Shown: positions 1 through 64,000 of the stretch, one piece after another
How positions within the stretch are numbered: position 1 is the first letter of the stretch
Layout of the letters: the number at the start of each line of letters is the position of its first letter
The notes under the pieces: model-generated
What the model saw: the letters and a program-made list of their open reading frames with translations, nothing else
Told to the model about the DNA's origin: nothing
Databases searched by the model: none
Position numbers and translations under genes: made by a program
Assembly (NCBI GenBank): GCA_963834265.1
Contig: CAWIAU010000001.1
Location: 71,572-135,571, forward strand
Reading direction: 5' to 3'
DNA length: 64,000 nucleotides
Origin: an uncultured bacterium
GTDB lineage: Bacteria > Patescibacteriota > Saccharimonadia > Saccharimonadales > 2-12-FULL-41-12

Positions 1-389
1 AGGACCTTGAGGGCGCCCACCAGGACATATAGGCCATCGATGTCATGAGGGTCCGGTGCTGATGCTTTTTCTATTTGCTCAAACTTACTCTCTATCTTTT
101 GGACCAGCCATTTTTCCTCTGCGGGCTTGGTATCATTCATAGCTGGGATTTGTTCCGGAACCTCCGCAGCTTTGACGATTTCCAGTGAACGGGCTGAACG
201 ATCTTTTTTGCGCAAGTGTCCGCGAATCACAAGATTATTGACATGCAATGCGACCGTTGCGACCGAAGTATAGCTGCAGCCGGCCATAATCTCACGGTAG
301 CTAGGCCCGTAACCATGCTCGGCTATAAATCCTTCTATATAAGATAGTAGCTCCCGCTGTTTCTTAGTCGGGCGCGTGGACTCAGGCAT
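1..389 (-). CDS. LexA-N-terminal-like winged-helix DNA-binding protein (N-terminal ~129 codons only; 3' end outside window)
   Basis: Not in the supplied ORF track because it runs off the edge. Minus-strand ATG at 389-387 overlaps the GtrA stop by 8 nt. It reads MPESTRPTKKQRELLSYIEGFIAEHGYGPSYREIMAGCSYTSVATVALHVNNLVIRGHLRKKDRSARSLEIV..., matching the LexA DNA-binding-domain pattern (QRELL..I..F, GxPSxREI, TVxxHVxxLxxxGxLR). No S24 peptidase motif in the visible part. Confidence 0.5.
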   Translation of the reverse strand, partial: MPESTRPTKKQRELLSYIEGFIAEHGYGPSYREIMAGCSYTSVATVALHVNNLVIRGHLRKKDRSARSLEIVKAAEVPEQIPAMNDTKPAEEKWLVQKIESKFEQIEKASAPDPHDIDGLYVLVGALKV

Positions 390-831
390 GATGACGAGTC
401 TTTCGCGGGCGCTCCATCCCCTTGAATACGTAAGTCTTGTACCAGATATAATTCCAGACCGTGAAGAAGCCTGAGGCGATAAACTGGCCGATCTCAACCC
501 GGACACCATTCTCTTTCAGCACAAGCAGAATCAGATAATTGAGCAAAAAGGCGTTCAGCGCTGTGTAGATAATGTAACGACGGGTGGCAATACCCAGCCT
601 GGCGGGCTTCTTCGTCTTGAAGACCCAATAACGCTCCAGAAGAAAATTCAGAGTCAGGCCTACACCATTGCCAATAAAATTTGCTGCGAATAAGCCAAGA
701 GGACCGTCCAGCAAAACAATCAGAATATAGCCGCTCCAGAACCAGACGCCGCCGCTTACAAAATATTCTGTGAAGCGAATAAGTTCTCGATGTCTCCTTG
801 TCTGAGATTTCTTTTTTGATCGTTTTTTCAT
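382..831 (-). CDS. GtrA-family membrane protein (glycan translocation/modification accessory)
   Basis: 149 aa with a basic N-terminus and about 4 hydrophobic helices. Motif GNGVGLTLNFLLERYWVF is typical of GtrA-like proteins. Confidence 0.75.
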   Translation of the reverse strand: MKKRSKKKSQTRRHRELIRFTEYFVSGGVWFWSGYILIVLLDGPLGLFAANFIGNGVGLTLNFLLERYWVFKTKKPARLGIATRRYIIYTALNAFLLNYLILLVLKENGVRVEIGQFIASGFFTVWNYIWYKTYVFKGMERPRKTRHHA

Positions 832-881
832 TTTTGATAGTTAATTTGAAGTTATTATATCAGATGATTGGTTTGTTTCGA

Positions 882-890
882 TGGTATAAT
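882..890 (+). promoter_or_regulatory. Extended -10 promoter element TGgTATAAT
   Basis: tggtataat at 882-890 in the 239-bp spacer upstream of the sugar transferase gene. No convincing -35 element. Which gene it serves is uncertain. Confidence 0.3.
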
Positions 891-970
891 AGCCCAATAG
901 GCATCACAGTTTGTTCTGCCATGAGAGTTGGCTGATGATCGCTGAAACAGAATTGATTTCTTGTGACTAA

Positions 971-990
971 AACATATCTGTAGATATGTT
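971..990. promoter_or_regulatory. 20-bp palindrome AACATATCT-gt-AGATATGTT (candidate operator)
   Basis: Perfect 9-bp arms around a 2-bp centre, 80 bp upstream of the ATG at 1071. The half-sites AACAT/ATGTT resemble Gram-positive LexA (Cheo) box halves but with wider spacing. Confidence 0.3.
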
Positions 991-1070
991 GAGAAAATAA
1001 AAATCAATTCTGGTCAGTGAGGGCAGTCAAATCGTGGCAAGTCAGAGTGTTAGGTCTATAGCACCACCCT

Positions 1071-2492
1071 ATGAAAAATAACTTTTCTTTCGTATACACC
1101 TTATTATTGATTATCGGTGACTTTTTAGCGTTAATCGCGGCCTTCACGGTAGCTTATATATTCAGAGTTAAGCTTGACGACCGCTCGCTCATACAGCAAA
1201 TACCGGCAGAAGCATATCTGTATGCATTTATTGCTGTTTTACCTCTTTGGATTATGGTTCATGGGTTGATTGGCCTGTACCGGCGCGAGGTGTACGAGAA
1301 TCGCTTTGCAGAGTTCGGCAAGCTGATTATTGGTTCAATCCTGGGCATATTGGTGGTAATCGGCTACGACTTCGTCAGTAACGAGGAGCTATTTCCCGCA
1401 CGTTTGGTAGTTGTCTACGGCCTTCTGCTCGGCTTCGGATTTTTAGTCCTGTTCCGTAGTGTGGCGCGGCAGTTACGTTATCTTATGTTTTCTTATAATA
1501 TCGGGGTTACCAATGTACTGATTGTCGGCAGCGGTGCCACTGCCAGACATATTATTGAACAGCTCGGGGATACAGGCAGCAGCGGCTACCGGATTATCGG
1601 TATTGTAGGCAAAAGAGATAATGAGAATATTCCCCGATTTGATACTTTCAGTGAAGCAGTTAAAGCCCTGGATGACCTGGATAGTATAGTCCAGACCAGG
1701 CTCTATGCTGACGAAAAACGCAACGGTGAAATCCTGTCGTATGCGCAGACTCAACATGTTTCGTATCGCTTCATACCGAGTAACGGGGAGCTGTTCACGG
1801 GTAATATTGATGTTGAACTGTTCCGCGGCACTCCTGTTGTCACAATACACCAGACCGCCCTGACCGGTTGGGGCAGGATTGTAAAGCGGCTGTTTGATCT
1901 GGGGTTAAGTGTTATATTGCTCATCCTTGCCTCGCCAATATTAACTCTTGTAGGTCTGGCGGTAAAACTGTCCGATCCTCGGGCTCCGGTTTTCTTTCGC
2001 CAGACACGTCTGACCCGGTTTAATCGCAAATTCCGGGTTTATAAATTCCGGTCACATTTGGCAAAGTACAGTGGTATGTCGCCGGAGAAAGCCTTCTCTC
2101 GTATGGGCAAGCCGGAGTTGGTTGATAAATATCGCAGCAACGGCGATTATCTGCCAGATGATCCGCGTGTCTCCCGTTTGGGCCGGGTGCTCAGACGCAC
2201 CAGCCTGGATGAGCTACCTCAGCTTTTCAATGTATTATCAGGCGATCTAAGCCTGGTGGGACCGCGGGCACTTGTTCCGCAGGAACTCGACGCACACGAT
2301 AACAAACACGCAATACTGAGCGTCAAATCCGGCATTACCGGCCTGGCACAGGTTTCCGGACGCAAGAACATCAGCTTCGAGGAACGGCGCAAGCTCGACA
2401 TTTATTATGTTCAGAACTGGAGTTTCTGGCTGGACATAATCATTTTGCTCAAAACCTTCCGAGCCGTTCTGAGCGGTACCGGGGCGAAATAG
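1071..2492 (+). CDS. Polyprenyl-phosphate hexose-1-phosphate transferase (WbaP/exopolysaccharide-type initiating sugar transferase)
   Basis: 473 aa with N-terminal TM helices. C-terminal bacterial sugar transferase domain motifs: PVFFRQTRLTRFNRKFRVYKFRS, DELPQLFNVLSGDLSLVGPRA, GITGLAQVSGR, YYVQNWSFWLDIIILLKT. Confidence 0.85.
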   Translation: MKNNFSFVYTLLLIIGDFLALIAAFTVAYIFRVKLDDRSLIQQIPAEAYLYAFIAVLPLWIMVHGLIGLYRREVYENRFAEFGKLIIGSILGILVVIGYDFVSNEELFPARLVVVYGLLLGFGFLVLFRSVARQLRYLMFSYNIGVTNVLIVGSGATARHIIEQLGDTGSSGYRIIGIVGKRDNENIPRFDTFSEAVKALDDLDSIVQTRLYADEKRNGEILSYAQTQHVSYRFIPSNGELFTGNIDVELFRGTPVVTIHQTALTGWGRIVKRLFDLGLSVILLILASPILTLVGLAVKLSDPRAPVFFRQTRLTRFNRKFRVYKFRSHLAKYSGMSPEKAFSRMGKPELVDKYRSNGDYLPDDPRVSRLGRVLRRTSLDELPQLFNVLSGDLSLVGPRALVPQELDAHDNKHAILSVKSGITGLAQVSGRKNISFEERRKLDIYYVQNWSFWLDIIILLKTFRAVLSGTGAK

Positions 2493-3580
2493 TGAGCACT
2501 CAAAAAGTGGCGATTGTATGCGACTGGCTGGTGGGTGGTGGTGCCGAAAAAGTTGTAGAACAGCTTCATAAGCTTTACCCTAAGGCACCGGTTTATACTT
2601 CGTACGCCACCGATGAATGGCGCAAAAGGCTGGACCACAAAGTTGTTACAGGGCCATTGCAGGCATGGCCATTCAGCAAACTGCGCAAGTTTATACCGTT
2701 TCTCCGCATTTGGTGGTTCTCATCGCTCAGTCTGGATAATTACAATCTGGTTATCTCGTCAAGCGGAGCCGAGGCCAAAGGCCTAAAAGTTCCGGAAAAT
2801 ACGATTCATATAGCATACATCCACGCACCTACACACTACTACTGGAGTCGTTACGACGAATACCTGAAGCGCCCGGGGTTCGGCAGATTAAACCGGCTGG
2901 CCCGGCTTGGATTAAAAATATTGATAGGACCGCTTCGCAGATGGGATTACAAGGCCGCACAGCAACCTGACCATCTTATTGCTAATTCCACCCATACGAG
3001 TCGGGCAATTACACAATACTATGGTCGTGACAGTATCGTGATACATCCGCCGGTTGATACTGAGAGATTTCGCACAAAAGTGCCAGTTGAACGTCATGGT
3101 TTGGTAACGGCAGGACGGCAGGTTCCCTACAAGAGAATTGATCTGGCTATTGCAGCCTGCACTCGTCTTAACTTACCGTTAACCGTGATCGGTCATGGTC
3201 CCGAACATACCAGCCTGGTAAAGATGGCAGGACCCTGTATTACATTTGTCTCCGATGTTAATGATAAGAGCCTGGCGCACTATTTTCAGTCTGCTGAAGC
3301 ATTCATATTTCCGGGGCTTGAAGACTTCGGTATTACCCCTGTTGAAGCATTAGCTGCAGGCACGCCGGTTATCGCTTATAACGGTGGTGGCGCCTTGGAT
3401 TTTGTTAACTTCGGAACAGGATTATTTTTCGAAGAGCAAACTGTTGAATCACTAATGGAAGCTCTGAAAAAATTCAACCCCAAATCTTTTTCACCAGAGG
3501 AAATCCAAAAAGCTGCTACTCAATTCTCCGCAGAAAATTTCCGCAGAAACATAAAGCAAATCATCAATCGAATTGATTAG
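2492..3580 (+). CDS. Glycosyltransferase family 4 (GT-B)
   Basis: 362 aa. C-terminal EX7E-type region FIFPGLEDFGITPVEALAAGTPVIAYNGGG. Start overlaps the upstream stop by 1 nt. Confidence 0.8.
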   Translation: MSTQKVAIVCDWLVGGGAEKVVEQLHKLYPKAPVYTSYATDEWRKRLDHKVVTGPLQAWPFSKLRKFIPFLRIWWFSSLSLDNYNLVISSSGAEAKGLKVPENTIHIAYIHAPTHYYWSRYDEYLKRPGFGRLNRLARLGLKILIGPLRRWDYKAAQQPDHLIANSTHTSRAITQYYGRDSIVIHPPVDTERFRTKVPVERHGLVTAGRQVPYKRIDLAIAACTRLNLPLTVIGHGPEHTSLVKMAGPCITFVSDVNDKSLAHYFQSAEAFIFPGLEDFGITPVEALAAGTPVIAYNGGGALDFVNFGTGLFFEEQTVESLMEALKKFNPKSFSPEEIQKAATQFSAENFRRNIKQIINRID

Positions 3581-3733
3581 AACTCAGCTCCGGGATACCT
3601 GACTCTAAAACTCAAAAAATGGAATGGCAGTCCACGGGGCGGCCCCAAAAATCTTTCTTCTGTAGGTAGCAGAAAAAATTTAGGAGCGGACGGGCTGTGA
3701 CAGGACCCCGGCAATTAAGGATTTAAGAGTTAG

Positions 3734-4504
3734 TCAGGATACCTTGACGATGCCTTCGACGGCGTAGGCAGTATCCTGCCAGTTTCTCACCTGAATGCAA
3801 TCAATCCCCATTTCTTCAACAGCGTAGTCATTACCGCCCGGAATAACTTTATCGCCCATGAACAGGATATCTGTTTTTGCGAAACCGTTTGCTTTCATAA
3901 GTCTGGACATACCATAGCCTTTGTCTATGCCGGGACGGGTCACATCTATCGTAGTGGCTCCTGCTGAACGCACTTCAAAATCCGGAATTTTCGGAGCAAT
4001 TATGTCACGAAGTCTCATTTTTTTAGAGCCGTCCGGATCCCATTCTTCTTTAATTTTTAAGCCTTCCTCGCCCAATTCGGCTACTATCTCCTGGCCAAAG
4101 ACTGAGAGAGAGATCTGGGTATCTCTGTCTTCAATAATGTCCCCGTACAGTTTTTTTTCGCGGTAACCCGATTCTTCCAGCCCTTCTTCCAGAGCCTTAA
4201 TAATTTTCTTTTTGTCTTGCGGCGGAATATTTTCAGCGTATTTTTGTACCCACTCATTGTTTTCAAATCGATAGTAGCGTGTGCCGCTGGTAGGCATCAG
4301 GTGAAGTTTTTCAAGCAGGTGTGGCTCACTTGTTATCTGTGTCAGGAATTGCCTTTGAAATAATTCGTACTTTCCTCCGGAAATAACACATACATGATAC
4401 TTTTCCAGCAGGCGGTCAAACATATTCACCATACGCGGGTGGAAGTGCGACTTACTCGGCGCTAATGTTCCGTCCAGATCAAATGCAATCAGTTTTTTCT
4501 TCAT
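3734..4504 (-). CDS. HAD-IIB hydrolase, eukaryotic-type phosphomannomutase-like
   Basis: MKKKLIAFDLDGTLAP (DxDGT motif I) and a C-terminal FMGDKVIPGGNDY resembling the PMM-family FGDKTxxGGNDxE motif. Confidence 0.6.
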   Translation of the reverse strand: MKKKLIAFDLDGTLAPSKSHFHPRMVNMFDRLLEKYHVCVISGGKYELFQRQFLTQITSEPHLLEKLHLMPTSGTRYYRFENNEWVQKYAENIPPQDKKKIIKALEEGLEESGYREKKLYGDIIEDRDTQISLSVFGQEIVAELGEEGLKIKEEWDPDGSKKMRLRDIIAPKIPDFEVRSAGATTIDVTRPGIDKGYGMSRLMKANGFAKTDILFMGDKVIPGGNDYAVEEMGIDCIQVRNWQDTAYAVEGIVKVS

Positions 4505-4585
4505 CCCGTTAGAGCTCCTTCCCGTTAATTAACTCCGGCAGAGTAAAACGCGTGTATATTAAATATTTAAAAGCTCTAACGGGAT
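4503..4585 (-). repeat. Junction unit A: 83-bp unit bounded by the 14-bp inverted repeat ATCCCGTTAGAGCT / AGCTCTAACGGGAT
   Basis: Arms at 4503-4516 and 4572-4585 with a 55-nt interior. On the coding (minus) strand it reads ATGA-[ATCCCGTTAGAG...CTCTAACGGGAT]-GA. The upstream gene stop (TGA, 4588-4586) abuts one end and the downstream ATG (4504-4502) is formed at the other. Confidence 0.85.
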
Positions 4586-5101
4586 TCATTTTTCCTCTTC
4601 TTTTTCAGGTTTACCATTGCGATCGTCCCATTCTTTCAGGAACCAGCTACTGGACCACTGCTTATCAGCACCAACGCCGGAAATAATTTCGATATTATGC
4701 TTCTGGCAGGTTTCCCATTCCGGAATGCTCTCCTGGTCTACCCGGTCACCACCCTTAGTAAATACATGCGGCTTCAGGGCCGCCAGGGCCTTGCTGACTG
4801 TCTGGTCATTTTTTATTTCGAACGGTACAACATAATCAACTCCGGCTAGTCCGCTGACAATCAGGCTACGGGTTTCCAGGTTTTGGAATGGTCTGCCTTT
4901 CTTGGCTGTCAGGAAAGCGTCCCCGTTGACGATCACAACCAGCGTATCACCATATTTCTTGCTGTCGATAATGCAGCTGATGTGACCAGGGTGTATCGGG
5001 TCAAAACCGCCACTTGTAGCCACTATTTTGCCAAGTTTCGGGCGAAACTTTTCAAAGTCTTCAAAAGAAACGATTTCTGCACCCCAGGTTTTTGAACTCA
5101 T
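4586..5101 (-). CDS. Cytidylyltransferase-family nucleotidyltransferase, RfaE domain II / HldC-like
   Basis: 171 aa. SGGFDPIHPGHISCI (HxGH nucleotidyltransferase motif) followed by GDTLVVIVNGDAFLTAKKGRPFQNLETR, as in heptose-1-phosphate adenylyltransferases. Confidence 0.6.
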   Translation of the reverse strand: MSSKTWGAEIVSFEDFEKFRPKLGKIVATSGGFDPIHPGHISCIIDSKKYGDTLVVIVNGDAFLTAKKGRPFQNLETRSLIVSGLAGVDYVVPFEIKNDQTVSKALAALKPHVFTKGGDRVDQESIPEWETCQKHNIEIISGVGADKQWSSSWFLKEWDDRNGKPEKEEEK

Positions 5102-5119
5102 CGAACGAATTATAGCAGA

Positions 5120-5878
5120 TCAGGAAAACCTGATTTCTGCCATAACAGGCAGGTGGTCAGATATATCAACGTCCGGACACTTCTTAGATAATATTTCTAT
5201 ATTCGGGCTGACAAAAAGCAGATCAACTGCAGCCGTAGCGTAGCCGGGATTGTCTTTGCGCCTCATATTAAATGTGGTGGTTAGTTCATCGCCGAATACG
5301 CTTGTAAGATGTTGCTCTATGTCCTGCATAGCCTGGTTGGTAGGCTTGGCGTTGGTGTCTCCGCCCAGAATTACATTCGGCTTATCTCTGATGGCTTCGA
5401 TAATTATCCGGCTCATGTTCTGCCGGCGCTCAGAATAATTATCCCCGTCAAGATCCCACACTCCATGAATGTTAAAGACATTGACTTCGCCGGCGGGAGT
5501 ATTGAGAGATGCATGCTGTAACATACGGGGATAAGAAGGATAATTTTCCAATATATCGTGGTAGTCGTCATTAAATGTTTCATTAAAATATGTCATATTA
5601 CGGGAAGTAATGGGAAATCCGGAAAAGATGGCAACGCCTTCCGGTATTTTGCCCTCCGGGCGGTGGTGCAATAAACCCGCTTCATAATAATCATCGATGT
5701 AGTCAAAAGTTTCTTTTATAAGCTCAAATGAACGGAGCGATGGTTGCAGCGCAGGATCGGTGCCACTATGAACCTCTTGCAGGATCAGAATATCAGGATT
5801 TTCTTTTTTCAGAAACTCAATTGTATTTTCTATCAAAGCACCACGCCAAAGATTCAGACTCAGAATTTTTACGTTCAT
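5120..5878 (-). CDS. Endonuclease/exonuclease/phosphatase (EEP) family protein
   Basis: Motifs LSLNLW, PDILILQEV, GGDTN and a C-terminal SDHLPVMAEIRF. I place the start at internal Met34 (ATG at 5878, MNVKILSLNLW). The longer track ORF (to 5977) would overlap rfbB and adds a non-conserved extension. Confidence 0.7.
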   Translation of the reverse strand: MNVKILSLNLWRGALIENTIEFLKKENPDILILQEVHSGTDPALQPSLRSFELIKETFDYIDDYYEAGLLHHRPEGKIPEGVAIFSGFPITSRNMTYFNETFNDDYHDILENYPSYPRMLQHASLNTPAGEVNVFNIHGVWDLDGDNYSERRQNMSRIIIEAIRDKPNVILGGDTNAKPTNQAMQDIEQHLTSVFGDELTTTFNMRRKDNPGYATAAVDLLFVSPNIEILSKKCPDVDISDHLPVMAEIRFS

Positions 5879-5921
5879 ATAATCCAATTGTACACTTTTA
5901 TGAGCTCTAGAGATGTTATAA

Positions 5922-6938
5922 TTGCAGCATATGGTTAGAATTTTGGTTACTGGTGGTGCCGGGTTTATTGGCTCCAATTTTGTTCATTTTCTTCGGGAAA
6001 ACCGTCCGGATTACCAGATTATCGTTGTAGACAAGCTCAATCAGCAGGGGAATATTGAGAATTTGGCATCAGTAAGAAGTGAAATTGAGTTTCATGAATT
6101 CGATCTGATCGAAGAAGCTAAACTATTGCCAATCTTCGGGAATGGTATAGATTACGTCGCGCACTTCGCGGCCGAGACAAATGTCGACCGTTCTATAGAA
6201 GATCCGGATAACTTTGTCAGCAGCAATGTTCTGGCCACCAATATTCTGCTGCGGCTCAGCCGCGACCACGGAATCAAACGCTTCCACCACGTATCAACGG
6301 ATGAAGTCTTTGGCAGTCTGGAGCTGGATAATGATGATAAATTCGACGAGAATACTCCTTACGATCCCCGCAGCCCTTACTCAGCTACCAAAGCAGCCAG
6401 CGACCATTTAGTACGGTCATACTTTCACACGTACGGACTAGACGTTACGATCAGCAACTGCTCCAATAACTATGGTCCCCATCAGGTGCCGGAAAATATC
6501 GTGCCTGTTTTTGCGCTGATGGCTATGCAGGACAGACCTCTCACTATCTACGGCGATGGCAAAAGTGTGCGTGATTATCTGTTCGTGCTGGACCATTGTC
6601 GTGCGATTGATCTGATTCTGCACAAAGGTAAAGCCGGCGAAACCTACTGTGTTGGTGGCGGGCAGGAACAAAACGGACTGCAAATTGCCGATGGCGTCCT
6701 GCGTATTCTCGACAAGCCAGACGCGCTCAAAAAATTCGTAACCGACCGGCCCGGCCATGATCGACGATATGCCATTGACTACTCCAAACTTGAGCGCGAG
6801 CTGGGCTACCAACCTGGTGTGACATTTGAAGAAGGACTGCGACAAACCATTGACTGGTACCAGGCTAACGAAGCATGGTGGCAACCATATATGAAAAAAC
6901 TATACGTCCCCAAATTTATGAAAGAAGATGTAGCCTAG
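5922..6938 (+). CDS. rfbB: dTDP-glucose 4,6-dehydratase
   Basis: ILVTGGAGFIGSNF Rossmann motif, catalytic YSATKAASD (YxxxK), and length and context within the rfb operon. Confidence 0.9.
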   Translation: MQHMVRILVTGGAGFIGSNFVHFLRENRPDYQIIVVDKLNQQGNIENLASVRSEIEFHEFDLIEEAKLLPIFGNGIDYVAHFAAETNVDRSIEDPDNFVSSNVLATNILLRLSRDHGIKRFHHVSTDEVFGSLELDNDDKFDENTPYDPRSPYSATKAASDHLVRSYFHTYGLDVTISNCSNNYGPHQVPENIVPVFALMAMQDRPLTIYGDGKSVRDYLFVLDHCRAIDLILHKGKAGETYCVGGGQEQNGLQIADGVLRILDKPDALKKFVTDRPGHDRRYAIDYSKLERELGYQPGVTFEEGLRQTIDWYQANEAWWQPYMKKLYVPKFMKEDVA

Positions 6939-6940
6939 CC

Positions 6941-7510
6941 ATGGCACAGGATCTGAATGTTCAGGAAACTGAAATTCCCGGTATGTTCGTGGTTGATTTG
7001 GTCCTGCATGGTGATAACCGCGGCTGGTTCAAGGAGAACTATCAGCGTGAAAAAATGGAAACTCTTGGTTTGCCCCGTTTTGAGATTGTTCAGAATAATT
7101 TTTCATTCAATGCCGAAACCGGAGTCACCCGCGGTCTGCACGCTGAACCGTGGGAAAAATTTATTTCGCTGGCTAACGGCCGTGTGTTCGGTGCCTGGGT
7201 CGACCTGCGTGCCGGCGATAGCTTCGGCAAAGTTTTTACCACCGAAATCACACCCGAAAAAGCTATTTTTGTACCCAGGGGCGTGGCCAATGGCTATCAG
7301 ACTCTTGAACCAAATATTACTTACACATATCTCGTAAACGCTCACTGGTCACCAGATGGCAACTATGCGGCTGTGTCTATGTTTGATCCGGAGCTTGATA
7401 TCAACTGGCCGATTAGCAGAGAGCAGTCTATCATTTCGGAAAAAGATATTCAGAATCCATTACTCAAAAACGTAAAACCCATGGATCCCGTTAGAGATCC
7501 TGTGAAATGA
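6941..7510 (+). CDS. rfbC: dTDP-4-dehydrorhamnose 3,5-epimerase
   Basis: Cupin-type RmlC motifs: IPGMFVVDL, HGDNRGWFKENY, TRGLHAEP, FVPRGVANGYQTL. Start moved to the ATG at 6941, 3 nt after the rfbB stop. The last 8 codons plus stop (DPVRDPVK*) are encoded by junction unit B. Confidence 0.9.
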   Translation: MAQDLNVQETEIPGMFVVDLVLHGDNRGWFKENYQREKMETLGLPRFEIVQNNFSFNAETGVTRGLHAEPWEKFISLANGRVFGAWVDLRAGDSFGKVFTTEITPEKAIFVPRGVANGYQTLEPNITYTYLVNAHWSPDGNYAAVSMFDPELDINWPISREQSIISEKDIQNPLLKNVKPMDPVRDPVK

Positions 7511-7564
7511 AAGATATGAATAAAAAAGTATTATTACTAGTAAAAAACCATTCTCTAACGGGAT
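7485..7564 (+). repeat. Junction unit B: 80-bp unit bounded by the 13-bp inverted repeat ATCCCGTTAGAGA / TCTCTAACGGGAT
   Basis: Arms at 7485-7497 and 7552-7564 with a 54-nt interior, flanked by ATGG on both sides (7481-7484 and 7563-7566). It sits in the rfbC 3' end and the rfbC-rfbD spacer. Confidence 0.85.
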
Positions 7565-7574
7565 GGAGTTATAA

Positions 7575-8432
7575 GTGAATAGTTCAAAAATTTTAATCCT
7601 CGGCGCCAACGGACAACTGGGCAAAGCCCTTCAGCAACAATATCCGGATGCTCAGACGGCTGATATTCATGATCTCAATATAACCAATCAGCAATCAGTC
7701 AATGATTATGACTGGTCCGGAGTGGATATTATCCTGAATGCAGCTGCCTATACCAATGTTGACGGTGCCGAGAGCGACGAAGGTCGCATAGCAGCCTGGA
7801 GCGTCAATTCCTCGGCCGCTGCAAATTTGAGCAAAGTCGCAGCAACCCATGATCTGACCCTGGTACATGTGTCTACGGATTATGTCTTTGACGGTTCCAG
7901 GGCAGTCCACGACGAAGCAGAGTCTTTCAGTCCCTTGTCAGTCTATGGTGCCAGTAAGGCAGCCGGCGACATAGCCGTCAGCCTGACTCCCAAACATTAC
8001 ATTCTGCGAACTTCCTGGGTTATCGGAGATGGCAAAAACTTCGTGCGTGTCATGATGGGCCTGGCAGAAAAGAATATTTCGCCGACAGTCGTTCATGATC
8101 AGATCGGACGCCTGACGTTCACATCAGAACTCGTCCGGGCTATCGATTATTTACTCTCTGAAGGTTCCCCTTACGGAGTTTATAATGTTACCAATGACGG
8201 ACCAACTTCCAGCTGGGCAGAAATCACACGACATGTATTTAATACTCTGGGCAGGGTTGATCTGCACGTCAGCAAGACGACCACTGCCGAATATTATCTG
8301 GGTAAGCCGGAGGCAGCTCCACGACCATTGCAGAGCACTCTCGGCATGCACAAAATTCATGCTATGGGATTCGTATCGAATGATTGGCGTGAAGATTTGA
8401 AAGCATACATCAAAAAGGAGAGACAGCAATGA
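7575..8432 (+). CDS. rfbD: dTDP-4-dehydrorhamnose reductase
   Basis: ILILGANGQLG, VYGASKAAGD (YxxxK), and operon context. GTG start with GGAG 7 nt upstream. Confidence 0.9.
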   Translation: MNSSKILILGANGQLGKALQQQYPDAQTADIHDLNITNQQSVNDYDWSGVDIILNAAAYTNVDGAESDEGRIAAWSVNSSAAANLSKVAATHDLTLVHVSTDYVFDGSRAVHDEAESFSPLSVYGASKAAGDIAVSLTPKHYILRTSWVIGDGKNFVRVMMGLAEKNISPTVVHDQIGRLTFTSELVRAIDYLLSEGSPYGVYNVTNDGPTSSWAEITRHVFNTLGRVDLHVSKTTTAEYYLGKPEAAPRPLQSTLGMHKIHAMGFVSNDWREDLKAYIKKERQQ

Positions 8433-8710
8433 ATCCCGTTAGAGCCATGCACTACGTATACGTTCTTTTAAATTCTGGCGGACAATTCTACACAGGTTGT
8501 ACAGCAGATTTAAAGCGACGTATAGCCGAACACAAAGCTGGTAAGAGCACCTTTACCGGAAGTCGGGGACCTTACGAATTGATATACTATGAAGCGTGCC
8601 TGGATATTAATGATGCTTATTCCAGAGAAAGATATCTGAAGTCCGGAATGGGAAAACGCTTTATTAAAAACCGCATAAAGAATAGTATGGAGGCTCTAAC
8701 AAATGGATGA
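8429..8710 (+). CDS. GIY-YIG nuclease superfamily protein (small, stand-alone URI domain)
   Basis: 93 aa: ..MHYVYVLLNSGGQFYTGCTADLKRRIAEHKAGK...YYEACLDINDAYSRERYLKSGMGKRFIKNRI, showing the GIY..YxG, R and E motifs. The ATG at 8429 overlaps the rfbD stop (ATGA). An internal ATG at 8447 gives the canonical MxYVY N-terminus. Confidence 0.8.
   Translation: MNPVRAMHYVYVLLNSGGQFYTGCTADLKRRIAEHKAGKSTFTGSRGPYELIYYEACLDINDAYSRERYLKSGMGKRFIKNRIKNSMEALTNG
8433..8708 (+). mobile_element. Junction unit G: 276-bp inverted-repeat-bounded unit carrying the GIY-YIG ORF (candidate autonomous element)
   Basis: Left end ATCCCGTTAGAGCC (8433-8446). Degenerate right end GGCTCTAAC-aaat-GGAT (8692-8708). GA lies on both flanks (8431-8432 and 8709-8710). 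A 16-bp perfect direct repeat ATGAATCCCGTTAGAG occurs at 8429-8444 and 8707-8722. Confidence 0.45.
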
Positions 8711-16243: not shown

Positions 16244-18784
16244 TTATCTGTTAACCTTTCCGAGGATATCCTGTACCATCAACTCATAACTATTTTTGGC
16301 TTGCTCACGTGCAATCCTGTTTGAGTATGCAGACATAGATGCAAGCTTAGTATTAGAGGTCTTTTCGCGGTTTAGTACTTCCTCGATGGTGTCCACAATC
16401 TGGTTATAGTCTGTACTGTCCAGATAAAATCCGTTTTTGCCCGGAAATAACTGCTCTTCCATGCCGGATGAATCGTTGCGCATGATGGGATGGCCGGCTG
16501 CCATGCCCTCGAAGACAAATAATGGCAGACACTCACGTAATGAGTAGCAAATGGTCACATTGGCTTTCATCATAAGTTCAAACGAGCGTTCATGCGGGAC
16601 CTGGCCATAATGCCTGAACCTGTTTCCTAATAGTTTAGGCGCGTGTTTGGTTATTTGTTTGGACAGAAAATCGTGCGACAATCCGACATACGCTACAGTA
16701 AAATCCCTGTATGTTTTTGGATTGGCCTCATAATATTGCTTCATGAAAGCCTGGAAGGCATAAAGTACAGGCAACTGGCCCTTGCGACCATCGGCCACAT
16801 TGCCGGTCAGTATAAAATCTATTGTATCGAACTCTTTTTCTCCCCGGACCTTATGGAAGCGTTCCGGAATTACGTATTTATAAGGGTGCTTGCGTATATT
16901 AGCTGTATTTCCGAATGTCTTTTGATAATTTTTGGTAGCCTTTTCGGCGGCAATATACATGACAATTTTGTCTTTTTCCAGTAGATTCTTCAGTTTTTTT
17001 ATTTCTGCTTTATCGAACAATAGTTCCGGTTCATCCTCGTGAATAAACCAGACCAGACGGGTTACTGTATCGTTTTCCAGCGCGCTATAGATTGACTGTT
17101 TCAGCAGCAGGCTGTGCGCGACAGTATTCAGTACGACAATATCTCCTTTTATAAATGAAAGTTGTATGTCCCTGATGACATGAATATTAGGCTTTATGCC
17201 CATTTTATTGAGCCGGATAATATTATCCTTATGCGTCGGATTGAAGGTATGGAATTCAACAGGAATATTGACAGCCTTTTTTATAAGGGACTGCGTCAGA
17301 TCCATGAATACGTATGGTGCCCCCGATAAATCAAGCTGGTGAGCTACCAGTACAATCCCGGGCGCGGTACGTTTTATTCCCCGTACGTTATTAAGCCGGT
17401 TTTTTATCTTGGTCCGTATTGCGTAGTACGTGTTCTTTGTCCCGTGTTTCCGTGCGTAGGCTGGTATAAGTTTTGCATTCAAAGCCAGGCTTTTAATTTT
17501 TTGCTGTTTAGACCGGGCTGCCGGCAGATTAACTGCATAGTCGCCATACTTTTCCAGATCGGTTGCCTTAACATGGTTACTAATCGACGCCGCTAAAACT
17601 TTTGTGACAGTATCCCAATAGAATTCTTTTTTTAGCTTTGCGAGATTGGCCTTTAGGCTGGTAGTGGTTTTTTCGTCTTTTAGAAGAGAGCTCAGATCTG
17701 TGCTCATTTGCTTCGGAGTAAGGCCATTGAACCGTACTGCTGCTCCCCACGTAATCAGAGTTTCACCTAAAGGGTCTCCGCCATTAGTGATAATCGGCAG
17801 ATCCGCCCACATAAAATCAACCAGCCGTGTACGCCAAGCCAGCTCGTTTTCGGGGCCTTCCTGGTTCACGACTACCACTACGTCGCTGTCCAGATACCAG
17901 TCCGCCCGGTCCTCAAACTTTATCCAGTCCTGAACTTTTATATACTCGCCTGCCTGCGAACTCTCAATGTACTGCATTAGTTCATCATATTTGCGGACAA
18001 AGTCCGGATGAGTATTAAAAGGATTCCTGGCGCCGACAATAACTAACGTAGCCTCGACGCTTTCATTGAGCAATTTGATAGAATCAACCAGAGTACGTAA
18101 ATCAAACCAGGGATAAATGCCACCGAACCATAGAATTTTTTTACTTTCTTTTTTAGTAAGTAGCTTTGAAATTGGTTTAGCAGAAGCATGTGCCTGGTCC
18201 CTGTAAATTCCGTAAGGTACTACATGTATCATCTGGTCATGGTAGGTTATGGGGTTAATGCGACCTAGCGCCGAAAGGACGCCTTTGTAATAATTTTTCT
18301 GTGCTTCGCTTGAACACAGGAACAGATCACCCCGCTTCAATACATGGCCCCAGTTGCCGACATCCTGATGGAAAGCAGCATACTCGCGGTCCGGATCATC
18401 GCTGTCACGCGCCGAAACCTCTACGTAGATTGGTACATAACAGTCCAATATAAGTTGTTGGTGCGGATTTATCGTATCGGCAACAGCTACAGACAGATCC
18501 CCCATGCAGTAACTAACAATAATAGTGTCATAATTCTGAAGCAGCTGACCGACTGTTTCATTGTCCCATGTTACCAGCTCGATTCCCTCGTATTCACTCG
18601 TAAACGGCTCTTTTTTATAACTATCATGATAGGCAACTGTAACCTCTGTAATTCCATTTGCATACAGGCCTTTGGCAAGGCCCCAGCAACGAAGTCCTCC
18701 GCCCTCTACTTTGGTATGTTCAGGACTTGGAACAGGACCTTGCGATATTATCAGACAGCGTTTGTTTGAATCTCTGGGCATCAT
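16244..18784 (-). CDS. Large two-module glycosyltransferase (two GT-B/GT4-like halves)
   Basis: 846 aa. The C-terminal half carries ECLPLFVFEGMAAGHPIMRNDSSGMEEQLFPGKNGFYLD (EX7E-type). The N-terminal half is also GT-B-like. Start overlaps the upstream stop in an ATGA junction (18781-18784). Confidence 0.7.
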   Translation of the reverse strand: MMPRDSNKRCLIISQGPVPSPEHTKVEGGGLRCWGLAKGLYANGITEVTVAYHDSYKKEPFTSEYEGIELVTWDNETVGQLLQNYDTIIVSYCMGDLSVAVADTINPHQQLILDCYVPIYVEVSARDSDDPDREYAAFHQDVGNWGHVLKRGDLFLCSSEAQKNYYKGVLSALGRINPITYHDQMIHVVPYGIYRDQAHASAKPISKLLTKKESKKILWFGGIYPWFDLRTLVDSIKLLNESVEATLVIVGARNPFNTHPDFVRKYDELMQYIESSQAGEYIKVQDWIKFEDRADWYLDSDVVVVVNQEGPENELAWRTRLVDFMWADLPIITNGGDPLGETLITWGAAVRFNGLTPKQMSTDLSSLLKDEKTTTSLKANLAKLKKEFYWDTVTKVLAASISNHVKATDLEKYGDYAVNLPAARSKQQKIKSLALNAKLIPAYARKHGTKNTYYAIRTKIKNRLNNVRGIKRTAPGIVLVAHQLDLSGAPYVFMDLTQSLIKKAVNIPVEFHTFNPTHKDNIIRLNKMGIKPNIHVIRDIQLSFIKGDIVVLNTVAHSLLLKQSIYSALENDTVTRLVWFIHEDEPELLFDKAEIKKLKNLLEKDKIVMYIAAEKATKNYQKTFGNTANIRKHPYKYVIPERFHKVRGEKEFDTIDFILTGNVADGRKGQLPVLYAFQAFMKQYYEANPKTYRDFTVAYVGLSHDFLSKQITKHAPKLLGNRFRHYGQVPHERSFELMMKANVTICYSLRECLPLFVFEGMAAGHPIMRNDSSGMEEQLFPGKNGFYLDSTDYNQIVDTIEEVLNREKTSNTKLASMSAYSNRIAREQAKNSYELMVQDILGKVNR

Positions 18785-19902
18785 TTATTCTTTAACTTTT
18801 TCCTGATTAGTTTTGGTGAATTCATTGTCTTCCACACTATTGATTTTCTTATCTTATCAAGCTCTGACGCCGTTTTCGTAAGTTCGCCCATGGCATGTTC
18901 AAATTGCCGGGACTTATCAGCTAACTCATTTTCCAGATGAGTGATAATCTTAGCCTGTTCATCCATATGTTCTTTATACGGCCTTACCATTTGCTCATCA
19001 TGTCGGTGCTGGCTCATTATAATGTTCTTTGTAGCGTTGGGGAAATTCAGGATAGCCTTTCCGACTAAATCAGTACCCTCTTTTTTATCTATATCGACGA
19101 GCTTGGTTAAGACATTCCCTATATTCGTAAAAATGATCTCTTTGTAGACAGGATTGTTGCCATATATTTTTAATAATTCAGCATAGAGAGTTATGTGAGC
19201 TATCCCGTGTTTTTTCCATAAATCATCCTCCTCTTTGCTGAAATTCCACCACACTCCGCCAGGATGCCTCCGGTATACAGACATCACCTCACTTATGAGA
19301 CCTATCTTTCCGAACCGGGCATGGAGCAGGTGCAGATACCAGTCAATAGGCAATATTCCGGTTGGCGTATAGCTATAGTCCTGCTTCCGGTACATAACCG
19401 AATTTGTCTGGATATAGTTTTTCTTCAGCAGCTCTTCAACAGTAAACTTTGTTTCCGGTTTTATTTCCGGAAAGATATACTCTTCCTGATCATTTTTTTC
19501 AAAAATAACTTTGACGGGATGAAAGCAAAGGGCATACTCTGGATTTTTGTCTAAAAAGTTCGCTTGCAACTGTAGCTTCTTGTCGTCTGTCCAGTAGTCA
19601 TCACCCTCGCACAATGCGATATACTGACCCTTAGCCTGGCGCATTGCATCAAAAAGATTGTTCAGTATCCCAACATTTTTCTTTCTCAGAATTGGCTTAA
19701 AAATAGCAGGATACTTTGTGGCATACTCTTTAATTATTTCTGCTGTCTTATCTGTTGAGCAATCATCTGCGATAACAACTTCAAACCCGAAGTCAGATTG
19801 CTGCATAACAAAACTTTCCAATGTTTTGGCGATGTACTTTTCCTGATTGTAGCTTATAGATACAATACTGACCTTTGGAACGTTGTTTGTTGCATTTTTC
19901 AT
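18781..19902 (-). CDS. Glycosyltransferase family 2 with C-terminal coiled-coil extension
   Basis: VSIVSISYNQEKYIAKTLESFVMQQSDFGFEVVIADDCSTD, EGDDYW (DxD-type). The last ~70 aa are heptad-like: MDEQAKIITHLENELADKSRQFEHAMGELTKTASELDKIRK. Confidence 0.8.
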   Translation of the reverse strand: MKNATNNVPKVSIVSISYNQEKYIAKTLESFVMQQSDFGFEVVIADDCSTDKTAEIIKEYATKYPAIFKPILRKKNVGILNNLFDAMRQAKGQYIALCEGDDYWTDDKKLQLQANFLDKNPEYALCFHPVKVIFEKNDQEEYIFPEIKPETKFTVEELLKKNYIQTNSVMYRKQDYSYTPTGILPIDWYLHLLHARFGKIGLISEVMSVYRRHPGGVWWNFSKEEDDLWKKHGIAHITLYAELLKIYGNNPVYKEIIFTNIGNVLTKLVDIDKKEGTDLVGKAILNFPNATKNIIMSQHRHDEQMVRPYKEHMDEQAKIITHLENELADKSRQFEHAMGELTKTASELDKIRKSIVWKTMNSPKLIRKKLKNK

Positions 19903-19919
19903 GTGCGATTGCCTATCTG

Positions 19920-21041
19920 CTATACAGAGGTTTCATTTAAAGTATCAACTATCAGATCAATATCTTCTAAGCGCATATTGTCATGAACGGGAAGTGATAT
20001 TATTGTACGGTTGACCTCGTTCGTTACCCGTAAATCACCGAACATTTCGGCATTTTTAAAATATGTCTGCTGATGTATGGCTGGCGTGTAGTATGCACGA
20101 GCCTCAACTCCTGCGTCATTTAACGCTAATAAATATTTATCCCTGCTATGGCTGTTTTTTACAATTACCGTAACGAAGCAGAGTGATGCACGACGGGCAT
20201 TTTCCTGGAAATAAAATTTATCCGGATCCAGCTCGGCTTTGTACCGGCCGTAAACCATTCTTCTCATTTTTAGCGTAGTATCGAATCGCTTAAGCTGACG
20301 AAGTCCGATTGCCGCATTGATCTCCTGCATTTTCCCGTTGAAACCAAGTTGCGTGGCATTGCCTTTTGTTTCAAATCCAAAATTTTGTATCGATCGTAAG
20401 GATTCAATCATTTTTTTATCTTTACTTATAACAGCCCCGCCTTCGCCGATGGCAAAGGGCTTTGTGGCATGAAATGAAAATATCTCGCACTTACCGGCAC
20501 TGCCAACTTTACGTTGTGCAGAATAAAGGGAACCGAAGCCTGCAGCTGAGTCAAGAATTAACGGCTTGCTCCATTTTTCTGACAGGGCTTCCCACGCATC
20601 TATATTAGTAACACCTACACCAAATGCATTGCAAAATAAAATTCCTGCAATGCTATCTTCCCTTTGTTCAAGAACCTTTTCCGCTTCATCAATACTCATA
20701 TGAAATCCGCGGTTTTCTATATCTATAAAAAGGGGCTTATAGCCACACCATACGAGCGTGTCCGCACCAGCGGCGAAAGTAAAAGAGGGCATGAGCACAT
20801 ACTTGCTACCATTACCCTTGCCAAACACAGCAATAATACTGGCCAGCAAAGCCGAGGTAGCGCTGGAAGAAGTCGCGGCATAGTAGCCGTCTCCGATGTA
20901 ATTGCCAATACTCTCTGCAAACTTCCTCTCGAACGGCCCGAAATTGGTGAACCAATTGGCTGCCAGAATTTCTTTATAGTCAGCAGCCACATCATCTGCG
21001 TCCGGAAAATCCGGCTTAATAAACGGGACTTTATACTTCAC
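19920..21041 (-). CDS. DegT/DnrJ/EryC1/StrS-family PLP-dependent sugar aminotransferase
   Basis: 373 aa with FSFHATKPFAIGEGGAV (PLP lysine motif) and a family-typical N-terminus. Confidence 0.85.
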   Translation of the reverse strand: MKYKVPFIKPDFPDADDVAADYKEILAANWFTNFGPFERKFAESIGNYIGDGYYAATSSSATSALLASIIAVFGKGNGSKYVLMPSFTFAAGADTLVWCGYKPLFIDIENRGFHMSIDEAEKVLEQREDSIAGILFCNAFGVGVTNIDAWEALSEKWSKPLILDSAAGFGSLYSAQRKVGSAGKCEIFSFHATKPFAIGEGGAVISKDKKMIESLRSIQNFGFETKGNATQLGFNGKMQEINAAIGLRQLKRFDTTLKMRRMVYGRYKAELDPDKFYFQENARRASLCFVTVIVKNSHSRDKYLLALNDAGVEARAYYTPAIHQQTYFKNAEMFGDLRVTNEVNRTIISLPVHDNMRLEDIDLIVDTLNETSV

Positions 21042-21675
21042 GAAGCCACGTATTATTTCTTTTAATTACTTTTGCCGGTACGCCAACAGCTACGCTATTT
21101 TCCTCAATTATATCTTCCAAAACAACTGCACCCGCACCAATAACACTGCCGGCTGCTATGCTAACACCGTTGCTGATGACCGCTCCAATGCCTACAAAAA
21201 CTCCGTCGCCAATTGTAACCTTGCCGGCAATCCTTGCGCCGGGACTTATAGACACGAAGTCTCCTATAACCGAATCATGGCTAATACTTGCACCTATGTT
21301 TATCAGTACATGGCTGCCTATTTTAACGTTGGTAGTTATTACGGCTCCTGCAGCAATAACCGATCCACGGCCGACCGCAGTGCTTTGTTTAACGACGGCA
21401 CTTTTATCAATAACTGTTTCGTAGCTATCGCCTTGCCATTGCTCAATCATTTCTTTCCGTAGCAGCGGAGCACCCACGGCTCCAATGACCTTTTCGCCAC
21501 TATGCGTACCGTCAGCAATATCTATCAGTGTTGAAGCTGAATTATTATCCAGATAGTTTTTTGACACGGCCCGGAAGATCACATGATAATTTTCATCAAG
21601 ATATGACTCAATTTCATCAGCCTGACCGCCATTTCCCAGCAGTCCGATGTTTATGATATTGTCCTGGCTAATCAT
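21031..21675 (-). CDS. Sugar N-acetyltransferase, NeuD/PglD-like left-handed beta-helix
   Basis: N-terminal Rossmann-like IGLLGNGGQADE, then hexapeptide repeats (IGDGVFVGIGAVISNGVSIAAGSVIGAGAVV). Confidence 0.8.
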   Translation of the reverse strand: MISQDNIINIGLLGNGGQADEIESYLDENYHVIFRAVSKNYLDNNSASTLIDIADGTHSGEKVIGAVGAPLLRKEMIEQWQGDSYETVIDKSAVVKQSTAVGRGSVIAAGAVITTNVKIGSHVLINIGASISHDSVIGDFVSISPGARIAGKVTIGDGVFVGIGAVISNGVSIAAGSVIGAGAVVLEDIIEENSVAVGVPAKVIKRNNTWLREV

Positions 21676-21676
21676 C

Positions 21677-22408
21677 TTATACTTTCTCTACAACGTATAG
21701 TTTTGACTTAAGGGTAATCCCGTTTCTGATTATATTCCACATGCCCAGGTTTATATAGCTATAGGTGTGTATTTTAAAGCCTGCGGACTTAACTCTTTTC
21801 AGGAATATCTCTTTTTCGTACAGACGGACATGGTCATCCTGGGCAAATCTTCTCCAGCGCTCACTTTCGTCAGTCACAGACGGATCTTCATCCTGAACGT
21901 TTTTTTTGTCAATTATCGGAGTCATTAATATTCCCTGACCTCCTTGCTTAAGAACTCTGAATAGCTCGGACAAAGCTTTGTTATCATCATCTACATGTTC
22001 AAGAATGTGTGAGCATATAAAAAAATCAAAAGTGTTATCTTTATAATTTGTCATGTTGGTAATATCGACTTTATCATCAACCCCGTCTATCAGAAGATCC
22101 GCGGTCCGATAGTTCGAACTCTTTTCCCGCAGATATTTACTCAAAAGTTGTGAGGGTGCAAAGTCCAGGATTTTTGTTTTTTTATTTATATTTTTAAATT
22201 TATCAAAATATAGCCTGTACAGCCGATCCCTGTCTGAGGAAGAGCACACAGGGCATTCATAATTTTTGTAGCTTAGTGTTTCGAAATCAGACAGATTATA
22301 GGGAAAGCCATAGTTTCTTAAACTTGCACCAAGACCTGCTTCAATTGACGTAAAGCCATTGCTACTTTTACAAAAAATGCATTTTCTTAATTTAAATCTA
22401 TCCATCAC
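21677..22408 (-). CDS. Class I SAM-dependent methyltransferase with N-terminal Cys-rich element
   Basis: CIFC...CPVC pairs, motif-I-like KILDFAPS, and VLKQGGQGILMTP. Confidence 0.7.
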   Translation of the reverse strand: MMDRFKLRKCIFCKSSNGFTSIEAGLGASLRNYGFPYNLSDFETLSYKNYECPVCSSSDRDRLYRLYFDKFKNINKKTKILDFAPSQLLSKYLREKSSNYRTADLLIDGVDDKVDITNMTNYKDNTFDFFICSHILEHVDDDNKALSELFRVLKQGGQGILMTPIIDKKNVQDEDPSVTDESERWRRFAQDDHVRLYEKEIFLKRVKSAGFKIHTYSYINLGMWNIIRNGITLKSKLYVVEKV

Positions 22409-22513
22409 ATCCAGTCTTGAAGCACTTCATTTTTCTGAGCCCGATATATGGCCGGGAATACGACTCTAATTATACTATGATACCGGAGAATTTTGCCCCG
22501 CCCCGCCTATCGG

Positions 22514-23362
22514 TTATTTAGTAGTTCTCATTACTGACCAAATATAAAACGCCCATCCGGATTTTACTCCCAATATCTTTTTAGCGTATACCAGGCGCTT
22601 AATGTTACTTACTTTTTTTGTAAAAAACGAATCATGCCTAAACTTAAGTAATTTGTTGCAACTGTAATAAGCAGCTTCTGTTTGTAGGGCCTGCTCCATT
22701 GCCGGGAGTTTGTTCCACGCACCACTGCTATTAATATTATAAACCGACATAATTTTGTCATGGTAATATAAAGGCCCTTTATCCAGGTAGCCGTAAAAAA
22801 GGTGAATATCCCTTACATCGGGAAACTTCCGGAAGTATACTTTCAGGTCAAGAACATTGCGATGAACGCGTGCGGAAGTATGCAGGTAGGGAGTACTGTG
22901 CAGATTAACCGGATTTTTAATGCTTGCCTGGTGGATATCGTGCACTAACGATTTTTTAGTATTCGTTAATGCATCGTCATAAAGTGTATCGTGTGCAAAA
23001 GTCACATATTCAGGATTACGTTCTAGTGTATCGATTGCTACCTGAATTTTTTTGTTGTCACACCACCTGTCATCACCTTCCAGTATGGTAAGATACGTGG
23101 TATTTATTTTGCATAGTACATCACGAAAATGACGTAGTTTTGTATTAACCGGCTGTGCTAGTAATTTGACCCTGTTGGGATATTTTTTTACATACTTCCT
23201 GCATATTTGTATTGTCTGGTCCGTTGAACAATCTTCTGCAATCCATATCTCATAAACATATTTTGTTTTTTGATTCAGCACACTGTCTAATGCAGCTTCC
23301 AGAGTATCCTCATGGTTATATGTTAATACTAAAACAGTTAGGATTGCCTGCTCTTTAGCCAT
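22514..23362 (-). CDS. Glycosyltransferase family 2
   Basis: LTVLVLTYNHEDTLEAALDSVLNQKTKYVYEIWIAEDCSTD and EGDDRW. Confidence 0.8.
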   Translation of the reverse strand: MAKEQAILTVLVLTYNHEDTLEAALDSVLNQKTKYVYEIWIAEDCSTDQTIQICRKYVKKYPNRVKLLAQPVNTKLRHFRDVLCKINTTYLTILEGDDRWCDNKKIQVAIDTLERNPEYVTFAHDTLYDDALTNTKKSLVHDIHQASIKNPVNLHSTPYLHTSARVHRNVLDLKVYFRKFPDVRDIHLFYGYLDKGPLYYHDKIMSVYNINSSGAWNKLPAMEQALQTEAAYYSCNKLLKFRHDSFFTKKVSNIKRLVYAKKILGVKSGWAFYIWSVMRTTK

Positions 23363-24318
23363 TAAGAAATGATTTCCAGTATTTTCTCTGCCCTGATTCT
23401 AACCGATTCCACCGGGTTGAATGTATCGGACATTTCATGGTAGGTTAGCTTGCTGTGTTTTTTTATATCAATAGATTTTCTGATATCCAGGATCTGCCTT
23501 GCAGCAGCTTCTTCGTCCAGGGGAAGATTGAATACTGTTTCAAGTCCGTTCCCAAGCCCAAGTGTGTCATGCCAAAATAATATTGCACCTGTAATGCCGG
23601 CTTCAATTAGTGATGCCGTATATTTACCGTCAATAAATATCGGGTGCTTTATATCCCTGGCTACATGTACAAATCCGTCATACTGCTGGTATTTCTTTAT
23701 AACTTTACTATGATCCAGGTAGCCATAAGGTAGGAATTTTTTCTCATTAAGCCCAACAAATTTCCTGACTTTATTTTTTCTTTCATTAGTTTTTACATGC
23801 TTTTCATAAACAGAGCCATCCCTTGGAGGAAAAATTTCATATTTTAGTCCTGTATCTTTCATTATTCGTTCGCTTCTCTGCCAGTCCTTTTGTAATTCAT
23901 CACTGGAAACGTGAATTAATGAGTCAAGTCGAGTGCGGTACTTCTTTAGTTTTACGATACTCGTGTCTACGCTGAAAGGATAAAAGGTTACATTGTTTAA
24001 ACTTTTATAAGCGATCTCCAAAGGCCCGGGATTGATAAAGACCTGGTCGAAACTGGTTCGTATCAGCCTGAGATGTAACTTTTTTATCTCCGGATTGTGC
24101 AAGGGATTATGAGAAAACCCAGGGAACATTACGGCAAATCTTTTGCTGCATGGCAACGTCGACACGAGTTCAAGAACATCCGGTCCAAAAGATAATAATG
24201 GAGTTTCGTACGAAGGCGATTCAACTAACTCAAAGTACTTTTTGAACTCCGGTATTTCCCATCTGAGAAAATGTGTTGCCCCGCCTACATGTAAATATAG
24301 CTCTGGCTTATATTTCAT
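23362..24318 (-). CDS. Hypothetical protein (possible glycan-modifying enzyme; no motif recognised)
   Basis: 318-aa intact ORF inside the glycan operon. No family recognised by eye. Confidence 0.45.
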   Translation of the reverse strand: MKYKPELYLHVGGATHFLRWEIPEFKKYFELVESPSYETPLLSFGPDVLELVSTLPCSKRFAVMFPGFSHNPLHNPEIKKLHLRLIRTSFDQVFINPGPLEIAYKSLNNVTFYPFSVDTSIVKLKKYRTRLDSLIHVSSDELQKDWQRSERIMKDTGLKYEIFPPRDGSVYEKHVKTNERKNKVRKFVGLNEKKFLPYGYLDHSKVIKKYQQYDGFVHVARDIKHPIFIDGKYTASLIEAGITGAILFWHDTLGLGNGLETVFNLPLDEEAAARQILDIRKSIDIKKHSKLTYHEMSDTFNPVESVRIRAEKILEIIS

Positions 24319-24333
24319 ATATTTTCTTAAGGC

Positions 24334-25497
24334 TTACTGCGTCCAGCTACCATCTATATAAGCAGCTCCGCCTCTTGTTTGATCGTTTCCCGATATTACA
24401 AACTGAGCTTCTCCAAGCTTATATTCAAGCATTTGCCTGTCCTGCCTCTTAAAAAGAGATAAATTGACTGAGTAAATTCCGGGATTAAAAACGCTGGTAT
24501 CAACCGTTAGCTCTGCTTTGTGTACAATATTAGGCGTTCCATTAAGTTTTACGTTCAGAGAATTTATTTCGGCAACGGATATACCGTCCCGAATGATAGA
24601 TATTCCAAGCATAGGCTCAAATTCTTCGAGAATACAGTATTGAGCCGTGAAGTGTAAGATTTCGGATCTTTTTACATCTTGTTTAGAATTTAAGGTTAAG
24701 TCTAAATCTTTGCTTAATTTACTGACAGGTTTTTTGCCGGTTTTTGGCTTGGCATTGCCTTCAATATTATCAATAGTATACTGTCCGGCTATTTCTTCAG
24801 GTATACCAATCTGTTTTATTTTTCCATCCTCAATAAGCAAAGCCTTATTGCAAAATCTATTCACTGCCCCCATGTCGTGCGATACAAAAACTACTGTCTG
24901 ATTAACTCGTTTAAGCTCTTCAAAATAGGTATAGCATTTTTGCTGAAAAGCGGCATCACCGACAGCCAGCACCTCATCAAGTAATAAAATATCACTTTGG
25001 GCCTGAATCGCTATAGAGAAAGCCAGACGGACTTGCATACCAGATGAATAATTCTTAAGTTTTTGATCCATAAATCTCTCAAGTTCAGCAAAGGCAACAA
25101 TTTCGTCATACATGCCCTCCATCTCCTTTCGGCTAAATCCCAACAGAGCCCCATTCAGGAAAACGTTCTCGCGGCCTGTTAAATCATGGTTGAAGCCTAC
25201 TCCCAGCTCAATAAATGGCGTTAGTTTGCCATTGATATGTACTCGCCCTCCGTCCGGAGCATAGATCTGTGCTAATAGTTTGAGTAATGTGCTTTTACCG
25301 CTGCCGTTTCTTCCAACTATGCCGAAGAATTCACCTTTTTTGATCTCGAATGATATATCTTTTAGAGCATGCTGCTTTTCGTATATGCGCTTGCGTCTGA
25401 ATACGTTTACAAAAACATTTTTTAGAGAGCCCTGACGTTCGTGTGGCAGCTTAAATGATTTACTGACATTTTCAACTTTTATTACAACTTCACTCAT
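24334..25497 (-). CDS. Polysaccharide/teichoic-acid ABC exporter ATP-binding protein (Wzt/TagH-type) with C-terminal extension
   Basis: Walker A GRNGSGKST, signature YSSGMQVRLAF, Walker B ILLLDEVLAVGD. About 140 extra C-terminal residues sit where Wzt carbohydrate-binding domains occur. Confidence 0.85.
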   Translation of the reverse strand: MSEVVIKVENVSKSFKLPHERQGSLKNVFVNVFRRKRIYEKQHALKDISFEIKKGEFFGIVGRNGSGKSTLLKLLAQIYAPDGGRVHINGKLTPFIELGVGFNHDLTGRENVFLNGALLGFSRKEMEGMYDEIVAFAELERFMDQKLKNYSSGMQVRLAFSIAIQAQSDILLLDEVLAVGDAAFQQKCYTYFEELKRVNQTVVFVSHDMGAVNRFCNKALLIEDGKIKQIGIPEEIAGQYTIDNIEGNAKPKTGKKPVSKLSKDLDLTLNSKQDVKRSEILHFTAQYCILEEFEPMLGISIIRDGISVAEINSLNVKLNGTPNIVHKAELTVDTSVFNPGIYSVNLSLFKRQDRQMLEYKLGEAQFVISGNDQTRGGAAYIDGSWTQ

Positions 25498-26312
25498 TAC
25501 AAGTTCTCCGCGAAATCTTTAGATTCCCGCTTGAAATACAATGTGCCAATAATCAGAACTACTATGCATAGTGCGATAGGAATAAGTCTGTACGATCCAT
25601 TTTCAAACGCTCTCGATACTGTAATATTAGACGGATGATGCGTAACCAGGACATAACGGGCATCCTGGATCGCCTGACCCATGGGGTTGAGGAGCATTAT
25701 CTTTTGATAATCAACATTGGCAATAAGTGTCATCGGGTACAGGATTGGCGTTACATAAAACCCCGCCTGCATAATAACTTCCCAGATATGATTGGTGTCC
25801 CGGTACTTTACGAATACTGCGGCCAGAAATAGCGACAAGCCAAGACCAAGTATATAAATTTCGAAAAGTATTAATGGCAGCCAAAGGCTTGTCTGAAGCA
25901 AATCTACATTATCAAACAGCATAAAAGCAATCACTACCAACATATTAAGGCCCAGATTGATGAGTGCCGATACGCTGGCAGACAAAACGATAATCCATCT
26001 GGGTATCCGTATCTTGCGGATCAGATCACCTCTGCTCACAATCGAAACCAAACTTTGGTTAGTCATATCAGAAAAGAAAGTCCAAAGCACAATACCCAGC
26101 AAAAGATAAATCGGGAAATGAGGAATATCGCCACCGAACTTCAGGAATTTGACGAAGACTACGTATAACACAGCAAACAACAGCAGTGGCTTAAGCAGCG
26201 ACCACGTGTAGCCAAGCACTGAGCCCTGATAACGCAGTTTAAAGTCTGTTCGCACCAGCTCAGCGAGCAAGGCACGGTTTTGTTTGGTCAGAACCCCTTT
26301 CAAGACCCGCAT
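25497..26312 (-). CDS. ABC-2 type polysaccharide exporter permease (Wzm/TagG-type)
   Basis: 271 aa with about 6 TM helices and N-terminal TDFKLRYQGSVLGYTWSLLKPLL typical of ABC-2 permeases. It overlaps the ATPase gene by 1 nt. Confidence 0.85.
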   Translation of the reverse strand: MRVLKGVLTKQNRALLAELVRTDFKLRYQGSVLGYTWSLLKPLLLFAVLYVVFVKFLKFGGDIPHFPIYLLLGIVLWTFFSDMTNQSLVSIVSRGDLIRKIRIPRWIIVLSASVSALINLGLNMLVVIAFMLFDNVDLLQTSLWLPLILFEIYILGLGLSLFLAAVFVKYRDTNHIWEVIMQAGFYVTPILYPMTLIANVDYQKIMLLNPMGQAIQDARYVLVTHHPSNITVSRAFENGSYRLIPIALCIVVLIIGTLYFKRESKDFAENL

Positions 26313-26533
26313 CCGTTCTGCAGTTCAAATTCCAGGAAACCTTGTCGGTTTTTGCTTCGCGGCGTAGCTATGGCTATGCTTTGACACAAGAAACCGCCAA
26401 TTTTTCTCTGGAATTTGCCCCTCCAAAGCAAAGGAAATCTTAAAATAGGTTCTAGAATTCGTCTCATAGGTAAATTACTGCTAGCTATTATACTCTGTTT
26501 TGCCTCTGATATCGAGACAAAAGTAAAGTACTA

Positions 26534-26562
26534 TTGATATATGCTTTACTTTTTGCTATACT
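26534..26562 (+). promoter_or_regulatory. Sigma70-type promoter (-35 TTGATA, 17 bp, -10 TATACT) with repeat motifs; implies a leaderless vapB mRNA
   Basis: ttgata at 26534-26539 and tatact at 26557-26562. The ATG at 26570 lies 7 nt after the -10. TGCTTTAC recurs at 26542-26549 and 26562-26569. AAGTAAAG (26521-26528) is the inverse of CTTTACTT (26544-26551). Confidence 0.55.
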
Positions 26563-26569
26563 GCTTTAC

Positions 26570-26824
26570 ATGAAACAAGTCACTATATCCTCAAAGAACC
26601 AGATCACCTTGCCCAGTGCTCTGTTGAGGGCCAGGAAATTGAAGCCTGGCCAGAAACTATACATAGTGGAGCAAGGGAGTGATTTGACTTTGACAAGCAA
26701 GAGTCCCCTGGATCAATACATCGAAAAAGCGACCAACCTGCGGAATAACACCCCCGCCCCTCATAAGATTATTGACCCCCTGAAGCTTCGCCAGGAACTT
26801 CGGGATGAATGGAAAAATAGATAA
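26570..26824 (+). CDS. AbrB/MazE/SpoVT-family antitoxin (VapB-like)
   Basis: MKQVTISSKNQITLPSALLRARKLKPGQKLYIVEQG is a swapped-hairpin AbrB-type motif. Start moved from the track's TTG at 26534 (which is the -35 hexamer) to the ATG at 26570. Confidence 0.7.
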   Translation: MKQVTISSKNQITLPSALLRARKLKPGQKLYIVEQGSDLTLTSKSPLDQYIEKATNLRNNTPAPHKIIDPLKLRQELRDEWKNR

Positions 26825-27247
26825 TTGCAGTCTATATATGCTGATACAAATGTATTGATATATTTTTCCCAGCCTCATTGTGAATTTTTTGATCAGGCTA
26901 AATCACTGTTCACTTATGCAAAGTTAAATGACCGGCAAATAATCACTTCATCCCTGGGCATAGGTGAATTCTTATCAAAAACCGGCCCCGATACGGACGT
27001 GGAGGGCATCTTGTCATTAGTCGCAAAAAATGAGATTCGGGAGCAACCTTTTGATCATGACTGCGCACTCCTGTTCGGGCAACTTCGTGCTCAGCTCAAA
27101 AAGAGCGTTCACCCGATGGATGTTACACATATGGCAGTCGCCCTCCGGAATAAAGCCGAACTTTTTGCCACAAATGATCTGAATCTATGTAAAATTAAAA
27201 TTAATAAGCTGAAAATAATTCCCTTGAGCGAGTTCACAAGCATATAA
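26825..27247 (+). CDS. PIN-domain toxin (VapC-like ribonuclease)
   Basis: IYADTNVLIYF (N-terminal Asp), GEFL (Glu) and FATNDLNL (C-terminal TxD). Starts directly after the antitoxin stop. Confidence 0.65.
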   Translation: MQSIYADTNVLIYFSQPHCEFFDQAKSLFTYAKLNDRQIITSSLGIGEFLSKTGPDTDVEGILSLVAKNEIREQPFDHDCALLFGQLRAQLKKSVHPMDVTHMAVALRNKAELFATNDLNLCKIKINKLKIIPLSEFTSI

Positions 27248-27254
27248 TACTGCC

Positions 27255-28235
27255 ATGCGGATAATAATTGTCATACCTAACTGGAATGGCGTGGATATGC
27301 TGACTGAATGCCTGAAGTCGCTGCAGAAACAAACTTTGCCGGCAGAGATTGTGGTAGTCGATAACGGATCACTCGATGGATCTGTACAGCTGCTCGAGCG
27401 AGAGTTCCCCCAAATAACACTACTCAAAAATCCCGTCAACCTCGGCTTCGCAGGCGGAGTAAATACCGGCATACGCTATAGCCTGGAGCATGATGCCGAC
27501 TATATAGCATTATTCAATAATGATGCGATTGCCGATAAAGACTGGCTCAAGCACCTCGTAGAGACGCTACAGCACAATGATCACGCCGGTATCGTAACTT
27601 CCAAAATAATGCGTTCTGATAAGAAGCATCTGGACAGTACCGGCGACTTCTACAGTGCATGGGGCACTGCATTCCCCCGTGGCCGTGACGCAGAGGATAC
27701 GGGCCAATATGAGAAGACTGAGATAGTTTTTGGTGCTTCGGGTGGTGCAAGTTTGTACCGTTCTGAGGTTTTCAGACAAATTGGCTTATTCGACGAAGAC
27801 TTCTTTGCTTATTACGAAGACGTGGACCTGAGCTTCCGGACCCGTCTGCAGGGTTGGGAGATACTGTACCAGCCCAAAGCCTTGGTTTACCACGAAATCA
27901 GCGGAACCAGCTCCAGAGTTCATGATTTCGGCGTTTATCACGGTCTAAAAAACATATTTTTCCTGAGTTATAAGAATCTGCCTTTCGGACTATTTATAAG
28001 GCAGTTGCCGAAACGTATGGTTTATCTCACCGCTTTGCACAGCTATGCCTGGGTACGGGGCAAAGGCCTGTCGTCGCTAAAAGCAACTGGTCAGATTATC
28101 CTGCTGCTGCCTGAAATGACACTCAAGCGCCGGGAAATTCAAAGAAATCGTAAACTATCATCATCAGAGATAAATAATCTGATCTACCATAATCTGCCAC
28201 CGTCTACAAAGCGTAAACTGGGACAGAAAAAGTGA
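27255..28235 (+). CDS. Glycosyltransferase family 2 (rhamnosyltransferase-like)
   Basis: IIIVIPNWNGVDMLTECLKSLQKQTLPAEIVVVDNGSLDGS, NLGFAGGVN, YYEDVDLSFR. Confidence 0.8.
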   Translation: MRIIIVIPNWNGVDMLTECLKSLQKQTLPAEIVVVDNGSLDGSVQLLEREFPQITLLKNPVNLGFAGGVNTGIRYSLEHDADYIALFNNDAIADKDWLKHLVETLQHNDHAGIVTSKIMRSDKKHLDSTGDFYSAWGTAFPRGRDAEDTGQYEKTEIVFGASGGASLYRSEVFRQIGLFDEDFFAYYEDVDLSFRTRLQGWEILYQPKALVYHEISGTSSRVHDFGVYHGLKNIFFLSYKNLPFGLFIRQLPKRMVYLTALHSYAWVRGKGLSSLKATGQIILLLPEMTLKRREIQRNRKLSSSEINNLIYHNLPPSTKRKLGQKK

Positions 28236-29551
28236 ATACTCTGATTGCAAAGAAAGTATTTGTCGGCGTTTTGTGGTTATTGCCGTTTTATCTGCCGATA
28301 GCAGTCTGGGCTGCCAGTAACGGAGCATCGATATATGTTTTATCGGCGTGGAAAGAACTGCTCATGGGGATTCTGCTGCTATGTTTGCTAAAGCCGCTCA
28401 CCGATCTCATGAAAACTTCCGACCGGACAACACGTCTGCTGAATGGGTTGATCTGTGCGTATATATTGCTCGCTTTTGTGAATATTTTTCGGGCTGATAG
28501 TTTGTTTGAGTTTACGGGCGGCTTCCTGTTTGATACGAGATTTTTGTTCTTTTTCCTAATTGCTCAGGTGTTAGCAGCTACTGTTAAATTTAAGCCGGAA
28601 TACATCGCCCGTGTGGCAGTAATTACCGGCACAATTCTGGCGGGTATCGCGATCTTGCAGGCCTTTGCACTGTCGCCGACCTTTCTGCAGCATTTTGGTT
28701 ATGAGCCGGTCGGAGTAGAAATTGCAGGTATACCACCGGCGGTAACTCCGCTGGGAGAAGTAGAGGATTTTGTCAGGCCACAAGCTACGCTTCGCGGACC
28801 GAATCCGCTGGGCGCGTTCCTGGTATTGCCACTGGCGTTATTGTTCCGGCAGATATTCCGGCAGAAAAAGCAGGACTGGAAAGTTGCCGCACAGGTGTTT
28901 ATCGTAGCTTTTGCCCTGTTGCTAACGATTTCCCGCAGTGCCTGGGTCGCCGGCTTTGTATCTGTCGTGATTTTATTTTTCGCAACTTTTGGGGCGCGGC
29001 TGAAAACTGTCAGAAAACTTCCGCTCATTCTGGCGGCAGCAGTATTACTACTGCTGTTAGTGGCCGGATACAACAGTAAGACCGGCCGTTTAATCCTATT
29101 CCGGGAGGACACAACTACCTCTATCAGCGCCTCTGATAATATTCGCTCCGATCTTAACCAAAAAGCGATACGGGATATACGGGATAATCCGCTGGGGCAT
29201 GGACCCGGCAATGCCGGTCCTGTCTCTGTACTGGATAGCGGTGACAAGGGGCGGATTGCCGAGAACTATTATCTGCAGGTAGCTCAGGAGCTGGGCTGGG
29301 CCGGCCTCGCTCTGTTCGTGGCTATTACTGTGGTGCTCGGTAAAAAATTATGGCAAATCCGTCGCAGTAATCTCGCTATGGTTGCATTGGCTACACTGAT
29401 CGGGCTTAGCATAGCCAACCTGACTCTTCACACATGGGCAGACGAGGTAGTGTCGATATTCTGGTGGTCATTCGCCGGAGCGGTAGTCGGGGCTTCAGGT
29501 CTGAAATCTAAAGATAAGACCTATAATAAGCATCCTGAGAAACAATCATGA
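28232..29551 (+). CDS. O-antigen ligase/polymerase-like (Wzy_C family) membrane protein
   Basis: 439 aa with about 10-12 TM helices. Contains LLLTISRSAWVAGFVSVVILFF and a periplasmic-loop-like segment with NPLGHGPGN. Confidence 0.65.
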   Translation: MNTLIAKKVFVGVLWLLPFYLPIAVWAASNGASIYVLSAWKELLMGILLLCLLKPLTDLMKTSDRTTRLLNGLICAYILLAFVNIFRADSLFEFTGGFLFDTRFLFFFLIAQVLAATVKFKPEYIARVAVITGTILAGIAILQAFALSPTFLQHFGYEPVGVEIAGIPPAVTPLGEVEDFVRPQATLRGPNPLGAFLVLPLALLFRQIFRQKKQDWKVAAQVFIVAFALLLTISRSAWVAGFVSVVILFFATFGARLKTVRKLPLILAAAVLLLLLVAGYNSKTGRLILFREDTTTSISASDNIRSDLNQKAIRDIRDNPLGHGPGNAGPVSVLDSGDKGRIAENYYLQVAQELGWAGLALFVAITVVLGKKLWQIRRSNLAMVALATLIGLSIANLTLHTWADEVVSIFWWSFAGAVVGASGLKSKDKTYNKHPEKQS

Positions 29552-30645
29552 AACACATAGTCGTTGACGCACGCATTATCAATTCCACTACCGGCACATA
29601 CATGCTTAATCTGCTGGAGAATTTGCAGGCAGCCGATACCAAGAATCGCTATTCGGTTCTGATACATCCCAAAGATATTGAATACTGGAAGCCCCGGAGC
29701 AAACGCTTCACTATCGTACCCTGCACAGTCCGGCTGTCATCGGCTTCGGAGCAGACCATATTGGCCCGTCAGATCCGCTCGCTCAAACCAGATCTGGTGC
29801 ACTTTTGCATGCCTCAACAGCCGGCCTTGCTGGGAATTAAACGGGTGACTACTATTCATGACCTGACCCCCCTTAACTTCCGGACTCCCAGGAGTACCCG
29901 AAGCAAACGTACGGCGTACCGATGGCTTCTCAGGCGGGTGGCGCATAAATCAGAGCAGCTTATCGCCCCCAGCGAGTACACCAAGGAGGCTCTGGCCAAA
30001 TTTGCGCATATTAACAGCCGCAAAATCAACGTGACTCACCTGGCAGCCGAACAGATAAAAGCTGAATCTAAGCCTATTGACGGACTGGAAGGCGTGCAGT
30101 TCATTGCATTTGTCGGTCGTCCGGCACAGCACAAAAATCTGGACAGACTCGTCGATGCCTTCGCGCTATTGCACGATAAGAATCCTGATCTCCGGCTGGT
30201 CCTGGCTGGTAAGCTGCTGTCCGGCTATCGCAAGCTTGCAGAATATGCCGGCTCCGGAGGTATTGAGAACATCATCTTTACTGACTATATCGACGCCGGT
30301 CAGCTACGCTGGCTGTACGAGAATGCAGCTGCATATGTATTCCCGAGTCTCAGCGAAGGATTTGGCCTGCCGGGGCTTGAGGCTATGGCCCATGGCTGCC
30401 CGGTGATCAGCAGCAATGCAACGTGCCTGCCGGAGATCTACGGCGATGCGGCACACTATTTCGACCCGAGCGACACCGAAGATATGGCCACCGCAATCCA
30501 CAAAGTAGTTAATAATGAAAAGCTTCGCGCAGACCTGATTACATTAAGCCGCAAACAAGCTCAGAAATACTCGTGGCAAAAAATGGCTGAACAAACCTTC
30601 GCCGTTTACAACGAAGCACTAGATAGCCACTCCAAAACAAAATGA
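29548..30645 (+). CDS. Glycosyltransferase family 4
   Basis: VFPSLSEGFGLPGLEAMAHGCPVISSNATCLPEIYGDAA (EX7E region). Confidence 0.85.
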   Translation: MKHIVVDARIINSTTGTYMLNLLENLQAADTKNRYSVLIHPKDIEYWKPRSKRFTIVPCTVRLSSASEQTILARQIRSLKPDLVHFCMPQQPALLGIKRVTTIHDLTPLNFRTPRSTRSKRTAYRWLLRRVAHKSEQLIAPSEYTKEALAKFAHINSRKINVTHLAAEQIKAESKPIDGLEGVQFIAFVGRPAQHKNLDRLVDAFALLHDKNPDLRLVLAGKLLSGYRKLAEYAGSGGIENIIFTDYIDAGQLRWLYENAAAYVFPSLSEGFGLPGLEAMAHGCPVISSNATCLPEIYGDAAHYFDPSDTEDMATAIHKVVNNEKLRADLITLSRKQAQKYSWQKMAEQTFAVYNEALDSHSKTK

Positions 30646-30785
30646 CCATTTTGAGCCAAGCCTCAACGACCAAAAGCTTCCATTCCTCCCTCAACGTATC
30701 TACGGATATGTTTTACCAGGAAATTAAAATTTTTGATTCGCTGATTCAATACCTGAAAATGGTCATTTTGTTTTGGAGTAGCTAT
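30623..30785. repeat. 30-bp near-perfect inverted repeat (29/30; 24 bp perfect core) closing a 103-nt interior
   Basis: Left arm 30623-30652 (atagccactccaaaacaaaatgaccatttt) covers the last 7 sense codons and the TGA stop of the GT4 gene. Right arm 30756-30785 is its reverse complement, with a single mismatch at 30628/30780. Confidence 0.9.
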
Positions 30786-30805
30786 AGTTTGTTAAACTAG
30801 ATGAT

Positions 30806-31393
30806 ATGAAGAAAATTTTATTGATTGCAGCCCTGGTTTTGGCAATAAGCGGAAGCGCAGGAGCTTACTTTTTAACCAGAGAGGATAATAAAAAGCCGCC
30901 GGCTTCTACTAGCAGTACCAGCTCGCCGCAAACCTCACCAACAAATACTCCTCCGGCAACTCCCGAAGTTCCTCAGGCAGAAAAAACTGTTTGCGGTATC
31001 CTCACGCAAGATGTAGCCGACATATACATGGAGGGCGGGGCCATAGCAAGCGACTCCAACAAAGAAGCGCCGAGAGACTCTAACAATGTGATTATCTCTA
31101 CATGTACATACAATTCTGCAGACGGCACCAAAACCGCGTCCCTGTTAATGCGCGTGGCTAAAAATGCGGAAGGTTCTGCCCATGACAAAGAGCAGTTCGG
31201 ACCTAACAAACCCTCTACAGCGCAGACTCTCAGCGGATACGGAGACTCAGCATACTGGGATGCTGACTTCAAACAGCTGAATATTCTCAAAGGAACAACC
31301 TGGTACATCATTACGGCCGGCCCCAATCAGGTTTCGTCGCGAACCGTAGACCAGGCCAGACTACTGGCAGACCTCCTGGTCCAAAAGTTCTAA
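30806..31393 (+). CDS. Hypothetical secreted/anchored protein
   Basis: N-terminal hydrophobic signal (ILLIAALVLAISGSAGA), an S/T/P-rich linker and a ~130-aa C-terminal domain with 2 Cys. Confidence 0.5.
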   Translation: MKKILLIAALVLAISGSAGAYFLTREDNKKPPASTSSTSSPQTSPTNTPPATPEVPQAEKTVCGILTQDVADIYMEGGAIASDSNKEAPRDSNNVIISTCTYNSADGTKTASLLMRVAKNAEGSAHDKEQFGPNKPSTAQTLSGYGDSAYWDADFKQLNILKGTTWYIITAGPNQVSSRTVDQARLLADLLVQKF

Positions 31394-31400
31394 CTGTCTC

Positions 31401-31438
31401 ATGTGCATTAATTACGCGATCGCATATTTAATGCACAT
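31401..31438. terminator. 11-bp stem hairpin (ATGTGCATTAA / TTAATGCACAT) between convergent genes
   Basis: Perfect 11-bp arms at 31401-31411 and 31428-31438. The 16-nt loop contains the palindrome GCGATCGC. There is no clear U-tract, so a terminator role is tentative. It overlaps copy 1 of the 24-nt direct repeat. Confidence 0.35.
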
Positions 31439-31456
31439 GACTTGCTTCGATGGATA

Positions 31457-31975
31457 CTAAATATCAAACAATTCCTCGAGTTTTTTCTGCTTGTCGATGA
31501 AACTCGTTTCAATATACGTAACGTACGAATCAACTTCGTACTGCGCACATACCTGCTCGATTTCTGATTTGCACGGATAAGGATAAATCCAGACACTTTT
31601 CTGCAATTGCCTGAGGCCAAGCTCTTTGATTTTGCGCGTCAAAGCATCCCGGCTGGTTTTCTTCTTTTCCGGAATATCAAAAAATACGAGACGCCATTTT
31701 TTGTCCCATTTTTTCGGAAAAGGGATTTGCAGTTCATCAAGACTAGTCTTCTCTGCCCGCGCCCACCCCTTTTCGGTAATTTGAAGTCCGTGCTCATAAC
31801 TGCCCGAAACTAATCCCTGCCTGCGCATGTAGGTCAGAGCTTTCTTTATTTCTCTCTCGCGAGTTCTGGCATCCATTTTCTTAAAATAGAATTTTAGCGG
31901 CTTATCCAATGCCCGGAGTGCATTAGGCGCAAACAAACCAACAGAAATTACTCCACCCATAACTAAAACTTTCAA
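31457..31975 (-). CDS. PaaX-like regulator (winged helix plus Cas2-fold-like domain)
   Basis: REIKKALTYMRRQGLVSGSYEHGLQITEKG (wHTH-like), followed by KKWRLVFFDIPEKKKTSRDALTRKIKELGLRQLQKSVWIYPYP, the W..V.FDIPE....R..L...L...G...LQ.SVW..P pattern of PaaX-family proteins. Confidence 0.45.
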   Translation of the reverse strand: MKVLVMGGVISVGLFAPNALRALDKPLKFYFKKMDARTREREIKKALTYMRRQGLVSGSYEHGLQITEKGWARAEKTSLDELQIPFPKKWDKKWRLVFFDIPEKKKTSRDALTRKIKELGLRQLQKSVWIYPYPCKSEIEQVCAQYEVDSYVTYIETSFIDKQKKLEELFDI

Positions 31976-32022
31976 TACATTATCAACTATTTCAGAAATT
32001 TCACCCTTCCAGCCATGCTCAT

Positions 32023-32050
32023 ATTATACGCGGTCGCGTATTTAATGCAC
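32023..32050 (-). promoter_or_regulatory. Candidate promoter/operator of the PaaX-like gene (-10 TATAAT abutting the palindrome TACGCG-nn-CGCGTA)
   Basis: On the minus strand TATAAT sits at 32028-32023. The near-palindrome tacgcggtcgcgta sits at 32027-32040. This is copy 2 of the 24-nt repeat tacgcgRtcgcRtatttaatgcac (copy 1 at 31413-31436; 22/24 identical). Confidence 0.35.
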
Positions 32051-32293
32051 TTTTTATTTCTCTCCTCGCTGGAGTGACTGTGAGAATTAAACGCAAGCGT
32101 ACACACCACCCATACTGCAAAAGCCGGCCTTATCGCCACGCTGCAGCAGGCAAGATAATCCCTTCCTCCCTCGGTTTATCAACAGATAAGTTTTACTCGC
32201 CAGAGAACCCTGTTGACTTGCCGATCCATCACTGGAAAACCCGGATTTAATAGTATGGGTGGTGTACAATGACTTGATATAAGGAACCCGCTA

Positions 32294-32962
32294 ATGCCTA
32301 AGAAAAAACCAGTTCGGAAAAAGAGTAATAAGAAGTTTGCAGTCGAAGCTCCCAAAGTGTTTACTTTCAAGACGAAATACCGCGGGAGAATTATTCTGGG
32401 CATTATCATGATATTGGTTCTCCTCTTTTTGGGAGTACGCCAAATACAGATCTTTCAGGAGAAAGCCGATTATCGTCAGGCTGAGGTTGTGCTGGATCGA
32501 CTTTATGGAGAGATAGAAGCTAAGATCGGAAAACCCGACAAGATTGAACGAGGCGAAGAATGTTTTTATTCTAGCGCGAAATTTTCAAAAGGCATATTGC
32601 GCTGTTCTGTATCTGTTTATTTCTCCCAATCAATTGATGACGTAGGCCTGGCAAGCACTAATGCAAATCAGATTGTTAATATCCTAAAACAAGACACTAG
32701 ACTAAAAATTAGTGAATATAAATACAGTGATCTGATCGACTTTAGCACGAAAGAGGACTATAGCAGGCTTGGAGAATCGAGCAGAGACTTTGAATTAATT
32801 GGAAACTCGCGGCGCTGCTTTGTGTCATTCCAGTATCTTAACCCTAAGGATGCTTTAGAATTTAAGAGGATTGTTGCCAATAATTCTAGTAATAAACTTA
32901 TTATGGATATCAGCTGCGGAGGCAAAGCAAAGACTGAACATTTCCCTGTTAGAGCGCCTTAG
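32294..32962 (+). CDS. Hypothetical membrane-anchored protein
   Basis: Basic N-terminus, a single TM (IILGIIMILVLLFLGV) and an extracytoplasmic domain with 4 Cys. No family recognised. Confidence 0.5.
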   Translation: MPKKKPVRKKSNKKFAVEAPKVFTFKTKYRGRIILGIIMILVLLFLGVRQIQIFQEKADYRQAEVVLDRLYGEIEAKIGKPDKIERGEECFYSSAKFSKGILRCSVSVYFSQSIDDVGLASTNANQIVNILKQDTRLKISEYKYSDLIDFSTKEDYSRLGESSRDFELIGNSRRCFVSFQYLNPKDALEFKRIVANNSSNKLIMDISCGGKAKTEHFPVRAP

Positions 32963-33035
32963 AAAATTATCTTTTGCTTTGACGACAGTTTTGCTTTATA
33001 AACACTAATGATATTAGTCTGTTGCGGAGTTAATC

Positions 33036-35942
33036 ATGGCCGGGCGCTTAGTGAGAAAATTCGTTGGTATATGCCTCGTATTTTTAGTGATTTTCGCGGT
33101 CTTACCAATACAGGCTGAACCCGGCGCAGTCTCGCCCTGGTTTCTGCCGTCTAGCCCAACGCTTACGAAAATCCATGAACTGCCGACCGGCGATTCGCCC
33201 GCGACCAACACAGCTAACAGCCAGACCGATTGCCGCCGGCAAAAAATCGTTACAAAGTCCGGAAATTTTGTAAGCGACATGGGTATTCCGATCGGGCAGA
33301 AAGAAGAAAGCATACAGGCATGCGTAGTCGATACCAACTATGGAGCCGTAGGCCATGGGTATCTGATGCGACCGGATACAATGCTGGGAGGTAAAGTTCA
33401 AAAGACCAACGGAACACCCTTTGGCTTCACCCCCATACAAAATTCTGATGCCGTTCTGTCGCTGGAGTCTACAGGATGGAATGACGGAACCGTAAAGCTA
33501 AATGTAATGTATGATTTCGGCCAGAAAATAATTACCACGCTAGTCAAAGATAACGCCGGAACATTAGTCTATCGACTCAGGCCTGATGCACTATCAATCC
33601 CTTTGACCGGCCCTGATGGCCAGCCGCTTATCGTTGACGGTTCAACGATCGGCTTCTCTAAAAACGGTGAATGGATGGTGGCGGATGCCACAATGTATGG
33701 TCCTGTCAGGATAAATATTACTACCCGCGAGGTATTGCGACTTAATCCGGATTTCCGCTATTACAACAGCCTATACCCGGAGTCGCAAAGCGCGATCACC
33801 TCCGATGGTCGGTATGTATTCATAACTACAGGGCTCAATAATAAGTTCCTGCTTTATGATCTGAACAGCTGCACGGTAACAGGGGCAAATCCCCCGCGGT
33901 GCGCTTCCAGAGATTTCCGCCCATTTCTGTTATCTCAATCACCTGAGCTAAAAGGCGGGGCATACATTCGATTTTCAGATCAGAATAACATTACCTTCTA
34001 CAGCGGGAGCCTTAATGCTGAAAAAACCGCTTACATCCATACTCAGTGGGCACTTACGGCTACTGGCGAATCGCTCACCAAATATGGTTACCTGGCGCTT
34101 GGTGATTCCTTTGTCTCCGGCGAGGGCACGCACTCATACAAAGCCGGAACTGATGTTAAGGATCCTTTTAACAAATGCCATTTGTCTCTGTTATCTTATC
34201 CCTATCTGATAGGATCTGCCCTGAATCTGAACAGCTATCAATCTGTTGCCTGTTCCGGAGCAGTAATGCACGATATGGATCGATACGGCTTTAGTGAGAA
34301 AGATTATAATGATGAGATTGCTCAAGCGAATGGTAAGGAAGATTCAAATAATACTACAGAAATTCTCGCAGCCTTTCTTCCAGGTTACCGACCGCAACGA
34401 GATTTTGTAACCACATACAAGCCGGGCGTTATCACCATATCCGTGCTAGGTAACGACATAGGCTTCTCGCATATCGTAAAAAGGTGCGTACTAACCCCGA
34501 CCTGCTACGGCAATAGTGCTGAGAGAGCCGACAAAGTCAACGAGATCAATAGCAAATTCGGTCAGCTCGTCCGGACATTTGAGGGTATCAAACGTGAAGC
34601 GCCGCCCAATTCCAGAGTCTATGCCATAGGTTACCCGTTGCTCGCAGACAAGAATGGTAATTGCGCAGTTAATGTACATGCAAATCAGCAGGAACTCATA
34701 TTTTTCGACGAGCTTGTACGTTATCTGAATTTTGTGGTCGAACGAGCCGCTCAGAAAGCCGGAATAGGCTACGCAGACGTCGAAAATGCTCTGGTCGGCA
34801 GCAGATTGTGCGAAACAGATGACAAAAACATAGCTGTGAATGGTCTGACGGCCGGCAACGACGAGTTTCTGAATATCGGACCAGTCGGCAAAGAGAGTTA
34901 CCATCCGAATCTAAAGGCCCACAGACTCTACAGAGATACGATCCTGCGCGAGACCAATGATCTGACCAGATCAGCTCCGGCTTCGCCCGATAATTCTATC
35001 GCAGACCCTGTTTTATCCGACGGCAGCGAGCTTATTGATGATATCGCCTATTTATCAAAGCAGCGCCCCTATAACAAACCTGTGCTCAACGAAGATCTGG
35101 CTCCGGATGTGGTTGTAAAAGATCAGCTCATTCAGACTTCGCTCGACACCATGAAGCCCCAGAGTGATGTAAAGTCATTCCTCCACTCTGAGCCGGTACT
35201 TTTGGCACAAGCTGTCACGGACGCAAATGGTTCGGTCAATCTGAGCCTTAAAATACCCTCGAACACACCGGCTGGACTGCATACTATTCATATATATGGT
35301 GCGTCATTTTCCGGCGAGCCCCTGGATATATACAAAGATGTATACATAGCAGTAAGCGAAAATGATTATGACGGGGATGGGGTAGCGAACGAACAGGAGA
35401 AATGTCTGGCTGTAGAACCTGCGAACAAAGATTATGACCAGGACGGAACTGACGATGCCTGCGACGGGCAAATCAGTGAACCTCCTCCGGTCGAAGAGGC
35501 CCCACCGATTCCGGATGATTTGCCCGATGCAGGACCGATTGGCCTGCCTGACTTTATAACTCTGCCCGGGAAAGAATCACAGTCTGCCGGCGAGACAGTC
35601 GCCGGCGACGAGGAGCTGTCTGCTCCTGCCAGTGAGCCTGTTGCTCAAACCGCTCTATCCGCGAACAATCCTGCGACAAAGCCTTTGAGGCATGGCCAAA
35701 TCATAGATTTTGCTGCGTCAGTTGCTCCTTCAGATCAGCACCGGACACTTGGTGTGGTCATCGGCAGCACTGCCGATAAGCCATTGAAGTCCCGGCCAAT
35801 GCCGCACGTTAAACCTACTAATCCGGCAAACGCACCTAAGTCTAAGCCGGGATCTGCTATGCATTATGTAGTCGCTGCGATATTTATTGTGGTTTCGCCA
35901 ATTTTGCTTGCGCTCACAAGATACAAAAAAACAGAGCGCTGA
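33036..35942 (+). CDS. Large secreted SGNH/GDSL-family hydrolase with thrombospondin-type-3-like Ca-binding repeats and a C-terminal membrane anchor
   Basis: Signal peptide. SGNH blocks: YLALGDSFVSGEG (block I Ser), ISVLGNDIGF (block III), ESYHPN (block V His). DYDGDGVANEQEKC and DYDQDGTDDACD are TSP3-like. A proline-rich stalk precedes the C-terminal TM plus basic tail (YVVAAIFIVVSPILLALTRYKKTER). Confidence 0.7.
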   Translation: MAGRLVRKFVGICLVFLVIFAVLPIQAEPGAVSPWFLPSSPTLTKIHELPTGDSPATNTANSQTDCRRQKIVTKSGNFVSDMGIPIGQKEESIQACVVDTNYGAVGHGYLMRPDTMLGGKVQKTNGTPFGFTPIQNSDAVLSLESTGWNDGTVKLNVMYDFGQKIITTLVKDNAGTLVYRLRPDALSIPLTGPDGQPLIVDGSTIGFSKNGEWMVADATMYGPVRINITTREVLRLNPDFRYYNSLYPESQSAITSDGRYVFITTGLNNKFLLYDLNSCTVTGANPPRCASRDFRPFLLSQSPELKGGAYIRFSDQNNITFYSGSLNAEKTAYIHTQWALTATGESLTKYGYLALGDSFVSGEGTHSYKAGTDVKDPFNKCHLSLLSYPYLIGSALNLNSYQSVACSGAVMHDMDRYGFSEKDYNDEIAQANGKEDSNNTTEILAAFLPGYRPQRDFVTTYKPGVITISVLGNDIGFSHIVKRCVLTPTCYGNSAERADKVNEINSKFGQLVRTFEGIKREAPPNSRVYAIGYPLLADKNGNCAVNVHANQQELIFFDELVRYLNFVVERAAQKAGIGYADVENALVGSRLCETDDKNIAVNGLTAGNDEFLNIGPVGKESYHPNLKAHRLYRDTILRETNDLTRSAPASPDNSIADPVLSDGSELIDDIAYLSKQRPYNKPVLNEDLAPDVVVKDQLIQTSLDTMKPQSDVKSFLHSEPVLLAQAVTDANGSVNLSLKIPSNTPAGLHTIHIYGASFSGEPLDIYKDVYIAVSENDYDGDGVANEQEKCLAVEPANKDYDQDGTDDACDGQISEPPPVEEAPPIPDDLPDAGPIGLPDFITLPGKESQSAGETVAGDEELSAPASEPVAQTALSANNPATKPLRHGQIIDFAASVAPSDQHRTLGVVIGSTADKPLKSRPMPHVKPTNPANAPKSKPGSAMHYVVAAIFIVVSPILLALTRYKKTER

Positions 35943-35952
35943 TCGGTAGATA

Positions 35953-35981
35953 TTGACTTTATATATATTTTGTGCTATACT
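35953..35981 (+). promoter_or_regulatory. Strong sigma70-type promoter (-35 TTGACT, 17 bp, extended -10 TGcTATACT); implies a leaderless mRNA
   Basis: ttgact at 35953-35958 and tatact at 35976-35981, preceded by tgc. The ATG at 35989 lies 7 nt after the -10. Confidence 0.6.
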
Positions 35982-35988
35982 ATAACAT

Positions 35989-36234
35989 ATGTATACGTTT
36001 GAGGACGCTGAGGTAATGCCTTTTGATGACTCTTTGCCTGAAGAAGACCGGTGGGGCATGCTGATAGGCTGCCTGGAACTTATGACCCGTCAGGATCAGG
36101 CTGTAGGGTTGGATTTTGAGGATGCGAGGCTTAATGCTAAAGCTCGCTGCGTTGCGCCGGATCCGGAGGATGTACTCGCTCTCGATGCACGATTACTGGG
36201 CCTTTCACTGAAGGAAGGTCTGCCCCTGAACTAA
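35989..36234 (+). CDS. Small acidic hypothetical protein (81 aa)
   Basis: Intact ORF with its own strong promoter and a terminator hairpin. It is very acidic (about 18 D/E residues against 7 K/R by eye). No family recognised. Confidence 0.5.
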   Translation: MYTFEDAEVMPFDDSLPEEDRWGMLIGCLELMTRQDQAVGLDFEDARLNAKARCVAPDPEDVLALDARLLGLSLKEGLPLN

Positions 36235-36236
36235 GC

Positions 36237-36262
36237 ATTCAGCGGCTTGGGCTGAATTTTAT
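36237..36262 (+). terminator. Rho-independent terminator-like hairpin
   Basis: ATTCAGC (36237-36243), a 7-nt loop, GCTGAAT (36251-36257), then TTTTATT. Confidence 0.5.
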
Positions 36263-36759
36263 TCTTCTTCGTCCGGGTCAGCTGTTTCGGCATCAACTTT
36301 TTCTGTATCGGCGGGCTTGAGAACAATGTGTCGGTCCCGGCCTTCGCCGACTGATTCTGTGTCCAGACCGTGCTCGCCGGCTGTTTTGTGGACTACACGG
36401 CGGTCTGCAGCGTTCATAGGTTCGAGGGGCATCTCTTTGCCCGAGCTCCTGACCTGCTCTATCCATTCCACGGCTTTGGCAGCCAGCCGTCCGGCTCTCT
36501 GGAGCTTATACTCGGCGACATCAATGTTGACTCTGCTTACCTCATAACCACCGTTCTTGAGCGCGCTGCTGACCAGGAACTGCATGGCGTGCATAGTTTC
36601 GCCGCGATTGCCAATCAGGAAGCCATTCAGATGCGTAGAAGGCACCTGCAGTTCAATAACCTCGTCCTCACTGTTATGGGCACCGACATCTGTATTAAGG
36701 CCGAAGAATGATAACAGATCCTCCAGATACTTCTTGGCAAATAAGATTGATTCCTCCAC
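36259..36759 (-). CDS. jag: Jag/KhpB-type RNA-binding protein (KH plus R3H domains)
   Basis: Lies downstream of yidC as in many bacteria. R3H region MNAADRRVVHKTAGEHGLDTESVGEGRDRHIVLKP. Confidence 0.8.
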   Translation of the reverse strand: MEESILFAKKYLEDLLSFFGLNTDVGAHNSEDEVIELQVPSTHLNGFLIGNRGETMHAMQFLVSSALKNGGYEVSRVNIDVAEYKLQRAGRLAAKAVEWIEQVRSSGKEMPLEPMNAADRRVVHKTAGEHGLDTESVGEGRDRHIVLKPADTEKVDAETADPDEEE

Positions 36760-36763
36760 GGCT

Positions 36764-37699
36764 TCACCTCCTCTTTCTCTTTTTAGAAGGTTTTTTGACT
36801 TTTTTAGGTTTGGATCCGGAGTTTGAAGCCTGAAGCTTTTCGGAACTTAGCGGTTTGATATCTGAAGTCTGATCTTCATCCGATATCTGTTGCATTTCTT
36901 CAACATCCTGGCCCAGCACATGTTTCTGCTGGAAGTAGCCGACAGCGCTGCTGGTAAGAACATAGAGGCCCAGTGCCATCGGAAAGGCCAGCACGCCGAA
37001 GAATGTAGCTACCGGCACGAAATAGATCATCCCGCGCCCCACGGCATCGCCGATTTCGGATTGGTCGGCTTCTTTGCCTGCAGCTGTATCTTTGAGAATC
37101 TGAGACAGTTTGCGCGAGTTTTTGGAGTCGGGGAGAAGCAATTTGCTCTGGTGATACTGCACGAACGCCGCGATCAGCCCCAGAAGTACTCCCTGGATAT
37201 AAATGCCGTTATTTGTAATGCCGTTTTCGGACAGATTAATAACGCCATAGAAAGTATGTTCGAAGTTATCGATATTGTCAGCCAGATGCTGTATCCATGG
37301 CAGATCACGCACAGGACCATAGGAAAATGTTATGAATGAGCCCGGATCATGGATAAGTTTGCGTATTGCAAAATATAACGCCAGGAATATCGGTAGCTGG
37401 ATAAGCATTGTACCGATCATGGAGAATGGCTTGATGCCCTTTTCCTTGTATAGCTCGCCCTGCATCCGCGCCAGCTTCTGGCGGTCTTTGCCGGCAGCTT
37501 TTTTGATCTTCAGAATTTCGGGGCGCAGACTGCGCATGGCGAGGCTATGGTGCAACTGCTTGCGAACGACAGGGTAAAGGGCCAGCCGGATGACTATGGT
37601 AAATACGATAATCGCCAAGCCAAGGTCATGGCCGGGAATAAGCGCGTAAATAACTTCGAGTAAGTTAAAGACCGGCTTCTCGATATAAGTTTCAAACAT
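36764..37699 (-). CDS. yidC: Membrane protein insertase YidC (short, monoderm type)
   Basis: 311 aa. YPVVRKQLHHSLAMRSLRPEILKIKKAAGKDRQKLARMQGELYKEKGIKPFS..LIQLPIFLALY. Basic C-terminal tail. Lies in the rnpA-yidC-jag context. Confidence 0.9.
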   Translation of the reverse strand: MFETYIEKPVFNLLEVIYALIPGHDLGLAIIVFTIVIRLALYPVVRKQLHHSLAMRSLRPEILKIKKAAGKDRQKLARMQGELYKEKGIKPFSMIGTMLIQLPIFLALYFAIRKLIHDPGSFITFSYGPVRDLPWIQHLADNIDNFEHTFYGVINLSENGITNNGIYIQGVLLGLIAAFVQYHQSKLLLPDSKNSRKLSQILKDTAAGKEADQSEIGDAVGRGMIYFVPVATFFGVLAFPMALGLYVLTSSAVGYFQQKHVLGQDVEEMQQISDEDQTSDIKPLSSEKLQASNSGSKPKKVKKPSKKRKRR

Positions 37700-37749
37700 C
37701 TGGAAAAACCTCCGCTGGTTGCCTATTACTTTATCATGAAAGGGACGAT

Positions 37750-38100
37750 CTAAGGCAGGATTTTGGCTTTTTTGAGCAGTCCGGAAACTGCATTTTGCAA
37801 TAATTCCGAAGGCACTTCAGCCACCTTGTCGTCAAAAACTGTCAGTATCAGGTCATAGGGCCACGGCGAATTTGCTTCGGCACGGGCGAGACGGACGATC
37901 TCATAAATCCGGCGGCGGATCCGGTTACGGACAACGGCAGACTTGCTGACCTTGCGGCTGACTACCACTGCCAGCCTGTAATCAGCTCGTTTTGACTCTA
38001 TAAATCGTAGTGTCAGGTGTTCGCTCCGGACGCTTACGCCTTTTTTGTAGGCATAGTTCAGTGAGCCCCGGCCATGGAAACGGTTTTTGCGGCTGATCAT
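37750..38100 (-). CDS. rnpA: Ribonuclease P protein component
   Basis: 116 aa and basic. AVVVSRKVSKSAVVRNRIRRRIYEIVR (RNR motif). Lies immediately downstream of rpmH. Confidence 0.85.
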   Translation of the reverse strand: MISRKNRFHGRGSLNYAYKKGVSVRSEHLTLRFIESKRADYRLAVVVSRKVSKSAVVRNRIRRRIYEIVRLARAEANSPWPYDLILTVFDDKVAEVPSELLQNAVSGLLKKAKILP

Positions 38101-38132
38101 ATCCCTAGAATATAGGAGTTAAGAGTCGGGGG

Positions 38133-38270
38133 CTAGGCAGAGATGCTTTTGCGGCCTTTGATCCGGCGGCGCTTTAAGACATTGCGACCGGCCTTACTGG
38201 CCATACGCTTCATAAAACCGTGCTCTCTGGCGCGGTGGCGTGTTTTGGGCTGCAAGGTTCGTTTAGGCAT
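38133..38270 (-). CDS. rpmH: 50S ribosomal protein L34
   Basis: Not in the ORF track (45 aa). The minus strand reads [45 protein letters not shown], a canonical L34 sequence. Confidence 0.92.
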
Positions 38271-38579
38271 AATTCCTGCTTACTATACGTGGTCTGGTGA
38301 GCTTCCGTCAAACAGATCAGGAACGGACAACGTCAAAAAAACAATATATACCCTACTAAAAAACAAAAGCTATCCACTGCAAAACGAGTTTTATCCACAC
38401 AATTACAGATGGCGTCTCTGTCTGTGCATAAATCGTAATCTGTTTTTCGAATATCTATATAAATTCTATTATTTTTCAAAAGTCTGTGGAAAAGTAGCGG
38501 GCCTTTGTATATAGTTAGTGGAACAAAGAACCTGCATCCGTGCAGCGATCAGGCTTAAAGGCGAGAAAGCAGAGGGTAG
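38271..38579. other. Candidate oriC (rpmH-dnaA spacer with DnaA boxes and an AT-rich tract)
   Basis: Perfect DnaA box TTATCCACA at 38391-38399. Near-boxes cTATCCACt at 38370-38378 and TGTGGAAAA (reverse TTTTCCACA) at 38485-38493. AT-rich run at 38441-38480. Divergent rpmH/dnaA arrangement. Confidence 0.55.
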
Positions 38580-39956
38580 ATGGACACCAGCAGTCTATGG
38601 CAGGCAGTACTGGGCGAAATTGAACTGGGGGTGACACACGGTAATTACGTGACCTGGTTCAAAAATACCCGCCTGCTGCGCGTCAAAGAGAATGTGGCTG
38701 TGGTCGGCGCCCCGAACGTCTTTATCAAGCAACAGCTGGAGCGCAAGTTCAACGATCTCATAACTGAAACACTGGCCAAAAACGGAGTTCACCCTGAGCG
38801 CGTTGAGTATAAGATACTGCCGGCCTCCTCTTTGCATCGCAGGGTGGAGGACACATCCATAATGCAGAATCAGGAAAGTAACAGGGGCAGCAATGCCCCG
38901 CGTACGCCGGCTATTACAAGCAGCCTGACTCATACATACAGGCAGGGCCTGAATGAACGCTACACATTTGAAAATTTTATCGTAGGATCCGGAAACGAGC
39001 TGGCTTATGCCGCCTGTCAGGCAATTGCCGCTAACCCCGGCGCCAAGTATAATCCCCTTTTTCTCTATGGCGGTGTCGGAATCGGTAAAACACACCTGAT
39101 ACAGGCAGTAGGAAATGCCGTCGCAGGCAACAAAAAGGGTGCGCATATCGTATACGTCTCGACCGAGCAGTTCGTGCAGGAATTTCTCGACGCCATCCGG
39201 TATAAGAAGAATACTGACTTCGCCGGCTATTATCGCCGGGCCGATGTACTCATTATTGATGACGTACAGTTTATCGCCGGTAAAGAGAAAACTCAGGAAG
39301 AATTCTTCCATACTTTTAATGCACTTCATCAGGCCAATAAGCAGATCATTATCAGTAGTGATACCCGCCCAAAAGATATACCTACTCTGACTGATCGTCT
39401 GCGATCACGCTTTGAGTGGGGCATGGCAATTGATATGCAGGCACCGGATTTTGAAACACGCTGCGTGATCATCCAGAGTAAAGCCCAGAGTCACGGTCTG
39501 CAGTTACCGAATGATGTGACCGAACATCTGGCCGGTTATGTCCAGAACAACATCAGGGAGCTGGAGGGTGCTCTCAATCAGCTGATTGCCTTTTGTGATA
39601 TGCGGGGTCTCGCGCCTAATCTTGAAATAGCCGTAGCTCTGCTAGGCAACCAGAAAAGCCGGCCCAAGCACATATCTGCTCGTCAGGTAGTGGAGCGGAC
39701 AGCGAGACATTTCCAGATTCCTCTGGATGAATTACTGGGCCCAAAACGCGACAAGGATATTGTAGTGCCCAGACAGATTGCTATGTACATCCTTCGCAGC
39801 GAGTTGCACCTGAGCTTCCCGAAAATTGCGCGGGAGTTAGGCCGCAAAGACCACACGACCGCGATACATTCAGTCGAAAAAATAGAGAAAGAGCAGGCTT
39901 TTGACAGTGAAGTACGGGCAGCAATCGCTGAAATCAAGGAGCGTCTCTATGTGTAA
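38580..39956 (+). CDS. dnaA: Chromosomal replication initiator DnaA
   Basis: Walker A GGVGIGKTHL, Walker B/sensor LIIDDVQFIAGKEKTQEEFFHTFNAL, and the domain IV helix RQIAMYILRSEL..SFPKIARELGRKDHTTAIHSVEKI. Confidence 0.97.
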   Translation: MDTSSLWQAVLGEIELGVTHGNYVTWFKNTRLLRVKENVAVVGAPNVFIKQQLERKFNDLITETLAKNGVHPERVEYKILPASSLHRRVEDTSIMQNQESNRGSNAPRTPAITSSLTHTYRQGLNERYTFENFIVGSGNELAYAACQAIAANPGAKYNPLFLYGGVGIGKTHLIQAVGNAVAGNKKGAHIVYVSTEQFVQEFLDAIRYKKNTDFAGYYRRADVLIIDDVQFIAGKEKTQEEFFHTFNALHQANKQIIISSDTRPKDIPTLTDRLRSRFEWGMAIDMQAPDFETRCVIIQSKAQSHGLQLPNDVTEHLAGYVQNNIRELEGALNQLIAFCDMRGLAPNLEIAVALLGNQKSRPKHISARQVVERTARHFQIPLDELLGPKRDKDIVVPRQIAMYILRSELHLSFPKIARELGRKDHTTAIHSVEKIEKEQAFDSEVRAAIAEIKERLYV

Positions 39957-40288
39957 GAGCGCACGGTTTATGCTCGGAAAAGCAGGGGATGGGTTGTGTA
40001 TAAGCCGGTATTTCTGCACTGTTTTTATTTACCGGATTTATGTTCGTGGGATAAGTGCCGTTTATACCCGGACAAACCGGTTTTTTATACGAGCTCTTTT
40101 GCTCAGGAAGCAGATTTTTTCTGATCAGTTAAATCCTTTTTATGCACACTATCCACGGCCCTTACTACCTATTACTACTAACTTATTTAATTCATAGGAG
40201 AATACAATGAATCTCGTTACAATCAAGTCCTCTCATCAACGCTTTCACCAAACACTAAATAATACTCACAAGAAAGGATTGTAACGAG
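39957..40288. other. dnaA-dnaN spacer with DnaA-box-like sequences (possible second origin half)
   Basis: A 332-bp spacer, unusually long. TGTGTATAA (reverse TTATACACA) at 39995-40003 and cTATCCACg at 40149-40157. Confidence 0.3.
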
Positions 40289-41380
40289 ATGAAATTGCAA
40301 GTTACCCAGGAAAATCTGAACCGGGCACTCAACAACGTAGCCCGCGTTGCCAGCAATAGGAACGCTCTGCCTATTCTATCGAACATACTCATCAGAACCG
40401 TTGGCAACAGAGTATGTATCGCGGCCACCAATCTGAATATAGCCATCACCCACTACATCGGCTCAAAGGTCGCAACTGAGGGTTCGATAACTGTTCCTGC
40501 CCGCCTGATGCAGGACTTCATAGCCAGTCTGCCCAGTGAAGTAATTAACCTGAAACTGGAAGACAATAAACTACACATTGATACGGGAAAATACAGCTCG
40601 GTTATCAACGGAACTCCTGCTGATGACTACCCTGTCATGCCTTCGATCAAAGACGGTCAGACCTGGAAGATACCGGCAGCTACACTCAAAAAAGCTTTAC
40701 AGCAGGTAGTAGTAGCGGCCAGTAGTGACGATGCCCGCCCGATATTAACGGCGGTGTACTTTCACACAAAAGACAACATACTGTATATTGCCGCAACAGA
40801 TAGCTACAGACTGGCCGAAAAGAAGGTTATAAATCTGAAACAAGATGTTAGTCTGCTGGTTCCCGCATCAAGTGTGCAGGATCTGCTACGCATACTTGGT
40901 GATGGTGATGAGGAAGTGAATGTGATGCACGACGAGCAGCAAATATTATTCAGTATTGGCGACATAGAGCTGGTTACCCGCCTGATTGACGGAACCTATC
41001 CGGATTATCAGAAGCTTATTCCGGGCAAGTTCGAGACATCTGCCGAGCTGGCGAAGGCCGATTTTATAAATATTACCAAAGTATCAAGCTTGTTCGCGCG
41101 GGAAAGTGCAGGTAGTGTGACGGTAGAAGTGGATGACGCTAAGAATGAGGTAGGTATCCGGTCAATTGCCTCGCAACTCGGCGAAAACACTGCTAACGCT
41201 ACCGCGAAAGCCTCCGGAAACGGTACAATTACGCTAAATTCCCGCTATATACTGGATGCTCTGGGCAATCTGAGCGGGGATCAGGTGCAACTACGCTTCA
41301 ATGGCAAGCTGGAGCCTTCTCTGCTCACCAGTAAATCAGACGATACCTATATTCACGTTGTCATGCCCCTCAAATCGTAA
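40289..41380 (+). CDS. dnaN: DNA polymerase III beta sliding clamp
   Basis: 363 aa with N-terminus MKLQVTQENLNRALNNVARVAS and three-domain length. Lies in the dnaA-dnaN-recF context. Confidence 0.95.
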   Translation: MKLQVTQENLNRALNNVARVASNRNALPILSNILIRTVGNRVCIAATNLNIAITHYIGSKVATEGSITVPARLMQDFIASLPSEVINLKLEDNKLHIDTGKYSSVINGTPADDYPVMPSIKDGQTWKIPAATLKKALQQVVVAASSDDARPILTAVYFHTKDNILYIAATDSYRLAEKKVINLKQDVSLLVPASSVQDLLRILGDGDEEVNVMHDEQQILFSIGDIELVTRLIDGTYPDYQKLIPGKFETSAELAKADFINITKVSSLFARESAGSVTVEVDDAKNEVGIRSIASQLGENTANATAKASGNGTITLNSRYILDALGNLSGDQVQLRFNGKLEPSLLTSKSDDTYIHVVMPLKS

Positions 41381-41453
41381 ATGCCCTGTAAAGCAGTAAA
41401 GCTCACAGTATAATAGCTTTAATGGCGGACATTTAAATTACTAACACTATTTT

Positions 41454-42515
41454 ATGATTTTTACTGATATTCGTGTACAGAATTTCCGATCGTACAATGA
41501 TGCTTCATTCGAGATCGGACCGGGGGTTACGATTGTTGTAGGTCCGAATGCAGCCGGTAAAACGAATCTGGTTGAAGCACTGATGCTGGCGGCTATCGGC
41601 AGTTCCTACCGCGGCCATGAAGCTCTGATAGCACACGGCAGCGAATGGGCGCGCATCGATGTTCATACTAGCGACAACCGTGCCCGTAGTATTAAGCTCC
41701 GCACATCATCGGCGGGGCGTTCCGATAAAGAATTTGAGATTGACGACAAAATATACAAACGATTACCTGTCCATCAGCACCAACCGGTTGTACTATTTGA
41801 ACCGAATGATCTGCAGCTGCTGAGAGGTGAACCGGGAGGCCGGCGCGACTTTGCCGATAACCTACTGGAGCAGCTGAACGATGGATATAGCACACTAAGA
41901 AATCAGTATAAGAGAATCGTTTCTCAGAGAAACGCTCTGCTAAAGCAAGTGAATCATGACAAAATGCAATTGTTTACGTGGAATGTAAAATTAGCAGAAC
42001 TAGCAAGCAATATTGTTCAAAAGCGGCTGGGACTGCTCGGGGAAATTAACAAAAAACTCAGTAATTTATATAGCGAAATTTCCAAACAGCCAACGAACAT
42101 CCGGGCGGTCTACAAAAGCACTATTGATCCCGAGAATTATGCCTCATCCCTGCTCAATCGTCTGGAGAAAGACTCTGAACTTGATTATGCTCGTGGCTTC
42201 ACCGGTCACGGCCCGCACAGGGACGACATTACCTTCTTGTTCGAAGAACAAAGCGTGGTTGCTCAGGCTTCACGCGGAGAGGTCCGTACCCTATTGTTAT
42301 CACTTAAAATTATAGAGCTGGAACTACTCGAGGAGCGCCACGGTATCAGGCCGCTTTTACTGCTCGACGACGTCTTCAGTGAGCTGGATGGTACCCGCCG
42401 CAAAACCCTGACGAATTTTCTGAAAAATCACCAAACCGTCATCACAACTACAGACGCCGACGTTGTCATAAAACACTTTACCAAAAAATGCACCATCATT
42501 CCGCTGCAGAGATAG
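41454..42515 (+). CDS. recF: DNA replication and repair protein RecF
   Basis: Walker A GPNAAGKTNLVEAL, signature-like region, and Walker B LLLLDDVFSELD. Confidence 0.93.
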   Translation: MIFTDIRVQNFRSYNDASFEIGPGVTIVVGPNAAGKTNLVEALMLAAIGSSYRGHEALIAHGSEWARIDVHTSDNRARSIKLRTSSAGRSDKEFEIDDKIYKRLPVHQHQPVVLFEPNDLQLLRGEPGGRRDFADNLLEQLNDGYSTLRNQYKRIVSQRNALLKQVNHDKMQLFTWNVKLAELASNIVQKRLGLLGEINKKLSNLYSEISKQPTNIRAVYKSTIDPENYASSLLNRLEKDSELDYARGFTGHGPHRDDITFLFEEQSVVAQASRGEVRTLLLSLKIIELELLEERHGIRPLLLLDDVFSELDGTRRKTLTNFLKNHQTVITTTDADVVIKHFTKKCTIIPLQR

Positions 42516-42547
42516 TAATTACAGCAAGTCAGGGACTCCCGGAACTA

Positions 42548-42578
42548 TTGACAAAAAGTTTATCTTTAGGTAAACTTT
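42548..42578 (+). promoter_or_regulatory. Sigma70-type promoter (-35 TTGACA, 17 bp, -10 TAAACT) with embedded 8-bp inverted repeat operator; implies a leaderless phd mRNA
   Basis: ttgaca at 42548-42553 and taaact at 42571-42576. The ATG at 42583 lies 6 nt after the -10. AAAGTTTA (42555-42562) and TAAACTTT (42571-42578) are inverted repeats spanning the spacer and the -10. Confidence 0.55.
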
Positions 42579-42582
42579 AAAC

Positions 42583-42813
42583 ATGAATACAGCACCACTA
42601 CAAAACACGGTAAGTCTCAAAAATCTTCGGGAGCAACTCCCGAAGTATATTGATGCTGTCGCAAAGGGCCAAAGCTTTACTGTTGTCAAGCGCTCCAAGC
42701 CGATCTTTCAGATCAGTCCCGTGAACGACGAGGGAAGCTGGCAAACAATCGCTGACTTTACGCAAATTAACGATAGGGGCGTGCCGGCCGACGAAGTATT
42801 GGAGCAACTTTAG
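42583..42813 (+). CDS. Phd/YefM-family antitoxin
   Basis: 76 aa. SLKNLREQLPKYIDAVAKGQSFTVVKRSKPIFQISPV is the typical Phd/YefM N-terminal fold pattern. Confidence 0.7.
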   Translation: MNTAPLQNTVSLKNLREQLPKYIDAVAKGQSFTVVKRSKPIFQISPVNDEGSWQTIADFTQINDRGVPADEVLEQL

Positions 42814-42825
42814 AGATAAAGAGTA

Positions 42826-43071
42826 ATGGCCGACAAAATCAAGAAAATTCTGGCTAAATTGTCTCCAAAAGAACGAGAGACAGTAAAATTGCTCATTATG
42901 AGGGTGAAGCTTGATGATTTGGAGGGTCTTAATATCAGACAGCTTAAGGGGCATAGGGATCTGTTTCGCGTTCGAAAAGGACACTTAAGAATTGTATATC
43001 GCAAAACGCCCGCTGAATTCCTGATCGTCCGAGTTGATAGGCGAAACGAGAAAACGTACAAAGACCTCTAA
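42826..43071 (+). CDS. RelE/ParE-superfamily toxin
   Basis: 81 aa. LKGHRDLFRVRKGHLRIVYRKTPAEFLIVRVDRRNEKTY matches the RelE/ParE core (R..G..R.(I/V)Y......i.i..v..R...Y). Confidence 0.7.
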   Translation: MADKIKKILAKLSPKERETVKLLIMRVKLDDLEGLNIRQLKGHRDLFRVRKGHLRIVYRKTPAEFLIVRVDRRNEKTYKDL

Positions 43072-43140
43072 TATAACTTCTGCGCATTGGCGCCAGCCTA
43101 AAAAGAAGCTTTTTGCGGCCAGCATTAAGCCTTGGTGCTT

Positions 43141-43266
43141 AAAACACTAACTAATTTTCTGAAAAATCACCAATCCGTCATCACAACTACAGACGCCGAC
43201 GTAGTCATAAAACACTTCACCAAAAAATGCACCATAATCCCTCTTACGCGAAAATCATCCGACTAG
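43141..43266 (+). pseudogene. recF: Orphan recF 3'-end remnant (divergent duplicate of 42402-42515)
   Basis: In frame it reads KTLTNFLKNHQSVITTTDADVVIKHFTKKCTIIPLTRKSSD*, against the recF C-terminus KTLTNFLKNHQTVITTTDADVVIKHFTKKCTIIPLQR*. Identity is 98/111 nt. An in-frame TAA lies immediately upstream (43138-43140 region), so it is not translated as part of a gene. Confidence 0.85.
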
Positions 43267-44804
43267 TATAAAAAATTAATCGGTAAATTGGTTGCGTCGA
43301 CATCCTTTTCCAGCAGTAATTTGATGAGCTGGTCCCTGGATTTCTGCTTAGAGGCAGAACTTGCGCCATTTTTATCGCTGTCATACATCATACTTGCAGC
43401 TATGCCCTCGCCGGCTTCGGTAAATTTAACTGTATCGTGATCAATAGTCAGGTATATCGGTAATACCGAATCCAGCCTTGTTCCGATCTGAGACTTGTCT
43501 CCAAGCGCATAATGAAAGTTTTTATCGACCTCGTCGTCTTTTTCGTTATTCAGAACAAAATAAAGGCGGCCGTCAACACAGTTTATGCGCAAAATATTAT
43601 TGAATTCATTGTTGTATATTTGGAATGATGCAGTTTTTGATACTGAATATTTATATATAGCGTGCCCGCCGTCTGCAAGGTAGTAAAAGCTCTCATTATC
43701 ATTCGTGCATACTTGCTGAGCTGTATTTTTTACGCTGGGCAAGGGGCTTGTTTTGCCGTTTGATTCAAGAGTGTAAATTTTCTGTTCCTGGTCTCCGCTT
43801 AACAGGATAATTAAATTATCGCTTGTTCCGGCTGACAGACTATTTATGTGCCATTTGGGGCTTAGCTTAGTGTTTTTTGTCACTTTTTTTTGTTTTTTCT
43901 CGACAACAATTATTTTTGGCGCATGATCATCTCCGTTTTTGTTGTCTGCCTGATTATTTGCCGTCGCTTCGTCGCTGGTAGTGGAAAAAATGTATACAAA
44001 ATTACCAGTATCGAATACCTGAGCACTCTCTGGCTTCTCGTCTGAGAATAATTTTTTATCAATATTCAGCGCCTGATAACTCTCTGCTTTTGAATCGATT
44101 GTAAAATAAAGGACAGACTTCTGAGTGTCAAAAACTGCAAAACCTGCTTGCCGCGAAGCAGAGAAAGTGCGATCAGATACGTTGCCCGTAAACTCCTTGA
44201 TAGTCAAAGGGGCAGCATTTAGTGCTTTCTGGCTTCGTTTTTTTATCGTGAGACCGTTGCTGTCAACGCTGGCCGCCAAAAACTCTCCCCCAAAAGGCCT
44301 CAGAGCGAGAGAAGTGGTTTCCAGCGTTTTATAATAATTCTCATCTCCGGAATCGGCCGCCGCTGCAGTTGTGCCCGGACTTGGGTCAATGAGGCCGGGA
44401 GAGCTCGGTCCGCAGGAATAATAGACCGGAGTACCGGTTTGATCCTGTTTGGCGCAGCCAAGGCTGTGCTTTCCTAATAATATGCTATTTCTCGGCGGAA
44501 TTGTTTCGGCCAATAGTTTGTGTGACCATAATGGCCCCAGCTTTTTCCGGTATAGCGATTGGCTGTCTTTGCTAACTATCTCTACTTCATAGTCTCCGGA
44601 TCCAAGGAAAAATCTTTTCGACGAGTTCTTTAATTCGGTTTTTTCTTCAAACCCCTCTTTGCGTACGTATACGGTCCTTTCTTCATCGCCCGTACTTTCT
44701 ATCGTCAGCATGCTATGTGTCAGAAAAAAATGTAATAAAAATATGGAGGCAAGCAGCAGGATAGATAGTCGTACTCTTCGGTTCCTTAGTAGCCCGGGAT
44801 TCAT
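43263..44804 (-). CDS. Hypothetical membrane-anchored extracytoplasmic protein (last gene of the T4SS-like operon)
   Basis: 513 aa with an N-terminal TM (LSILLLASIFLLHFFL) and a beta-rich remainder. No family recognised. Separated by 10 nt from the upstream hydrolase gene. Confidence 0.5.
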   Translation of the reverse strand: MNPGLLRNRRVRLSILLLASIFLLHFFLTHSMLTIESTGDEERTVYVRKEGFEEKTELKNSSKRFFLGSGDYEVEIVSKDSQSLYRKKLGPLWSHKLLAETIPPRNSILLGKHSLGCAKQDQTGTPVYYSCGPSSPGLIDPSPGTTAAAADSGDENYYKTLETTSLALRPFGGEFLAASVDSNGLTIKKRSQKALNAAPLTIKEFTGNVSDRTFSASRQAGFAVFDTQKSVLYFTIDSKAESYQALNIDKKLFSDEKPESAQVFDTGNFVYIFSTTSDEATANNQADNKNGDDHAPKIIVVEKKQKKVTKNTKLSPKWHINSLSAGTSDNLIILLSGDQEQKIYTLESNGKTSPLPSVKNTAQQVCTNDNESFYYLADGGHAIYKYSVSKTASFQIYNNEFNNILRINCVDGRLYFVLNNEKDDEVDKNFHYALGDKSQIGTRLDSVLPIYLTIDHDTVKFTEAGEGIAASMMYDSDKNGASSASKQKSRDQLIKLLLEKDVDATNLPINFLY

Positions 44805-44814
44805 ATTGCCTCCA

Positions 44815-47685
44815 TTACTTAAACCCTACATGAATATGGTGATTATGATCGTCTATTACTCCGCCGTAGGTGGTATCGCAATCGGTAGGCTGGAGATTAT
44901 TAACACATTTTTGTCCGCTGGGCGGATACTTCCAGATCAGCTCGTCGATTTTGAGAGCCTGCCGGTTCCTGTATAGATAGGAGTACAATTTATCACCATC
45001 AGCGGTATGTCGCGAGTCGCCATTACCATAATAGCCGATATCGATTGCTCTGCCGGAGTTGTGCAGGCTATCGCCGCCCGAACAGCCTCCATGATCGGTT
45101 GCCATGGCATTGATCGGCAGCTTGACGCCGCTATGCTCTGCCATTGATACCAGGCCCGCCAGAGCTGTTTCTGTCAGGCAGTTTTGCACATCATCTTTTT
45201 GATCGGCTGCCGGCCCGTAATTCCCGTAAACAATTTTGGGGTGGTTCAGGGCTTTTTGTATCAGCTCAGCTTTCGTCCCGGAACTAACCGAGTCAGATCC
45301 TCCGCTTCCGCCGGCACCACTACCGCAGCCACCGGCTGACGGATCGGCAGCAGGAGCGGCACTCCCCGTACCGGCAGTTCCGCCCCCAAATCTATTGAGC
45401 CACGTCGTCGCGTTCGGAAGTCGTATGTTCATTTCTCTGTCGAAACATGCTGCCTGACCGGCTCCGGGCAAGCAGGGAACCTCAAATTTTTCCAGCCAGA
45501 TCCTTGTTGCCTCTGCAATGTTAGTCGACGCCTTGATAGGATCGAGCACGGTGGATTTATAGCCGGAGCTTTCCAGCTCTTTTTTCATATATTCCAGCTG
45601 AATTCCAAGATCGCTTTTGTCTTTGCCTTTGCTGGCCGCATAAGCTTCCAGTGCGGCCCTTCGGGGCCCCACCCACTGGATAATCCCATAGGCGTCACTC
45701 TCCGGGCCTACGTATGCTGCTTCCGGATCAAATCCGGATTCCTGCTCAATATTTCCCATGATACCTGCGGCCTGCGTGTCGTTGAATCCCATTTCCGTAA
45801 TCAGGTAATTCCATATCTGTTCTTCGTTGCCGTTACCTGTCAGAACGGTCGAGCTGCTGCCTGCAGAACAGCAGGCGGCATTGATGGGCTCTGTGGATGT
45901 GGCTGTCTGCGAGGTACTGCTTTTAAGCTTACTGATTCTTTTGGTTGATTTCTCTATGTTGGCCTGAGAAATATTGCCGTCATTTACATCTTTTTCGACT
46001 CTGTCAATCGTAGCCTTGACCTGCTCATCCAGACTGCCGAAAGAGGAGTTTTTATTAAACAAGGGCATGTCGGCACCAGCCTGAATAGCCAGAGAGACAG
46101 CTTGAGGCGGACTGTATTTATCTACAATAGCTCTCATGTTGGCGATTTCATCGGTAAAAACAACCCCGTCAAAGCTAAATTCATCCCGGAGCAATGCGTA
46201 GGCACGCTCATTTATGCTGGTCTGCTCATGTGCTCGTCCTTCGGTCAGGCCGGGCACAACCAAGTGGCCCATCATAACGCCGCTTTCGCCTTTTTTCATC
46301 AGAGTTTTATAGGGAACAAGATCGCTGCTACGCAGGGAGCTGATATTAGGAGTTTTGACCACAGCGGTATGTGAATCGCCGTCGGCTCGTCCATGACCCG
46401 GAAAGTGCTTGAATACAGGCGTCAGGCCAGCCGATCGCATGCCTGCAGCGAAAGCACCTGCTTTCTCGGTTATTTTTGCTTCATCGCCGGAGAATGCCCT
46501 GTTGTTGCCGCTTATTACGGAGTTGCTGCCATTATCAATGTCTACTACAGGAGCATAATTTACAGTTACGCCCAGTTCAGCAAGTTTGTCTCCGTACTCT
46601 TTGGCTGATTTCTCCACTTGTTCAGTCGTCATTCCGCCTAAAGTCTTGGCGTTTGGGTATGCTCCTGTCTGGCCTTTGAGTCGCTGAACACTACCTCCCT
46701 CTTCGTCTGAAGCGATTAGTAGCGGCGTATCACCGGCAGCTGCCTTGATTTCGCTAATTGCAGATTTGCTATAGAGTGAAGTTGACTCATTGGTCAGCAT
46801 AACGCCGCCGACTTTATACTTCCGAACAACGTCAATCATCTCTTGTTTGTTGTTTGTGGCGCCTACGAACATCATCTGCCCGATTTTTTCTCTCAGGCCG
46901 GGATCCTCGGCCTCAGTGCTTGCGCGCGCACTGCTCCCGCCGCCTCCGGCTTGTGCTATTTGGGCCATTTTATCCATGATGGCTGTGGCTTCGCTCAGAT
47001 AGGCTGCATTGCCCTCCGCTCCTTCGCTAACATATGCTTCAACAAAGCCCTGCATGTCTCCGGCATCTATTGCTGACCCGTATTGGCTTCTTATGTAGGC
47101 CGCCATGTCGCCGCCGCCATTCGCATTTTGATTCTCAGCCGCAGTATGATCGACACTTGCTTTCATAGAAGTCCATTTGTACCAGTACGGAATAGCGCCG
47201 CCGCCATCAAAATGGGGCTGACTGGCAGTGGCGCTTCGGCCAAAGGCGTTATTGCCCTTTTGAACATTGTTATCACCTGGGTTGGCAAGGCTCGACTCGT
47301 TTTGGGCAATCGCAACCAATAAGAAAGGATTGATGTTAGAGTTTTGAGCTCCGTCAACAATCGTTCCACCGTGCCCGCTTAATTTACTCGAAGGATTGGT
47401 TTGTTGAATATATGTGTCTATTGCTGATGCCATAGCGACGGGAGGCAGGTTTGGAAAAATCGCACCGGTAGGGGTCCCTGAACCAGGGGCAACTGTGCTT
47501 ACCGGCGTTGCTGCGCCGCCGCAGGGGTCAAGGTCGTAGTAGTTAATTTCTCTGTCAAATATTTTCTTTTGTTCGGGAGATAAGGCCCGGACGACAGGAC
47601 CTCCACAGCTGACAACCATAAACGTGACAAGGATTAATAATGTAAGACAACGTACAAAAAAATTCTTTCTGTTCATTTGCCGCAC
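44815..47685 (-). CDS. Secreted multi-domain peptidoglycan hydrolase (lysozyme-like, GH3 NagZ-like, phage-tail-lysozyme-like, LAS/M15-type peptidase)
   Basis: N-terminal TM/signal. FLLVAIAQNESSLANPG (lysozyme-like E-S). GH3 motifs: KIGQMMFVG, SDEEGGSVQRL, KHFPGHGRADGDSH. GIMGNIEQESGFDPEA..YGIIQW (phage tail lysozyme-like). C-terminal HNSGRAID ... HHIHVGF (Hx6D ... HxH zinc site of LAS peptidases). Confidence 0.75.
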   Translation of the reverse strand: MRQMNRKNFFVRCLTLLILVTFMVVSCGGPVVRALSPEQKKIFDREINYYDLDPCGGAATPVSTVAPGSGTPTGAIFPNLPPVAMASAIDTYIQQTNPSSKLSGHGGTIVDGAQNSNINPFLLVAIAQNESSLANPGDNNVQKGNNAFGRSATASQPHFDGGGAIPYWYKWTSMKASVDHTAAENQNANGGGDMAAYIRSQYGSAIDAGDMQGFVEAYVSEGAEGNAAYLSEATAIMDKMAQIAQAGGGGSSARASTEAEDPGLREKIGQMMFVGATNNKQEMIDVVRKYKVGGVMLTNESTSLYSKSAISEIKAAAGDTPLLIASDEEGGSVQRLKGQTGAYPNAKTLGGMTTEQVEKSAKEYGDKLAELGVTVNYAPVVDIDNGSNSVISGNNRAFSGDEAKITEKAGAFAAGMRSAGLTPVFKHFPGHGRADGDSHTAVVKTPNISSLRSSDLVPYKTLMKKGESGVMMGHLVVPGLTEGRAHEQTSINERAYALLRDEFSFDGVVFTDEIANMRAIVDKYSPPQAVSLAIQAGADMPLFNKNSSFGSLDEQVKATIDRVEKDVNDGNISQANIEKSTKRISKLKSSTSQTATSTEPINAACCSAGSSSTVLTGNGNEEQIWNYLITEMGFNDTQAAGIMGNIEQESGFDPEAAYVGPESDAYGIIQWVGPRRAALEAYAASKGKDKSDLGIQLEYMKKELESSGYKSTVLDPIKASTNIAEATRIWLEKFEVPCLPGAGQAACFDREMNIRLPNATTWLNRFGGGTAGTGSAAPAADPSAGGCGSGAGGSGGSDSVSSGTKAELIQKALNHPKIVYGNYGPAADQKDDVQNCLTETALAGLVSMAEHSGVKLPINAMATDHGGCSGGDSLHNSGRAIDIGYYGNGDSRHTADGDKLYSYLYRNRQALKIDELIWKYPPSGQKCVNNLQPTDCDTTYGGVIDDHNHHIHVGFK

Positions 47686-50600
47686 CTATTTGCCATAGGA
47701 GCAAAGTCCCAGTGCCATGATTCTGCGCTGTACTGCTTGATACCGAAATCTTCCGAATTTTCTCTCATCCATTTGTATTGGGGTCCGTCATGGGTCATTC
47801 TGGCCGAGCAGACCTGCTGTCCGTTTGCTTCAAATCCGCCCATGTCCGCAAAATCTATCGCCCAGCCTGCCTGATGGGGCGATCCACCCGGCGTGGCGCA
47901 TTGAACACCTGTACCTGATCCCTGACAGGAGTCAGGCAAGCGGAATGAACTGCTTGATGACAGATTTACGCCATCGTCTTTTGCTTTTTTGGCAAGCGCC
48001 GACCAGCCGCCGGACACCCGGGCTTCAACCACAGCACCGCCGTGAGTTTTTGTGCCATTAGGGTCTTGTCCTTCGCCCGGAATGTCAGGAATTTCGCACA
48101 GACGCAGCTTCAACGGGCCAGACTCTTTTTTGAACTCACCGCTATATTGGCTGGTTACGACGCCAAGATCATTTGTGCCTGCTGCGCAGCTTAGGTTATC
48201 CGAGCTTTTGCCAAGATCTGTAATATCGACTGTTGCGCCGGCGCCCCCTGTGGTTGTGCTTGCGGCTGCAGAAGGGGCCGGATCGTAGCCCAGTTCTTTG
48301 CAGGTGGCTATGGTGTCCGGGTCATCAGGGTTGCCGTCATAACATGTAACTTCCTTCATCTTCCCTGTATAGAAGACAAAGAGAATGATTCGCTTCCAGT
48401 TTGGATCACTGAGATCATCACATTTGCCGTCCCTGTATTCCGGGCTCCGGGGATCTGTTTCGTCATCAGGCACAACATCCCATAGTCCGGAATCTTTGCT
48501 GATTATAACACCGAAACAATTTAAGGCTCGTTTCGGATATTTATCGCCGGTGCTACTCAGGATGCCTGCTGCTTTATCCGCGTTATCATAGGGGTCCTGG
48601 TAGGCGGGATCATCGAACAGGTCACCCGGGATTCCATAATCGGGCAGGGCACTCCAGTCATAATCCGGACCAGCAGCATGTGCCACAGGGCTGAATGCCG
48701 GAAAAAGGCCGGTGGCAAATGTATTTATATTAGCCAGACTGGTGGCAATGTTCGTAATGTTCTGACCGGGATCAGTGCTGCTGCTGTCAATAAAACTGGA
48801 GGCTACGGACCGGTGGTCATAGACGTCAAATATTCGCCCGGAGAAGCTTTTGGCCCGGAACTCCTGCTGGCTGGCAAGTTTTTGTTCTTTCTCCAGAACT
48901 GCGCTGGCTGCCGGAGTTCTCTCGATGCCACCCACACTGCGGGCAGCAGTACCGGCACCCGCTTTGCTGGCCCAGGCCAGAACATTGCCCCCACGCGGAC
49001 CTGCCAGCGGTGCCTCGAATGTCACCTTGTCTGCCGCTGCCTTCTCGGCGCGGTTCATGACCTGCCCGAGGACTACGGTAGTAGCGGCAGCACTGGAGCC
49101 GGCAATAAGCACTTTTGCGGTCCATCCAACCGGTGGTGCTGCCCAAATCAGACCGACACCTAATATGCCCTGAGCAATAAGTCCCGGCGTACTACAAACT
49201 GTATCTCCTACACTGTCTGCTATAGCGTCTACATCCGACTGACCTTTCAAGGAGAATATACCTTTTTCTTCATCCGACAGATCCTCTCCGCTGGGCTTGA
49301 CCTTGCCCGAGAGAGCTTGCAGCGCCCTGCCACCGAAGACATCTCTGCCGGTGTCATCTTCCAAAGCATAGCCCCAGTCGCCGGGATCGGCGGCGAGTAA
49401 TCTGCCGTCTGTAACGTTGGCCCCTTTGGCCATCTGATGTGTTGTCTCGACTGTGGCAAGTGCTACATCAGCGCGGTCGGCTTGCGTACTAAATCCCCGT
49501 ATCTCCCTGATTATACAGGCCGCCGCCGTAAAAGTAAGCGCTATGGATAATCCTGTCCGTTTGGAGTTGAGTGTTTCTTTGAGGCCTGCTTTGGCTGCGG
49601 CGCCCTTGATTCCGACTTTGCTTTGCTTGAATTTCGCGTATCTTTCTTCGCCCGCTGCCTTGGCGGCCGCCTTGGCTTTTTGCCTGTCACTTCGATTATT
49701 GGCTAATCTTTCTTGCTTAGTTTTAAAATATCTGGTCACCGGACTCAGCAAGCCGGGCTGGTTATAAAATATTTTGAATTCGCGTATACGCAGGGCATTG
49801 AGCAGCGTACCGTCAGCTGCCTCCCTGATCGACGTGGTATAGAACAAGTCAACGATTTTGGAACCATTGAATGTTGATGGATCCAGTTTAATTTTTAAAA
49901 ATTTCCCGTCTATATCAACATCCGTGGCGTCCAGAAACGGATAGTTCTTCAGAAATGATGCTTTCCGCTCCTCCATAGTGGCAATACCAATTGTATTCTT
50001 GTTTACGTCAGTGTCTACGGTTACGCCCCGGATACCGTTTGTCATCTTGTTAGTTTCGCCGAAGTCGAAGCCTGCTACAGTTAGCTTAGCTGTAGTCCTT
50101 TTGACCATCGCGCTGCCGAGTGCGCCGACGCGGGTTTCGCCGATATTGCCGGTTCGGGCAAATCGTATTAAGCCCCGCATTCCGATAGATGAGTCATTCT
50201 CATTGCCGAAGTGTGCTTTTTGCAGTATCTGCGACAGATGAATTATCTTAAGAGGCCCTACGCCTATAAAGGCTCCGAACATAAATACCGCTGCGATTAC
50301 TCCGACTATACCGCCAGCACCTGCTTTCTTCTTCTTGCTGCCAAAAAGCGCTGCGCCTGCCGAGGAAAGTGCCAGAGCCAGCTTGGCCGAAGGAGGTAAA
50401 AATTTATCAGCGACATTCAGGCCGTCACCGATCAAGCCCTTTTCTGCTTTGCCCACTATGCCTTTGGCTCCGCTGCCGGCAGCTTCCTCCCCGCTTTTAA
50501 GATCTCCGCTACCGCGCGGTTTTTTCGAATGCCGGCTCATATCACCGGGCCTGGTTGAACTGCCACCGTCAGTATAGGGGTTGGCGTCGGGTGTTCCGGC

Positions 50601-51125
50601 GGCAGTATTCGTGCCGTTATTGCTGTATTTGCCAGGATCAAATGTATTACCAGATAAATTCGGGTCAGCTTGGTCGTCATAGACAGGTTTGGCCTGCTGC
50701 ATAGGCCTGTCGTCGCTCAGATTCTGGTCTTTGGTGTAGCGATCCATTTCTTCGGGCCGTGTTGAGCTGCCGGCATAGGGGTTCCCGGTTGGCGTACCGG
50801 AAGCGGTATTGTTTGCACCATACCCGTCAGGCGACGGCTTATACTGTTGCAAGTTTCCGCCACTACTGCCGTGATCTGCTGAGCTGGCAGGTTTTCCTGA
50901 CATAGGCGAAGCACTACCCGGGCCCTGGCTTTTCCGGTGGCTACTCATGTCGCCGGTCTGGGTTGAGCTTCCGGTATAGGGATTGGGCGTAGGTGCGCCG
51001 GAGGCCGTATTATTCGAGCCGGCATTACTTGCAGATAGCTTATTTCGATTCAGGCTCCCCCTGCTCTTGTTAGGGTCTCCGGATCTTGCTTCCCCTCTTT
51101 TGCCTAAAGGTGTGAATTTCGCCAT
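47673..51125 (-). CDS. Giant membrane protein with repeat-rich disordered N-terminus, TM segments and a C-terminal VanY/M15B-like D,D-peptidase domain
   Basis: 1150 aa with three N-terminal repeats NNTASGxPTxNPYxGSSTxxxxMxxxxK. Hydrophobic segments include GGIVGVIAAVFMFGAFIGVG and GILGVGLIWAAPPVGW. C-terminal GGSPHQAGWAIDF ... ESWHWDF matches SxHxxGxAxD ... ExWH of VanY-type peptidases. Confidence 0.65.
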   Translation of the reverse strand: MAKFTPLGKRGEARSGDPNKSRGSLNRNKLSASNAGSNNTASGAPTPNPYTGSSTQTGDMSSHRKSQGPGSASPMSGKPASSADHGSSGGNLQQYKPSPDGYGANNTASGTPTGNPYAGSSTRPEEMDRYTKDQNLSDDRPMQQAKPVYDDQADPNLSGNTFDPGKYSNNGTNTAAGTPDANPYTDGGSSTRPGDMSRHSKKPRGSGDLKSGEEAAGSGAKGIVGKAEKGLIGDGLNVADKFLPPSAKLALALSSAGAALFGSKKKKAGAGGIVGVIAAVFMFGAFIGVGPLKIIHLSQILQKAHFGNENDSSIGMRGLIRFARTGNIGETRVGALGSAMVKRTTAKLTVAGFDFGETNKMTNGIRGVTVDTDVNKNTIGIATMEERKASFLKNYPFLDATDVDIDGKFLKIKLDPSTFNGSKIVDLFYTTSIREAADGTLLNALRIREFKIFYNQPGLLSPVTRYFKTKQERLANNRSDRQKAKAAAKAAGEERYAKFKQSKVGIKGAAAKAGLKETLNSKRTGLSIALTFTAAACIIREIRGFSTQADRADVALATVETTHQMAKGANVTDGRLLAADPGDWGYALEDDTGRDVFGGRALQALSGKVKPSGEDLSDEEKGIFSLKGQSDVDAIADSVGDTVCSTPGLIAQGILGVGLIWAAPPVGWTAKVLIAGSSAAATTVVLGQVMNRAEKAAADKVTFEAPLAGPRGGNVLAWASKAGAGTAARSVGGIERTPAASAVLEKEQKLASQQEFRAKSFSGRIFDVYDHRSVASSFIDSSSTDPGQNITNIATSLANINTFATGLFPAFSPVAHAAGPDYDWSALPDYGIPGDLFDDPAYQDPYDNADKAAGILSSTGDKYPKRALNCFGVIISKDSGLWDVVPDDETDPRSPEYRDGKCDDLSDPNWKRIILFVFYTGKMKEVTCYDGNPDDPDTIATCKELGYDPAPSAAASTTTGGAGATVDITDLGKSSDNLSCAAGTNDLGVVTSQYSGEFKKESGPLKLRLCEIPDIPGEGQDPNGTKTHGGAVVEARVSGGWSALAKKAKDDGVNLSSSSSFRLPDSCQGSGTGVQCATPGGSPHQAGWAIDFADMGGFEANGQQVCSARMTHDGPQYKWMRENSEDFGIKQYSAESWHWDFAPMANRCGK

Positions 51126-51155
51126 AATCTATACTTTCAAGTGACCCCGGGCTGG

Positions 51156-53072
51156 TTACATGCCAGGGGACAGCCGGTTCTCCAGATCTATTGTGCCGCT
51201 AGCTCCGCTTATTTCGCCGGTCTGCTGGATTTGTCTGACCTCGTCAGGGTTAGTGGTTATGAGTGTCTGTTCAGTCGGACTGGCGGTGATCTGGATGTGT
51301 ACGTGGTTCTGACCGGCAAAGAACAGCCCCTGGCCGACGGGGAACTGGCTGAGGCGCTTACGTTCCTCACTGGTGAGCCGGAAGACATCAGCCAGCACAT
51401 CAACGGCTGACGGCGACTGTTTAAGCAGAATTTGCATGCTGGAGTTAGCCACGATGGCGCGGCCCATACGACTACCCATAAAGTCCTCGACATCCTGAGT
51501 GATAGTCGTTAGTCCCATATTGTATTTGCGGCACCGCTTGGCAATACTGAACAGGAAGTTAGCACTATCCTCGTATTTCATCAGTTGCCATGCTTCATCA
51601 ACTATCAGCAGGCGCTTGCGCTGATCGCCCTTTGTCTTGTTCCAGATGTGATTCAGGACAATATACATGGCTACGGGCCGCAGCTCGTCTTCCAGATCGC
51701 GGATATTAAATACCACCAGCGGATTATTGATATCGATATTGCTTTGCTGAGAAAAGATACCGGCGAAAGTACCGGTCGTATATTTGCGTAATCTTTGGGC
51801 CAGTTGTGGGCCGGTGTTGCCCATATGCAGCAATGTTTCGTACAAGTCGTTAATTGTCGGCGGGATTGAGCTATGCGTCAGCGGATCATTGGTAATCCCG
51901 GCCTTGGCATAGGTTTCGATAAGTGCCGCATCCAGATCAGCTTCTTCTACCGGAGTCAGAGCCGGCATGACCACTCCGGTCCCGCCTTGCATCTGAGCCT
52001 GAGCGCCACCCATCATCAGACGCAGCAAGCCGTGTAAAGTTATCAGGTTGCTGCGAAGAGCATTATCGGCTTCTTCGGTGTCAACAACCAGGGGCAATTC
52101 AAACGGATTAATGCGGGTAGGCGAATTAAGACTCAGCTGTACATATGCTCCGCCGACAGCCTCACACATGCGCTGATACTCATTCTCGGGATCTATGATG
52201 AAGATTTCTGTGCCCAGCATCATGCTGCGGAGTGCCTCAAGTTTGACGGTAAAACTTTTGCCGGCACCGGCTTTGGCAAACACGACAGAATTGCCGTTTT
52301 CAAGCGTGAAGCGGTCAAAAATCACCAGACCGGAGTTATGCATGTTTATGCCGTACAAAATGCCATTCTCCTGTGTCAGGTCGGCACTGGTGAAAGGAAA
52401 GCTGGTAGAAATAGCACCGGTATTCATATTGCGTCGAATCTGTAACTGATCAGTAAACTGCGGCACAGTACTGTTGAGCCCCTGTTCCTGCTGCGAGCTG
52501 GCCGGCTTGGAATAGACGAGTTGCTGACCAAAGATCGATTCAATCTTATGGGTCACAAACTCCAGCTCTTCCATCGAGCCGGCATAGACCGTAAAATACA
52601 ATCCAAAGCGGAAAAATCTCTCTTCGCCAACCTGCAACTTATCCCGCATTTCCTCGGCGTCCAGAATGGCATTTTCTTTTGCAGGGTCGCGCACATGACC
52701 CTTTTCGGCGTCCATCATACGGCCGGCTTCCAGCTGGGCTACCTTTTTTTTCAGATTCTCCAGTACCACCTGACTTTCGACAGGATAGATAAACATCGAA
52801 AGGTCAATAACCTCGTCCAGGTTCACCATACTGCTGAGCCAGCCCGTACTGAGCGAACGAGGGTAGCCGTAGACAAAATAAGTGCGGGCATATCGCGTTC
52901 CGAGCTGAAAGTGACTATTTGAAAATTCTATGGAGCTGGGGGCGATAAAGTCACGTAGAGCCGTAATTCCCTTTTGAAAAGCAGTGGAGACCTCCTGCTG
53001 CTCCCGGTTGCGCTGCGCCTGTGCCAGAGCCGCCGGATCAAGCTGAGGCTTGTCTTTTTTGAACACTCCCAT
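51156..53072 (-). CDS. virB4: Type IV secretion ATPase, VirB4/TrbE/PrgJ family
   Basis: Walker A FAKAGAGKSFTVK and Walker B RKRLLIVDEAWQLM. The N-terminal region FIAPSSIEF..YARTYFVYGYPRSLSTGWLSSMVNLDEVIDLSMFIYP is typical of monoderm VirB4 homologs. Start moved to the ATG at 53072 (MGVFKK), which has AGAGG 9 nt upstream. Confidence 0.85.
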   Translation of the reverse strand: MGVFKKDKPQLDPAALAQAQRNREQQEVSTAFQKGITALRDFIAPSSIEFSNSHFQLGTRYARTYFVYGYPRSLSTGWLSSMVNLDEVIDLSMFIYPVESQVVLENLKKKVAQLEAGRMMDAEKGHVRDPAKENAILDAEEMRDKLQVGEERFFRFGLYFTVYAGSMEELEFVTHKIESIFGQQLVYSKPASSQQEQGLNSTVPQFTDQLQIRRNMNTGAISTSFPFTSADLTQENGILYGINMHNSGLVIFDRFTLENGNSVVFAKAGAGKSFTVKLEALRSMMLGTEIFIIDPENEYQRMCEAVGGAYVQLSLNSPTRINPFELPLVVDTEEADNALRSNLITLHGLLRLMMGGAQAQMQGGTGVVMPALTPVEEADLDAALIETYAKAGITNDPLTHSSIPPTINDLYETLLHMGNTGPQLAQRLRKYTTGTFAGIFSQQSNIDINNPLVVFNIRDLEDELRPVAMYIVLNHIWNKTKGDQRKRLLIVDEAWQLMKYEDSANFLFSIAKRCRKYNMGLTTITQDVEDFMGSRMGRAIVANSSMQILLKQSPSAVDVLADVFRLTSEERKRLSQFPVGQGLFFAGQNHVHIQITASPTEQTLITTNPDEVRQIQQTGEISGASGTIDLENRLSPGM

Positions 53073-53166
53073 CACCAAAGCCTCTTGCTTTGCGCAAATA
53101 GCGAATAGCAATTAGTAGTCAGCTGGTTACCGTAAATTCCCGATTTCAAATTCCTGATAACTTTTC

Positions 53167-54123
53167 TCATTGAATGTTTTTTTCCAGATTAGGCTGCGGA
53201 GCAAATCCGGTGCCCTTAGTTACAATCGGAGCAGTCAGATCATCAAAGTTTTTTAGCTGTTGCCTTGTAGCAGTATCGGGGTTATAGGTATCGTAGTACA
53301 GCTCGATTAGTTCCTGCGTGTCCAGAGGCAGGCCCTGGATACCGCACTGCCCCAGCCCGCCCAGTACGGCTTGTACGCGGTTGCGTAGTTCGGTCTTGGC
53401 ATCTTCCAGCGTTTTCTCGTTTATCACTATGTGGGCGGGAGTATTGTCAAACAATCCCATGACTCCGCTGAGCAGATTTTTGCTGGAAGTCAGTGCCTTT
53501 TGCTCCTGTATTTTTGGAAAAAACGGAATGACAACATAGAAATGCTTATCCATAATATTGGTCTGGGCCGCCAGATTATCGATGTAATTTAAATAGTCAT
53601 CCATCAATAATGCCAGTAGCATATTGTCGTGCTCAGTACGGATTTTATCCAGCTTTTCGATATAAGGGCGCAAGTCAATTTTTTGTGAGCGGATAAAGAT
53701 CTGAATCGGGAAATATAGTGAGTTCAGGAAGCCCTGATAACCATACTCAACGCCCTCGCGTTCCTCGGGACTCATCAGATCAAAATTGATAGACTGAACC
53801 ATTATTACTGAGCGAAATGAACCGTCATTCATGATCACGATACCATCACGGACTTCGGCGATCTGCAAATTATTCTGTGTACTGTTGGGGTTGACTGATT
53901 TGCCGGGGGTAGCGGGGGAAATAATGGGCGCATTGGGGTCGCCCGGAATGAATGAACCGGGTTGCAGGTCCGGTGCGAAGTTCGCACGCGGATCCGGCGC
54001 AAAAACAGGCTGAGATACCTGAGGGCCGGGGTCTGTGTATACTGCCCCCCCGCCAAGAGGAGGCAATGAAGCCTGCCCCGCAGGCTGTGCGATAGTCTGT
54101 TGCTGGGGATCGTTAGGATTCAT
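53167..54123 (-). CDS. Hypothetical T4SS-associated protein resembling a VirB4 N-terminal domain without ATPase motifs
   Basis: 318 aa. After a P/Q-rich N-terminus: LQIAEVRDGIVIMNDGSFRSVIMVQSINFDLMSPEEREGVEYGYQGFLNSLYFPIQIFIRSQKIDLRPYIEKL. This parallels the N-terminal layout of VirB4-like proteins. No Walker A or B motif. Confidence 0.4.
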   Translation of the reverse strand: MNPNDPQQQTIAQPAGQASLPPLGGGAVYTDPGPQVSQPVFAPDPRANFAPDLQPGSFIPGDPNAPIISPATPGKSVNPNSTQNNLQIAEVRDGIVIMNDGSFRSVIMVQSINFDLMSPEEREGVEYGYQGFLNSLYFPIQIFIRSQKIDLRPYIEKLDKIRTEHDNMLLALLMDDYLNYIDNLAAQTNIMDKHFYVVIPFFPKIQEQKALTSSKNLLSGVMGLFDNTPAHIVINEKTLEDAKTELRNRVQAVLGGLGQCGIQGLPLDTQELIELYYDTYNPDTATRQQLKNFDDLTAPIVTKGTGFAPQPNLEKNIQ

Positions 54124-54161
54124 TTTCTAAGCTATAAGTTCCCACACTTTTTAGGGGTGAT

Positions 54162-55265
54162 TTAACGGAGCGAAATAATCACTTCGTTTCTATCGCTTAA
54201 CTGCTGGCTTTTTTTGGCTTGCCGTGCGATAGTTTCTACGCTCAAATCATCGTTCTGTGCCAGATCAAGTATAACAGGAGACTGCGAAGTTGTCATCGTG
54301 CTTGAGGTTTGCGCCGGACCTGTTATTACCTCATGCGTTCCGGTCTCCGCGGAACTCGGTTTCGCGGCTATGGTTGGCGGTGCGACCGGCCCGGAAACCG
54401 GTACTGTGCGAAGCCGCCCGTATGCTTCGTTCCCGACCTGACTCTGCGCGCGCAACTGAGCACTCAATTGTTGTTCTGTGGCATCCGGTGCCGCAAAGGC
54501 CGGCGGTAATGAGTCGCCCGCCGCAGAAGTCGGCAACGAAATGACCGGTGTATGATGCTGCGGTGGTACAAAAGGTACCTCTGGTTGCTGTACGGATTCC
54601 AATGACTCACCGCGCCGGATGCGTTCCATCTTTGCCAGGCTTTCATCACGCCGGATGACGCTGCTGGACTGAATCATCTGGTCGAAGTTAGCGGCGATCG
54701 AGTTCGCTCCGGTGTCCATTACATCGTGGACCTGATTTACGTCAAAATCCGGCACAGATTTTGTCATCATTGATGGGGTGATTAATCGGTCTCCCATACC
54801 GCTAAATCCCATATCCACGGCGGCAGCCGTCAGACTCGAGTTTTTGATCGCCCAGCCACGACTGTCGATTGTCTCTGCCAAAGCCCTCAGCCGGCTCGTA
54901 ACTTCGTTCTGGCTCAGATTATTGGTAAGCTGATGTTCAATAATTTTGGGCACAGTAATTGTAACGAGTTCTTTTACTCCGGACTGGTTCCATATCCGTC
55001 GCTTGGGCTTGATATAAAACCGCATTTTAGCCAATACCCATACCTCAGTCGGCTGATCCTTGCTCCAGGGAATGGCCAGAAATGCGCCCAGAAATGCCGG
55101 TGGCAAAAATATTGCCAGCATCCAGGCGGCATTCTTGGTTATCGCAAAGAAACTCAAATACAAATTTATCGCCGCAATGGCGCCAAATATAAATTGTTTG
55201 AGTGTCAAAGGTCCGAGGAATTTGTCCTCAGCCTCAATGTCCTGCAGAACTTTGTACGTAGCCAT
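54162..55265 (-). CDS. PrgI-family (VirB3-like) T4SS membrane protein with long C-terminal extension
   Basis: MATYKVLQDIEAEDKFLGPLTLKQFIFGAIAAINLYLSFFAI plus a second TM helix, as in PrgI-type proteins of monoderm T4SSs. About 250 additional low-complexity residues follow. Confidence 0.55.
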   Translation of the reverse strand: MATYKVLQDIEAEDKFLGPLTLKQFIFGAIAAINLYLSFFAITKNAAWMLAIFLPPAFLGAFLAIPWSKDQPTEVWVLAKMRFYIKPKRRIWNQSGVKELVTITVPKIIEHQLTNNLSQNEVTSRLRALAETIDSRGWAIKNSSLTAAAVDMGFSGMGDRLITPSMMTKSVPDFDVNQVHDVMDTGANSIAANFDQMIQSSSVIRRDESLAKMERIRRGESLESVQQPEVPFVPPQHHTPVISLPTSAAGDSLPPAFAAPDATEQQLSAQLRAQSQVGNEAYGRLRTVPVSGPVAPPTIAAKPSSAETGTHEVITGPAQTSSTMTTSQSPVILDLAQNDDLSVETIARQAKKSQQLSDRNEVIISLR

Positions 55266-55312
55266 ATAACTTTTCGGTAATCCTTATGCTATTTTATCAC
55301 GACCCGGTCCTA

Positions 55313-55318
55313 TATAAT
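55313..55318 (+). promoter_or_regulatory. -10 element TATAAT upstream of the riboflavin kinase gene (near-leaderless spacing)
   Basis: tataat at 55313-55318 with the ATG at 55327, 8 nt downstream. The -35 is poor. Confidence 0.35.
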
Positions 55319-55326
55319 CTCAGATA

Positions 55327-55746
55327 ATGGGAGCGACTACACATACTGAAATTTCGGGTAAAACTAAGCGTTTCAGCGGCAATGGCCGGGGACTGGGCTA
55401 TCCGACGGCCAATATCAACACAGATGTCGAATTAATTGACGGAGTATATCTGGGGTATGCCTCTCTGGGAGAATTTAAGGATAATCCGGCTATGATTTTT
55501 GTCGGCATACCTGCAACTGTCGGTGATAAAGTCTGGCGGGTAGAAGCCCATCTGCTGGATATTCCCGATCAGGATTATTACGACCTGCCAATAAGTGCCC
55601 GGCTCATTCACTATATTCGCCCCAACCAGACATTCGCGTCTGTCAATAAGCTACAGGAACAAATGAAGGACGACGAAGCCTATGCGAGAAAGTATTTTAA
55701 AGGAGCAGGACCGTACTCCACAATAATTCCTGAGGGCAAGAAATGA
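55327..55746 (+). CDS. Monofunctional riboflavin kinase (RibF C-terminal-domain type, no FAD synthetase domain)
   Basis: GNGRGLGYPTANIN, DGVYLGY, VGIPATVGD..RVEAHLLDIPDQDYYDLPISARLIHYIRPNQTFASVNKLQEQMKDD. Confidence 0.8.
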   Translation: MGATTHTEISGKTKRFSGNGRGLGYPTANINTDVELIDGVYLGYASLGEFKDNPAMIFVGIPATVGDKVWRVEAHLLDIPDQDYYDLPISARLIHYIRPNQTFASVNKLQEQMKDDEAYARKYFKGAGPYSTIIPEGKK

Positions 55747-55872
55747 TGATTTTTGATCACAACAGACAAACTCTGACAAAGCATAGCCATAGCTATGGTG
55801 CGAAAGTGTTTGCCGGGTTGTGGACAAAAAGGGCAGCTTTGGGACCAGAAACTTTATTGTGGAGTACGTCTG

Positions 55873-56460
55873 GTGTTTAGCGGCATTATTACTGATACGA
55901 CAGAGGTGATAAAGCTTGAGAAAGTGCCGGACGGACTCAGGCTTACCTTTAAGTGTCCGGATCATTGGACTGACCTGGTCTTGGGCGAATCAATCGCCAC
56001 AAATGGCGTGTGCCTGACGATTGATGAGGTTTTTGATGATAGTTATAGTGCCACGCTTATCCCTAAGACTCTTCAGATGACTACTTTTGGACAGACTGTT
56101 CCTGGTCGGGTCAATCTGGAGCGTGCGCTGAAAGTCGGCGACCGGATATCAGGACACTTCGTTCAGGGACATGTTGATGATGTAGGAACAATTGCAGAAA
56201 TTGACCAGGCCGAGGGATATACGATTCGGATCAGCTATCCTGAAGATAAGCGGCCTTTGATCGTCGAAAAGGGATCAATCACTGTCAACGGCATTGCTCT
56301 GACAGTTTCGGATATAACTTCCGGCAAATTCTCAGTATCACTGGTGCCGCATACCCTGCAGCAGACGACATTCGGCGACCTGCAGACAGGCGATCTGGTC
56401 AATCTGGAGTATGATGTATTAGGCAAATATATAATCAACTCGATTGAAGCGCAGAGGTAA
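55873..56460 (+). CDS. ribE: Riboflavin synthase (alpha chain)
   Basis: From the GTG at 55873 (GGAG 8 nt upstream): MFSGIITDTTEVIKLEK..GESIATNGVCLTI.. with the duplicated half ..GSITVNGIALTVSD..LVPHTLQQTTF. The track's upstream extension (from 55795) is non-conserved. Confidence 0.85.
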   Translation: MFSGIITDTTEVIKLEKVPDGLRLTFKCPDHWTDLVLGESIATNGVCLTIDEVFDDSYSATLIPKTLQMTTFGQTVPGRVNLERALKVGDRISGHFVQGHVDDVGTIAEIDQAEGYTIRISYPEDKRPLIVEKGSITVNGIALTVSDITSGKFSVSLVPHTLQQTTFGDLQTGDLVNLEYDVLGKYIINSIEAQR

Positions 56461-56463
56461 GTT

Positions 56464-56913
56464 ATGAGACAGTCAGAAACAGGAGATTTTCAACTTTTTG
56501 ATGCCAGCCGATGGAAGATTGGTATCGTCGTCGCGCAGTTCAACCGGGAGATTACAGACAAATTACTGCAATCGGCGCTGACGCGTGCTGAGGAATATAA
56601 GATCCTGTCAGAGAATATTACAGTGGTCAAAGTCGCAGGTTGTATTGAGATTCCTCTGGCATTACAGCTTCTGGCAGACTCCGGAGATTATACCGCGCTT
56701 CTGGCTACGGGCTGTGTAATCCGCGGCGAGACTCCGCACTTCGACTACGTCAACAAGTTCGTCAGCGAAGGCGTATTGCGTGTGACTCTGGACAATAAGA
56801 TTCCCATAGGCTTCGGTGTCCTGACTTGTGATAACCAGGCTCAGGCAAAGGCTCGTCAACATCTCGGTGCGGAACATCTGGATGCCGCCTTACAGCTCGC
56901 TCAGGCTCTCTGA
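56464..56913 (+). CDS. ribH: 6,7-dimethyl-8-ribityllumazine synthase
   Basis: KIGIVVAQFNREITDKLL, VKVAGCIEIPLA, GCVIRGETPHFDYV. Confidence 0.9.
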   Translation: MRQSETGDFQLFDASRWKIGIVVAQFNREITDKLLQSALTRAEEYKILSENITVVKVAGCIEIPLALQLLADSGDYTALLATGCVIRGETPHFDYVNKFVSEGVLRVTLDNKIPIGFGVLTCDNQAQAKARQHLGAEHLDAALQLAQAL

Positions 56914-56989
56914 CCAGCTTCCGGCGAAGAATTTAGGAAAGACTGATTACAGGCTTTTCGTGGAGACAACCCGGATTATCTGACCCTGA

Positions 56990-58153
56990 TTAAGGCCTGT
57001 TACGTCTTGCCAGGCGGCGGGCACGGCGGTCGTTTAGCTCCCGTCTTCGCATACGGTTCAGGTCTATGATCTCCCACTGCATTTTATTGGCGCGGGTTTG
57101 ATTGCGACGTACGGCACGGGTTGATCGACGGCCAAATCGGTCAGTTCCGGCAGCCTGCTCGCCGATTCTCCGGGCTTTTCTGTCAATATACTTATCGTTT
57201 TTTCGGGCAAGCTTGACAGCTTCATTTTCGGCTTTGATATGGCGCCTGGTATATCTCCCTGATTTCTGTCTGGCTGTCCGCCTGGTATCATCCATCAGGT
57301 CATTGTCAGGAACTGTTGTCGTAGACGCTGCTTTATCGTATATAAAATGATAGTGCTTACCGCTACCAACAGTTTTTTGTACAATTTTTGGCTTAGAAAC
57401 ACCTTTAACTACGGCAGGGTATTTTGTGTCATGCGCATCCCGGTTGCCGAATGCAGCGGTTTTGCGCATAGTTTTGATTTGTTTGTGCCGTGACTTTCGA
57501 ATATTATGCGCTACTTTGTTGGCACGTTTTATCTGGTGTCCTGTAACGGGCACGCGGGATTGATCCGGCAAACTGCCTTCACGGCGTGCCAGGGCCATTT
57601 CTTTGCCCGATTCCAGGGAATCTTCTTTGGCTTTCCACCGCTTTTCCGCTCGGTCCCGGCGCGTAGCCGCAATATGCTTATGCAAACCGATTATTCCGAG
57701 TCTGGCCGCACTGCCTGTCTCGTCGTAGGCGTCTTTGCCGGCTTCTGAGGTTTTCTTTGCAGCGCGCTTGCCCTGGTCGACGGCTTTATCTCCATGCCAG
57801 AAGGCTTCGTATGCGACTTTTCCGGCTACAACCTTGCTGCCAGCCGCTAAATTGCTGCCGGCGTCCTGCACTTTATCGGCCAGCTTATTGGCGGTCCAGA
57901 GAGTGGTGTAGGCTACCTTGCCGGCAGCGTCTTTAATACCGGGGGCTACGGCAATGGCTATCGTTTCGCCGCCGGGAACACCGCGATGGGCACCGTAGGC
58001 TACTGCCACCGTAGTTGCAAGTGCAATTAAGCCTATTTGGGTCGGATCAACATTTAATGCATTCTGCCCTGCTTCAGGTCCTGCTAATCCGGGATCGATG
58101 CCCGGCGGCGACAGCATTTCTGTGACTGGTAACTGTTTTGGTATTTCTGACAT
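56990..58153 (-). CDS. Hypothetical protein: Gly/Ala-rich N-region with one TM and an extremely Arg/Lys-rich C-terminal half
   Basis: 387 aa with TM IGLIALATTVAVAYGA and an internal duplication AGKVAYTTLWTANKLADKV / AGKVAYEAFWHGDKAVDQG. The C-terminus ends RRRELNDRRARRLARRNRP. It is the last gene of the operon containing the VirB6-like gene. Confidence 0.45.
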   Translation of the reverse strand: MSEIPKQLPVTEMLSPPGIDPGLAGPEAGQNALNVDPTQIGLIALATTVAVAYGAHRGVPGGETIAIAVAPGIKDAAGKVAYTTLWTANKLADKVQDAGSNLAAGSKVVAGKVAYEAFWHGDKAVDQGKRAAKKTSEAGKDAYDETGSAARLGIIGLHKHIAATRRDRAEKRWKAKEDSLESGKEMALARREGSLPDQSRVPVTGHQIKRANKVAHNIRKSRHKQIKTMRKTAAFGNRDAHDTKYPAVVKGVSKPKIVQKTVGSGKHYHFIYDKAASTTTVPDNDLMDDTRRTARQKSGRYTRRHIKAENEAVKLARKNDKYIDRKARRIGEQAAGTDRFGRRSTRAVRRNQTRANKMQWEIIDLNRMRRRELNDRRARRLARRNRP

Positions 58154-58222
58154 AACATATCTAGGATAGCATACATAAGCACTTATGTCAATTCGATGTA
58201 TTGATACTAAATAAAATTAAGG

Positions 58223-60169
58223 TTAAGGAGCTTCTGGCGGTCTTTGCCCAGCAAGTTCGCTTTGGTACTCACGGCGTACTGACTGGAAGTCTGCATTGCC
58301 TCGCGCAGCCGTGATAGCTTGTGAGTAGCTTATTGTACCTGTTAATCTGCTGGTTTGGACGCCATGTTCATCAGTCTGAACTAATGCTGGCGCAAGAAGT
58401 GCTCTCATCTCGGGAGTTAGAGTAGCTATATCAATCTCCTGGCTCAGAACTTGGTTGGAGAATTCCTGAGCATTCTGGTCAGAAGCCTGCGATGCGGCAT
58501 CGTAACGGTTGGCCAGGATAGCCAGCTGGGTAGCGGCCGTTCTTTGATCCCCGCTAGCCAATGCTGCGTTGGCATTTTCCAACATTACGGGCGCAAGTTG
58601 GGTAATTGATTGTATTCTGCCCAGCACCGCCCGGGAGCCATTGCCACGCAATGAGGATTGCAGGATTTCGTGGGATACCTGATCGGCAGTATGTGTTTCT
58701 ACTCCACCGGCAGCTACAGCATCGAGAGAAGCTTTGCGCTGGCTCATTTGACTGGCGGAATCGGTGAAGCCGCCGTAGAGGTCCAGACGCTCGGCGTTCT
58801 TAGCGCTCTCGCGCATTTCCTGTAGCATGCGGATTTCGGTCGTTTCGTCGCCGCCGGAGGCATCCAGAATCATATCTACCATCTGGCCGGCATTAACGAT
58901 ACCGGTACCAGTACCGGGCATGGCCCGCGTAGCGGCGATGCGGTAGGCAGCGGTGCTGGTGCCTTTTCTGGCATCCATGATTTCTGCCACGGCAGCATTC
59001 ATCTCTGCGGAGTTGCGATCAGTACCAAAGCGATGTCCGACATGGTTGCCATCATGATCCACAAGATGCCCTCTCTGCCACAGTTGTTCGCGAACGGCCG
59101 CTTCGCCCTCCTGCAAACTAGCCCATAGCTTATCGTCATCTCCGCTAATGCGCTGGAACTTAGTGTCGGTCTTGGCGTAATCGGTTGCAGCATCGAAGGT
59201 AGCTCCCCCTGTTAGGGATCCGCGCCTCTGTGCGTAACCCTGCCGGAAACCCTGCCCCCGGCTGAAGCTTCTGACTCCATGGCTCAGGCTGGGAAAAACG
59301 GTGCCGGCTGTCAGGCCACCGGTTTTGCGAGTGGTGCGGGCTCTTGCGGCCCGGCGTCCCAAAAAGCTGTTTTCGTTCTCTGTGGATTTTCTGATTCGCT
59401 GACGCAGACCACCGGAAGCTTTGCCGGTCTGGCCCTGAGCAATGTCGTGCATGGCTCCCAGTACGCCGCCGGCGAATTTGAATGCAAATGGTATCAGGAA
59501 TAGCGGAGCATATATAACAATGATACCCGTCATAATCATGGCCAGACCAGCGACCCCGGTTACGCTGCTTTTTGTAGCCCCATCCAGAATTATTGCCGCC
59601 AGGACATCTGACATGGTGAAGATGGCGGCAATGATCGGATAGACCATCAGTGTCTTCAGAAATATACTCCACCACTGGCGGAAAAACTTCTCTGTCCCGG
59701 GCAATACGAACAGGGCGATAGCTATAGGCGCGACAATGATCAGAAATACCAGGAGGCCCTGGCGGATGATAACGGTGAATAATACTGCCAGAGAAACCAG
59801 GGCAACAGCTACAATCACGCCCAGAATAAACGGGAGCAGGCCGCCAATCAATGCTATACCCTCCGCCGCCACAGTAGTACCGCCCACGGCCGCGGCAGCA
59901 AACAGGCTTCCTACCAGGGCATTAATGCCCACGGCTCCGGCTACAACACCGCCCGCAGCGGTGGCTCCGTTGCTGACATTGTCTTTGAGCTTGATATCGA
60001 AAATCTCAGCCTCCTGGAAAGGAGTGATCAATAACTGACCTAAACCTCGGCCGACGATGTTGGTCAGGTCTACGGCTGCCAGGCACAGGTAAATTGAGAT
60101 GTTGACAGCTATAACAGCGATCAGCAGGCGCGGGGCCATTTTGCGCAAAGTGTAGGCATCTAACTGCAT
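58223..60169 (-). CDS. TrbL/VirB6-like polytopic T4SS membrane protein with soluble C-terminal domain
   Basis: 648 aa. The N-terminal ~250 aa hold about 6 TM helices (LLPFILGVIVAVALVSLAVLFTVII, LLVFLIIVAPIAIALFVLPG, WWSIFLKTLMVYPIIAAIF), an architecture typical of VirB6/TrbL. Called from architecture and context only. Confidence 0.55.
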   Translation of the reverse strand: MQLDAYTLRKMAPRLLIAVIAVNISIYLCLAAVDLTNIVGRGLGQLLITPFQEAEIFDIKLKDNVSNGATAAGGVVAGAVGINALVGSLFAAAAVGGTTVAAEGIALIGGLLPFILGVIVAVALVSLAVLFTVIIRQGLLVFLIIVAPIAIALFVLPGTEKFFRQWWSIFLKTLMVYPIIAAIFTMSDVLAAIILDGATKSSVTGVAGLAMIMTGIIVIYAPLFLIPFAFKFAGGVLGAMHDIAQGQTGKASGGLRQRIRKSTENENSFLGRRAARARTTRKTGGLTAGTVFPSLSHGVRSFSRGQGFRQGYAQRRGSLTGGATFDAATDYAKTDTKFQRISGDDDKLWASLQEGEAAVREQLWQRGHLVDHDGNHVGHRFGTDRNSAEMNAAVAEIMDARKGTSTAAYRIAATRAMPGTGTGIVNAGQMVDMILDASGGDETTEIRMLQEMRESAKNAERLDLYGGFTDSASQMSQRKASLDAVAAGGVETHTADQVSHEILQSSLRGNGSRAVLGRIQSITQLAPVMLENANAALASGDQRTAATQLAILANRYDAASQASDQNAQEFSNQVLSQEIDIATLTPEMRALLAPALVQTDEHGVQTSRLTGTISYSQAITAARGNADFQSVRREYQSELAGQRPPEAP

Positions 60170-60172
60170 AGT

Positions 60173-61414
60173 CTACTTATCCCCTCTGGCCTGGGCATAG
60201 ACTATGGCCAGCAGGCAGCCGACCAGCATGATATTGGCAAGTGCGCGGAAGCTTTGCCAGGCTCTGTAGCCGGCATCATCCGGAGCGGTATCAATCGGTA
60301 TATCTTCCAGCAGGGGGCGCACAAAAGTAGTGAATATCGCATCGGTGAAGTTCGCCCCCAGATCGATAATGGGACAAATAATCCAGGTTAGCGGATTATT
60401 GGTTACATCGCAGTCCGGGTTGCTGCCCGGAGGAGCCGTGGAGGAATCAGGACCTGCGCCCGGATCACCCGCAGCCTCAACTTCAGCGGTCCAGCTATTT
60501 TTATCCGCGTCGCTTAATTTTGCATAGTTTGAGGTCAGTCTGCCATCTTTATTGCTGGGCAGGCATTTTGTAATCAACGGATTAAGAGCATCCCTGACCT
60601 TATCCCGGTTGATACTTCCATCTATAAGACCGGGCCAATATTTATCAAGTGCTATCATCTGCCCCGTACTTGGGTCGAAATTGCCGGGAGTATCTATCCC
60701 GCCTACTCCGGTCTCTTTAATCTGATGTTCAAAGTTAATTGCTTCGGTGTTATCTCCATAAACCTTTTTGCCATGGCCGTTTTTGATCACTGTATCGTGG
60801 TTTGAGCCGCCGACAGGGTCTTCTGATGAACCGATAGGTGGATTGTATGCTGGTAAGTGCAGGTAGTGTTCACCATTATCAGCGGGACCTGCCCAGGTTT
60901 GATAGTCATTCTGATTAAATAGTGTGCCGCCAGTTCCTCCGGGGTATATACCGACAGCCATCTTGTACCGGACGTAGAGTTCATCAGAGGACGGAGGAGT
61001 GGTAGTGACCTTAGTTTCTTTGAGTGTGCAGTAGACGTCTTTTGTGTAGATAAGCATGTCATAATCATTCGAAAGACCACGGTTGAAGTTAAATTTAATG
61101 CCATTAAACTTATTTCCTTTGGCCAGAATATCGGATTTTTCCAGTCCCCCTCCCCCGTTGCCAATACCGGTACTGGTGATCTCGTTCTGCATCTTTTGTT
61201 TAGTGGCATCATCTGCAGGATAGCGGAGTGTGTATTCATGACTATCTGCGGCATACGTAACCATTACTCTAATATTTGACAAGAGACATGTTAAGAAAAA
61301 AGTGGCTGCGATAAATACCAATAAAATGCGGCTAAACGTATTGATTTCAGTATTTTTTATTTTGCTCATCAGAGAGTATGTTCTGTTAAAACCTTCCCGC
61401 TTATGATAAAACAC
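60173..61414 (-). CDS. Hypothetical extracytoplasmic protein with N- and C-terminal membrane anchors (T4SS-associated)
   Basis: 413 aa with N-terminal TM (ILLVFIAATFFLTCLL) and a C-terminal TM plus basic tail (IMLVGCLLAIVYAQARGDK). The start is GTG at 61414; an alternative ATG lies at 61369. Confidence 0.45.
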   Translation of the reverse strand: MFYHKREGFNRTYSLMSKIKNTEINTFSRILLVFIAATFFLTCLLSNIRVMVTYAADSHEYTLRYPADDATKQKMQNEITSTGIGNGGGGLEKSDILAKGNKFNGIKFNFNRGLSNDYDMLIYTKDVYCTLKETKVTTTPPSSDELYVRYKMAVGIYPGGTGGTLFNQNDYQTWAGPADNGEHYLHLPAYNPPIGSSEDPVGGSNHDTVIKNGHGKKVYGDNTEAINFEHQIKETGVGGIDTPGNFDPSTGQMIALDKYWPGLIDGSINRDKVRDALNPLITKCLPSNKDGRLTSNYAKLSDADKNSWTAEVEAAGDPGAGPDSSTAPPGSNPDCDVTNNPLTWIICPIIDLGANFTDAIFTTFVRPLLEDIPIDTAPDDAGYRAWQSFRALANIMLVGCLLAIVYAQARGDK

Positions 61415-61431
61415 ATCTTTGTATAAGTCTA

Positions 61432-61460
61432 TTGCAAATTAGCCGGCTTCGGCGCATACT
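61432..61460 (+). promoter_or_regulatory. Candidate promoter of the pilin-like gene array (-35 TTGCAA, 17 bp, -10 CATACT)
   Basis: ttgcaa at 61432-61437 and catact at 61455-61460, in the divergent spacer between 61414 and 61493. Confidence 0.4.
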
Positions 61461-61492
61461 ATGAATGAAAATTAAGTCCAAAATAAATAATT

Positions 61493-62293
61493 ATGCTAGT
61501 TGCACCAACAAAAAAACATCAATTGGCCGCCTTGTCTGTGCTTTTGGCTCTGGTAATAGCTATCATTACTCTTTCCCTGTTAGTGTGGGCCCGGCCTGCG
61601 TATGCCGCAGTCAAAAACGATGCACAGGTGGCAGCAGCAGCTCAAGCCTACTGTGGTGACGATACGCCAGCGAATCAGGCAGCATGCCAGGAAGGCTTCA
61701 AAAAAGGTTATGGGAGAAATACGGATGCGACGAAAGCCCAGGCTTGCAACGGTTTCTCCACGACAGTAAGCACTGTCGGCACGAACAGGCAATCCCCGAG
61801 GCAGGCCTGTGAGAGAGGTTACGTTAAGGGCGAATCTGCACGGGAAGATGATGTTGATCCTCCCATTGCCAATCCTCCCGCCGGCTCTTCGGGCGGCGGG
61901 AGTACTACACCGAGAGGCGACGTTGACACGAGCGAATTGAATCTTGGCAAAAATAACAAGAGTGCCGGGGGCGACACCTGCGGCAATAACGGAGGAACCC
62001 AGGTCAAAACGAAGTTTAACTTTGGCTGTCTGGGCAATGCCTATCCTGGCGATAAGCTTGGCCCGATCGAGGATTTCATGTATTCAATTATCCGCTTCCT
62101 GTCTGCCGGTGTAGGCATCGTCGTAATTATATCTATCATTCTGGCGGGCATCAAATACAGCTCTTCCGAGGGCAACGCAGAGGCAACACAGGCCGCCAAG
62201 AATAGGGTTAAAGAAACGTTGATCGGATTATTCGTCTATATTTTTGCTTTTGCGCTTATTCAGTATCTGGTACCGGGAGGCGTGTTCAACTAA
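61493..62293 (+). CDS. VirB2/TrbC-like pilin paralog 1 (long Cys-rich N-domain)
   Basis: Signal peptide ending AYA. Two C(x8-12)AC(Q/E)xG(F/Y) modules. The C-terminal helix-loop-helix is IVVIISIILAGIKYSSSEGNAEATQAAKNRVKETLIGLFVYIFAFALI. Confidence 0.55.
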   Translation: MLVAPTKKHQLAALSVLLALVIAIITLSLLVWARPAYAAVKNDAQVAAAAQAYCGDDTPANQAACQEGFKKGYGRNTDATKAQACNGFSTTVSTVGTNRQSPRQACERGYVKGESAREDDVDPPIANPPAGSSGGGSTTPRGDVDTSELNLGKNNKSAGGDTCGNNGGTQVKTKFNFGCLGNAYPGDKLGPIEDFMYSIIRFLSAGVGIVVIISIILAGIKYSSSEGNAEATQAAKNRVKETLIGLFVYIFAFALIQYLVPGGVFN

Positions 62294-62301
62294 GGCAGCC
62301 T

Positions 62302-62979
62302 ATGAAAATTACATATTTCAGGAAACCACTGCTCATTATTCTCAGCCTGCTGGCTTTTACTGCAATAAGTCTTTCCTTGTTTGTGTGGCAGCCCTCAACC
62401 GGTTATGCGCTGACCGACGCAGAATTCGAGCAAAAAGCCCGGGATTCTTGTGGTACGGATCCGGTTCCCAGCGGTGATTCGGCTTGCCGCCACGGCTTCA
62501 GGTGGGCTGCTGACGCCCGGGCCGACCTGGCAACGACATGTACTAACAGGGATGACTACAGTCCCACTCAAAGAGCAAGATGCACAACGGGCTTTGGACA
62601 AGGAGAAAGCCTGAGGGCGTCGATCAGTGCCGGGAGCTCCGCTGCCCGCACAGACTGCAATCCCTCCAATTTCCTGAGTTTCCCGACCTGGTACAAATAT
62701 CTCAAGCTCAATGCGCCGCCCGAATGTAATCCGGTCATTACAGGACTGAATGATTTCTGGCTGATCGGATTGGCCGTTATCGAGATCCTGCTGCGCATAG
62801 CCATACTGGTTGCTGTCGTGTATGTATTGATCGGTGGCATCAAATACATTACGTCACGGGGCAACAGCGAAAAAGTTGACCAGGGCAGGACCACAGTTAT
62901 TGATGCGTTGATCGGTCTGGTTATTGCTATAATCGCTACGGCCAGCATAAGCTATATCGCAGGAAGGTTTTCTGCATAA
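62302..62979 (+). CDS. VirB2/TrbC-like pilin paralog 2
   Basis: Signal/TM. Modules SCGTDPVPSGDSACRHGF and TCTNRDDYSPTQRARCTTGF. C-terminus LVAVVYVLIGGIKYITSRGNSEKVDQGRTTVIDALIGLVIAIIATASI. Confidence 0.55.
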   Translation: MKITYFRKPLLIILSLLAFTAISLSLFVWQPSTGYALTDAEFEQKARDSCGTDPVPSGDSACRHGFRWAADARADLATTCTNRDDYSPTQRARCTTGFGQGESLRASISAGSSAARTDCNPSNFLSFPTWYKYLKLNAPPECNPVITGLNDFWLIGLAVIEILLRIAILVAVVYVLIGGIKYITSRGNSEKVDQGRTTVIDALIGLVIAIIATASISYIAGRFSA

Positions 62980-63290
62980 TGATTTCAAGATTATTAGCAC
63001 AGGTCAATAACTGCTCGCAAGGCGTAGGCAATGCTAATGAATGTCTTGTTACTCTTCCGGAGGTAGACGCAGGTAAAGGCCAGCTGCAATTAGTGCTGGG
63101 TATTGTCTTCGGCATTGCGGGGGCATTGGCGATTATCATTATAATATTGGCAGCTATAAATATGGCTACTGCCACCGGAGATGCCGAAAAAGTTTCCAGA
63201 GCTAAAAAATCGATTATTTATGCATTGATTGGTCTGATTATTGCGGTCAGTGCCGAAATAATTGTCTTAACCTTACTGGGACGGCTTTAA
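62979..63290 (+). CDS. VirB2/TrbC-like pilin paralog 3 (short form)
   Basis: 103 aa. A Cys pair (NNCSQGVGNANEC), then ALAIIIIILAAINMATATGDAEKVSRAKKSIIYALIGLIIAVSAEI. Confidence 0.55.
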   Translation: MISRLLAQVNNCSQGVGNANECLVTLPEVDAGKGQLQLVLGIVFGIAGALAIIIIILAAINMATATGDAEKVSRAKKSIIYALIGLIIAVSAEIIVLTLLGRL

Positions 63291-63292
63291 TT

Positions 63293-63706
63293 ATGGGCGT
63301 CAAAAGTTTATTGTTCTCACTATTCTTCGCTTTTGGATTGGTGGCTGTGCCTGCCACAGGCAACCAGGTATATGCTGAGTCGGTTGATCCGCTCAAAAAA
63401 ATTTGCGAAGAAACCCGTAATGATGCTAATAAATCACCGGTCTGCAATGAGAGAAAACTTGGCGGCAAGAATCCTCTCTTCGGTCCGGACGGCATACTTA
63501 CCAAAGTTATCAATATCCTGTCTATTGTAGTCGGGATTGCTGCCGTAATCGGTATTATGGAAGCGGGGCTGAAATTTATCAGATCGGGTGACAATCCGCA
63601 GGAAGCCGGAAGCGCGCGCACCAGGGTTCTGCTCAGCGTATTTGCACTCATAATAGCCGCCGCCGCTCAGCTGATGGTGCGATTTATACTATATAAAATA
63701 ACCTGA
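63293..63706 (+). CDS. VirB2/TrbC-like pilin paralog 4
   Basis: Signal peptide. A Cys pair (KKICEETRNDANKSPVC), then IVVGIAAVIGIMEAGLKFIRSGDNPQEAGSARTRVLLSVFALIIAAAAQL. Confidence 0.5.
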   Translation: MGVKSLLFSLFFAFGLVAVPATGNQVYAESVDPLKKICEETRNDANKSPVCNERKLGGKNPLFGPDGILTKVINILSIVVGIAAVIGIMEAGLKFIRSGDNPQEAGSARTRVLLSVFALIIAAAAQLMVRFILYKIT

Positions 63707-63735
63707 ACCGGAGATATCATGAAAAGAGAATACAA

Positions 63736-64000
63736 ATGAATATAGCTACAAAAGTCAGCCTGATACTTGCCACACTGGGGCTGTCATTTGTTTTTCTCCA
63801 GGCACCGGCAGCTATATTTGCCCAGGCTCCCGCTCCGCCACCGGCTGACACTTCTCTTTTCAAAGAATCCAAAGAAGAAGCCTGCAAAGGAGCGCAGATC
63901 TCAGGGACTGCTACTACGGATGCCTGTACCGCACCTGCACAGGCCAGTTTCAACAAACTTCTCAAGACAATAATAAACATCTTTTCTATTGTAATTGGCA
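63736..64000 (+). CDS. VirB2/TrbC-like pilin paralog 5 (5' part; runs off window)
   Basis: Not in the ORF track. The ATG at 63736 reads MNIATKVSLILATLGLSFVFLQAPAAIFAQAPAPPPADTSLFKESKEEACKGAQISGTATTDACTAPAQASFNKLLKTIINIFSIVIG.., showing a signal peptide, a Cys pair and the start of the hydrophobic helix, as in paralogs 1-4. Confidence 0.45.
   Translation, partial: MNIATKVSLILATLGLSFVFLQAPAAIFAQAPAPPPADTSLFKESKEEACKGAQISGTATTDACTAPAQASFNKLLKTIINIFSIVIG

Follow-up and report, generated by a model that had tools for sequence, protein, structure and literature searches.

Within the 64-kb stretch of DNA analysed here (hereafter the window), one surface-polysaccharide locus holds several short units with shared inverted terminal arms, which raises the question of what these units are, how they came to lie at the boundaries of genes, and how the genes behind them still start. 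The exact 12-mer ATCCCGTTAGAG occurs seven times in the window, always within 4.5-8.8 kb (at 4503, 7485, 8433 and 8711, and on the reverse strand at 4574, 7553 and 8804), and with up to two mismatches there are 12 matches in the 64 kb against 3.7 expected, a number reached in none of 100 shuffles. The inverted pairs of this motif delimit three ORF-less units, A, B and C, whose common inverted termini had been reported in a first-pass annotation, and the motif scan bears out both their coordinates and their pairing. The fourth left arm opens the ORF of a further unit, D, and all four units lie inside the same locus. Unit D, with its ATCCCGTTAGAG arm at 8433, is absent from the three-unit finding of that annotation.

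Unit A (4503-4585, reverse strand) is an 83-bp miniature with arms at 4503-4516 and 4572-4585, which pair over 14 nt with 100% complementarity, and it separates the stop of a cytidylyltransferase-like gene (4586-5101) from the ATG of a PMM/HAD-like gene (3734-4504). According to the sequence and the ORF list, its left target copy, ATGA at 4586-4589 on the reverse strand, includes the TGA stop of the upstream gene, and its right copy, ATGA at 4501-4504 on the same strand, consists of the arm-terminal AT (4504-4503) and GA, and forms the rebuilt start of the PMM/HAD-like gene, from which a 256-aa ORF opens. The target of unit B (7485-7564, forward strand, 80 bp; arms 7485-7497 and 7552-7564, pairing over 13 nt) was an internal ATGG, three codons ahead of the original rfbC stop. 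Its left target copy (7481-7484, forward strand) is a Met codon of rfbC, which now continues into the unit and takes from it the last 8 codons and the stop (DPVRDPVK*), and its right copy (7563-7566, forward strand) opens a relic, ATG GAG TTA TAA, that adjoins the rfbD GTG (7575); the first-pass reading of this unit as the source of both the new rfbC end and the mini-ORF before rfbD is plain from the sequence. Unit D (8429-8710, forward strand) is an ORF-bearing element with a 93-aa GIY-YIG nuclease gene, whose start codon is the ATG within the ATGA overlap of rfbD stop and start; its left arm lies at 8433-8446, and its right arm (8694-8708) has decayed to CTCTAACaaatggAT (CTCTAACaaatggATGA). 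Unit C (8711-8815, forward strand, 105 bp; arms 8711-8725 and 8801-8815, pairing over 15 nt with one mismatch) is an ORF-less miniature in tandem behind unit D, with ATGA before it and the arm-terminal AT plus GA after it, so that its right arm rebuilds the rfbA ATG (8814-8816). In the composite of D and C (8433-8815, forward strand) the best outer pair joins D's left arm to C's right arm (18 nt, 94% complementary), and similar composites, in which a miniature unit directly follows a GIY-YIG ORF, are found in the genomes L003, L004, L006, L018 and L025.

The same junctions were compared in relatives whose RfbD proteins are 78-82% identical to that of the window. L082 (78%, with the same gene order) is empty at all three junctions, where it has a single ATGA or ATGG each: aaaaATGAgg at the site of A, ccgATGGaat at that of B and tcaATGAgag at that of C. 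The unit A junction is empty in L082 (aaaaATGAggaagc) and in L002, the unit B junction in L082 (ccgATGGaatttTAATG), L081 (ctATGGagctttgATG) and L083 (caATGGagttta), and the rfbD/rfbA junction, occupied by D and C in the window, in L082 (tcaATGAgaggc) and L083 (caGTGAgaggc); a search for the arms in L081-L083, the closest relatives, found none. The empty orthologous junctions match exactly what excision of the units had been predicted to restore, and since L082 has only a single ATGA or ATGG at each, A, B and C are insertions into ATGR.

We have also assembled 125 distinct miniature units from metagenomes, chosen without any condition on their flanks; as exact 11-nt arms were required, the sample carries no reading of the rate of arm decay. 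The 2 nt on either side are identical in 97 of the 125 units, compared with a permutation mean of 48 and a maximum of 61 in 2000 permutations. Among the units flanked by ATGN, the fourth base is concordant in 73 of 77 (A/A 58, G/G 11, T/T 3, C/C 1) and discordant in 4. The target-site duplication and the co-variation of the flanks, first suggested from three units, are therefore upheld both in this flank-unbiased sample and by the empty relatives, with a duplication length that is bracketed at 2-4 bp because the arm itself ends in AT. A minority of the units in the metagenome sample are flanked by ATAA or other bases. In 75 of the 77 units an ORF of 60 codons or more begins at the rebuilt ATG, as it does at 28.5% of randomly chosen ATGR sites on the contigs concerned (p ~2e-38), and the same placement on start codons is repeated in 80 genome loci, which were selected through the nuclease protein, the source genome being covered by the 64 kb only. 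The first-pass annotation placed the units at gene junctions and overlooked that the general target is the host start codon, not the junction itself. These units are insertions that partly duplicate their target and are placed on start codons.

It could be argued that the units are purely RNA elements, i.e. conserved mRNA stems that place the downstream start beside a preceding stop or start and control its translation, and that they do not move at all. The predicted folds are indeed stable (A, -31.7 kcal/mol, z -5.2; B, -21.9 kcal/mol, z -3.6; C, -29.5 kcal/mol, z -3.4), and the first two bases of the host AUG are part of the stem. The pairing is also maintained: 91.9% of stem cells are paired, compared with 82.8% after shuffling and 32-46% when the partner is slid, with 57, 50 and 49 double (compensatory) changes at stem positions 12, 13 and 14, and it stops at position 15. 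Judging from this covariation, the 14-bp stem is kept by compensatory changes, which DNA and RNA pairing fit equally well. At stem position 1 of the coding strand, G-U pairs number 10 and A-C pairs are absent, in favour of RNA. In 49 of 97 miniature units, against 19.4 +/- 3.8 in shuffles, the frame of the upstream ATG crosses the interior without a stop, an excess that points to some translational constraint. Nevertheless, a search of Rfam returned zero family matches, the sites are cleanly empty in close relatives at all three junctions, the flanks are duplicated host bases, and the arms also delimit nuclease genes across many phyla. The RNA reading fails as the sole explanation, and we consider it improbable, although a second role for the stem is possible.

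What the arms belong to becomes clear from the ORF-bearing form. The product of the unit D ORF matches Pfam PF01541 (E 9.5e-14) and has more than 1100 homologues; the catalytic residues Y9, Y21, R31, H35, E67 and N81 are conserved or invariant in the family, and the AF2 model (pLDDT 83) has a GIY-YIG fold that matches UPF0213 and Slx1. The full-length form is typically 276-282 bp in size, and its sole content is a 92-95-codon gene for a single-domain GIY-YIG protein, whose own codons form the arms, the first being ATG AAT CCC GTT AGA G (MNPVR) and the last GCT CTA ACG GGA TGA (ALTG*). As the first and last codons thus constitute a 14-bp inverted repeat, the whole gene lies inside the loop of a potential hairpin. 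The arrangement ATGA-ATCCCGTTAGAG...CTCTAACGGGAT-GA is found in 42 of 65 full-size units among the 80 genome loci, which come from Patescibacteria, Planctomycetota, Omnitrophota, Bdellovibrionales and Desulfobacterales. The arms were rightly taken as termini in the first-pass annotation, which overlooked that they are also the first and last codons of a GIY-YIG gene conserved across phyla. Codon usage in the arm departs from that elsewhere in the ORFs, with Pro as CCC in 43 of 44 elements (9% elsewhere), Val as GTT in 45 of 45 (34%) and Arg as AGA in 46 of 46 (23%), a bias that indicates constraint at the DNA level.

These features lead us to believe that A, B and C are probably non-autonomous miniatures of a family of ~280-bp selfish GIY-YIG elements that target start codons. 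One might instead regard them as ordinary MITEs that are mobilised by a conventional transposase from another locus of the genome, the GIY-YIG gene being merely carried along inside their inverted repeats. The MITE pattern is indeed present in the terminal repeats, the small size and the short duplication of the target, and some IS5 and PIF-like elements have TNA targets, which the TGA, TAA and TTA flanks resemble. However, in 2.0 Mb of related DNA around 547 arms, the units fall into two size classes (50-150 nt and 250-300 nt), apart from two arm pairs 1258 and 6154 nt apart, and no family of larger, transposase-sized units with these arms was found; the consistent content between the arms is the GIY-YIG gene only. 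Moreover, the arms are nuclease coding sequence, kept at the codon level across phyla, and the interiors are mostly unique, without copy families, all of which makes a foreign transposase very improbable.

The interiors themselves tell something of the origin of the miniatures. No relatives of the interiors of A, B and C were found in the 2.0 Mb of related DNA, and 142 of 163 miniature units have unique interiors. In some units, nuclease-gene sequence survives for up to 75 nt at the 5' end and 38 nt at the 3' end, and unit A bears a faint trace of both ends of the gene, its positions 1-55 aligning in nhmmer to the 5' end of the full element with 15 bits against ~7 for the arms alone; the same search found no nuclease-gene trace in the interiors of B and C. 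The earlier statement that these are not classic MITE copies is thus apt as a description, even though some units plainly derive from the nuclease gene by internal deletion; given the many unique interiors and the lack of a gene trace in B and C, this origin can be traced in a minority only.

The nearest known system is that of the Ssn nucleases (SsnA) with their NTS/SRM hairpin repeats (Chenal et al., Nat Commun 2025, PMC11893778). As far as the accessible parts of that article go, both systems have a single-domain GIY-YIG protein of ~93-94 aa, a gene bounded by inverted-repeat DNA with gene-less copies elsewhere in the genome, and a role for a few bases flanking the stem; the stems resemble each other in their outer bases, ATCCC...GGGAT here and in a Rhizobium SRM and ATTCCC...GGGAAT in NTS, and its authors remark that the arrangement resembles an IS element. 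In the same parts of the article, the SRM is a compact hairpin of ~30 nt on each side of the gene, preceded by GTC, whereas here the 14-bp stem is divided between the two ends of the ORF, each half being contained in its terminal codons; start-codon targeting, target duplication and ATG rebuilding were not found there for Ssn. A Rhizobium homologue flanked by Ssn-type hairpins beginning ATCCC...GGGAT, which we took as representative of the Ssn type, is 43% identical to the nuclease family over the core and differs in its C-terminal half, which reads ERYLKSGMGKRYLKNRLK..ALTG here and REKxLKxWxRxxK...NPxWxDL there.

This likeness, including the many-copy hairpin repeats that flank ssn genes in the available text (PMC11893778), would also suit a domesticated, host-serving single-strand DNA nuclease, for which the hairpins are target marks in the genome, the spread of units is a by-product, and the role might be to control DNA that enters the cell or recombines. 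The nuclease is under purifying selection and is retained at the rfbA start of seven genomes (the window, L002, L004, L005, L006, L018 and L020), and the four units are grouped in a surface-polysaccharide locus, a type of region that frequently passes between strains. Yet the published SRM pattern has 0 matches in the window, the hairpin is split around the gene rather than compact beside it, the units are wholly missing from the closest relatives, and an ATG rebuilt on start codons resembles a way to minimise the harm of insertion, not a way to mark targets. A domesticated system therefore appears unlikely to us.

Start-codon-targeting selfish elements of the kind we favour share partial features with several other groups. 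Bacterial MITEs and small palindromic repeats, such as Correia/NEMIS of Neisseria and the Rickettsia palindromic elements, are likewise short and ORF-less. They end in inverted repeats, duplicate a short target and frequently lie beside or within genes, with which they are co-transcribed; the Rickettsia elements are tolerated in frame within coding sequence. Classic MITEs, in contrast, form near-identical copy families derived from a transposase-encoding IS, whereas almost all interiors are unique here and the arms are linked to no protein other than a GIY-YIG nuclease. Free-standing GIY-YIG homing endonuclease genes (seg and mob of phage T4; the I-TevI family) are also selfish nuclease genes between or at the edge of host genes and are patchy at one site, as is the rfbA start, filled in distant genomes and empty in close ones; the 2-nt overhangs made by GIY-YIG homing enzymes would fit a 2-bp duplication. 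These enzymes, however, have a long DNA-binding domain, lack inverted-repeat ends and target duplication, and copy into the homologous site only, as opposed to a bare catalytic domain, arms with duplication, and many unrelated genes occupied. IS200/IS605 elements and REP/BIME with RAYT offer enzyme recognition of end hairpins in single-stranded DNA (which we only infer here), a short specific target (4-5 nt) and gene-less hairpin repeats scattered through the genome, but they depend on HUH tyrosine transposases with covalent intermediates, do not duplicate the target, and measure at least 600 bp against ~280 bp here.

No published description of start-codon insertion with ATG rebuilding was found. 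In the reading that we favour, the element enters ATGR, nearly always a host start codon, with a duplication of 2-4 bp of target sequence. The left ATG copy would become the start of the element's own ORF, which thereby takes over the translation start of the host gene; the right copy, made of the arm-terminal AT and the duplicated GR, would restart the host gene and overlap the TGA stop of the element (ATGA), so that the host gene still starts from the ATG rebuilt at the far end. The mode of movement, as well as the DNA or RNA action of the stem, is what we infer. By analogy with Ssn, the nuclease may recognise the arm hairpin in single-stranded nucleic acid together with the TGA/GA flanks, and would cut ATGR with a short stagger. 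Since hydrolysis of DNA by GIY-YIG enzymes involves no covalent intermediate, the nuclease could not achieve strand transfer alone, and the copying step is therefore conjecture: it may be carried out by host repair, which when interrupted would yield miniatures with heterogeneous interiors, to be served in trans by the nuclease. For the host, a gene-less unit would be nearly harmless, because the right arm presents TAA in one frame and TGA in another, and in the third runs in frame into the host ATG. At the rfbA start the nuclease is as conserved as RfbA itself, and this residency fits a long-lived, possibly host-useful resident equally well as a parasite.

The reading that best fits units A, B and C is that they are miniature, non-autonomous versions of a start-codon-targeting GIY-YIG element ~280 bp long. 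Their arms share a 12-mer, ATCCCGTTAGAG, of which the window contains seven exact copies, all inside 4503-8815; with <=2 mismatches there are 12 matches against 3.7 expected, and none of 100 shuffles gave 12. Three inverted pairs account for six of the seven copies and delimit unit A (4503-4585), unit B (7485-7564) and unit C (8711-8815), which have arms of 13-15 nt and lengths of 80-105 bp, encode no ORF, and are thus MITE-like in size and in their terminal inverted repeats. The seventh copy, at 8433, opens the 93-aa GIY-YIG ORF of unit D (8429-8710, plus strand), whose right arm, immediately 5' of unit C, has decayed to CTCTAACaaatggATGA. The inverted-pair units that the first-pass annotation placed at these positions are therefore real and far beyond chance, and their flanking bases read as it had described: A and C, like D, are bordered by ATGA at the left and, at the right, by the arm's own AT followed by GA, and B is flanked by ATGG and GG. 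The surroundings are a surface-sugar gene cluster, with PMM/HAD-like and cytidylyltransferase-like genes on the minus strand and rfbB, rfbC, rfbD and rfbA on the plus strand. Unit B provides the final eight codons of rfbC and has also left the relic ATG GAG TTA TAA 5' of the rfbD GTG.

Other inverted repeats were also seen in the window. A separate 163-nt unit at 30623-30785, between the ORFs 29548-30645 and 30806-31393, has 33-nt inverted arms (ATAGCCACTCCAAAACAAAATGACCATTTTGAG and CTGAAAATGGTCATTTTGTTTTGGAGTAGCTAT, 94% complementary), and the TGA of the upstream ORF falls in its left arm (aaaATGAcc). Since these arms are unlike those of A-C, it is probably another miniature element. The same region contains a 21-nt palindrome with adjacent arms at 31399-31440 (90% complementary), and 25-nt inverted arms, 113 nt apart, at 32103-32265 (84% complementary).

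The comparison contigs were those of the closest RfbD homologues, i.e. L081, L082 and L083, in which RfbD is 82%, 78% and 79% identical, respectively; L082 also has the same gene order. At junction A, the window reads aaaaATGA[A]GAagaaa and L082 reads aaaaATGAggaagc, and the site is also empty in L002, another Saccharibacteria genome. At junction B, cccATGG[B]GGagttaTAAGTG in the window corresponds to ccgATGGaattttaATG in L082, with L081 and L083 empty as well, and at the D/C junction gcaATGA[D][C]GAaaggt corresponds to tcaATGAgaggc in L082, with L083 also empty. No arms were found in any of the three comparison contigs. The junction sequences predicted by the first-pass annotation to follow excision match these actual empty sites, and the presence/absence polymorphism for which it had suggested looking is found in L081-L083 and L002.

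For a larger sample, metagenome contigs were scanned for exact arms only, with a pattern that fixed the two arms and left the flanks unconditioned, which gave 125 distinct miniature units. The left and right flanks are ATGA and GA in 58 units, ATGG and GG in 11, ATGT and GT in three, and ATGC and GC in one; four further units with ATGN flanks are discordant, and a minority of about a dozen have ATAA on the left and AA on the right. Altogether, the 2-nt flanks match in 97 of the 125 units, against a permutation mean of 48 and a top value of 61 in 2000 permutations; because the arm terminates in AT, the duplication can be counted as 2, 3 or 4 bp. This large, flank-unbiased sample and the empty sites support target-site duplication by mobile units, one of the two explanations originally offered for A, B and C. 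Furthermore, in 75 of the 77 ATGN units an ORF begins at the rebuilt ATG that spans 60 codons or more or continues past the contig end, compared with 28.5% of random ATGR sites in the same contigs (p about 2e-38); in just 12 of the 77 does the left ATGA terminate a long gene lying upstream. The general rule is therefore insertion onto a host start codon, with the stop/start overlaps at junctions A and D/C as a special case and unit B, in the last rfbC codons, as an exception tolerated by the host gene. The miniature unit at L145 (6925-7023) has tttcggatt on both flanks, which exceeds the usual 2-4-bp duplication and may be a nested repeat or a longer duplication.

The 93-aa protein of unit D matches Pfam PF01541 (GIY-YIG, E 9.5e-14), has no second domain, and hits no NCBIfam family above cut-off. 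Its AF2 model shows a GIY-YIG fold (pLDDT 83), the nearest solved structures being UPF0213 BH0048, EF2693 and the branched-DNA nuclease Slx1. More than 1100 homologues are detectable, with 2660 clusters (50%-identity level) at E <=1e-10; the catalytic residues Y9, Y21, R31, H35, E67 and N81 are invariant or almost so among homologues, and this conservation indicates that the protein is under selection. An MNPVR start and an ALTG* end are both present in 63 of the best 120 homologues. The 80 homologue-encoding genome loci that we examined, picked via the protein, are from many Patescibacteria classes and from MAGs labelled Planctomycetota, Omnitrophota, Bdellovibrionales, Desulfobacterales and Nitrospirota. 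In most of them the ORF is bounded in the DNA by ATGA and ATCCCGTTAGAG at one end and by CTCTAACGGGAT and GA at the other, and the proteins at these loci share just 55-75% identity with unit D. In the arms, Pro is encoded by CCC in 43 of 44 elements (9% in the remainder of those ORFs), Val by GTT in 45 of 45 (34% elsewhere) and Arg by AGA in 46 of 46 (23% elsewhere); the constraint on the arms acts on the DNA, beyond the protein.

A census of the arms in 1.19 Mb gave 107 paired units, 65 with an ORF (270-314 nt) and 42 without (25-139 nt), and in all 2.0 Mb the paired sizes are 50-150 and 250-300 nt, besides two pairs of arms separated by 1258 and 6154 nt. No gene besides the nuclease was consistently found between these arms. 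A larger transposase-bearing element with the same arms was rejected as the source, as no such family was found in the 2.0 Mb, those two pairs left aside. The plasmid collection holds distant homologues only (33-43% identity). Some library homologues are longer proteins of which the GIY-YIG module is one segment, i.e. P0254 (600 aa), P0260 (655 aa), and P0252 and P0264 (223-237 aa); they may have arisen by in-frame fusion of the element to the host gene after it. The composite of D and C (8433-8815) recurs at L003, L004, L006, L018 and L025, where an intact miniature unit lies directly after the GIY-YIG ORF and the ORF's own right arm, or both its arms, have decayed. In the composites of the window and L004, the left arm of the ORF pairs better with the right arm of the miniature unit than the unit's own left arm does. 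Such a composite could be a step towards an arrangement of a gene beside a compact hairpin.

The two arms pair across 14 nt, and the pairing ends at position 15. Positions 1-11 of the stem are almost fixed, and positions 12-14 vary among elements yet remain complementary (for example, GAGCC/GGCTC, GAGAT/ATCTC, GACCT/AGGTC and GAAGC/GCTTC). Among 112 distinct units, 91.9% of cells are paired, compared with 82.8% when shuffled and 32-46% with the partner slid; the covariation score is 0.263 against 0.088, with none of 500 shuffles as high; and positions 12, 13 and 14 have 57, 50 and 49 double changes, respectively, with 5-7 unpaired cells each. The outer stem, too, has compensated variants, though less often (ATACCG/CGGTAT, ACTCCG/CGGAGT and CCCGTACGAAAT/ATTTCGTACGGG). 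This covariation shows selection for complementarity; the paired form may be ssDNA or RNA, or the arms may serve as two identical sites bound by protein. In a comparison of RNA with DNA pairing, position 1 has 10 G-U against 0 A-C mismatches and the stem core has no such asymmetry, so that both kinds of pairing fit. Rfam 15 had no match in the whole window at the gathering score, and gave two chance-level matches (E 2.5 and 3.5), both off the units, in 4300-9000 at E up to 5. The core sites of integron attC are GTTRRRY and RYYYAAC, and the GTTAGAG...CTCTAAC of the arms is similar, but the order is reversed and the R/Y end positions misfit, so that attC was rejected on the sequence.

The stem bears as well on the other explanation offered by the first-pass annotation, in which the arms are RNA stems that couple translation of the neighbouring genes. 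As read from the sequence, the left ATG retains the host upstream region and is now the start of the element's ORF. The right arm CTCTAACGGGATGA contains TAA in one of its frames and a TGA overlapping the host ATG in a second, the third being in frame with the host ATG; in the left arm, TGA and TAG stand in the two frames that differ from that of the ATG. The frame from the left ATG is open across the entire interior in 49 of 97 ATG-flanked miniature units, compared with 19.4 +/- 3.8 for shuffled interiors (maximum 31 in 500), and when the units are folded as RNA, the A and U of the host AUG fall within the stem. Open frames and this fold make a translational role of the stem plausible. A Shine-Dalgarno sequence is found upstream of the left ATG in just 14-21% of units, against a background of 10%, and is thus uninformative.

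Some miniature units still match a DNA profile of the full elements well past the arms, which bears on how they arose: the alignment covers 75 nt (5' end) and 38 nt (3' end) in L027_933, 70 nt in L032_5598, and positions 1-55 of unit A, where it scores 15 bits against about 7 bits for arms alone and the proper frames read MNPVRAFKYLIYT... and ...EGALTG*. In units B and C the alignment is confined to the arms. Moreover, 142 of 163 miniature units have interiors without a relative in the sample, and nothing in the 2.0 Mb is related to the interiors of A, B and C. Since gene remnants are seen in some units and unique interiors in most, internal deletion accounts demonstrably for a minority. Interrupted repair-copying in eukaryotic transposons gives heterogeneous interiors between conserved ends, and by analogy we infer that it may be the source of the heterogeneous interiors here.

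Two miniature families stand out. A conserved one of ~118 nt, found at L011, L038, L047 (two copies), L050, L051, L057 and L070, has extended arms (ATCCCGTTAGAAGCCGCGATCGC...GATCGCGATCTGCTTCTAACGGGAT), a palindrome (GCGATCGC) and a variable AT-rich middle; 8 of 8 copies have the same orientation relative to the ATGR flank, which is mostly ATGA (ATGG in L051 and GTGA in L057). Another, GC-rich and 72-73 nt long (GAAGTCTCGCTCGCG...GGACCTCGGCGGGGCTACTTC), occurs in different metagenomes (L097, L101, L104, L117, L130 and L137) and is among the few families with a conserved interior. A 15-mer scan of viral contigs gave 28 matches, mostly without a partner arm and at chance level. Units of 45-96 nt are present in the IMG/VR contigs L211, L212, L215, L222 and L227. 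Phages were rejected as carriers, since the viral contigs hold five or six true miniature units and no full element.

The GIY-YIG element is found at the rfbA start in seven genomes (the window, L002, L004, L005, L006, L018 and L020), of which six are Saccharibacteria and one, L020, is Giovannonibacteria, where the element comes after rfbB. In these genomes the nuclease is 62-71% identical to unit D and RfbA is 51-65% identical, whereas L082 and L083, far closer relatives, are without the element at the rfbA start, and the closest unit D homologue (L001, 74%) sits before another gene. As distant genomes are occupied and close ones empty, the element must either have inserted at this one site more than once or have been cleanly lost more than once. 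A successful parasite and a partly host-useful element both fit these facts. In L002, two small ORFs at 9541-9980 lie between rfbD and the GIY-YIG element, the first of which starts at an ATGA overlap with the rfbD stop; they look like a candidate toxin-antitoxin-type pair.

The closest described system is the Ssn family, whose enzymes are GIY-YIG nucleases with a single domain and about 94 aa that cut ssDNA beside a specific hairpin (NTS/SRM) (PMC11893778). Ssn genes are hairpin-flanked, with many gene-less hairpin copies per genome, an arrangement that the authors find to resemble an IS, leaving open the present or past mobility of nuclease-plus-hairpin units (PMC11893778). Unit D has in common with Ssn a single-domain GIY-YIG protein of about 90-100 aa. 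As a proxy for membership of the CDD clade cd10448 (GIY-YIG_unchar_3), hhalign was used, and the unit D family matched an SRM-flanked Rhizobium homologue with a probability of 97.7% (E 2e-12, 43% identity over 65 core residues), and the match to UPF0213 BH0048 is of comparable strength (profile E 5e-14), so that the family could fall inside or outside that clade; the C-terminal half of the protein is unlike that of the Ssn-type Rhizobium homologue. The published SRM pattern, HGTCWYN(0-2)YYVSBRHN(0-5)WNVSBRGN(0-2)RNCYNB (PMC11893778), has no match in the 64-kb window, with about 0.45 expected by chance; in the positive control, the Rhizobium plasmid locus L084, there are five matches in 3.2 kb (CGTCATCCCAGGGCTTGACCCTGGGATCCAC), which flank the homologue gene. 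The outer stem of the Rhizobium SRM, ATCCC/GGGAT, is that of the present element. However, compact hairpins flank the gene in Ssn, whereas in the present element the hairpin is divided, its halves lying at the two ends of the gene within the coding sequence, and start-codon targeting with duplication was not found for Ssn in the available text (PMC11893778). Our literature searches returned no description of the motif or the behaviour, and for GIY-YIG with inverted repeats or MITEs led to the Ssn paper alone.

Like MITEs, units A-C are small and ORF-less with terminal inverted repeats, and the present units have both target-site duplication (97/125 flanks against 48) and presence/absence polymorphism (empty in L081-L083 and L002). 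MITEs, however, are a copy family derived from an IS whose transposase shares their ends; the present units have unique interiors (142/163 singletons), and their partner element, unlike the parent IS of a MITE, encodes a GIY-YIG nuclease and no known transposase. A homing endonuclease gene has a separate DNA-binding domain, enters only the homologous empty site, and has neither inverted ends nor duplication. A free-standing GIY-YIG homing endonuclease was rejected, since here there is a catalytic domain only, with arms and duplication, and unrelated host genes are occupied; the NCBIfam model for group I intron endonucleases gives it 17 bits, where the cut-off is 56. In operation, the present system resembles an Ssn nuclease-plus-hairpin unit, or a MITE together with its parent, and it lacks a defining feature of each.

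It is quite possible, though we lean slightly to the side of doubt, that the element represents an unrecognised class of autonomous prokaryotic mobile element, the smallest known at ~280 bp, in which a lone, bare GIY-YIG gene inside the loop of its own terminal hairpin transposes, beyond homing, into unrelated start codons with a 2-4-bp duplication, captures the host translation start and returns it via a rebuilt ATG, the ORF-less units being its non-autonomous offspring. Our account of how the element moves chemically, of the strand or molecule in which its stem acts and of any benefit to the host is inferred. To our knowledge, no IS element is smaller than about 600-700 bp. For genome annotation, 80-280 bp may separate the ribosome-binding region from the real ATG in Patescibacteria and several other phyla, and insertion is what produces short 'MNPVR...' ORFs as well as lengthened gene ends like that of rfbC. 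A ~90-aa enzyme recognising a 14-bp stem with fixed flanks could also serve as a tool. The clean empty sites described here provide a natural system to test the question of Ssn mobility, and if the nuclease drives the insertions, GIY-YIG would join the short list of families that move DNA to new prokaryotic sites, and a new lower size limit would be set for a self-encoding mobile element.

Follow-up and report, generated by a model that had tools for sequence, protein, structure and literature searches.

How did a toxin-antitoxin (TA) pair come to lie directly behind recF in this genome, with recF itself intact and a second copy of its 3' end left on the far side of the pair? We have addressed this question in the window, that is, the whole stretch of 64,000 nt that was analysed (GCA_963834265.1, contig CAWIAU010000001.1, positions 71,572-135,571 of the forward strand, from an uncultured Saccharimonadales bacterium); all coordinates below are positions within this 64-kb window, position 1 being its first letter. 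The gene order upstream of recF is dnaA (38580-39956) followed by dnaN (40289-41380), and the homologue search returned 5330 homologues of RecF, the top one being annotated as a Saccharimonadales RecF. The C-terminus of the window's RecF agrees with the family consensus, and the gene is intact despite the insert. On the other side of the insert, a convergent gene of 513 aa heads a lysozyme/T4SS-like cluster, as judged from Pfam matches on the downstream genes. The collections searched contained no conspecific genome, the nearest RecF in them being 75% identical. The gene spacing of the recF/TA locus recurs on a 19.5-kb contig from Logan, which was assembled independently, though possibly from the same sample. 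The features of the locus are as follows:

41454-42515, plus strand: recF, intact, 353 aa (ORF list; Pfam SMC_N, 6.6e-17)
42402-42512, plus strand: repeat copy 1, comprising the final 37 sense codons of the functional recF, with 98/111 identity to 43141-43251
42516-42543, no strand: left spacer, which matched none of the other TA-family loci (blastn against all fetched loci)
42548-42576, plus strand: TA promoter, TTGACA-17-TAAACT (promoter scan, 10/12 match)
42583-42813, plus strand: antitoxin of the Phd/YefM family, 76 aa (NCBIfam TIGR01552 phd_fam, 24.5 bits, cutoff 20.8)
42826-43071, plus strand: RelE/ParE-like toxin, 81 aa (PHROG 1213 'RelE-like toxin', E = 5e-7, full length)
43072-43140, no strand: right spacer, with no homologue by blastn, no tRNA-like remnant and a fold z-score of -0.13
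43141-43266, plus strand: displaced recF 3' remnant, 37 codons with a KSSD tail and TAG, without a recF body upstream
43263-44804, minus strand: convergent gene, 513 aa, native, with synteny kept in relatives (tblastn against L003 and L039)

A repeat search found the pair of recF ends to be the sole long dispersed repeat of the 64-kb window. Read in the recF frame, 98 of the 111 nt are identical between copy 1 and the remnant, and the 12 codons that differ comprise 10 synonymous and two non-synonymous changes (T to S, and Q to T via two base changes). Counted by the Nei-Gojobori method, this amounts to 10 synonymous differences at 26.2 sites against 3 non-synonymous differences at 84.8 sites (pS 0.38, pN 0.035; Fisher p = 1.8e-5). 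The left edge of the homology is sharp at 43141, where the preceding 30 nt are only 37% identical and contain a stop codon, while the right edge is the end of the recF gene. Past this edge the remnant runs through four extra codons to its own TAG (43264-43266), and this TAG shares bases with the stop codon of the convergent gene (43263-43265). The coordinates of the repeat, the nucleotide and codon counts and the overlapping stop had all been reported in a first-pass annotation of this DNA, and they were exact on recomputation. The same annotation had argued for two functional alleles rather than for decay after a duplication on the spot. Our analysis agrees with this: if the remnant had arisen by duplication in situ and decayed neutrally, the probability of finding no more than 3 non-synonymous differences would be 2.5e-5. 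Because the synonymous excess is too strong for such a history, both copies must, on the pattern of substitutions, descend from two functional recF alleles; they form a xenologous pair that bears the mark of purifying selection. The insertion appears to be recent, since the displaced end has changed at no more than about 3 of its 85 non-synonymous sites.

Where did recF end before the insertion? In the closest relatives that lack the TA pair (L002, L003 and L039), recF is followed directly by the same convergent gene or overlaps it, the overlap being 17 nt in L003. This arrangement bears out the earlier proposal that the TA pair is an insertion and, since recF abuts or overlaps the same neighbour in these relatives, the tail of the remnant looks like the mark of the original recF end. 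The first-pass annotation had gone further and taken the remnant as a whole for the original end of the resident allele; this appears to hold for the tail, which overlaps the convergent gene, and may not hold for the complete copy, as the repeat is a mosaic. The nearest relative, L001, carries a different TA pair, PIN/Phd, directly after recF, together with a further small minus-strand ORF. An exhaustive search for recF remnants among predicted proteins gave seven short proteins (L035, L036, L037, L039, L040, P0243 and P0253), and a word-index search for other remnants among predicted proteins returned only a contig-edge partial. The candidates L035 and L039 turned out to be frameshifted recF genes, L036 is a partial gene at a contig edge, and L040, which continues into high-GC DNA, is probably chimeric. 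The candidate in L037, another Saccharibacteria MAG, is a genuine isolated recF 3' fragment beside the same convergent gene. It begins about 12 codons earlier than the remnant in our window, so there is no fixed boundary, and it gives direct support to neither mechanism of insertion.

The insert amounts to 739 bp and consists of a copy of the last 37 recF codons, the TA pair and short spacers; the 625 nt between the two copies hold the two TA genes only, according to the ORF list. These genes are co-directional, with the antitoxin first, a gap of 12 nt and a promoter of their own, which is overlapped by an 8-nt inverted repeat (AAAGTTTA/TAAACTTT), a putative operator conserved in the family. 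The promoter/operator motif recurs ahead of the antitoxin gene at over 20 loci of the family. In Pfam, the antitoxin reached PF02604 at E = 7.6e-5 (22.9 bits, under the gathering cutoff of 29.8) and the toxin PF05016 at E = 0.012 (16.6 bits, under the cutoff of 23), and the match of the toxin to RelE3 in the PDB (3bpq) had E = 0.065. The toxin has 168 homologues, all of about 81 aa and up to 86% identical, and it belongs to a highly conserved family of Saccharibacteria/Patescibacteria. Its AF2 model has the order H-H-E-E-E with a pLDDT of 59, which is too poor for a test of the fold, and the Foldseek matches were noise. From its sequence features, the pair appears to be a type II Phd/YefM-RelE-like system in a predicted operon. 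It resembles known Phd/YefM-RelE/ParE systems in the position of the antitoxin, the small size of the genes and the palindromic putative operator over the promoter, and it differs from the curated RelE/ParE models in that its toxin is only marginally similar to them. The pair presumably works as an addiction or stabilisation module.

Is the same TA family found behind recF elsewhere? The Phd/RelE-like family occurs at 29 other loci, across which the arrangement of antitoxin and toxin is kept, and recF is its neighbour at none of them. At at least 10 of the 29 it lies in arrays of cassettes without an integrase, bounded by tRNA-Gln 3' ends that have been displaced. The TA unit is preceded in at least 10 loci by a tRNA-like ...CCA end, 6-11 nt ahead of the -35 box, and the toxin stop codon is followed 0-60 nt later by a 3' remnant of tRNA-Gln; in four loci the stop codon is fused directly to the remnant. 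All the tRNA-Gln remnants that flank the family start at the T-loop. Four genomes share, at 90-94% identity, a block of about 615 nt that extends from remnant to remnant, and the cassettes adjoining it in these genomes differ or are reordered. These arrangements show the TA pair, as far as sequence comparison goes, to be a modular cassette that would be mobile as a unit and that at other loci lies between tRNA-Gln 3' ends which have been displaced. The right spacer of our locus (43072-43140) was considered as a decayed tRNA-Gln remnant and rejected, as it did not match an nhmmer profile built from 23 remnants and blastn was empty. A search for an attC-like structure at 43060-43145 gave nothing significant (z = -0.13) and no inverted repeat was reported there, and Rfam detected nothing but a tRNA in the window and in four loci. 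Neither the TA profile nor the RecF C-terminus had a confirmed match in IMG/VR that would point to a phage- or plasmid-like carrier, and a literature search returned no description of TA or tRNA cassette arrays in Saccharibacteria.

The differences between the two recF ends are not spread evenly, a feature which the first-pass annotation had missed. In copy 1 we distinguish a left block L (42402-42413, 12 nt), a core (42414-42494, 81 nt) and a right block R (42495-42512, 18 nt), and their identities to the remnant are 9/12, 78/81 (96%) and 11/18, respectively. Three differences therefore fall in the central 81 nt, and the 30 flanking nt contain 10; by permutation, with a correction for the breakpoint scan, this clustering has p = 0.009, a value that rests on 13 differences and on block limits picked after the fact. 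Synonymous differences number 2 at 17.3 sites in the core and 8 at 8.8 sites in the flanks, and all three mismatches of the L block are at third codon positions. As many as 25 of the 27 third positions of the core are the same in the two copies, whereas between genera this block reaches only 52-80% identity. In the L and R flanks, for their part, the two copies are no closer than the recF genes of different genera. With flanks this diverged and a core that is 96% identical, the donor can hardly have been a related strain, as the first-pass annotation had supposed. The long identity is central, at 42414-42494, and the left edge of the repeat offers only 5 identical nt (AAAAC). It follows from the mosaic that the distinction between a foreign copy and a resident copy may not be all-or-none. 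We also tried to recognize the native copy by its likeness to the recF ends of relatives; this approach was abandoned, as the relatives lie too far off, with saturation at third positions, and the informative sites were divided 3 to 2. Synonymous sites are saturated even against the nearest relative, and sliding identity of recF against that of L001 revealed no breakpoint within the gene, the profile being flat at 65-80%. By codon usage, a weak test here (ln ratio 3.7), copy 1 including its R block is more host-like than the remnant. The result for the R block runs opposite to what a crossover in the core would predict.

By what kind of recombination could such a mosaic have arisen? Homologous recombination, the route proposed in the first-pass annotation, does not suffice in its ordinary form, because two-sided replacement leaves no remnant; the remnant calls for a single reciprocal (Campbell-type) or a site-specific crossover, or else for an illegitimate joint. 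We give about even chances to the first of these, a single reciprocal (Campbell-type) crossover within the 81-nt core that inserted a foreign TA piece of 739 bp. The incoming DNA would have consisted of the promoter, the Phd-family antitoxin, the RelE-like toxin, short spacers and a recF 3' end from a distant lineage. Its recF-like segment would have paired with the resident recF and the crossover would have fallen in the near-identical core, 42414-42494. The product would be an intact recF with its last codons and stop from the insert, then the TA operon, then the displaced copy of the recF 3' end, of which the right part and the KSSD tail would be the resident end, which has stayed fused to the convergent gene. 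With the crossover in the core, the left part of copy 1 would be resident and its right part foreign, with the remnant the reverse, and exactly this predicts differing L blocks, the same core and differing R blocks. The intermediate would presumably have been circular or ends-in, and the crossover was probably driven by homology (RecA, after natural transformation) and not catalysed by an integrase. The isolated recF fragment of L037 and the TA pair after recF in L001 were counted as support for this crossover. Neither a donor nor an empty site nor a circular form turned up. A homology of 81 nt with identical runs of no more than 28 nt is a poor substrate for RecA, and the identical core could also have come from gene conversion after the insertion. 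That this architecture in particular has survived can be explained by the way in which recF adjoins or overlaps the convergent gene in the clade, since both genes stay intact only where the insert comes with a replacement end.

A well-known precedent for a target kept intact in this manner is the cryptic prophage e14 (and likewise phage 21) at icd of E. coli, where a replacement 3' end is supplied and the original end is displaced as icdC. On NC_000913 we found the icd end and icdC to be identical at 153 of 165 nt, with 9 synonymous and 2 non-synonymous codons. By analogy, the recombinase-free recF insert is comparable with these gene-end replacements and may join them. The two cases also differ: e14 is 15 kb long, has its own integrase and excisionase (intE and xisE) and shows an even distribution of differences over the icd repeat, whereas the recF insert is 0.74 kb, has a TA pair only and no recombinase, shows a mosaic repeat with a 96% core and targets recF of a Saccharibacteria genome. 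At e14/icd it is an integrase that makes the same architecture, and this counts against a crossover in the core.

Could the locus then be the relic of an integrase element, the attP of which carried a recF 3' end, which integrated site-specifically at about 42402 and of which a later deletion spared only the TA pair? We regard this as unlikely, while noting that the architecture is that of e14 at icd, with intE inside the element, that the homology has a sharp left boundary and a right one at the gene end, and that the tRNA-Gln remnants of the TA family begin at the T-loop, a classical crossover position of integrases. Tandem integrations that leave partial tRNAs are known from tycheposons as well. 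Against these points stands the search for a recombinase. There is none in the 625 nt between the copies, where none would fit, and no recombinase domain was detected in 14 window ORFs scanned, with about 40 other window ORFs outside the scan. Near the TA-family loci (ORFs of at least 180 aa within about 6 kb), no integrase was found in 10 ORFs scanned individually, and in a bulk scan of 88 ORFs no recombinase occurred in two or more among the 25 commonest families listed, a scan which shows recurrence only and which a single integrase could have escaped. The family moreover consists of minimal units, with the toxin stop fused to the tRNA remnant in the four loci mentioned, and repeated deletions of such precision are improbable. 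Lastly, a crossover at the left edge would not yield a 96% core between saturated flanks.

A doubtful alternative is one-sided homologous recombination with an illegitimate joint after natural transformation, in which the donor would be a relative with a TA pair already behind its recF, this recF would serve as the anchor, the far end of the incoming DNA (after 43140) would be joined at codon 317 of the recipient's recF, and the event would be kept by selection since recF and the convergent gene both remained intact. Saccharibacteria are reportedly naturally transformable, the recF 3' flank of L001 also gathers TA genes (PIN/Phd and the small ORF), the different left boundary of the L037 remnant fits random joints, and it accords with this reading that no recombinase was found. 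However, an illegitimate joint predicts that copy 1 is donor-derived and the remnant wholly resident, so that the 96% core needs an extra event; if the core had been the anchor, the L blocks should be identical, yet 3 of their 12 bases differ. A donor with recF followed by the TA pair is represented by none of the 29 TA loci, and the topology of the duplication needs bridging between sister chromatids. We consider it very improbable that the recF end was duplicated in tandem on the spot, with the TA pair inserted between the copies and later divergence or gene conversion. The nearly identical central 81 nt would fit a young duplication or a conversion tract, but the flanks differ at all synonymous sites sampled with the protein kept, which a non-functional copy cannot do (P = 2.5e-5, as above), and the third-position mismatches of the L block speak against it as well. 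Since the assembly is derived from a metagenome and repeats of this kind can mislead assemblers, we also considered a chimera of two co-occurring strains, one recF-TA and the other without the TA pair, and think it the least credible reading. A false join would be expected in the shared k-mers of the core, whereas the junction 43140|43141 lies 12 nt upstream of it in unshared sequence, and the 19.5-kb Logan contig has identical gene spacing.

If the crossover in the core is the right reading, what does the locus tell us? It may be viewed as a clean footprint of accessory DNA entering the very compact genome of an ultra-small epibiont without harming the overlapping ends of essential genes; where gene ends overlap, an insert has to bring a replacement end. 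The mosaic core also gives a pointer to the crossover zone, something that natural insertions seldom reveal. Like a Campbell-type insertion-duplication, the locus has its insert between two hybrid copies of one segment (the L/core/R mosaic), although such insertions, and homology-facilitated illegitimate recombination too, are known from laboratory constructs and experiments. We know of no natural TA cassette described as carrying a gene end as portable homology. Taken together, the recF locus and the tRNA-Gln TA arrays suggest a route of gene flux in Patescibacteria that would rely on homology and transformation and not on recombinases encoded by the elements. As a speculation that we would ourselves call rather unlikely, Saccharibacteria might possess a class of minimal recombinase-free TA cassettes (about 0.6-0.75 kb) which use the 3' end of a conserved gene of the host as portable homology (tRNA-Gln in numerous genomes, and recF here), spread by natural transformation and homology-driven insertion-duplication, restore their target, stack into arrays and are reshuffled between genomes. 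Such a class, if true, would be functionally akin to an integron or tycheposon system without an integrase of its own; should the locus be no more than the relic of an integrase element, it would be an ordinary case of a textbook phenomenon in a new phylum.

The arrays of the TA family downstream of tRNA-Gln, in which each unit is followed by a displaced tRNA 3' end, are similar to the tycheposons of Prochlorococcus, for which tandem integrations with partial tRNAs have been described. Tycheposons carry tyrosine or serine recombinases, whereas the TA arrays are without a recurrent recombinase and consist of single operons of about 0.6 kb; in our window, moreover, the target is a protein-coding gene and not a tRNA. 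With integron cassettes the arrays share small single-operon units that have no recombinase of their own and are stacked and reordered between genomes. In contrast to integron cassettes, there is no attC-like imperfect palindrome at our locus and no IntI, the junction consists of the target gene's 3' end and the units have their own promoter. Within the tRNA-Gln arrays, newer units appear to push older ones outward.

The region of the window considered here contains the following genes:

38580-39956, dnaA, upstream of recF
40289-41380, dnaN, upstream of recF
41454-42515, recF, after dnaN
42583-42813 and 42826-43071, two small co-directional genes, a toxin-antitoxin (TA) pair, after recF
43263-44804, minus strand, convergent gene for a 513-aa protein, after the TA pair

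We found that the final 37 sense codons of recF (42402-42512, copy 1) occur again, in frame, at 43141-43251, with 98 of the 111 nucleotides the same. Ten of the codon differences are synonymous and two are not (T to S, and Q to T, the latter by two nucleotide changes). The homology of this second copy, the remnant, starts abruptly at 43141, the preceding 30 nt being 37% identical and containing a stop codon, and it ends in the tail KSSD-TAG, whose TAG shares bases with the stop of the convergent gene. The first-pass annotation had described the repeat in the same terms, and its coordinates, identity, codon counts, tail and stop overlap were all reproduced exactly. A repeat search showed this to be the sole long dispersed repeat in the 64-kb window, and the gene spacing is identical in another assembly of this organism (a Logan contig, possibly from the same sample).

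By the Nei-Gojobori method, 10 differences fall on 26.2 synonymous sites and 3 on 84.8 non-synonymous sites (Fisher p = 1.8e-5). Duplication in situ followed by neutral decay of the remnant was rejected: non-synonymous sites would then be expected to change about half as often as synonymous ones, and three or fewer differences in 85 such sites has P = 2.5e-5. So low a count means that selection on the protein acted on both copies during almost the whole of their divergence, and the two recF ends are those of two functional alleles, as had been proposed earlier. Since the remnant has barely decayed, the insertion was recent. The two alleles are not uniformly diverged; the repeat is a mosaic, a point additional to the annotation. 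Its core (42414-42494) is identical at 78 of 81 nt and at 25 of 27 third positions, whereas the first 12 nt (42402-42413) match at 9 positions and the last 18 (42495-42512) at 11. Of 17.3 synonymous sites in the core 2 differ, compared with 8 of 8.8 in the flanks, and the pattern has p = 0.009 in a permutation test scanning all breakpoint pairs. In recF pairs drawn from different genera, identity over this core is just 52-80%, and in their flanks the two window copies resemble each other no more than such pairs do. Because the flank mismatches lie at third positions, the flanks are genuine coding sequence of a distant allele. The core is of recent common origin and the edges are deeply diverged, and related strains, which had been named as the source, do not fit a near-identical core between such flanks.

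RecF homologues place the host in the Saccharibacteria (Saccharimonadales), and since the nearest RecF is just 75% identical, the searched collections offered no conspecific genome for comparison. In three relatives that lack the cassette, recF abuts or overlaps the convergent gene: in L003 the tail of recF is longer (...IIPLELTKKASTNN) and the overlap is 17 nt, in L002 the convergent gene follows 14 nt on, and in L039 the two genes overlap. These loci show the ancestral layout, from which the tail of the remnant and its overlap look like the resident recF end, in agreement with the annotation, and the intervening 739 nt are an insertion. The closest relative, L001 (DnaA 91%, DnaN 90% and RecF 75% identical to the window), carries a different TA pair, PIN (VapC-type) and Phd-type, on the minus strand directly after recF (L001:7062-8246); the PIN toxin gene, on the strand opposite to recF, starts 2 nt beyond the recF stop, and the 1.2 kb left on the contig after recF contains no recF remnant. 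A further small minus-strand ORF, MazF-like by eye only, runs off the contig end. When window 38580-42515 is compared with L001:3269-7059, RecF is far more diverged (75% aa) than DnaA and DnaN (90-91%), and the intergenic sequences between dnaA and dnaN and between dnaN and recF can hardly be aligned. A second isolated recF 3' fragment, covering RecF residues ~306-350 and a tail, was found in L037:744-956 (GCA_964393085.1, CAYMSK010000076.1). Its overlap with the convergent gene is 38 nt long, and where the recF body should precede it there is instead a gene, on the minus strand, for a membrane-anchored protein of 203 aa, at which the contig begins. It seems that the recF end has been displaced recurrently in this phylum. 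Another fragment (L040:3402-3695, residues 291-353) was left uncounted, its contig being probably a metagenome chimera with a markedly GC-rich 5' side and unrelated ORFs.

The antitoxin of the window pair passes the NCBIfam phd_fam cutoff, and the toxin matches the PHROG 'RelE-like toxin' over its full length (E = 5e-7); its matches to Pfam ParE_toxin and PDB RelE3 are marginal, and its AlphaFold model is too poor in quality to judge the fold. Conservation of the 81-aa toxin is high, with homologues up to 86% identical, and the TA family as a whole keeps a promoter, TTGACA-17-TAAACT, that an 8-nt palindrome overlaps. The family-conserved part of the insert is 42544-43072; the spacers 42516-42543 and 43073-43140 had no blastn homologue in any fetched locus, and no tRNA-like remnant was found in the window spacer.

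None of 29 other loci has the family beside recF. At no fewer than 10 loci, tRNA 3' ends enclose the unit, with a tRNA-like ...CCA end 6-11 nt upstream of the -35 box and a tRNA-Gln remnant, starting at the T-loop, 0-60 nt past the toxin stop; in 4 loci the toxin TAG is fused to TTCGA. The array in L008:4448-7303 runs from tRNA-Gln through an AbrB/SpoVT-like and PIN-like pair (by eye) with an 85-aa ORF, remnants, the Phd/RelE pair, a remnant, and an 82-aa ORF with a pair resembling ribbon-helix-helix antitoxin and RelE-like toxin (by eye) to a last remnant. Arrays after tRNA-Gln(ttg) are also present in other Saccharibacteria loci, namely L006, L007, L011, L012, L013, L020, L022, L025 and L027. 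Besides the Phd/RelE family they hold pairs that are TA-like by eye and, in L012, an HTH-Fic protein (Pfam); a displaced tRNA 3' remnant follows each cassette, and the order varies between genomes. Four genomes have in common only a remnant-to-remnant block of ~615 nt (90-94% identical), and their neighbours differ, another cassette following the TA pair in one and preceding it in another. Within about 6 kb of the family, no recombinase was found in 10 ORFs scanned individually, and none recurs in two or more of 88 ORFs scanned in bulk, among the 25 commonest families listed. The family thus behaves like a module that has displaced 3' ends of its target gene at its junctions. For tycheposons, successive integrations are described as leaving tandem partial tRNAs. 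A literature search turned up no account of such arrays from Saccharibacteria, and IMG/VR confirmed no viral or plasmid-like carrier of the TA pair or the RecF end. In L015, which has one of the most window-like TA pairs (toxin 84% identical), the cassettes are separated by a non-tRNA repeat of 99 nt without an Rfam match:

2154-2252, first copy
2661-2759, second copy
4324-4422, third copy

Its minus strand has a short conserved ORF (YSQD.TLPFEL...), and L031 has a related motif ahead of its TA pair. Across the window and four loci, Rfam matched no family apart from one tRNA.

How could the window have acquired two recF ends? The earlier idea that a xenologous end arrived with the TA cassette is upheld, but ordinary homologous replacement, with which it had been coupled, is not: a two-sided exchange is insufficient for two copies of the gene end, which need a single-crossover or att-type insertion. 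The reading we favour, to which we give an even chance, is that incoming DNA with its own edges, core and TA pair underwent one reciprocal crossover with the resident recF inside the core. Copy 1 would then consist of the resident left edge, the core, and the foreign right edge and stop, and the remnant of the foreign left edge, the core, and the resident right edge and tail, so that the edges differ on both sides of a shared core, exactly as seen. Were the unit to cycle through the core, resampling it in each host while its private flanks kept diverging, the mosaic would be explained. Comparison with the recF genes of relatives does not polarise the differences between the copies.

Gene-end replacement on insertion is already known from the cryptic prophage e14 in icd of E. 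coli, and the window is a further case. For a relic of an integrase-mediated element, which we consider rather unlikely, e14 is the best precedent that any of the models has; we measured 153 of 165 nt identical between the e14-borne icd end of K-12 and the displaced icdC, with 9 synonymous and 2 non-synonymous codons. However, e14 carries intE whereas the window insert has no recombinase, its differences are evenly spread, unlike the window mosaic, and the minimal, precisely bounded tRNA-Gln units speak against repeated internal deletions. One-sided homologous with illegitimate recombination, quite unlikely in our estimate, would fit the TA genes that crowd the recF flank in L001 and the fact that the L037 fragment has another boundary, but under it the remnant should be resident throughout, and the mosaic calls for a further event. 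Such a remnant gains no help from codon usage, where copy 1 fits better (ln ratio 3.7, a weak test). An assembly chimera is hardly credible, as the junction between 43140 and 43141 lies outside shared k-mers. A selective filter applies under every model: since recF and its convergent neighbour adjoin or overlap, only inserts supplying a new recF end leave both intact. The window pair belongs to the modular, integrase-less cassettes found elsewhere between displaced tRNA-Gln ends, and its insert shows the same style of insertion in a different, protein-coding target. The arrays suggest a homology-driven cassette system, which, if confirmed, would make the significance considerably higher.

A second TA pair in the window (26534-27247), a MazE/AbrB-type antitoxin (PF04014) and a PIN toxin (PF01850), lies between an ABC-transporter operon and glycosyltransferase genes and has no flanking repeat. 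The large cluster of genes convergent to recF (43263-62293), lysozyme/T4SS-like, is syntenic in relatives at its start and hence native. It encodes two ~1000-aa proteins, the first with GH3 and Phage_lysozyme2 and the second with a weak VanY match only, and includes:

51156-53111, VirB4/TraG-like ATPase
54162-55265, PrgI-family protein
61493-62293, T4SS pilin

Lastly, the stretches 11300-12625 and 14843-15270 hold three tandem 153-nt repeats (11973-12431) and, in two neighbouring genes, related units, which point to putative repeat-domain surface proteins.

Follow-up and report, generated by a model that had tools for sequence, protein, structure and literature searches.

Two adjacent genes for predicted multi-module peptidoglycan hydrolases in the oriC-proximal T4SS operon of a Saccharibacteria-type epibiont

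Introduction

Two adjacent genes within a T4SS operon of an uncultured saccharibacterium, here called A and B, encode large proteins in which a first-pass annotation recognised five lytic domains. They raise the question of whose wall such enzymes cut, that of the cell that makes them or, as the annotation proposed, also that of another cell, which would be breached or harvested. PrgK of pCF10, TraG of pIP501 and CwlT of ICEBs1 are likewise encoded in a T4SS operon near VirB4, are exported or membrane-anchored, and combine glycan-cleaving with peptide-cleaving domains, in their case an SLT or CwlT-type lysozyme with CHAP, NlpC/P60 or LytM. To our knowledge, none of the three contains a GH3 or GH73 module. 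The annotation put such hydrolases at one or two domains, a slight understatement given that PrgK has three; A and B differ from them in carrying four modules on the gene B protein and a fifth on its neighbour. The T4SS of related species includes no relaxase or coupling protein (PMC10633639), and the system described here would, in contrast to those of PrgK, TraG and CwlT, serve epibiotic growth rather than conjugation.

In the cultured relative Candidatus Southlakia epibionticum ML1, SEML1_0007 and SEML1_0006 lie, like A and B, directly after VirB4 and beside recF/dnaN/dnaA, and both were found to be essential by Tn-seq (Wang et al. 2023, PMC10633639). The literature, which mentions the two genes also in PMC12102498, names them only as "peptidase and lysozyme homologues".

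Results

Organisation of the operon. In the window, the whole 64,000-nucleotide stretch that we analysed, genes A and B lie directly downstream of PrgI, a TrsD-like gene and VirB4 (Table 1), which bears out their earlier placement inside a T4SS operon. The gene B reading frame extends over 44815..47685 and yields the 956 aa of the first-pass annotation if a GTG start is used; the ATG at 47676, giving 953 aa, is the likelier start, since it overlaps the stop codon of gene A as ATGA. The two genes are translationally coupled through this overlap. Residue numbers of Pfam matches in gene B refer to the 956-aa frame. Intergenic gaps from PrgI through the gene for a 513-aa protein measure 10-55 nt. 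Searches of Pfam, NCBIfam and PHROG with the 513-aa protein gave no match, and a gene of ~500-520 aa is kept at its position in loci L016, L081 and L082. The genome of the epibiont comprises ~0.72 Mb.

Table 1. Coordinates of the T4SS-linked genes and of predicted features in genes A and B
Feature	Position (nt)	Strand	Remarks
513-aa protein	43263..44804	-	N-terminal TM segment; next in operon after gene B, 10-nt gap
Gene B	44815..47676	-	953 aa; predicted exported peptidoglycan hydrolase, four modules; positional counterpart of SEML1_0006
Gene B module 4	44818..45285	-	putative divergent LAS-type zinc peptidase; SLHNSGRAID ... DDHNHHIHV
Gene B module 3	45388..45828	-	predicted phage-tail lysozyme, PF18013; GNIEQESGF, Glu invariant in family
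Gene B module 2	45928..46896	-	predicted single-domain LpqI/NagZ-type GH3 exo-beta-N-acetylglucosaminidase; KHFPGHGRADGDSH and FTDE nucleophile
Gene B module 1	46936..47484	-	candidate GH73-like endo-beta-N-acetylglucosaminidase; QNESS Glu, NNAFG motif and tyrosines conserved
Gene B signal peptide	47584..47676	-	predicted; hydropathy 2.37
Gene A	47673..51125	-	1150 aa; T4SS-linked, predicted membrane-anchored; positional counterpart of SEML1_0007
Gene A C-terminal domain	47697..48017	-	predicted VanY/LdcB-type M15B zinc carboxypeptidase; SPHQAGWAID and ESWHW
Gene A hydrophobic hairpin	49056..49193	-	aa ~645-690; weaker; hydropathy peaks 1.5-1.6; topology inferred
Gene A TM1	50241..50318	-	aa ~270-295; strong; hydropathy scan peak 2.32
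Gene A repeats	50523..51017	-	three of ~30 aa: aa 37-66, 105-134, 169-201; NNTASGxPxxNPYxGSSTxxxxM
VirB4	51156..53111	-	NCBIfam CD1110-family VirB4, 4.9e-110
TrsD/TraC-like	53167..54123	-	NCBIfam TrsD, 1.4e-5
PrgI/VirB3-like	54162..55265	-	Pfam PrgI, 6.8e-12
VirB2-like pilins	61493-63706		last two genes of the array assigned by eye

Modules of the gene B protein. The predicted signal peptide contains a possible lipobox (VVS↓C) and a family-conserved signal-peptidase I site (VRA↓LS), and the mature N-terminus, ALSPEQKK, is conserved among relatives. Flexible G/S/A/T linkers join the modules that follow. The sequence evidence argues strongly for a phage-tail lysozyme as module 3: Pfam Phage_lysozyme2 covers aa 620-766 (E 9e-34), PHROG tape-measure and tail families match at 1e-17 to 5e-12, and its Glu, E646, is invariant in the family. 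Module 1, called lysozyme-like from its NESS motif, matched nothing in Pfam on its own; seven of ten members of its family match PF01832 Glucosaminidase (GH73; best E 2.2e-5), its ES and NNxFG motifs align with LytB 7pj3 in the PDB profile search, and the 14 best PDB matches of its AlphaFold model (pLDDT 74.7; Foldseek) are all GH73 (probability up to 0.99, E 0.16-2.5), which together point with moderate strength to a GH73-like glucosaminidase. The matches of module 4 are all weak, yet each leads toward the LAS fold or phage lysins: Pfam HH_signal (0.0029), a precomputed PF26571 VldE match graded 'weak', PDB entry 9flh (0.14) and Sonic hedgehog (0.35), PHROG endolysin (3e-4) and tape-measure (8e-4) families, and cyanophage S-CRM01 by tblastn (1e-4). 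Single-sequence AlphaFold gave no usable model of this module (pLDDT 39). This weak but convergent evidence suggests a divergent LAS zinc peptidase; for the gene B protein itself, the statistics behind both the GH73-like and the LAS assignments are sub-threshold.

The GH3 assignment of module 2 is strong, and its predicted catalytic signature is intact. Pfam Glyco_hydro_3 covers aa 264-586 (E 1.2e-61), the module aligns end-to-end with Mycobacterium tuberculosis LpqI (6gfv, 1.4e-64) with the motifs aligned, and NCBIfam beta-N-acetylhexosaminidase matches at 3e-44, its 151.5 bits lying under that model's 207-bit cut-off. LpqI is followed among the nearest solved relatives by enzymes of M. smegmatis and Corynebacterium and by Bacillus subtilis YbbD, all of them extracytoplasmic lipoproteins of monoderms. 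An exported GH3 is therefore not odd in gene B, which has a signal peptide of its own, and the earlier view of a displaced cytoplasmic enzyme does not stand. LpqI (Rv0237) and B. subtilis NagZ/YbbD share with module 2 the KHFPGHGxxxxDSH Asp-His signature, the nucleophile Asp and export, and LpqI is likewise a single (beta/alpha)8 domain; these are stand-alone recycling enzymes, however, whereas the GH3 of gene B is embedded between two predicted endo-glycosidases in a T4SS operon.

The succession of PF18013 and a metallopeptidase recalls the tail-knob protein gp13 of phage phi29 and actinophage tape-measure lysins, which cut the target wall from outside. In most relatives of gene B the metallopeptidase after PF18013 is M23. 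Direct similarity is weak, both to gp13 (3csr, in the PDB) and to actinophage tape-measure proteins, module 4 matching phage proteins at E 1e-4 to 0.8. Unlike these proteins, the gene B product is not part of a virion, would be Sec-exported, and is encoded with a secretion system.

Architecture of the gene A protein. At E<=1e-3 the gene A family counts 1217 clusters, and 410 remain at <=1e-30; its conserved core spans aa ~260-960. Ahead of the core lies a disordered G/S/A/P-rich N-terminus; the KKKK run in front of TM1 makes a cytoplasmic location probable for it. The threefold repetition reported in this region (about 50510-51014) is recovered there, with pairwise local alignments scoring z 11-15 against shuffles; TRF found nothing at the DNA level. 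At the C-terminus, Pfam VanY matches aa 1037-1143 (E 1.5e-7; 31.7 bits, cut-off 25) and the C-terminal fragment alone (4.2e-9), and the family profile matches the structures of VanY, YodJ and LdcB at 8e-13 to 2e-5. All five lytic domain calls of the first-pass annotation thus hold, three firmly and those of the GH73-like and LAS modules at a lower level of evidence; profile searches matched both GH3 and M15 in Pfam, and the listed catalytic signatures are intact.

Conservation and divergence. The pair is no one-off, for it has the counterpart in ML1 and recurs beside dnaA in five other loci, two of them from MAGs named Candidatus Saccharibacteria. An A-like gene follows VirB4 in these five loci, and the order kept is PrgI, TrsD-like, VirB4, A-like, B-like and a ~500-aa gene, then recF/dnaN/dnaA on the opposite strand (complete in L006, L016, L020 and L081; the short contig L082 spans the A-like gene to recF). 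Module content varies between genomes. B-like proteins carry M23, NlpC/P60, Amidase_3, SGNH, beta-lactamase-like or C39-like modules around a lysozyme core, and P0012 in L082 has no GH3. Among 46 sampled A-like proteins VanY is the C-terminal domain in 24, Amidase_2 is present in three, and other enzymes occur as singletons; the A-like protein of L016 carries an M14 carboxypeptidase. Not all C-terminal domains of the family are wall enzymes: an EEP nuclease/phosphatase, papain-like proteases and a domain resembling alginate lyase also occur there. Between the same genomes, identity is 78-84% for VirB4 and 65-76% for DnaA, about 33% or undetectable for the gene A core, and 34-51% for gene B in shared modules only. 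Both proteins thus exchange modules and diverge much faster than VirB4.

We matched A and B to the ML1 genes by position and architecture, from annotations only. SEML1_0007 resembles gene A in its length (1113 aa) and its C-terminal Hedgehog/DD-peptidase-fold domain (951-1105), and SEML1_0006 resembles gene B in the succession of a glucosaminidase-like lysozyme fold (PF01832), a phage tail lysozyme and a peptidase (PMC10633639 supplements). SEML1_0006, however, has 643 aa, no GH3, and a cysteine protease at its end where gene B has the putative LAS metallopeptidase. The core function of the pair therefore cannot depend on the GH3. What is conserved in gene B is the endo-acting lysozyme core. 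In the literature we found no description of a GH3 insertion closest to the actinobacterial lipoprotein LpqI, nor of module swapping or fast divergence in A- and B-like proteins.

Discussion

We consider it reasonably probable that A and B form the wall-degrading accessory of a T4SS encoded on the chromosome close to oriC in a Saccharibacteria-type epibiont; their endo-acting modules would open walls and their exo-acting modules would trim the products. That this extends to breaching or harvesting the host wall is plausible. GH3 enzymes and VanY/LdcB carboxypeptidases act at chain or stem ends and make no holes, so that two of the modules would be of little use for hole punching; two gene B modules are of types found on phage tails and tape measures; and the swapping of modules and the rapid divergence of the pair fit as well. 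Since rapid evolution is common among exported proteins, the divergence does not speak specifically for host targeting. The reported inability of TM7x to make UDP-GlcNAc (PMC10768705) is counted here as context for salvage.

A narrower reading, which we hold to be rather unlikely, would confine A and B to the producer's own wall as a VirB1/PrgK/CwlT-type 'hole puncher' that makes way for the assembling T4SS and pilus, its extra modules providing redundancy or fine-tuning with no host role; PrgK, CwlT and TraG occupy a similar place beside VirB4 in monoderm T4SSs (PMC12102498). A membrane or lipid anchor, through the TM segments and the signal peptide or lipobox, would hold the enzymes on the producer surface and fits such remodelling equally well. 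PrgK, too, is multi-domain. The chain- and stem-end specificities nevertheless sit poorly with hole making, as do two modules of the phage entry-from-outside kind, and the chemistry of a cell's own wall is constant, yet modules are swapped and divergence is far above that of VirB4.

It is improbable, in our judgement, that gene B serves chiefly in muropeptide recycling or feeding outside the cell, in the manner of LpqI or NagZ/AmiE, and is placed in the T4SS operon for co-expression near oriC with no mechanical link. Such a role would suit a GH3 like LpqI and YbbD, which are extracytoplasmic, and the TM7x deficiency, and oriC proximity has been suggested to raise expression (PMC12102498); all five other loci, however, keep VirB4, A and B in this order, with reading frames overlapping or near-abutting, relatives without GH3 (P0012; SEML1_0006) hold the same position, and it is the lysozyme core that is conserved. 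Most doubtful of all is that the T4SS passes the variable C-terminus of gene A, and possibly the gene B product as well, into the host as a polymorphic effector. The exchangeable C-termini, some of them outside wall chemistry, and the long, repeat-bearing cytoplasmic N-terminus, otherwise unexplained, would accord with delivery, but most A-family C-termini are peptidoglycan enzymes, active outside any membrane, Sec/YidC insertion, rather than channel passage, is what the TM segments and the signal peptide of gene B suggest, and a processing site or immunity gene was not identified.

In the wall-degrading accessory that we favour, A and B would probably be co-translated with VirB4 and PrgI, and their products would work at the site of secretion, on the outer side of the membrane. 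Gene A would be the conserved membrane subunit, with a large ectodomain whose terminal enzyme is exchangeable and in this case a VanY/LdcB-type carboxypeptidase; gene B, Sec-exported and possibly lipid-anchored, would contribute a GH73-like endo-glucosaminidase, an LpqI-type GH3, a phage-tail-type muramidase and a LAS metallopeptidase. Their endo-acting modules would open the peptidoglycan of the epibiont itself, and perhaps also that of its actinobacterial host, for passage of the channel and pilus, and the exo-acting modules would trim released muropeptides to GlcNAc, MurNAc-peptides and shortened stems, products that may be salvaged. A and B represent an uncommonly rich form of an enzyme pair whose essentiality in the cultured S. 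epibionticum is already established.

Results

A hydrolase gene pair beside VirB4 in the T4SS cluster

The first-pass annotation had placed two large reading frames within the T4SS operon, and both proved to be real, on the minus strand and with the ends listed in the table below. Gene A encodes a membrane-anchored protein ending in a VanY/LdcB-type carboxypeptidase, and gene B a protein of four modules. The length of gene B is counted there from a GTG, and its Pfam coordinates are given in the same frame; the ATG at 47676, which yields a protein of 953 aa, forms an ATGA overlap of 4 nt with the gene A stop, a classic sign of translational coupling, and this ATG is the likelier start. Exact look-ups of the gene B protein from either start returned no identical entry, and the public gene call of gene B (P0001) begins at M23 and has 934 aa.

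The upstream T4SS genes of the same strand are separated by gaps of 30-55 nt, and 30 nt lie between VirB4 and gene A. Downstream, a 513-aa gene with no family match follows gene B after 10 nt, and past it recF, dnaN and dnaA are read from the opposite strand; others have likewise remarked how close the T4SS lies to dnaA (PMC12102498). By location (same strand), conservation (five other loci) and export (a signal peptide and TM segments), the pair falls within the class of T4SS-associated peptidoglycan hydrolases. The SLT family (PF01464) scores 20.1 bits in gene B, below its cut-off of 21.3 and underneath the phage lysozyme match, and gene B is an analogue of VirB1, not a family-level homologue. 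Gene A was considered as a VirB6 equivalent and rejected, because the polytopic protein further along the cluster, whose counterpart in the related locus L081 matches TrbL_3, fills that role.

Features of the window
Feature	Coordinates	Strand	Remarks
Surface-polysaccharide locus	1-31000		
Proteins with bacterial Ig domains and/or DUF5648	9729-11732, 13889-15274		
Peptidase_M23 + FG-GAP repeats protein	11735-13237		
968-aa protein	33036-35942	plus	SGNH/GDSL hydrolase domain
513-aa gene	43263-44804	minus	N-terminal TM segment
Gene B	44815-47685	minus	956 aa from GTG
GH3-lysozyme linker of gene B	~45830-45930		aa ~590-620
Gene A	47673-51125	minus	1150 aa
Gene A repeats, three of ~30 aa	50523-51017		aa 37-66, 105-134, 169-201; alignment z-scores 11-15
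VirB4	51156-53111	minus	NCBIfam CD1110-family VirB4, 4.9e-110
TrsD/TraC-like gene	53167-54123	minus	upstream of VirB4
PrgI/VirB3	54162-55265	minus	upstream of TrsD/TraC-like gene
Riboflavin-kinase domain	55327-55746	plus	
Riboflavin synthase	55795-56460	plus	lumazine-binding domains
Putative lumazine synthase	56464-56913	plus	by eye
387-aa protein	56990-58153	minus	T4SS cluster
Polytopic VirB6-like protein	58223-60169		T4SS cluster
Four VirB2-like pilin genes	61493-63706	plus	first two match PF18895 T4SS_pilin; last two by eye

The GH3 and phage lysozyme modules of gene B

Glyco_hydro_3 (PF00933) matched aa 264-586 of gene B with 209 bits (cut-off 27; E 1.2e-61), and LpqI of M. tuberculosis (6gfv) aligned across the full domain (1.4e-64). 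The NagZ signature KH[FI]PG[HL]GxxxxD[ST]H, which holds the Asp-His dyad, is present as KHFPGHGRADGDSH, aligned with LpqI and YbbD; the nucleophile position (SDD/TDA) is occupied by the Asp of FTDE, and K423, H424, F425, P426, G427 and D509 are invariant across the family. The NCBIfam NagZ equivalog scored 151.5, under its strict cut-off of 207, so that the module is a member of the family and not an equivalog. The first-pass annotation had described GH3 as usually a cytoplasmic recycling enzyme; secretion is in fact the norm in this subfamily, LpqI and YbbD being lipoproteins.

The best solved relatives of the GH3 module are actinobacterial LpqI-type enzymes (1e-64 to 1e-56), against about 1e-35 or weaker for B. 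subtilis YbbD and the Gram-negative NagZ enzymes. A neighbor-joining (NJ) tree placed Saccharibacterial and actinobacterial sequences in one clade, apart from the GH3s of Bacteroidota and Firmicutes, with mean identities of 38% against 29% on the latter side. In this tree the main Saccharibacterial group of 11 sequences is sister to the actinobacterial clade, not nested in it; the L020 sequence lies on a separate branch and four more form a more basal group. Sampling for this tree was biased toward the query, and the direction of a transfer is not callable from it; an exchange of the GH3 with the host phylum is possible. A literature search on Saccharibacteria with NagZ found nothing relevant.

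Behind the GH3 module, Phage_lysozyme2 (PF18013) matched aa 620-766 with 117 bits (cut-off 28.2; E 9e-34), and the catalytic E646, in GNIEQESGF, is invariant in the gene B family alignment. The linker between the two modules contains a Cys-x-Cys/CC motif, of which C603 is invariant in all 13 aligned family members while the rest of the linker is variable.

The N- and C-terminal modules of gene B

The N-terminal "NESS" module of the window protein, searched alone, matched nothing in Pfam, PF01832 included. A word-index search for its relatives gave one protein, and phmmer on the retrieved proteins gave eight strong ones. The eight closest members of the resulting alignment are 51-61% identical to the module and a ninth, P0088, 34%; seven of the ten family members match Glucosaminidase (GH73, PF01832), the best with an E of 2.2e-5. 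Invariant throughout the alignment are E97, N113, F115, G116, Y185 and Y196, comprising a Glu, an NxFG motif and tyrosines, and the family profile aligns "ES" and "NNxFG" with pneumococcal LytB (7pj3), at an E of 0.67. An AlphaFold model built on this alignment reached a pLDDT of 74.7. All 14 of its best PDB matches in Foldseek were GH73 structures, among them LytB, the C. perfringens autolysin, the C. difficile endolysin glucosaminidase, AtlE and SagB, with probabilities up to 0.99 at E values of 0.16-2.5 and TM-scores of 0.44-0.61 in the longer alignments. From family profile and predicted fold, we assign the module as GH73-like with moderate confidence.

The C-terminal module holds SLHNSGRAID and HNHHIHV, the zinc-ligand pattern HxxxxxxD plus HxH, with a spacing that alignment weakly supports. 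A word-index search with this domain returned zero homologues. Its matches comprised Pfam HH_signal (0.0029), the PDB structures 9flh (0.14, in an alignment that covers both zinc motifs) and Sonic hedgehog (0.35), a precomputed match to PF26571 VldE graded "weak", the PHROG endolysin (3e-4) and tape-measure (8e-4) families, and a cyanophage ORF (1e-4) followed by 69 more records, mostly actinophage, at weaker E values. These matches, all of them weak or sub-threshold, converge on the LAS (Hedgehog/DD-peptidase) fold or on phage lysins. A single-sequence AlphaFold model had a pLDDT of 39 and was discarded. A by-eye alignment of this C-terminus to the LAS-like ends of two related proteins (P0012 and P0015) was dropped, having no phmmer support.

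Gene A encodes a predicted membrane-anchored carboxypeptidase with a large shared core

At the end of gene A, VanY (PF02557) scored 31.7 bits (cut-off 25), with SPHQAGWAID and ESWHW both present, and the family profile matched the VanY, YodJ and LdcB structures (8e-13 to 2.5e-5). This peptidase and the probable one at the end of gene B belong to one superfamily, LAS. A G/S/A/P-rich stretch of ~265 aa opens the gene A protein and contains the three repeats, which are visible at the protein level only: Tandem Repeats Finder detected no DNA-level repeats in the region. A KKKK run then leads into a strong TM segment (aa ~270-295), and a second, weaker hydrophobic feature, a hairpin, occupies aa ~645-690. 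By the positive-inside rule we infer that the N-terminus is cytoplasmic and that both large regions, VanY included, face outward. The family comprises 1217 clusters (50% identity) at E <= 1e-3 and 410 at <= 1e-30; its common core spans aa ~260-960, for which a family-profile search gave no match among solved structures.

Taken together, the five lytic modules that had been announced from the sequence are present, three of them firmly (GH3, phage lysozyme and VanY) and two probably (the GH73-like module and the gene B LAS module). The GH3 and M15 domains both exceed their profile thresholds, and the GH3, lysozyme, GH73-like and VanY motifs are intact, with no sign of degenerate binding modules.

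Conservation, module swapping and divergence

Far from being peculiar to this window, the pair recurs in five other loci (L006, L016, L020, L081 and L082), in the order VirB4, A-like, B-like, and in Candidatus Southlakia epibionticum ML1. PrgI and the TrsD-like gene also lie upstream in L006, L020 and L081, and dnaA on the other strand is reached in L006, L016, L020 and L081, not in the short contig L082. Proteins in which GH3 and phage lysozyme are fused come from Candidatus Saccharibacteria MAGs and small-genome bins. Among B-like proteins, the phage lysozyme core is combined with GH73-like, GH3, SGNH, beta-lactamase-like, M23, NlpC/P60, Amidase_3, C39-like or LAS modules; P0012 (631 aa), which occupies the same genomic context in L082 and is 61% identical in module 1, lacks GH3. 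The A-like C-termini also differ: 24 of 46 sampled end in VanY, three carry Amidase_2, and singletons carry an alginate-lyase-like domain, an EEP nuclease/phosphatase or papain-like proteases, while the A-like protein of L016 has an M14 carboxypeptidase. A few members of the gene A family alignment (P0090-P0238) have the wall enzyme replaced by EEP nuclease/phosphatase, alginate-lyase-like, AvrRpt2-like or C39-like protease domains, a hint that exchangeable payloads of a general kind may occupy the C-terminus.

In comparisons of the window with four related genomes, identity is 78-84% for VirB4, 70-76% for the TrsD-like protein and 65-76% for DnaA, as against ~33% or undetectable by BLAST for the gene A core and 34-51%, in shared modules only, for gene B. 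The 513-aa gene has diverged at the pace of genes A and B, with 30% identity to L081 and none detectable against L016. The pair is a fast-evolving, module-swapping toolkit in which some lineages place a predicted exo-acting, LpqI-like GH3 beside phage-type modules for wall penetration, with a carboxypeptidase on the adjacent protein.

In ML1 the locus order matches that of the window (PMC10633639 supplements). SEML1_0008 is VirB4; SEML1_0007, the gene A counterpart, has 1113 aa with a Hedgehog/DD-peptidase domain at 951-1105; and SEML1_0006, the gene B counterpart, has 643 aa comprising a lysozyme-like region with PF01832, a phage tail lysozyme and a cysteine protease, without the GH3 that gene B possesses. 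All three are essential by Tn-seq, and at the position of the 513-aa gene ML1 has two smaller exported proteins of PEGA/Ig-like and prealbumin-like folds (PMC10633639 supplements).

Other features of the window

Three riboflavin-pathway genes lie on the opposite strand between PrgI and the remaining T4SS genes; their presence is surprising in genomes of this kind, which are known for their minimal biosynthesis. The 387-aa protein beside them has an extremely Arg/Lys-rich C-terminal half, showed neither a family match nor a TM segment, and could bind nucleic acid. The first two pilins (266 and 225 aa) carry long Cys-rich N-terminal extensions preceding the pilin domain, and the array is in keeping with the pilin arrays that were reported to be essential in Saccharibacteria.

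Beyond yidC, the 968-aa SGNH/GDSL protein has a counterpart of 917 aa at the same relative position in L081 (22287-23012) and may represent a further conserved esterase, acting on wall or glycan, close to the origin. The putative surface-type proteins clustered between 9729 and 15274 may serve as adhesins or as additional wall enzymes. A large surface-polysaccharide locus encodes a sugar transferase, GT1/GT2/GT4 enzymes, a Wzy-like ligase, an ABC-2 exporter, a DegT aminotransferase and epimerases. GC content drops to 0.38-0.41 at 18-26 kb, compared with about 0.48 elsewhere, and part of the locus may have been horizontally acquired.

Discussion

Genes A and B are a GH3-bearing, four-plus-one-module form of a barely characterised Saccharibacterial T4SS hydrolase pair. 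The pair itself was already known, if barely described; the GH3 module, the swapping of modules, the rate of divergence and the affinity of the GH3 are new. The view that T4SS hydrolases carry one or two domains does not extend to PrgK, which has three. We conclude with confidence, from domain content and gene arrangement, that the predicted products are peptidoglycan enzymes, either exported or anchored in the membrane, and are expressed together with the T4SS core.

The modules suggest a division of labor. Glycan would be cut at two different bonds, by the GH73-like module and by the phage-type lysozyme, and stems would be cut or trimmed by the LAS peptidase; together these modules would open a passage through the wall for the channel and the VirB2-like pilus. 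The GH3, limited to non-reducing GlcNAc ends, and the VanY/LdcB enzyme, limited to stem termini, would process fragments rather than make holes. This exo-acting pair, the tail- or tape-measure-type character of modules 3 and 4, the swapping and the fast divergence together suggest that the host wall is probably among the substrates, and the products may be salvaged; TM7x is reported to be incapable of UDP-GlcNAc synthesis (PMC10768705). Anchoring at the producer surface, however, suits pure self-remodelling of the producer wall just as well, and exported proteins evolve fast anyway, so the divergence does not point to the host specifically. The modules and T4SS context described in the first-pass annotation are borne out, and its interpretation is supported in part; the breaching or harvesting of another cell's wall that it proposed is plausible.

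A host wall among the substrates would accommodate a more specific reading, which we offer tentatively and consider rather doubtful: that the Saccharibacterial T4SS contains a host-facing device for breaching and feeding, whose exchangeable modules would follow the peptidoglycan chemistry found in the actinobacterial host of each epibiont. An LpqI-type GH3, added in this lineage, in a clade common with actinobacterial enzymes and maybe exchanged with the host phylum, would turn cut host wall into free GlcNAc for an epibiont unable to make its own amino-sugar precursors.

The Patescibacteria, Saccharibacteria among them, lead a life attached to host bacteria for which their T4SS is essential. 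A 2024 perspective called the role of this essential system completely unknown (PMC11665869). Breaching of the host wall or feeding on it, if demonstrated, would raise the importance of the pair, and such a device, if real, would be one concrete activity for the T4SS. The hydrolase pair beside VirB4, essential in the only species tested, has hitherto been mentioned in passing. Its vague annotation can now be replaced by the hypotheses that endo-acting modules open the wall, that exo-acting modules process the fragments and that module type tracks host wall chemistry, and the pair is a source of candidate lytic enzymes against Actinobacteria.
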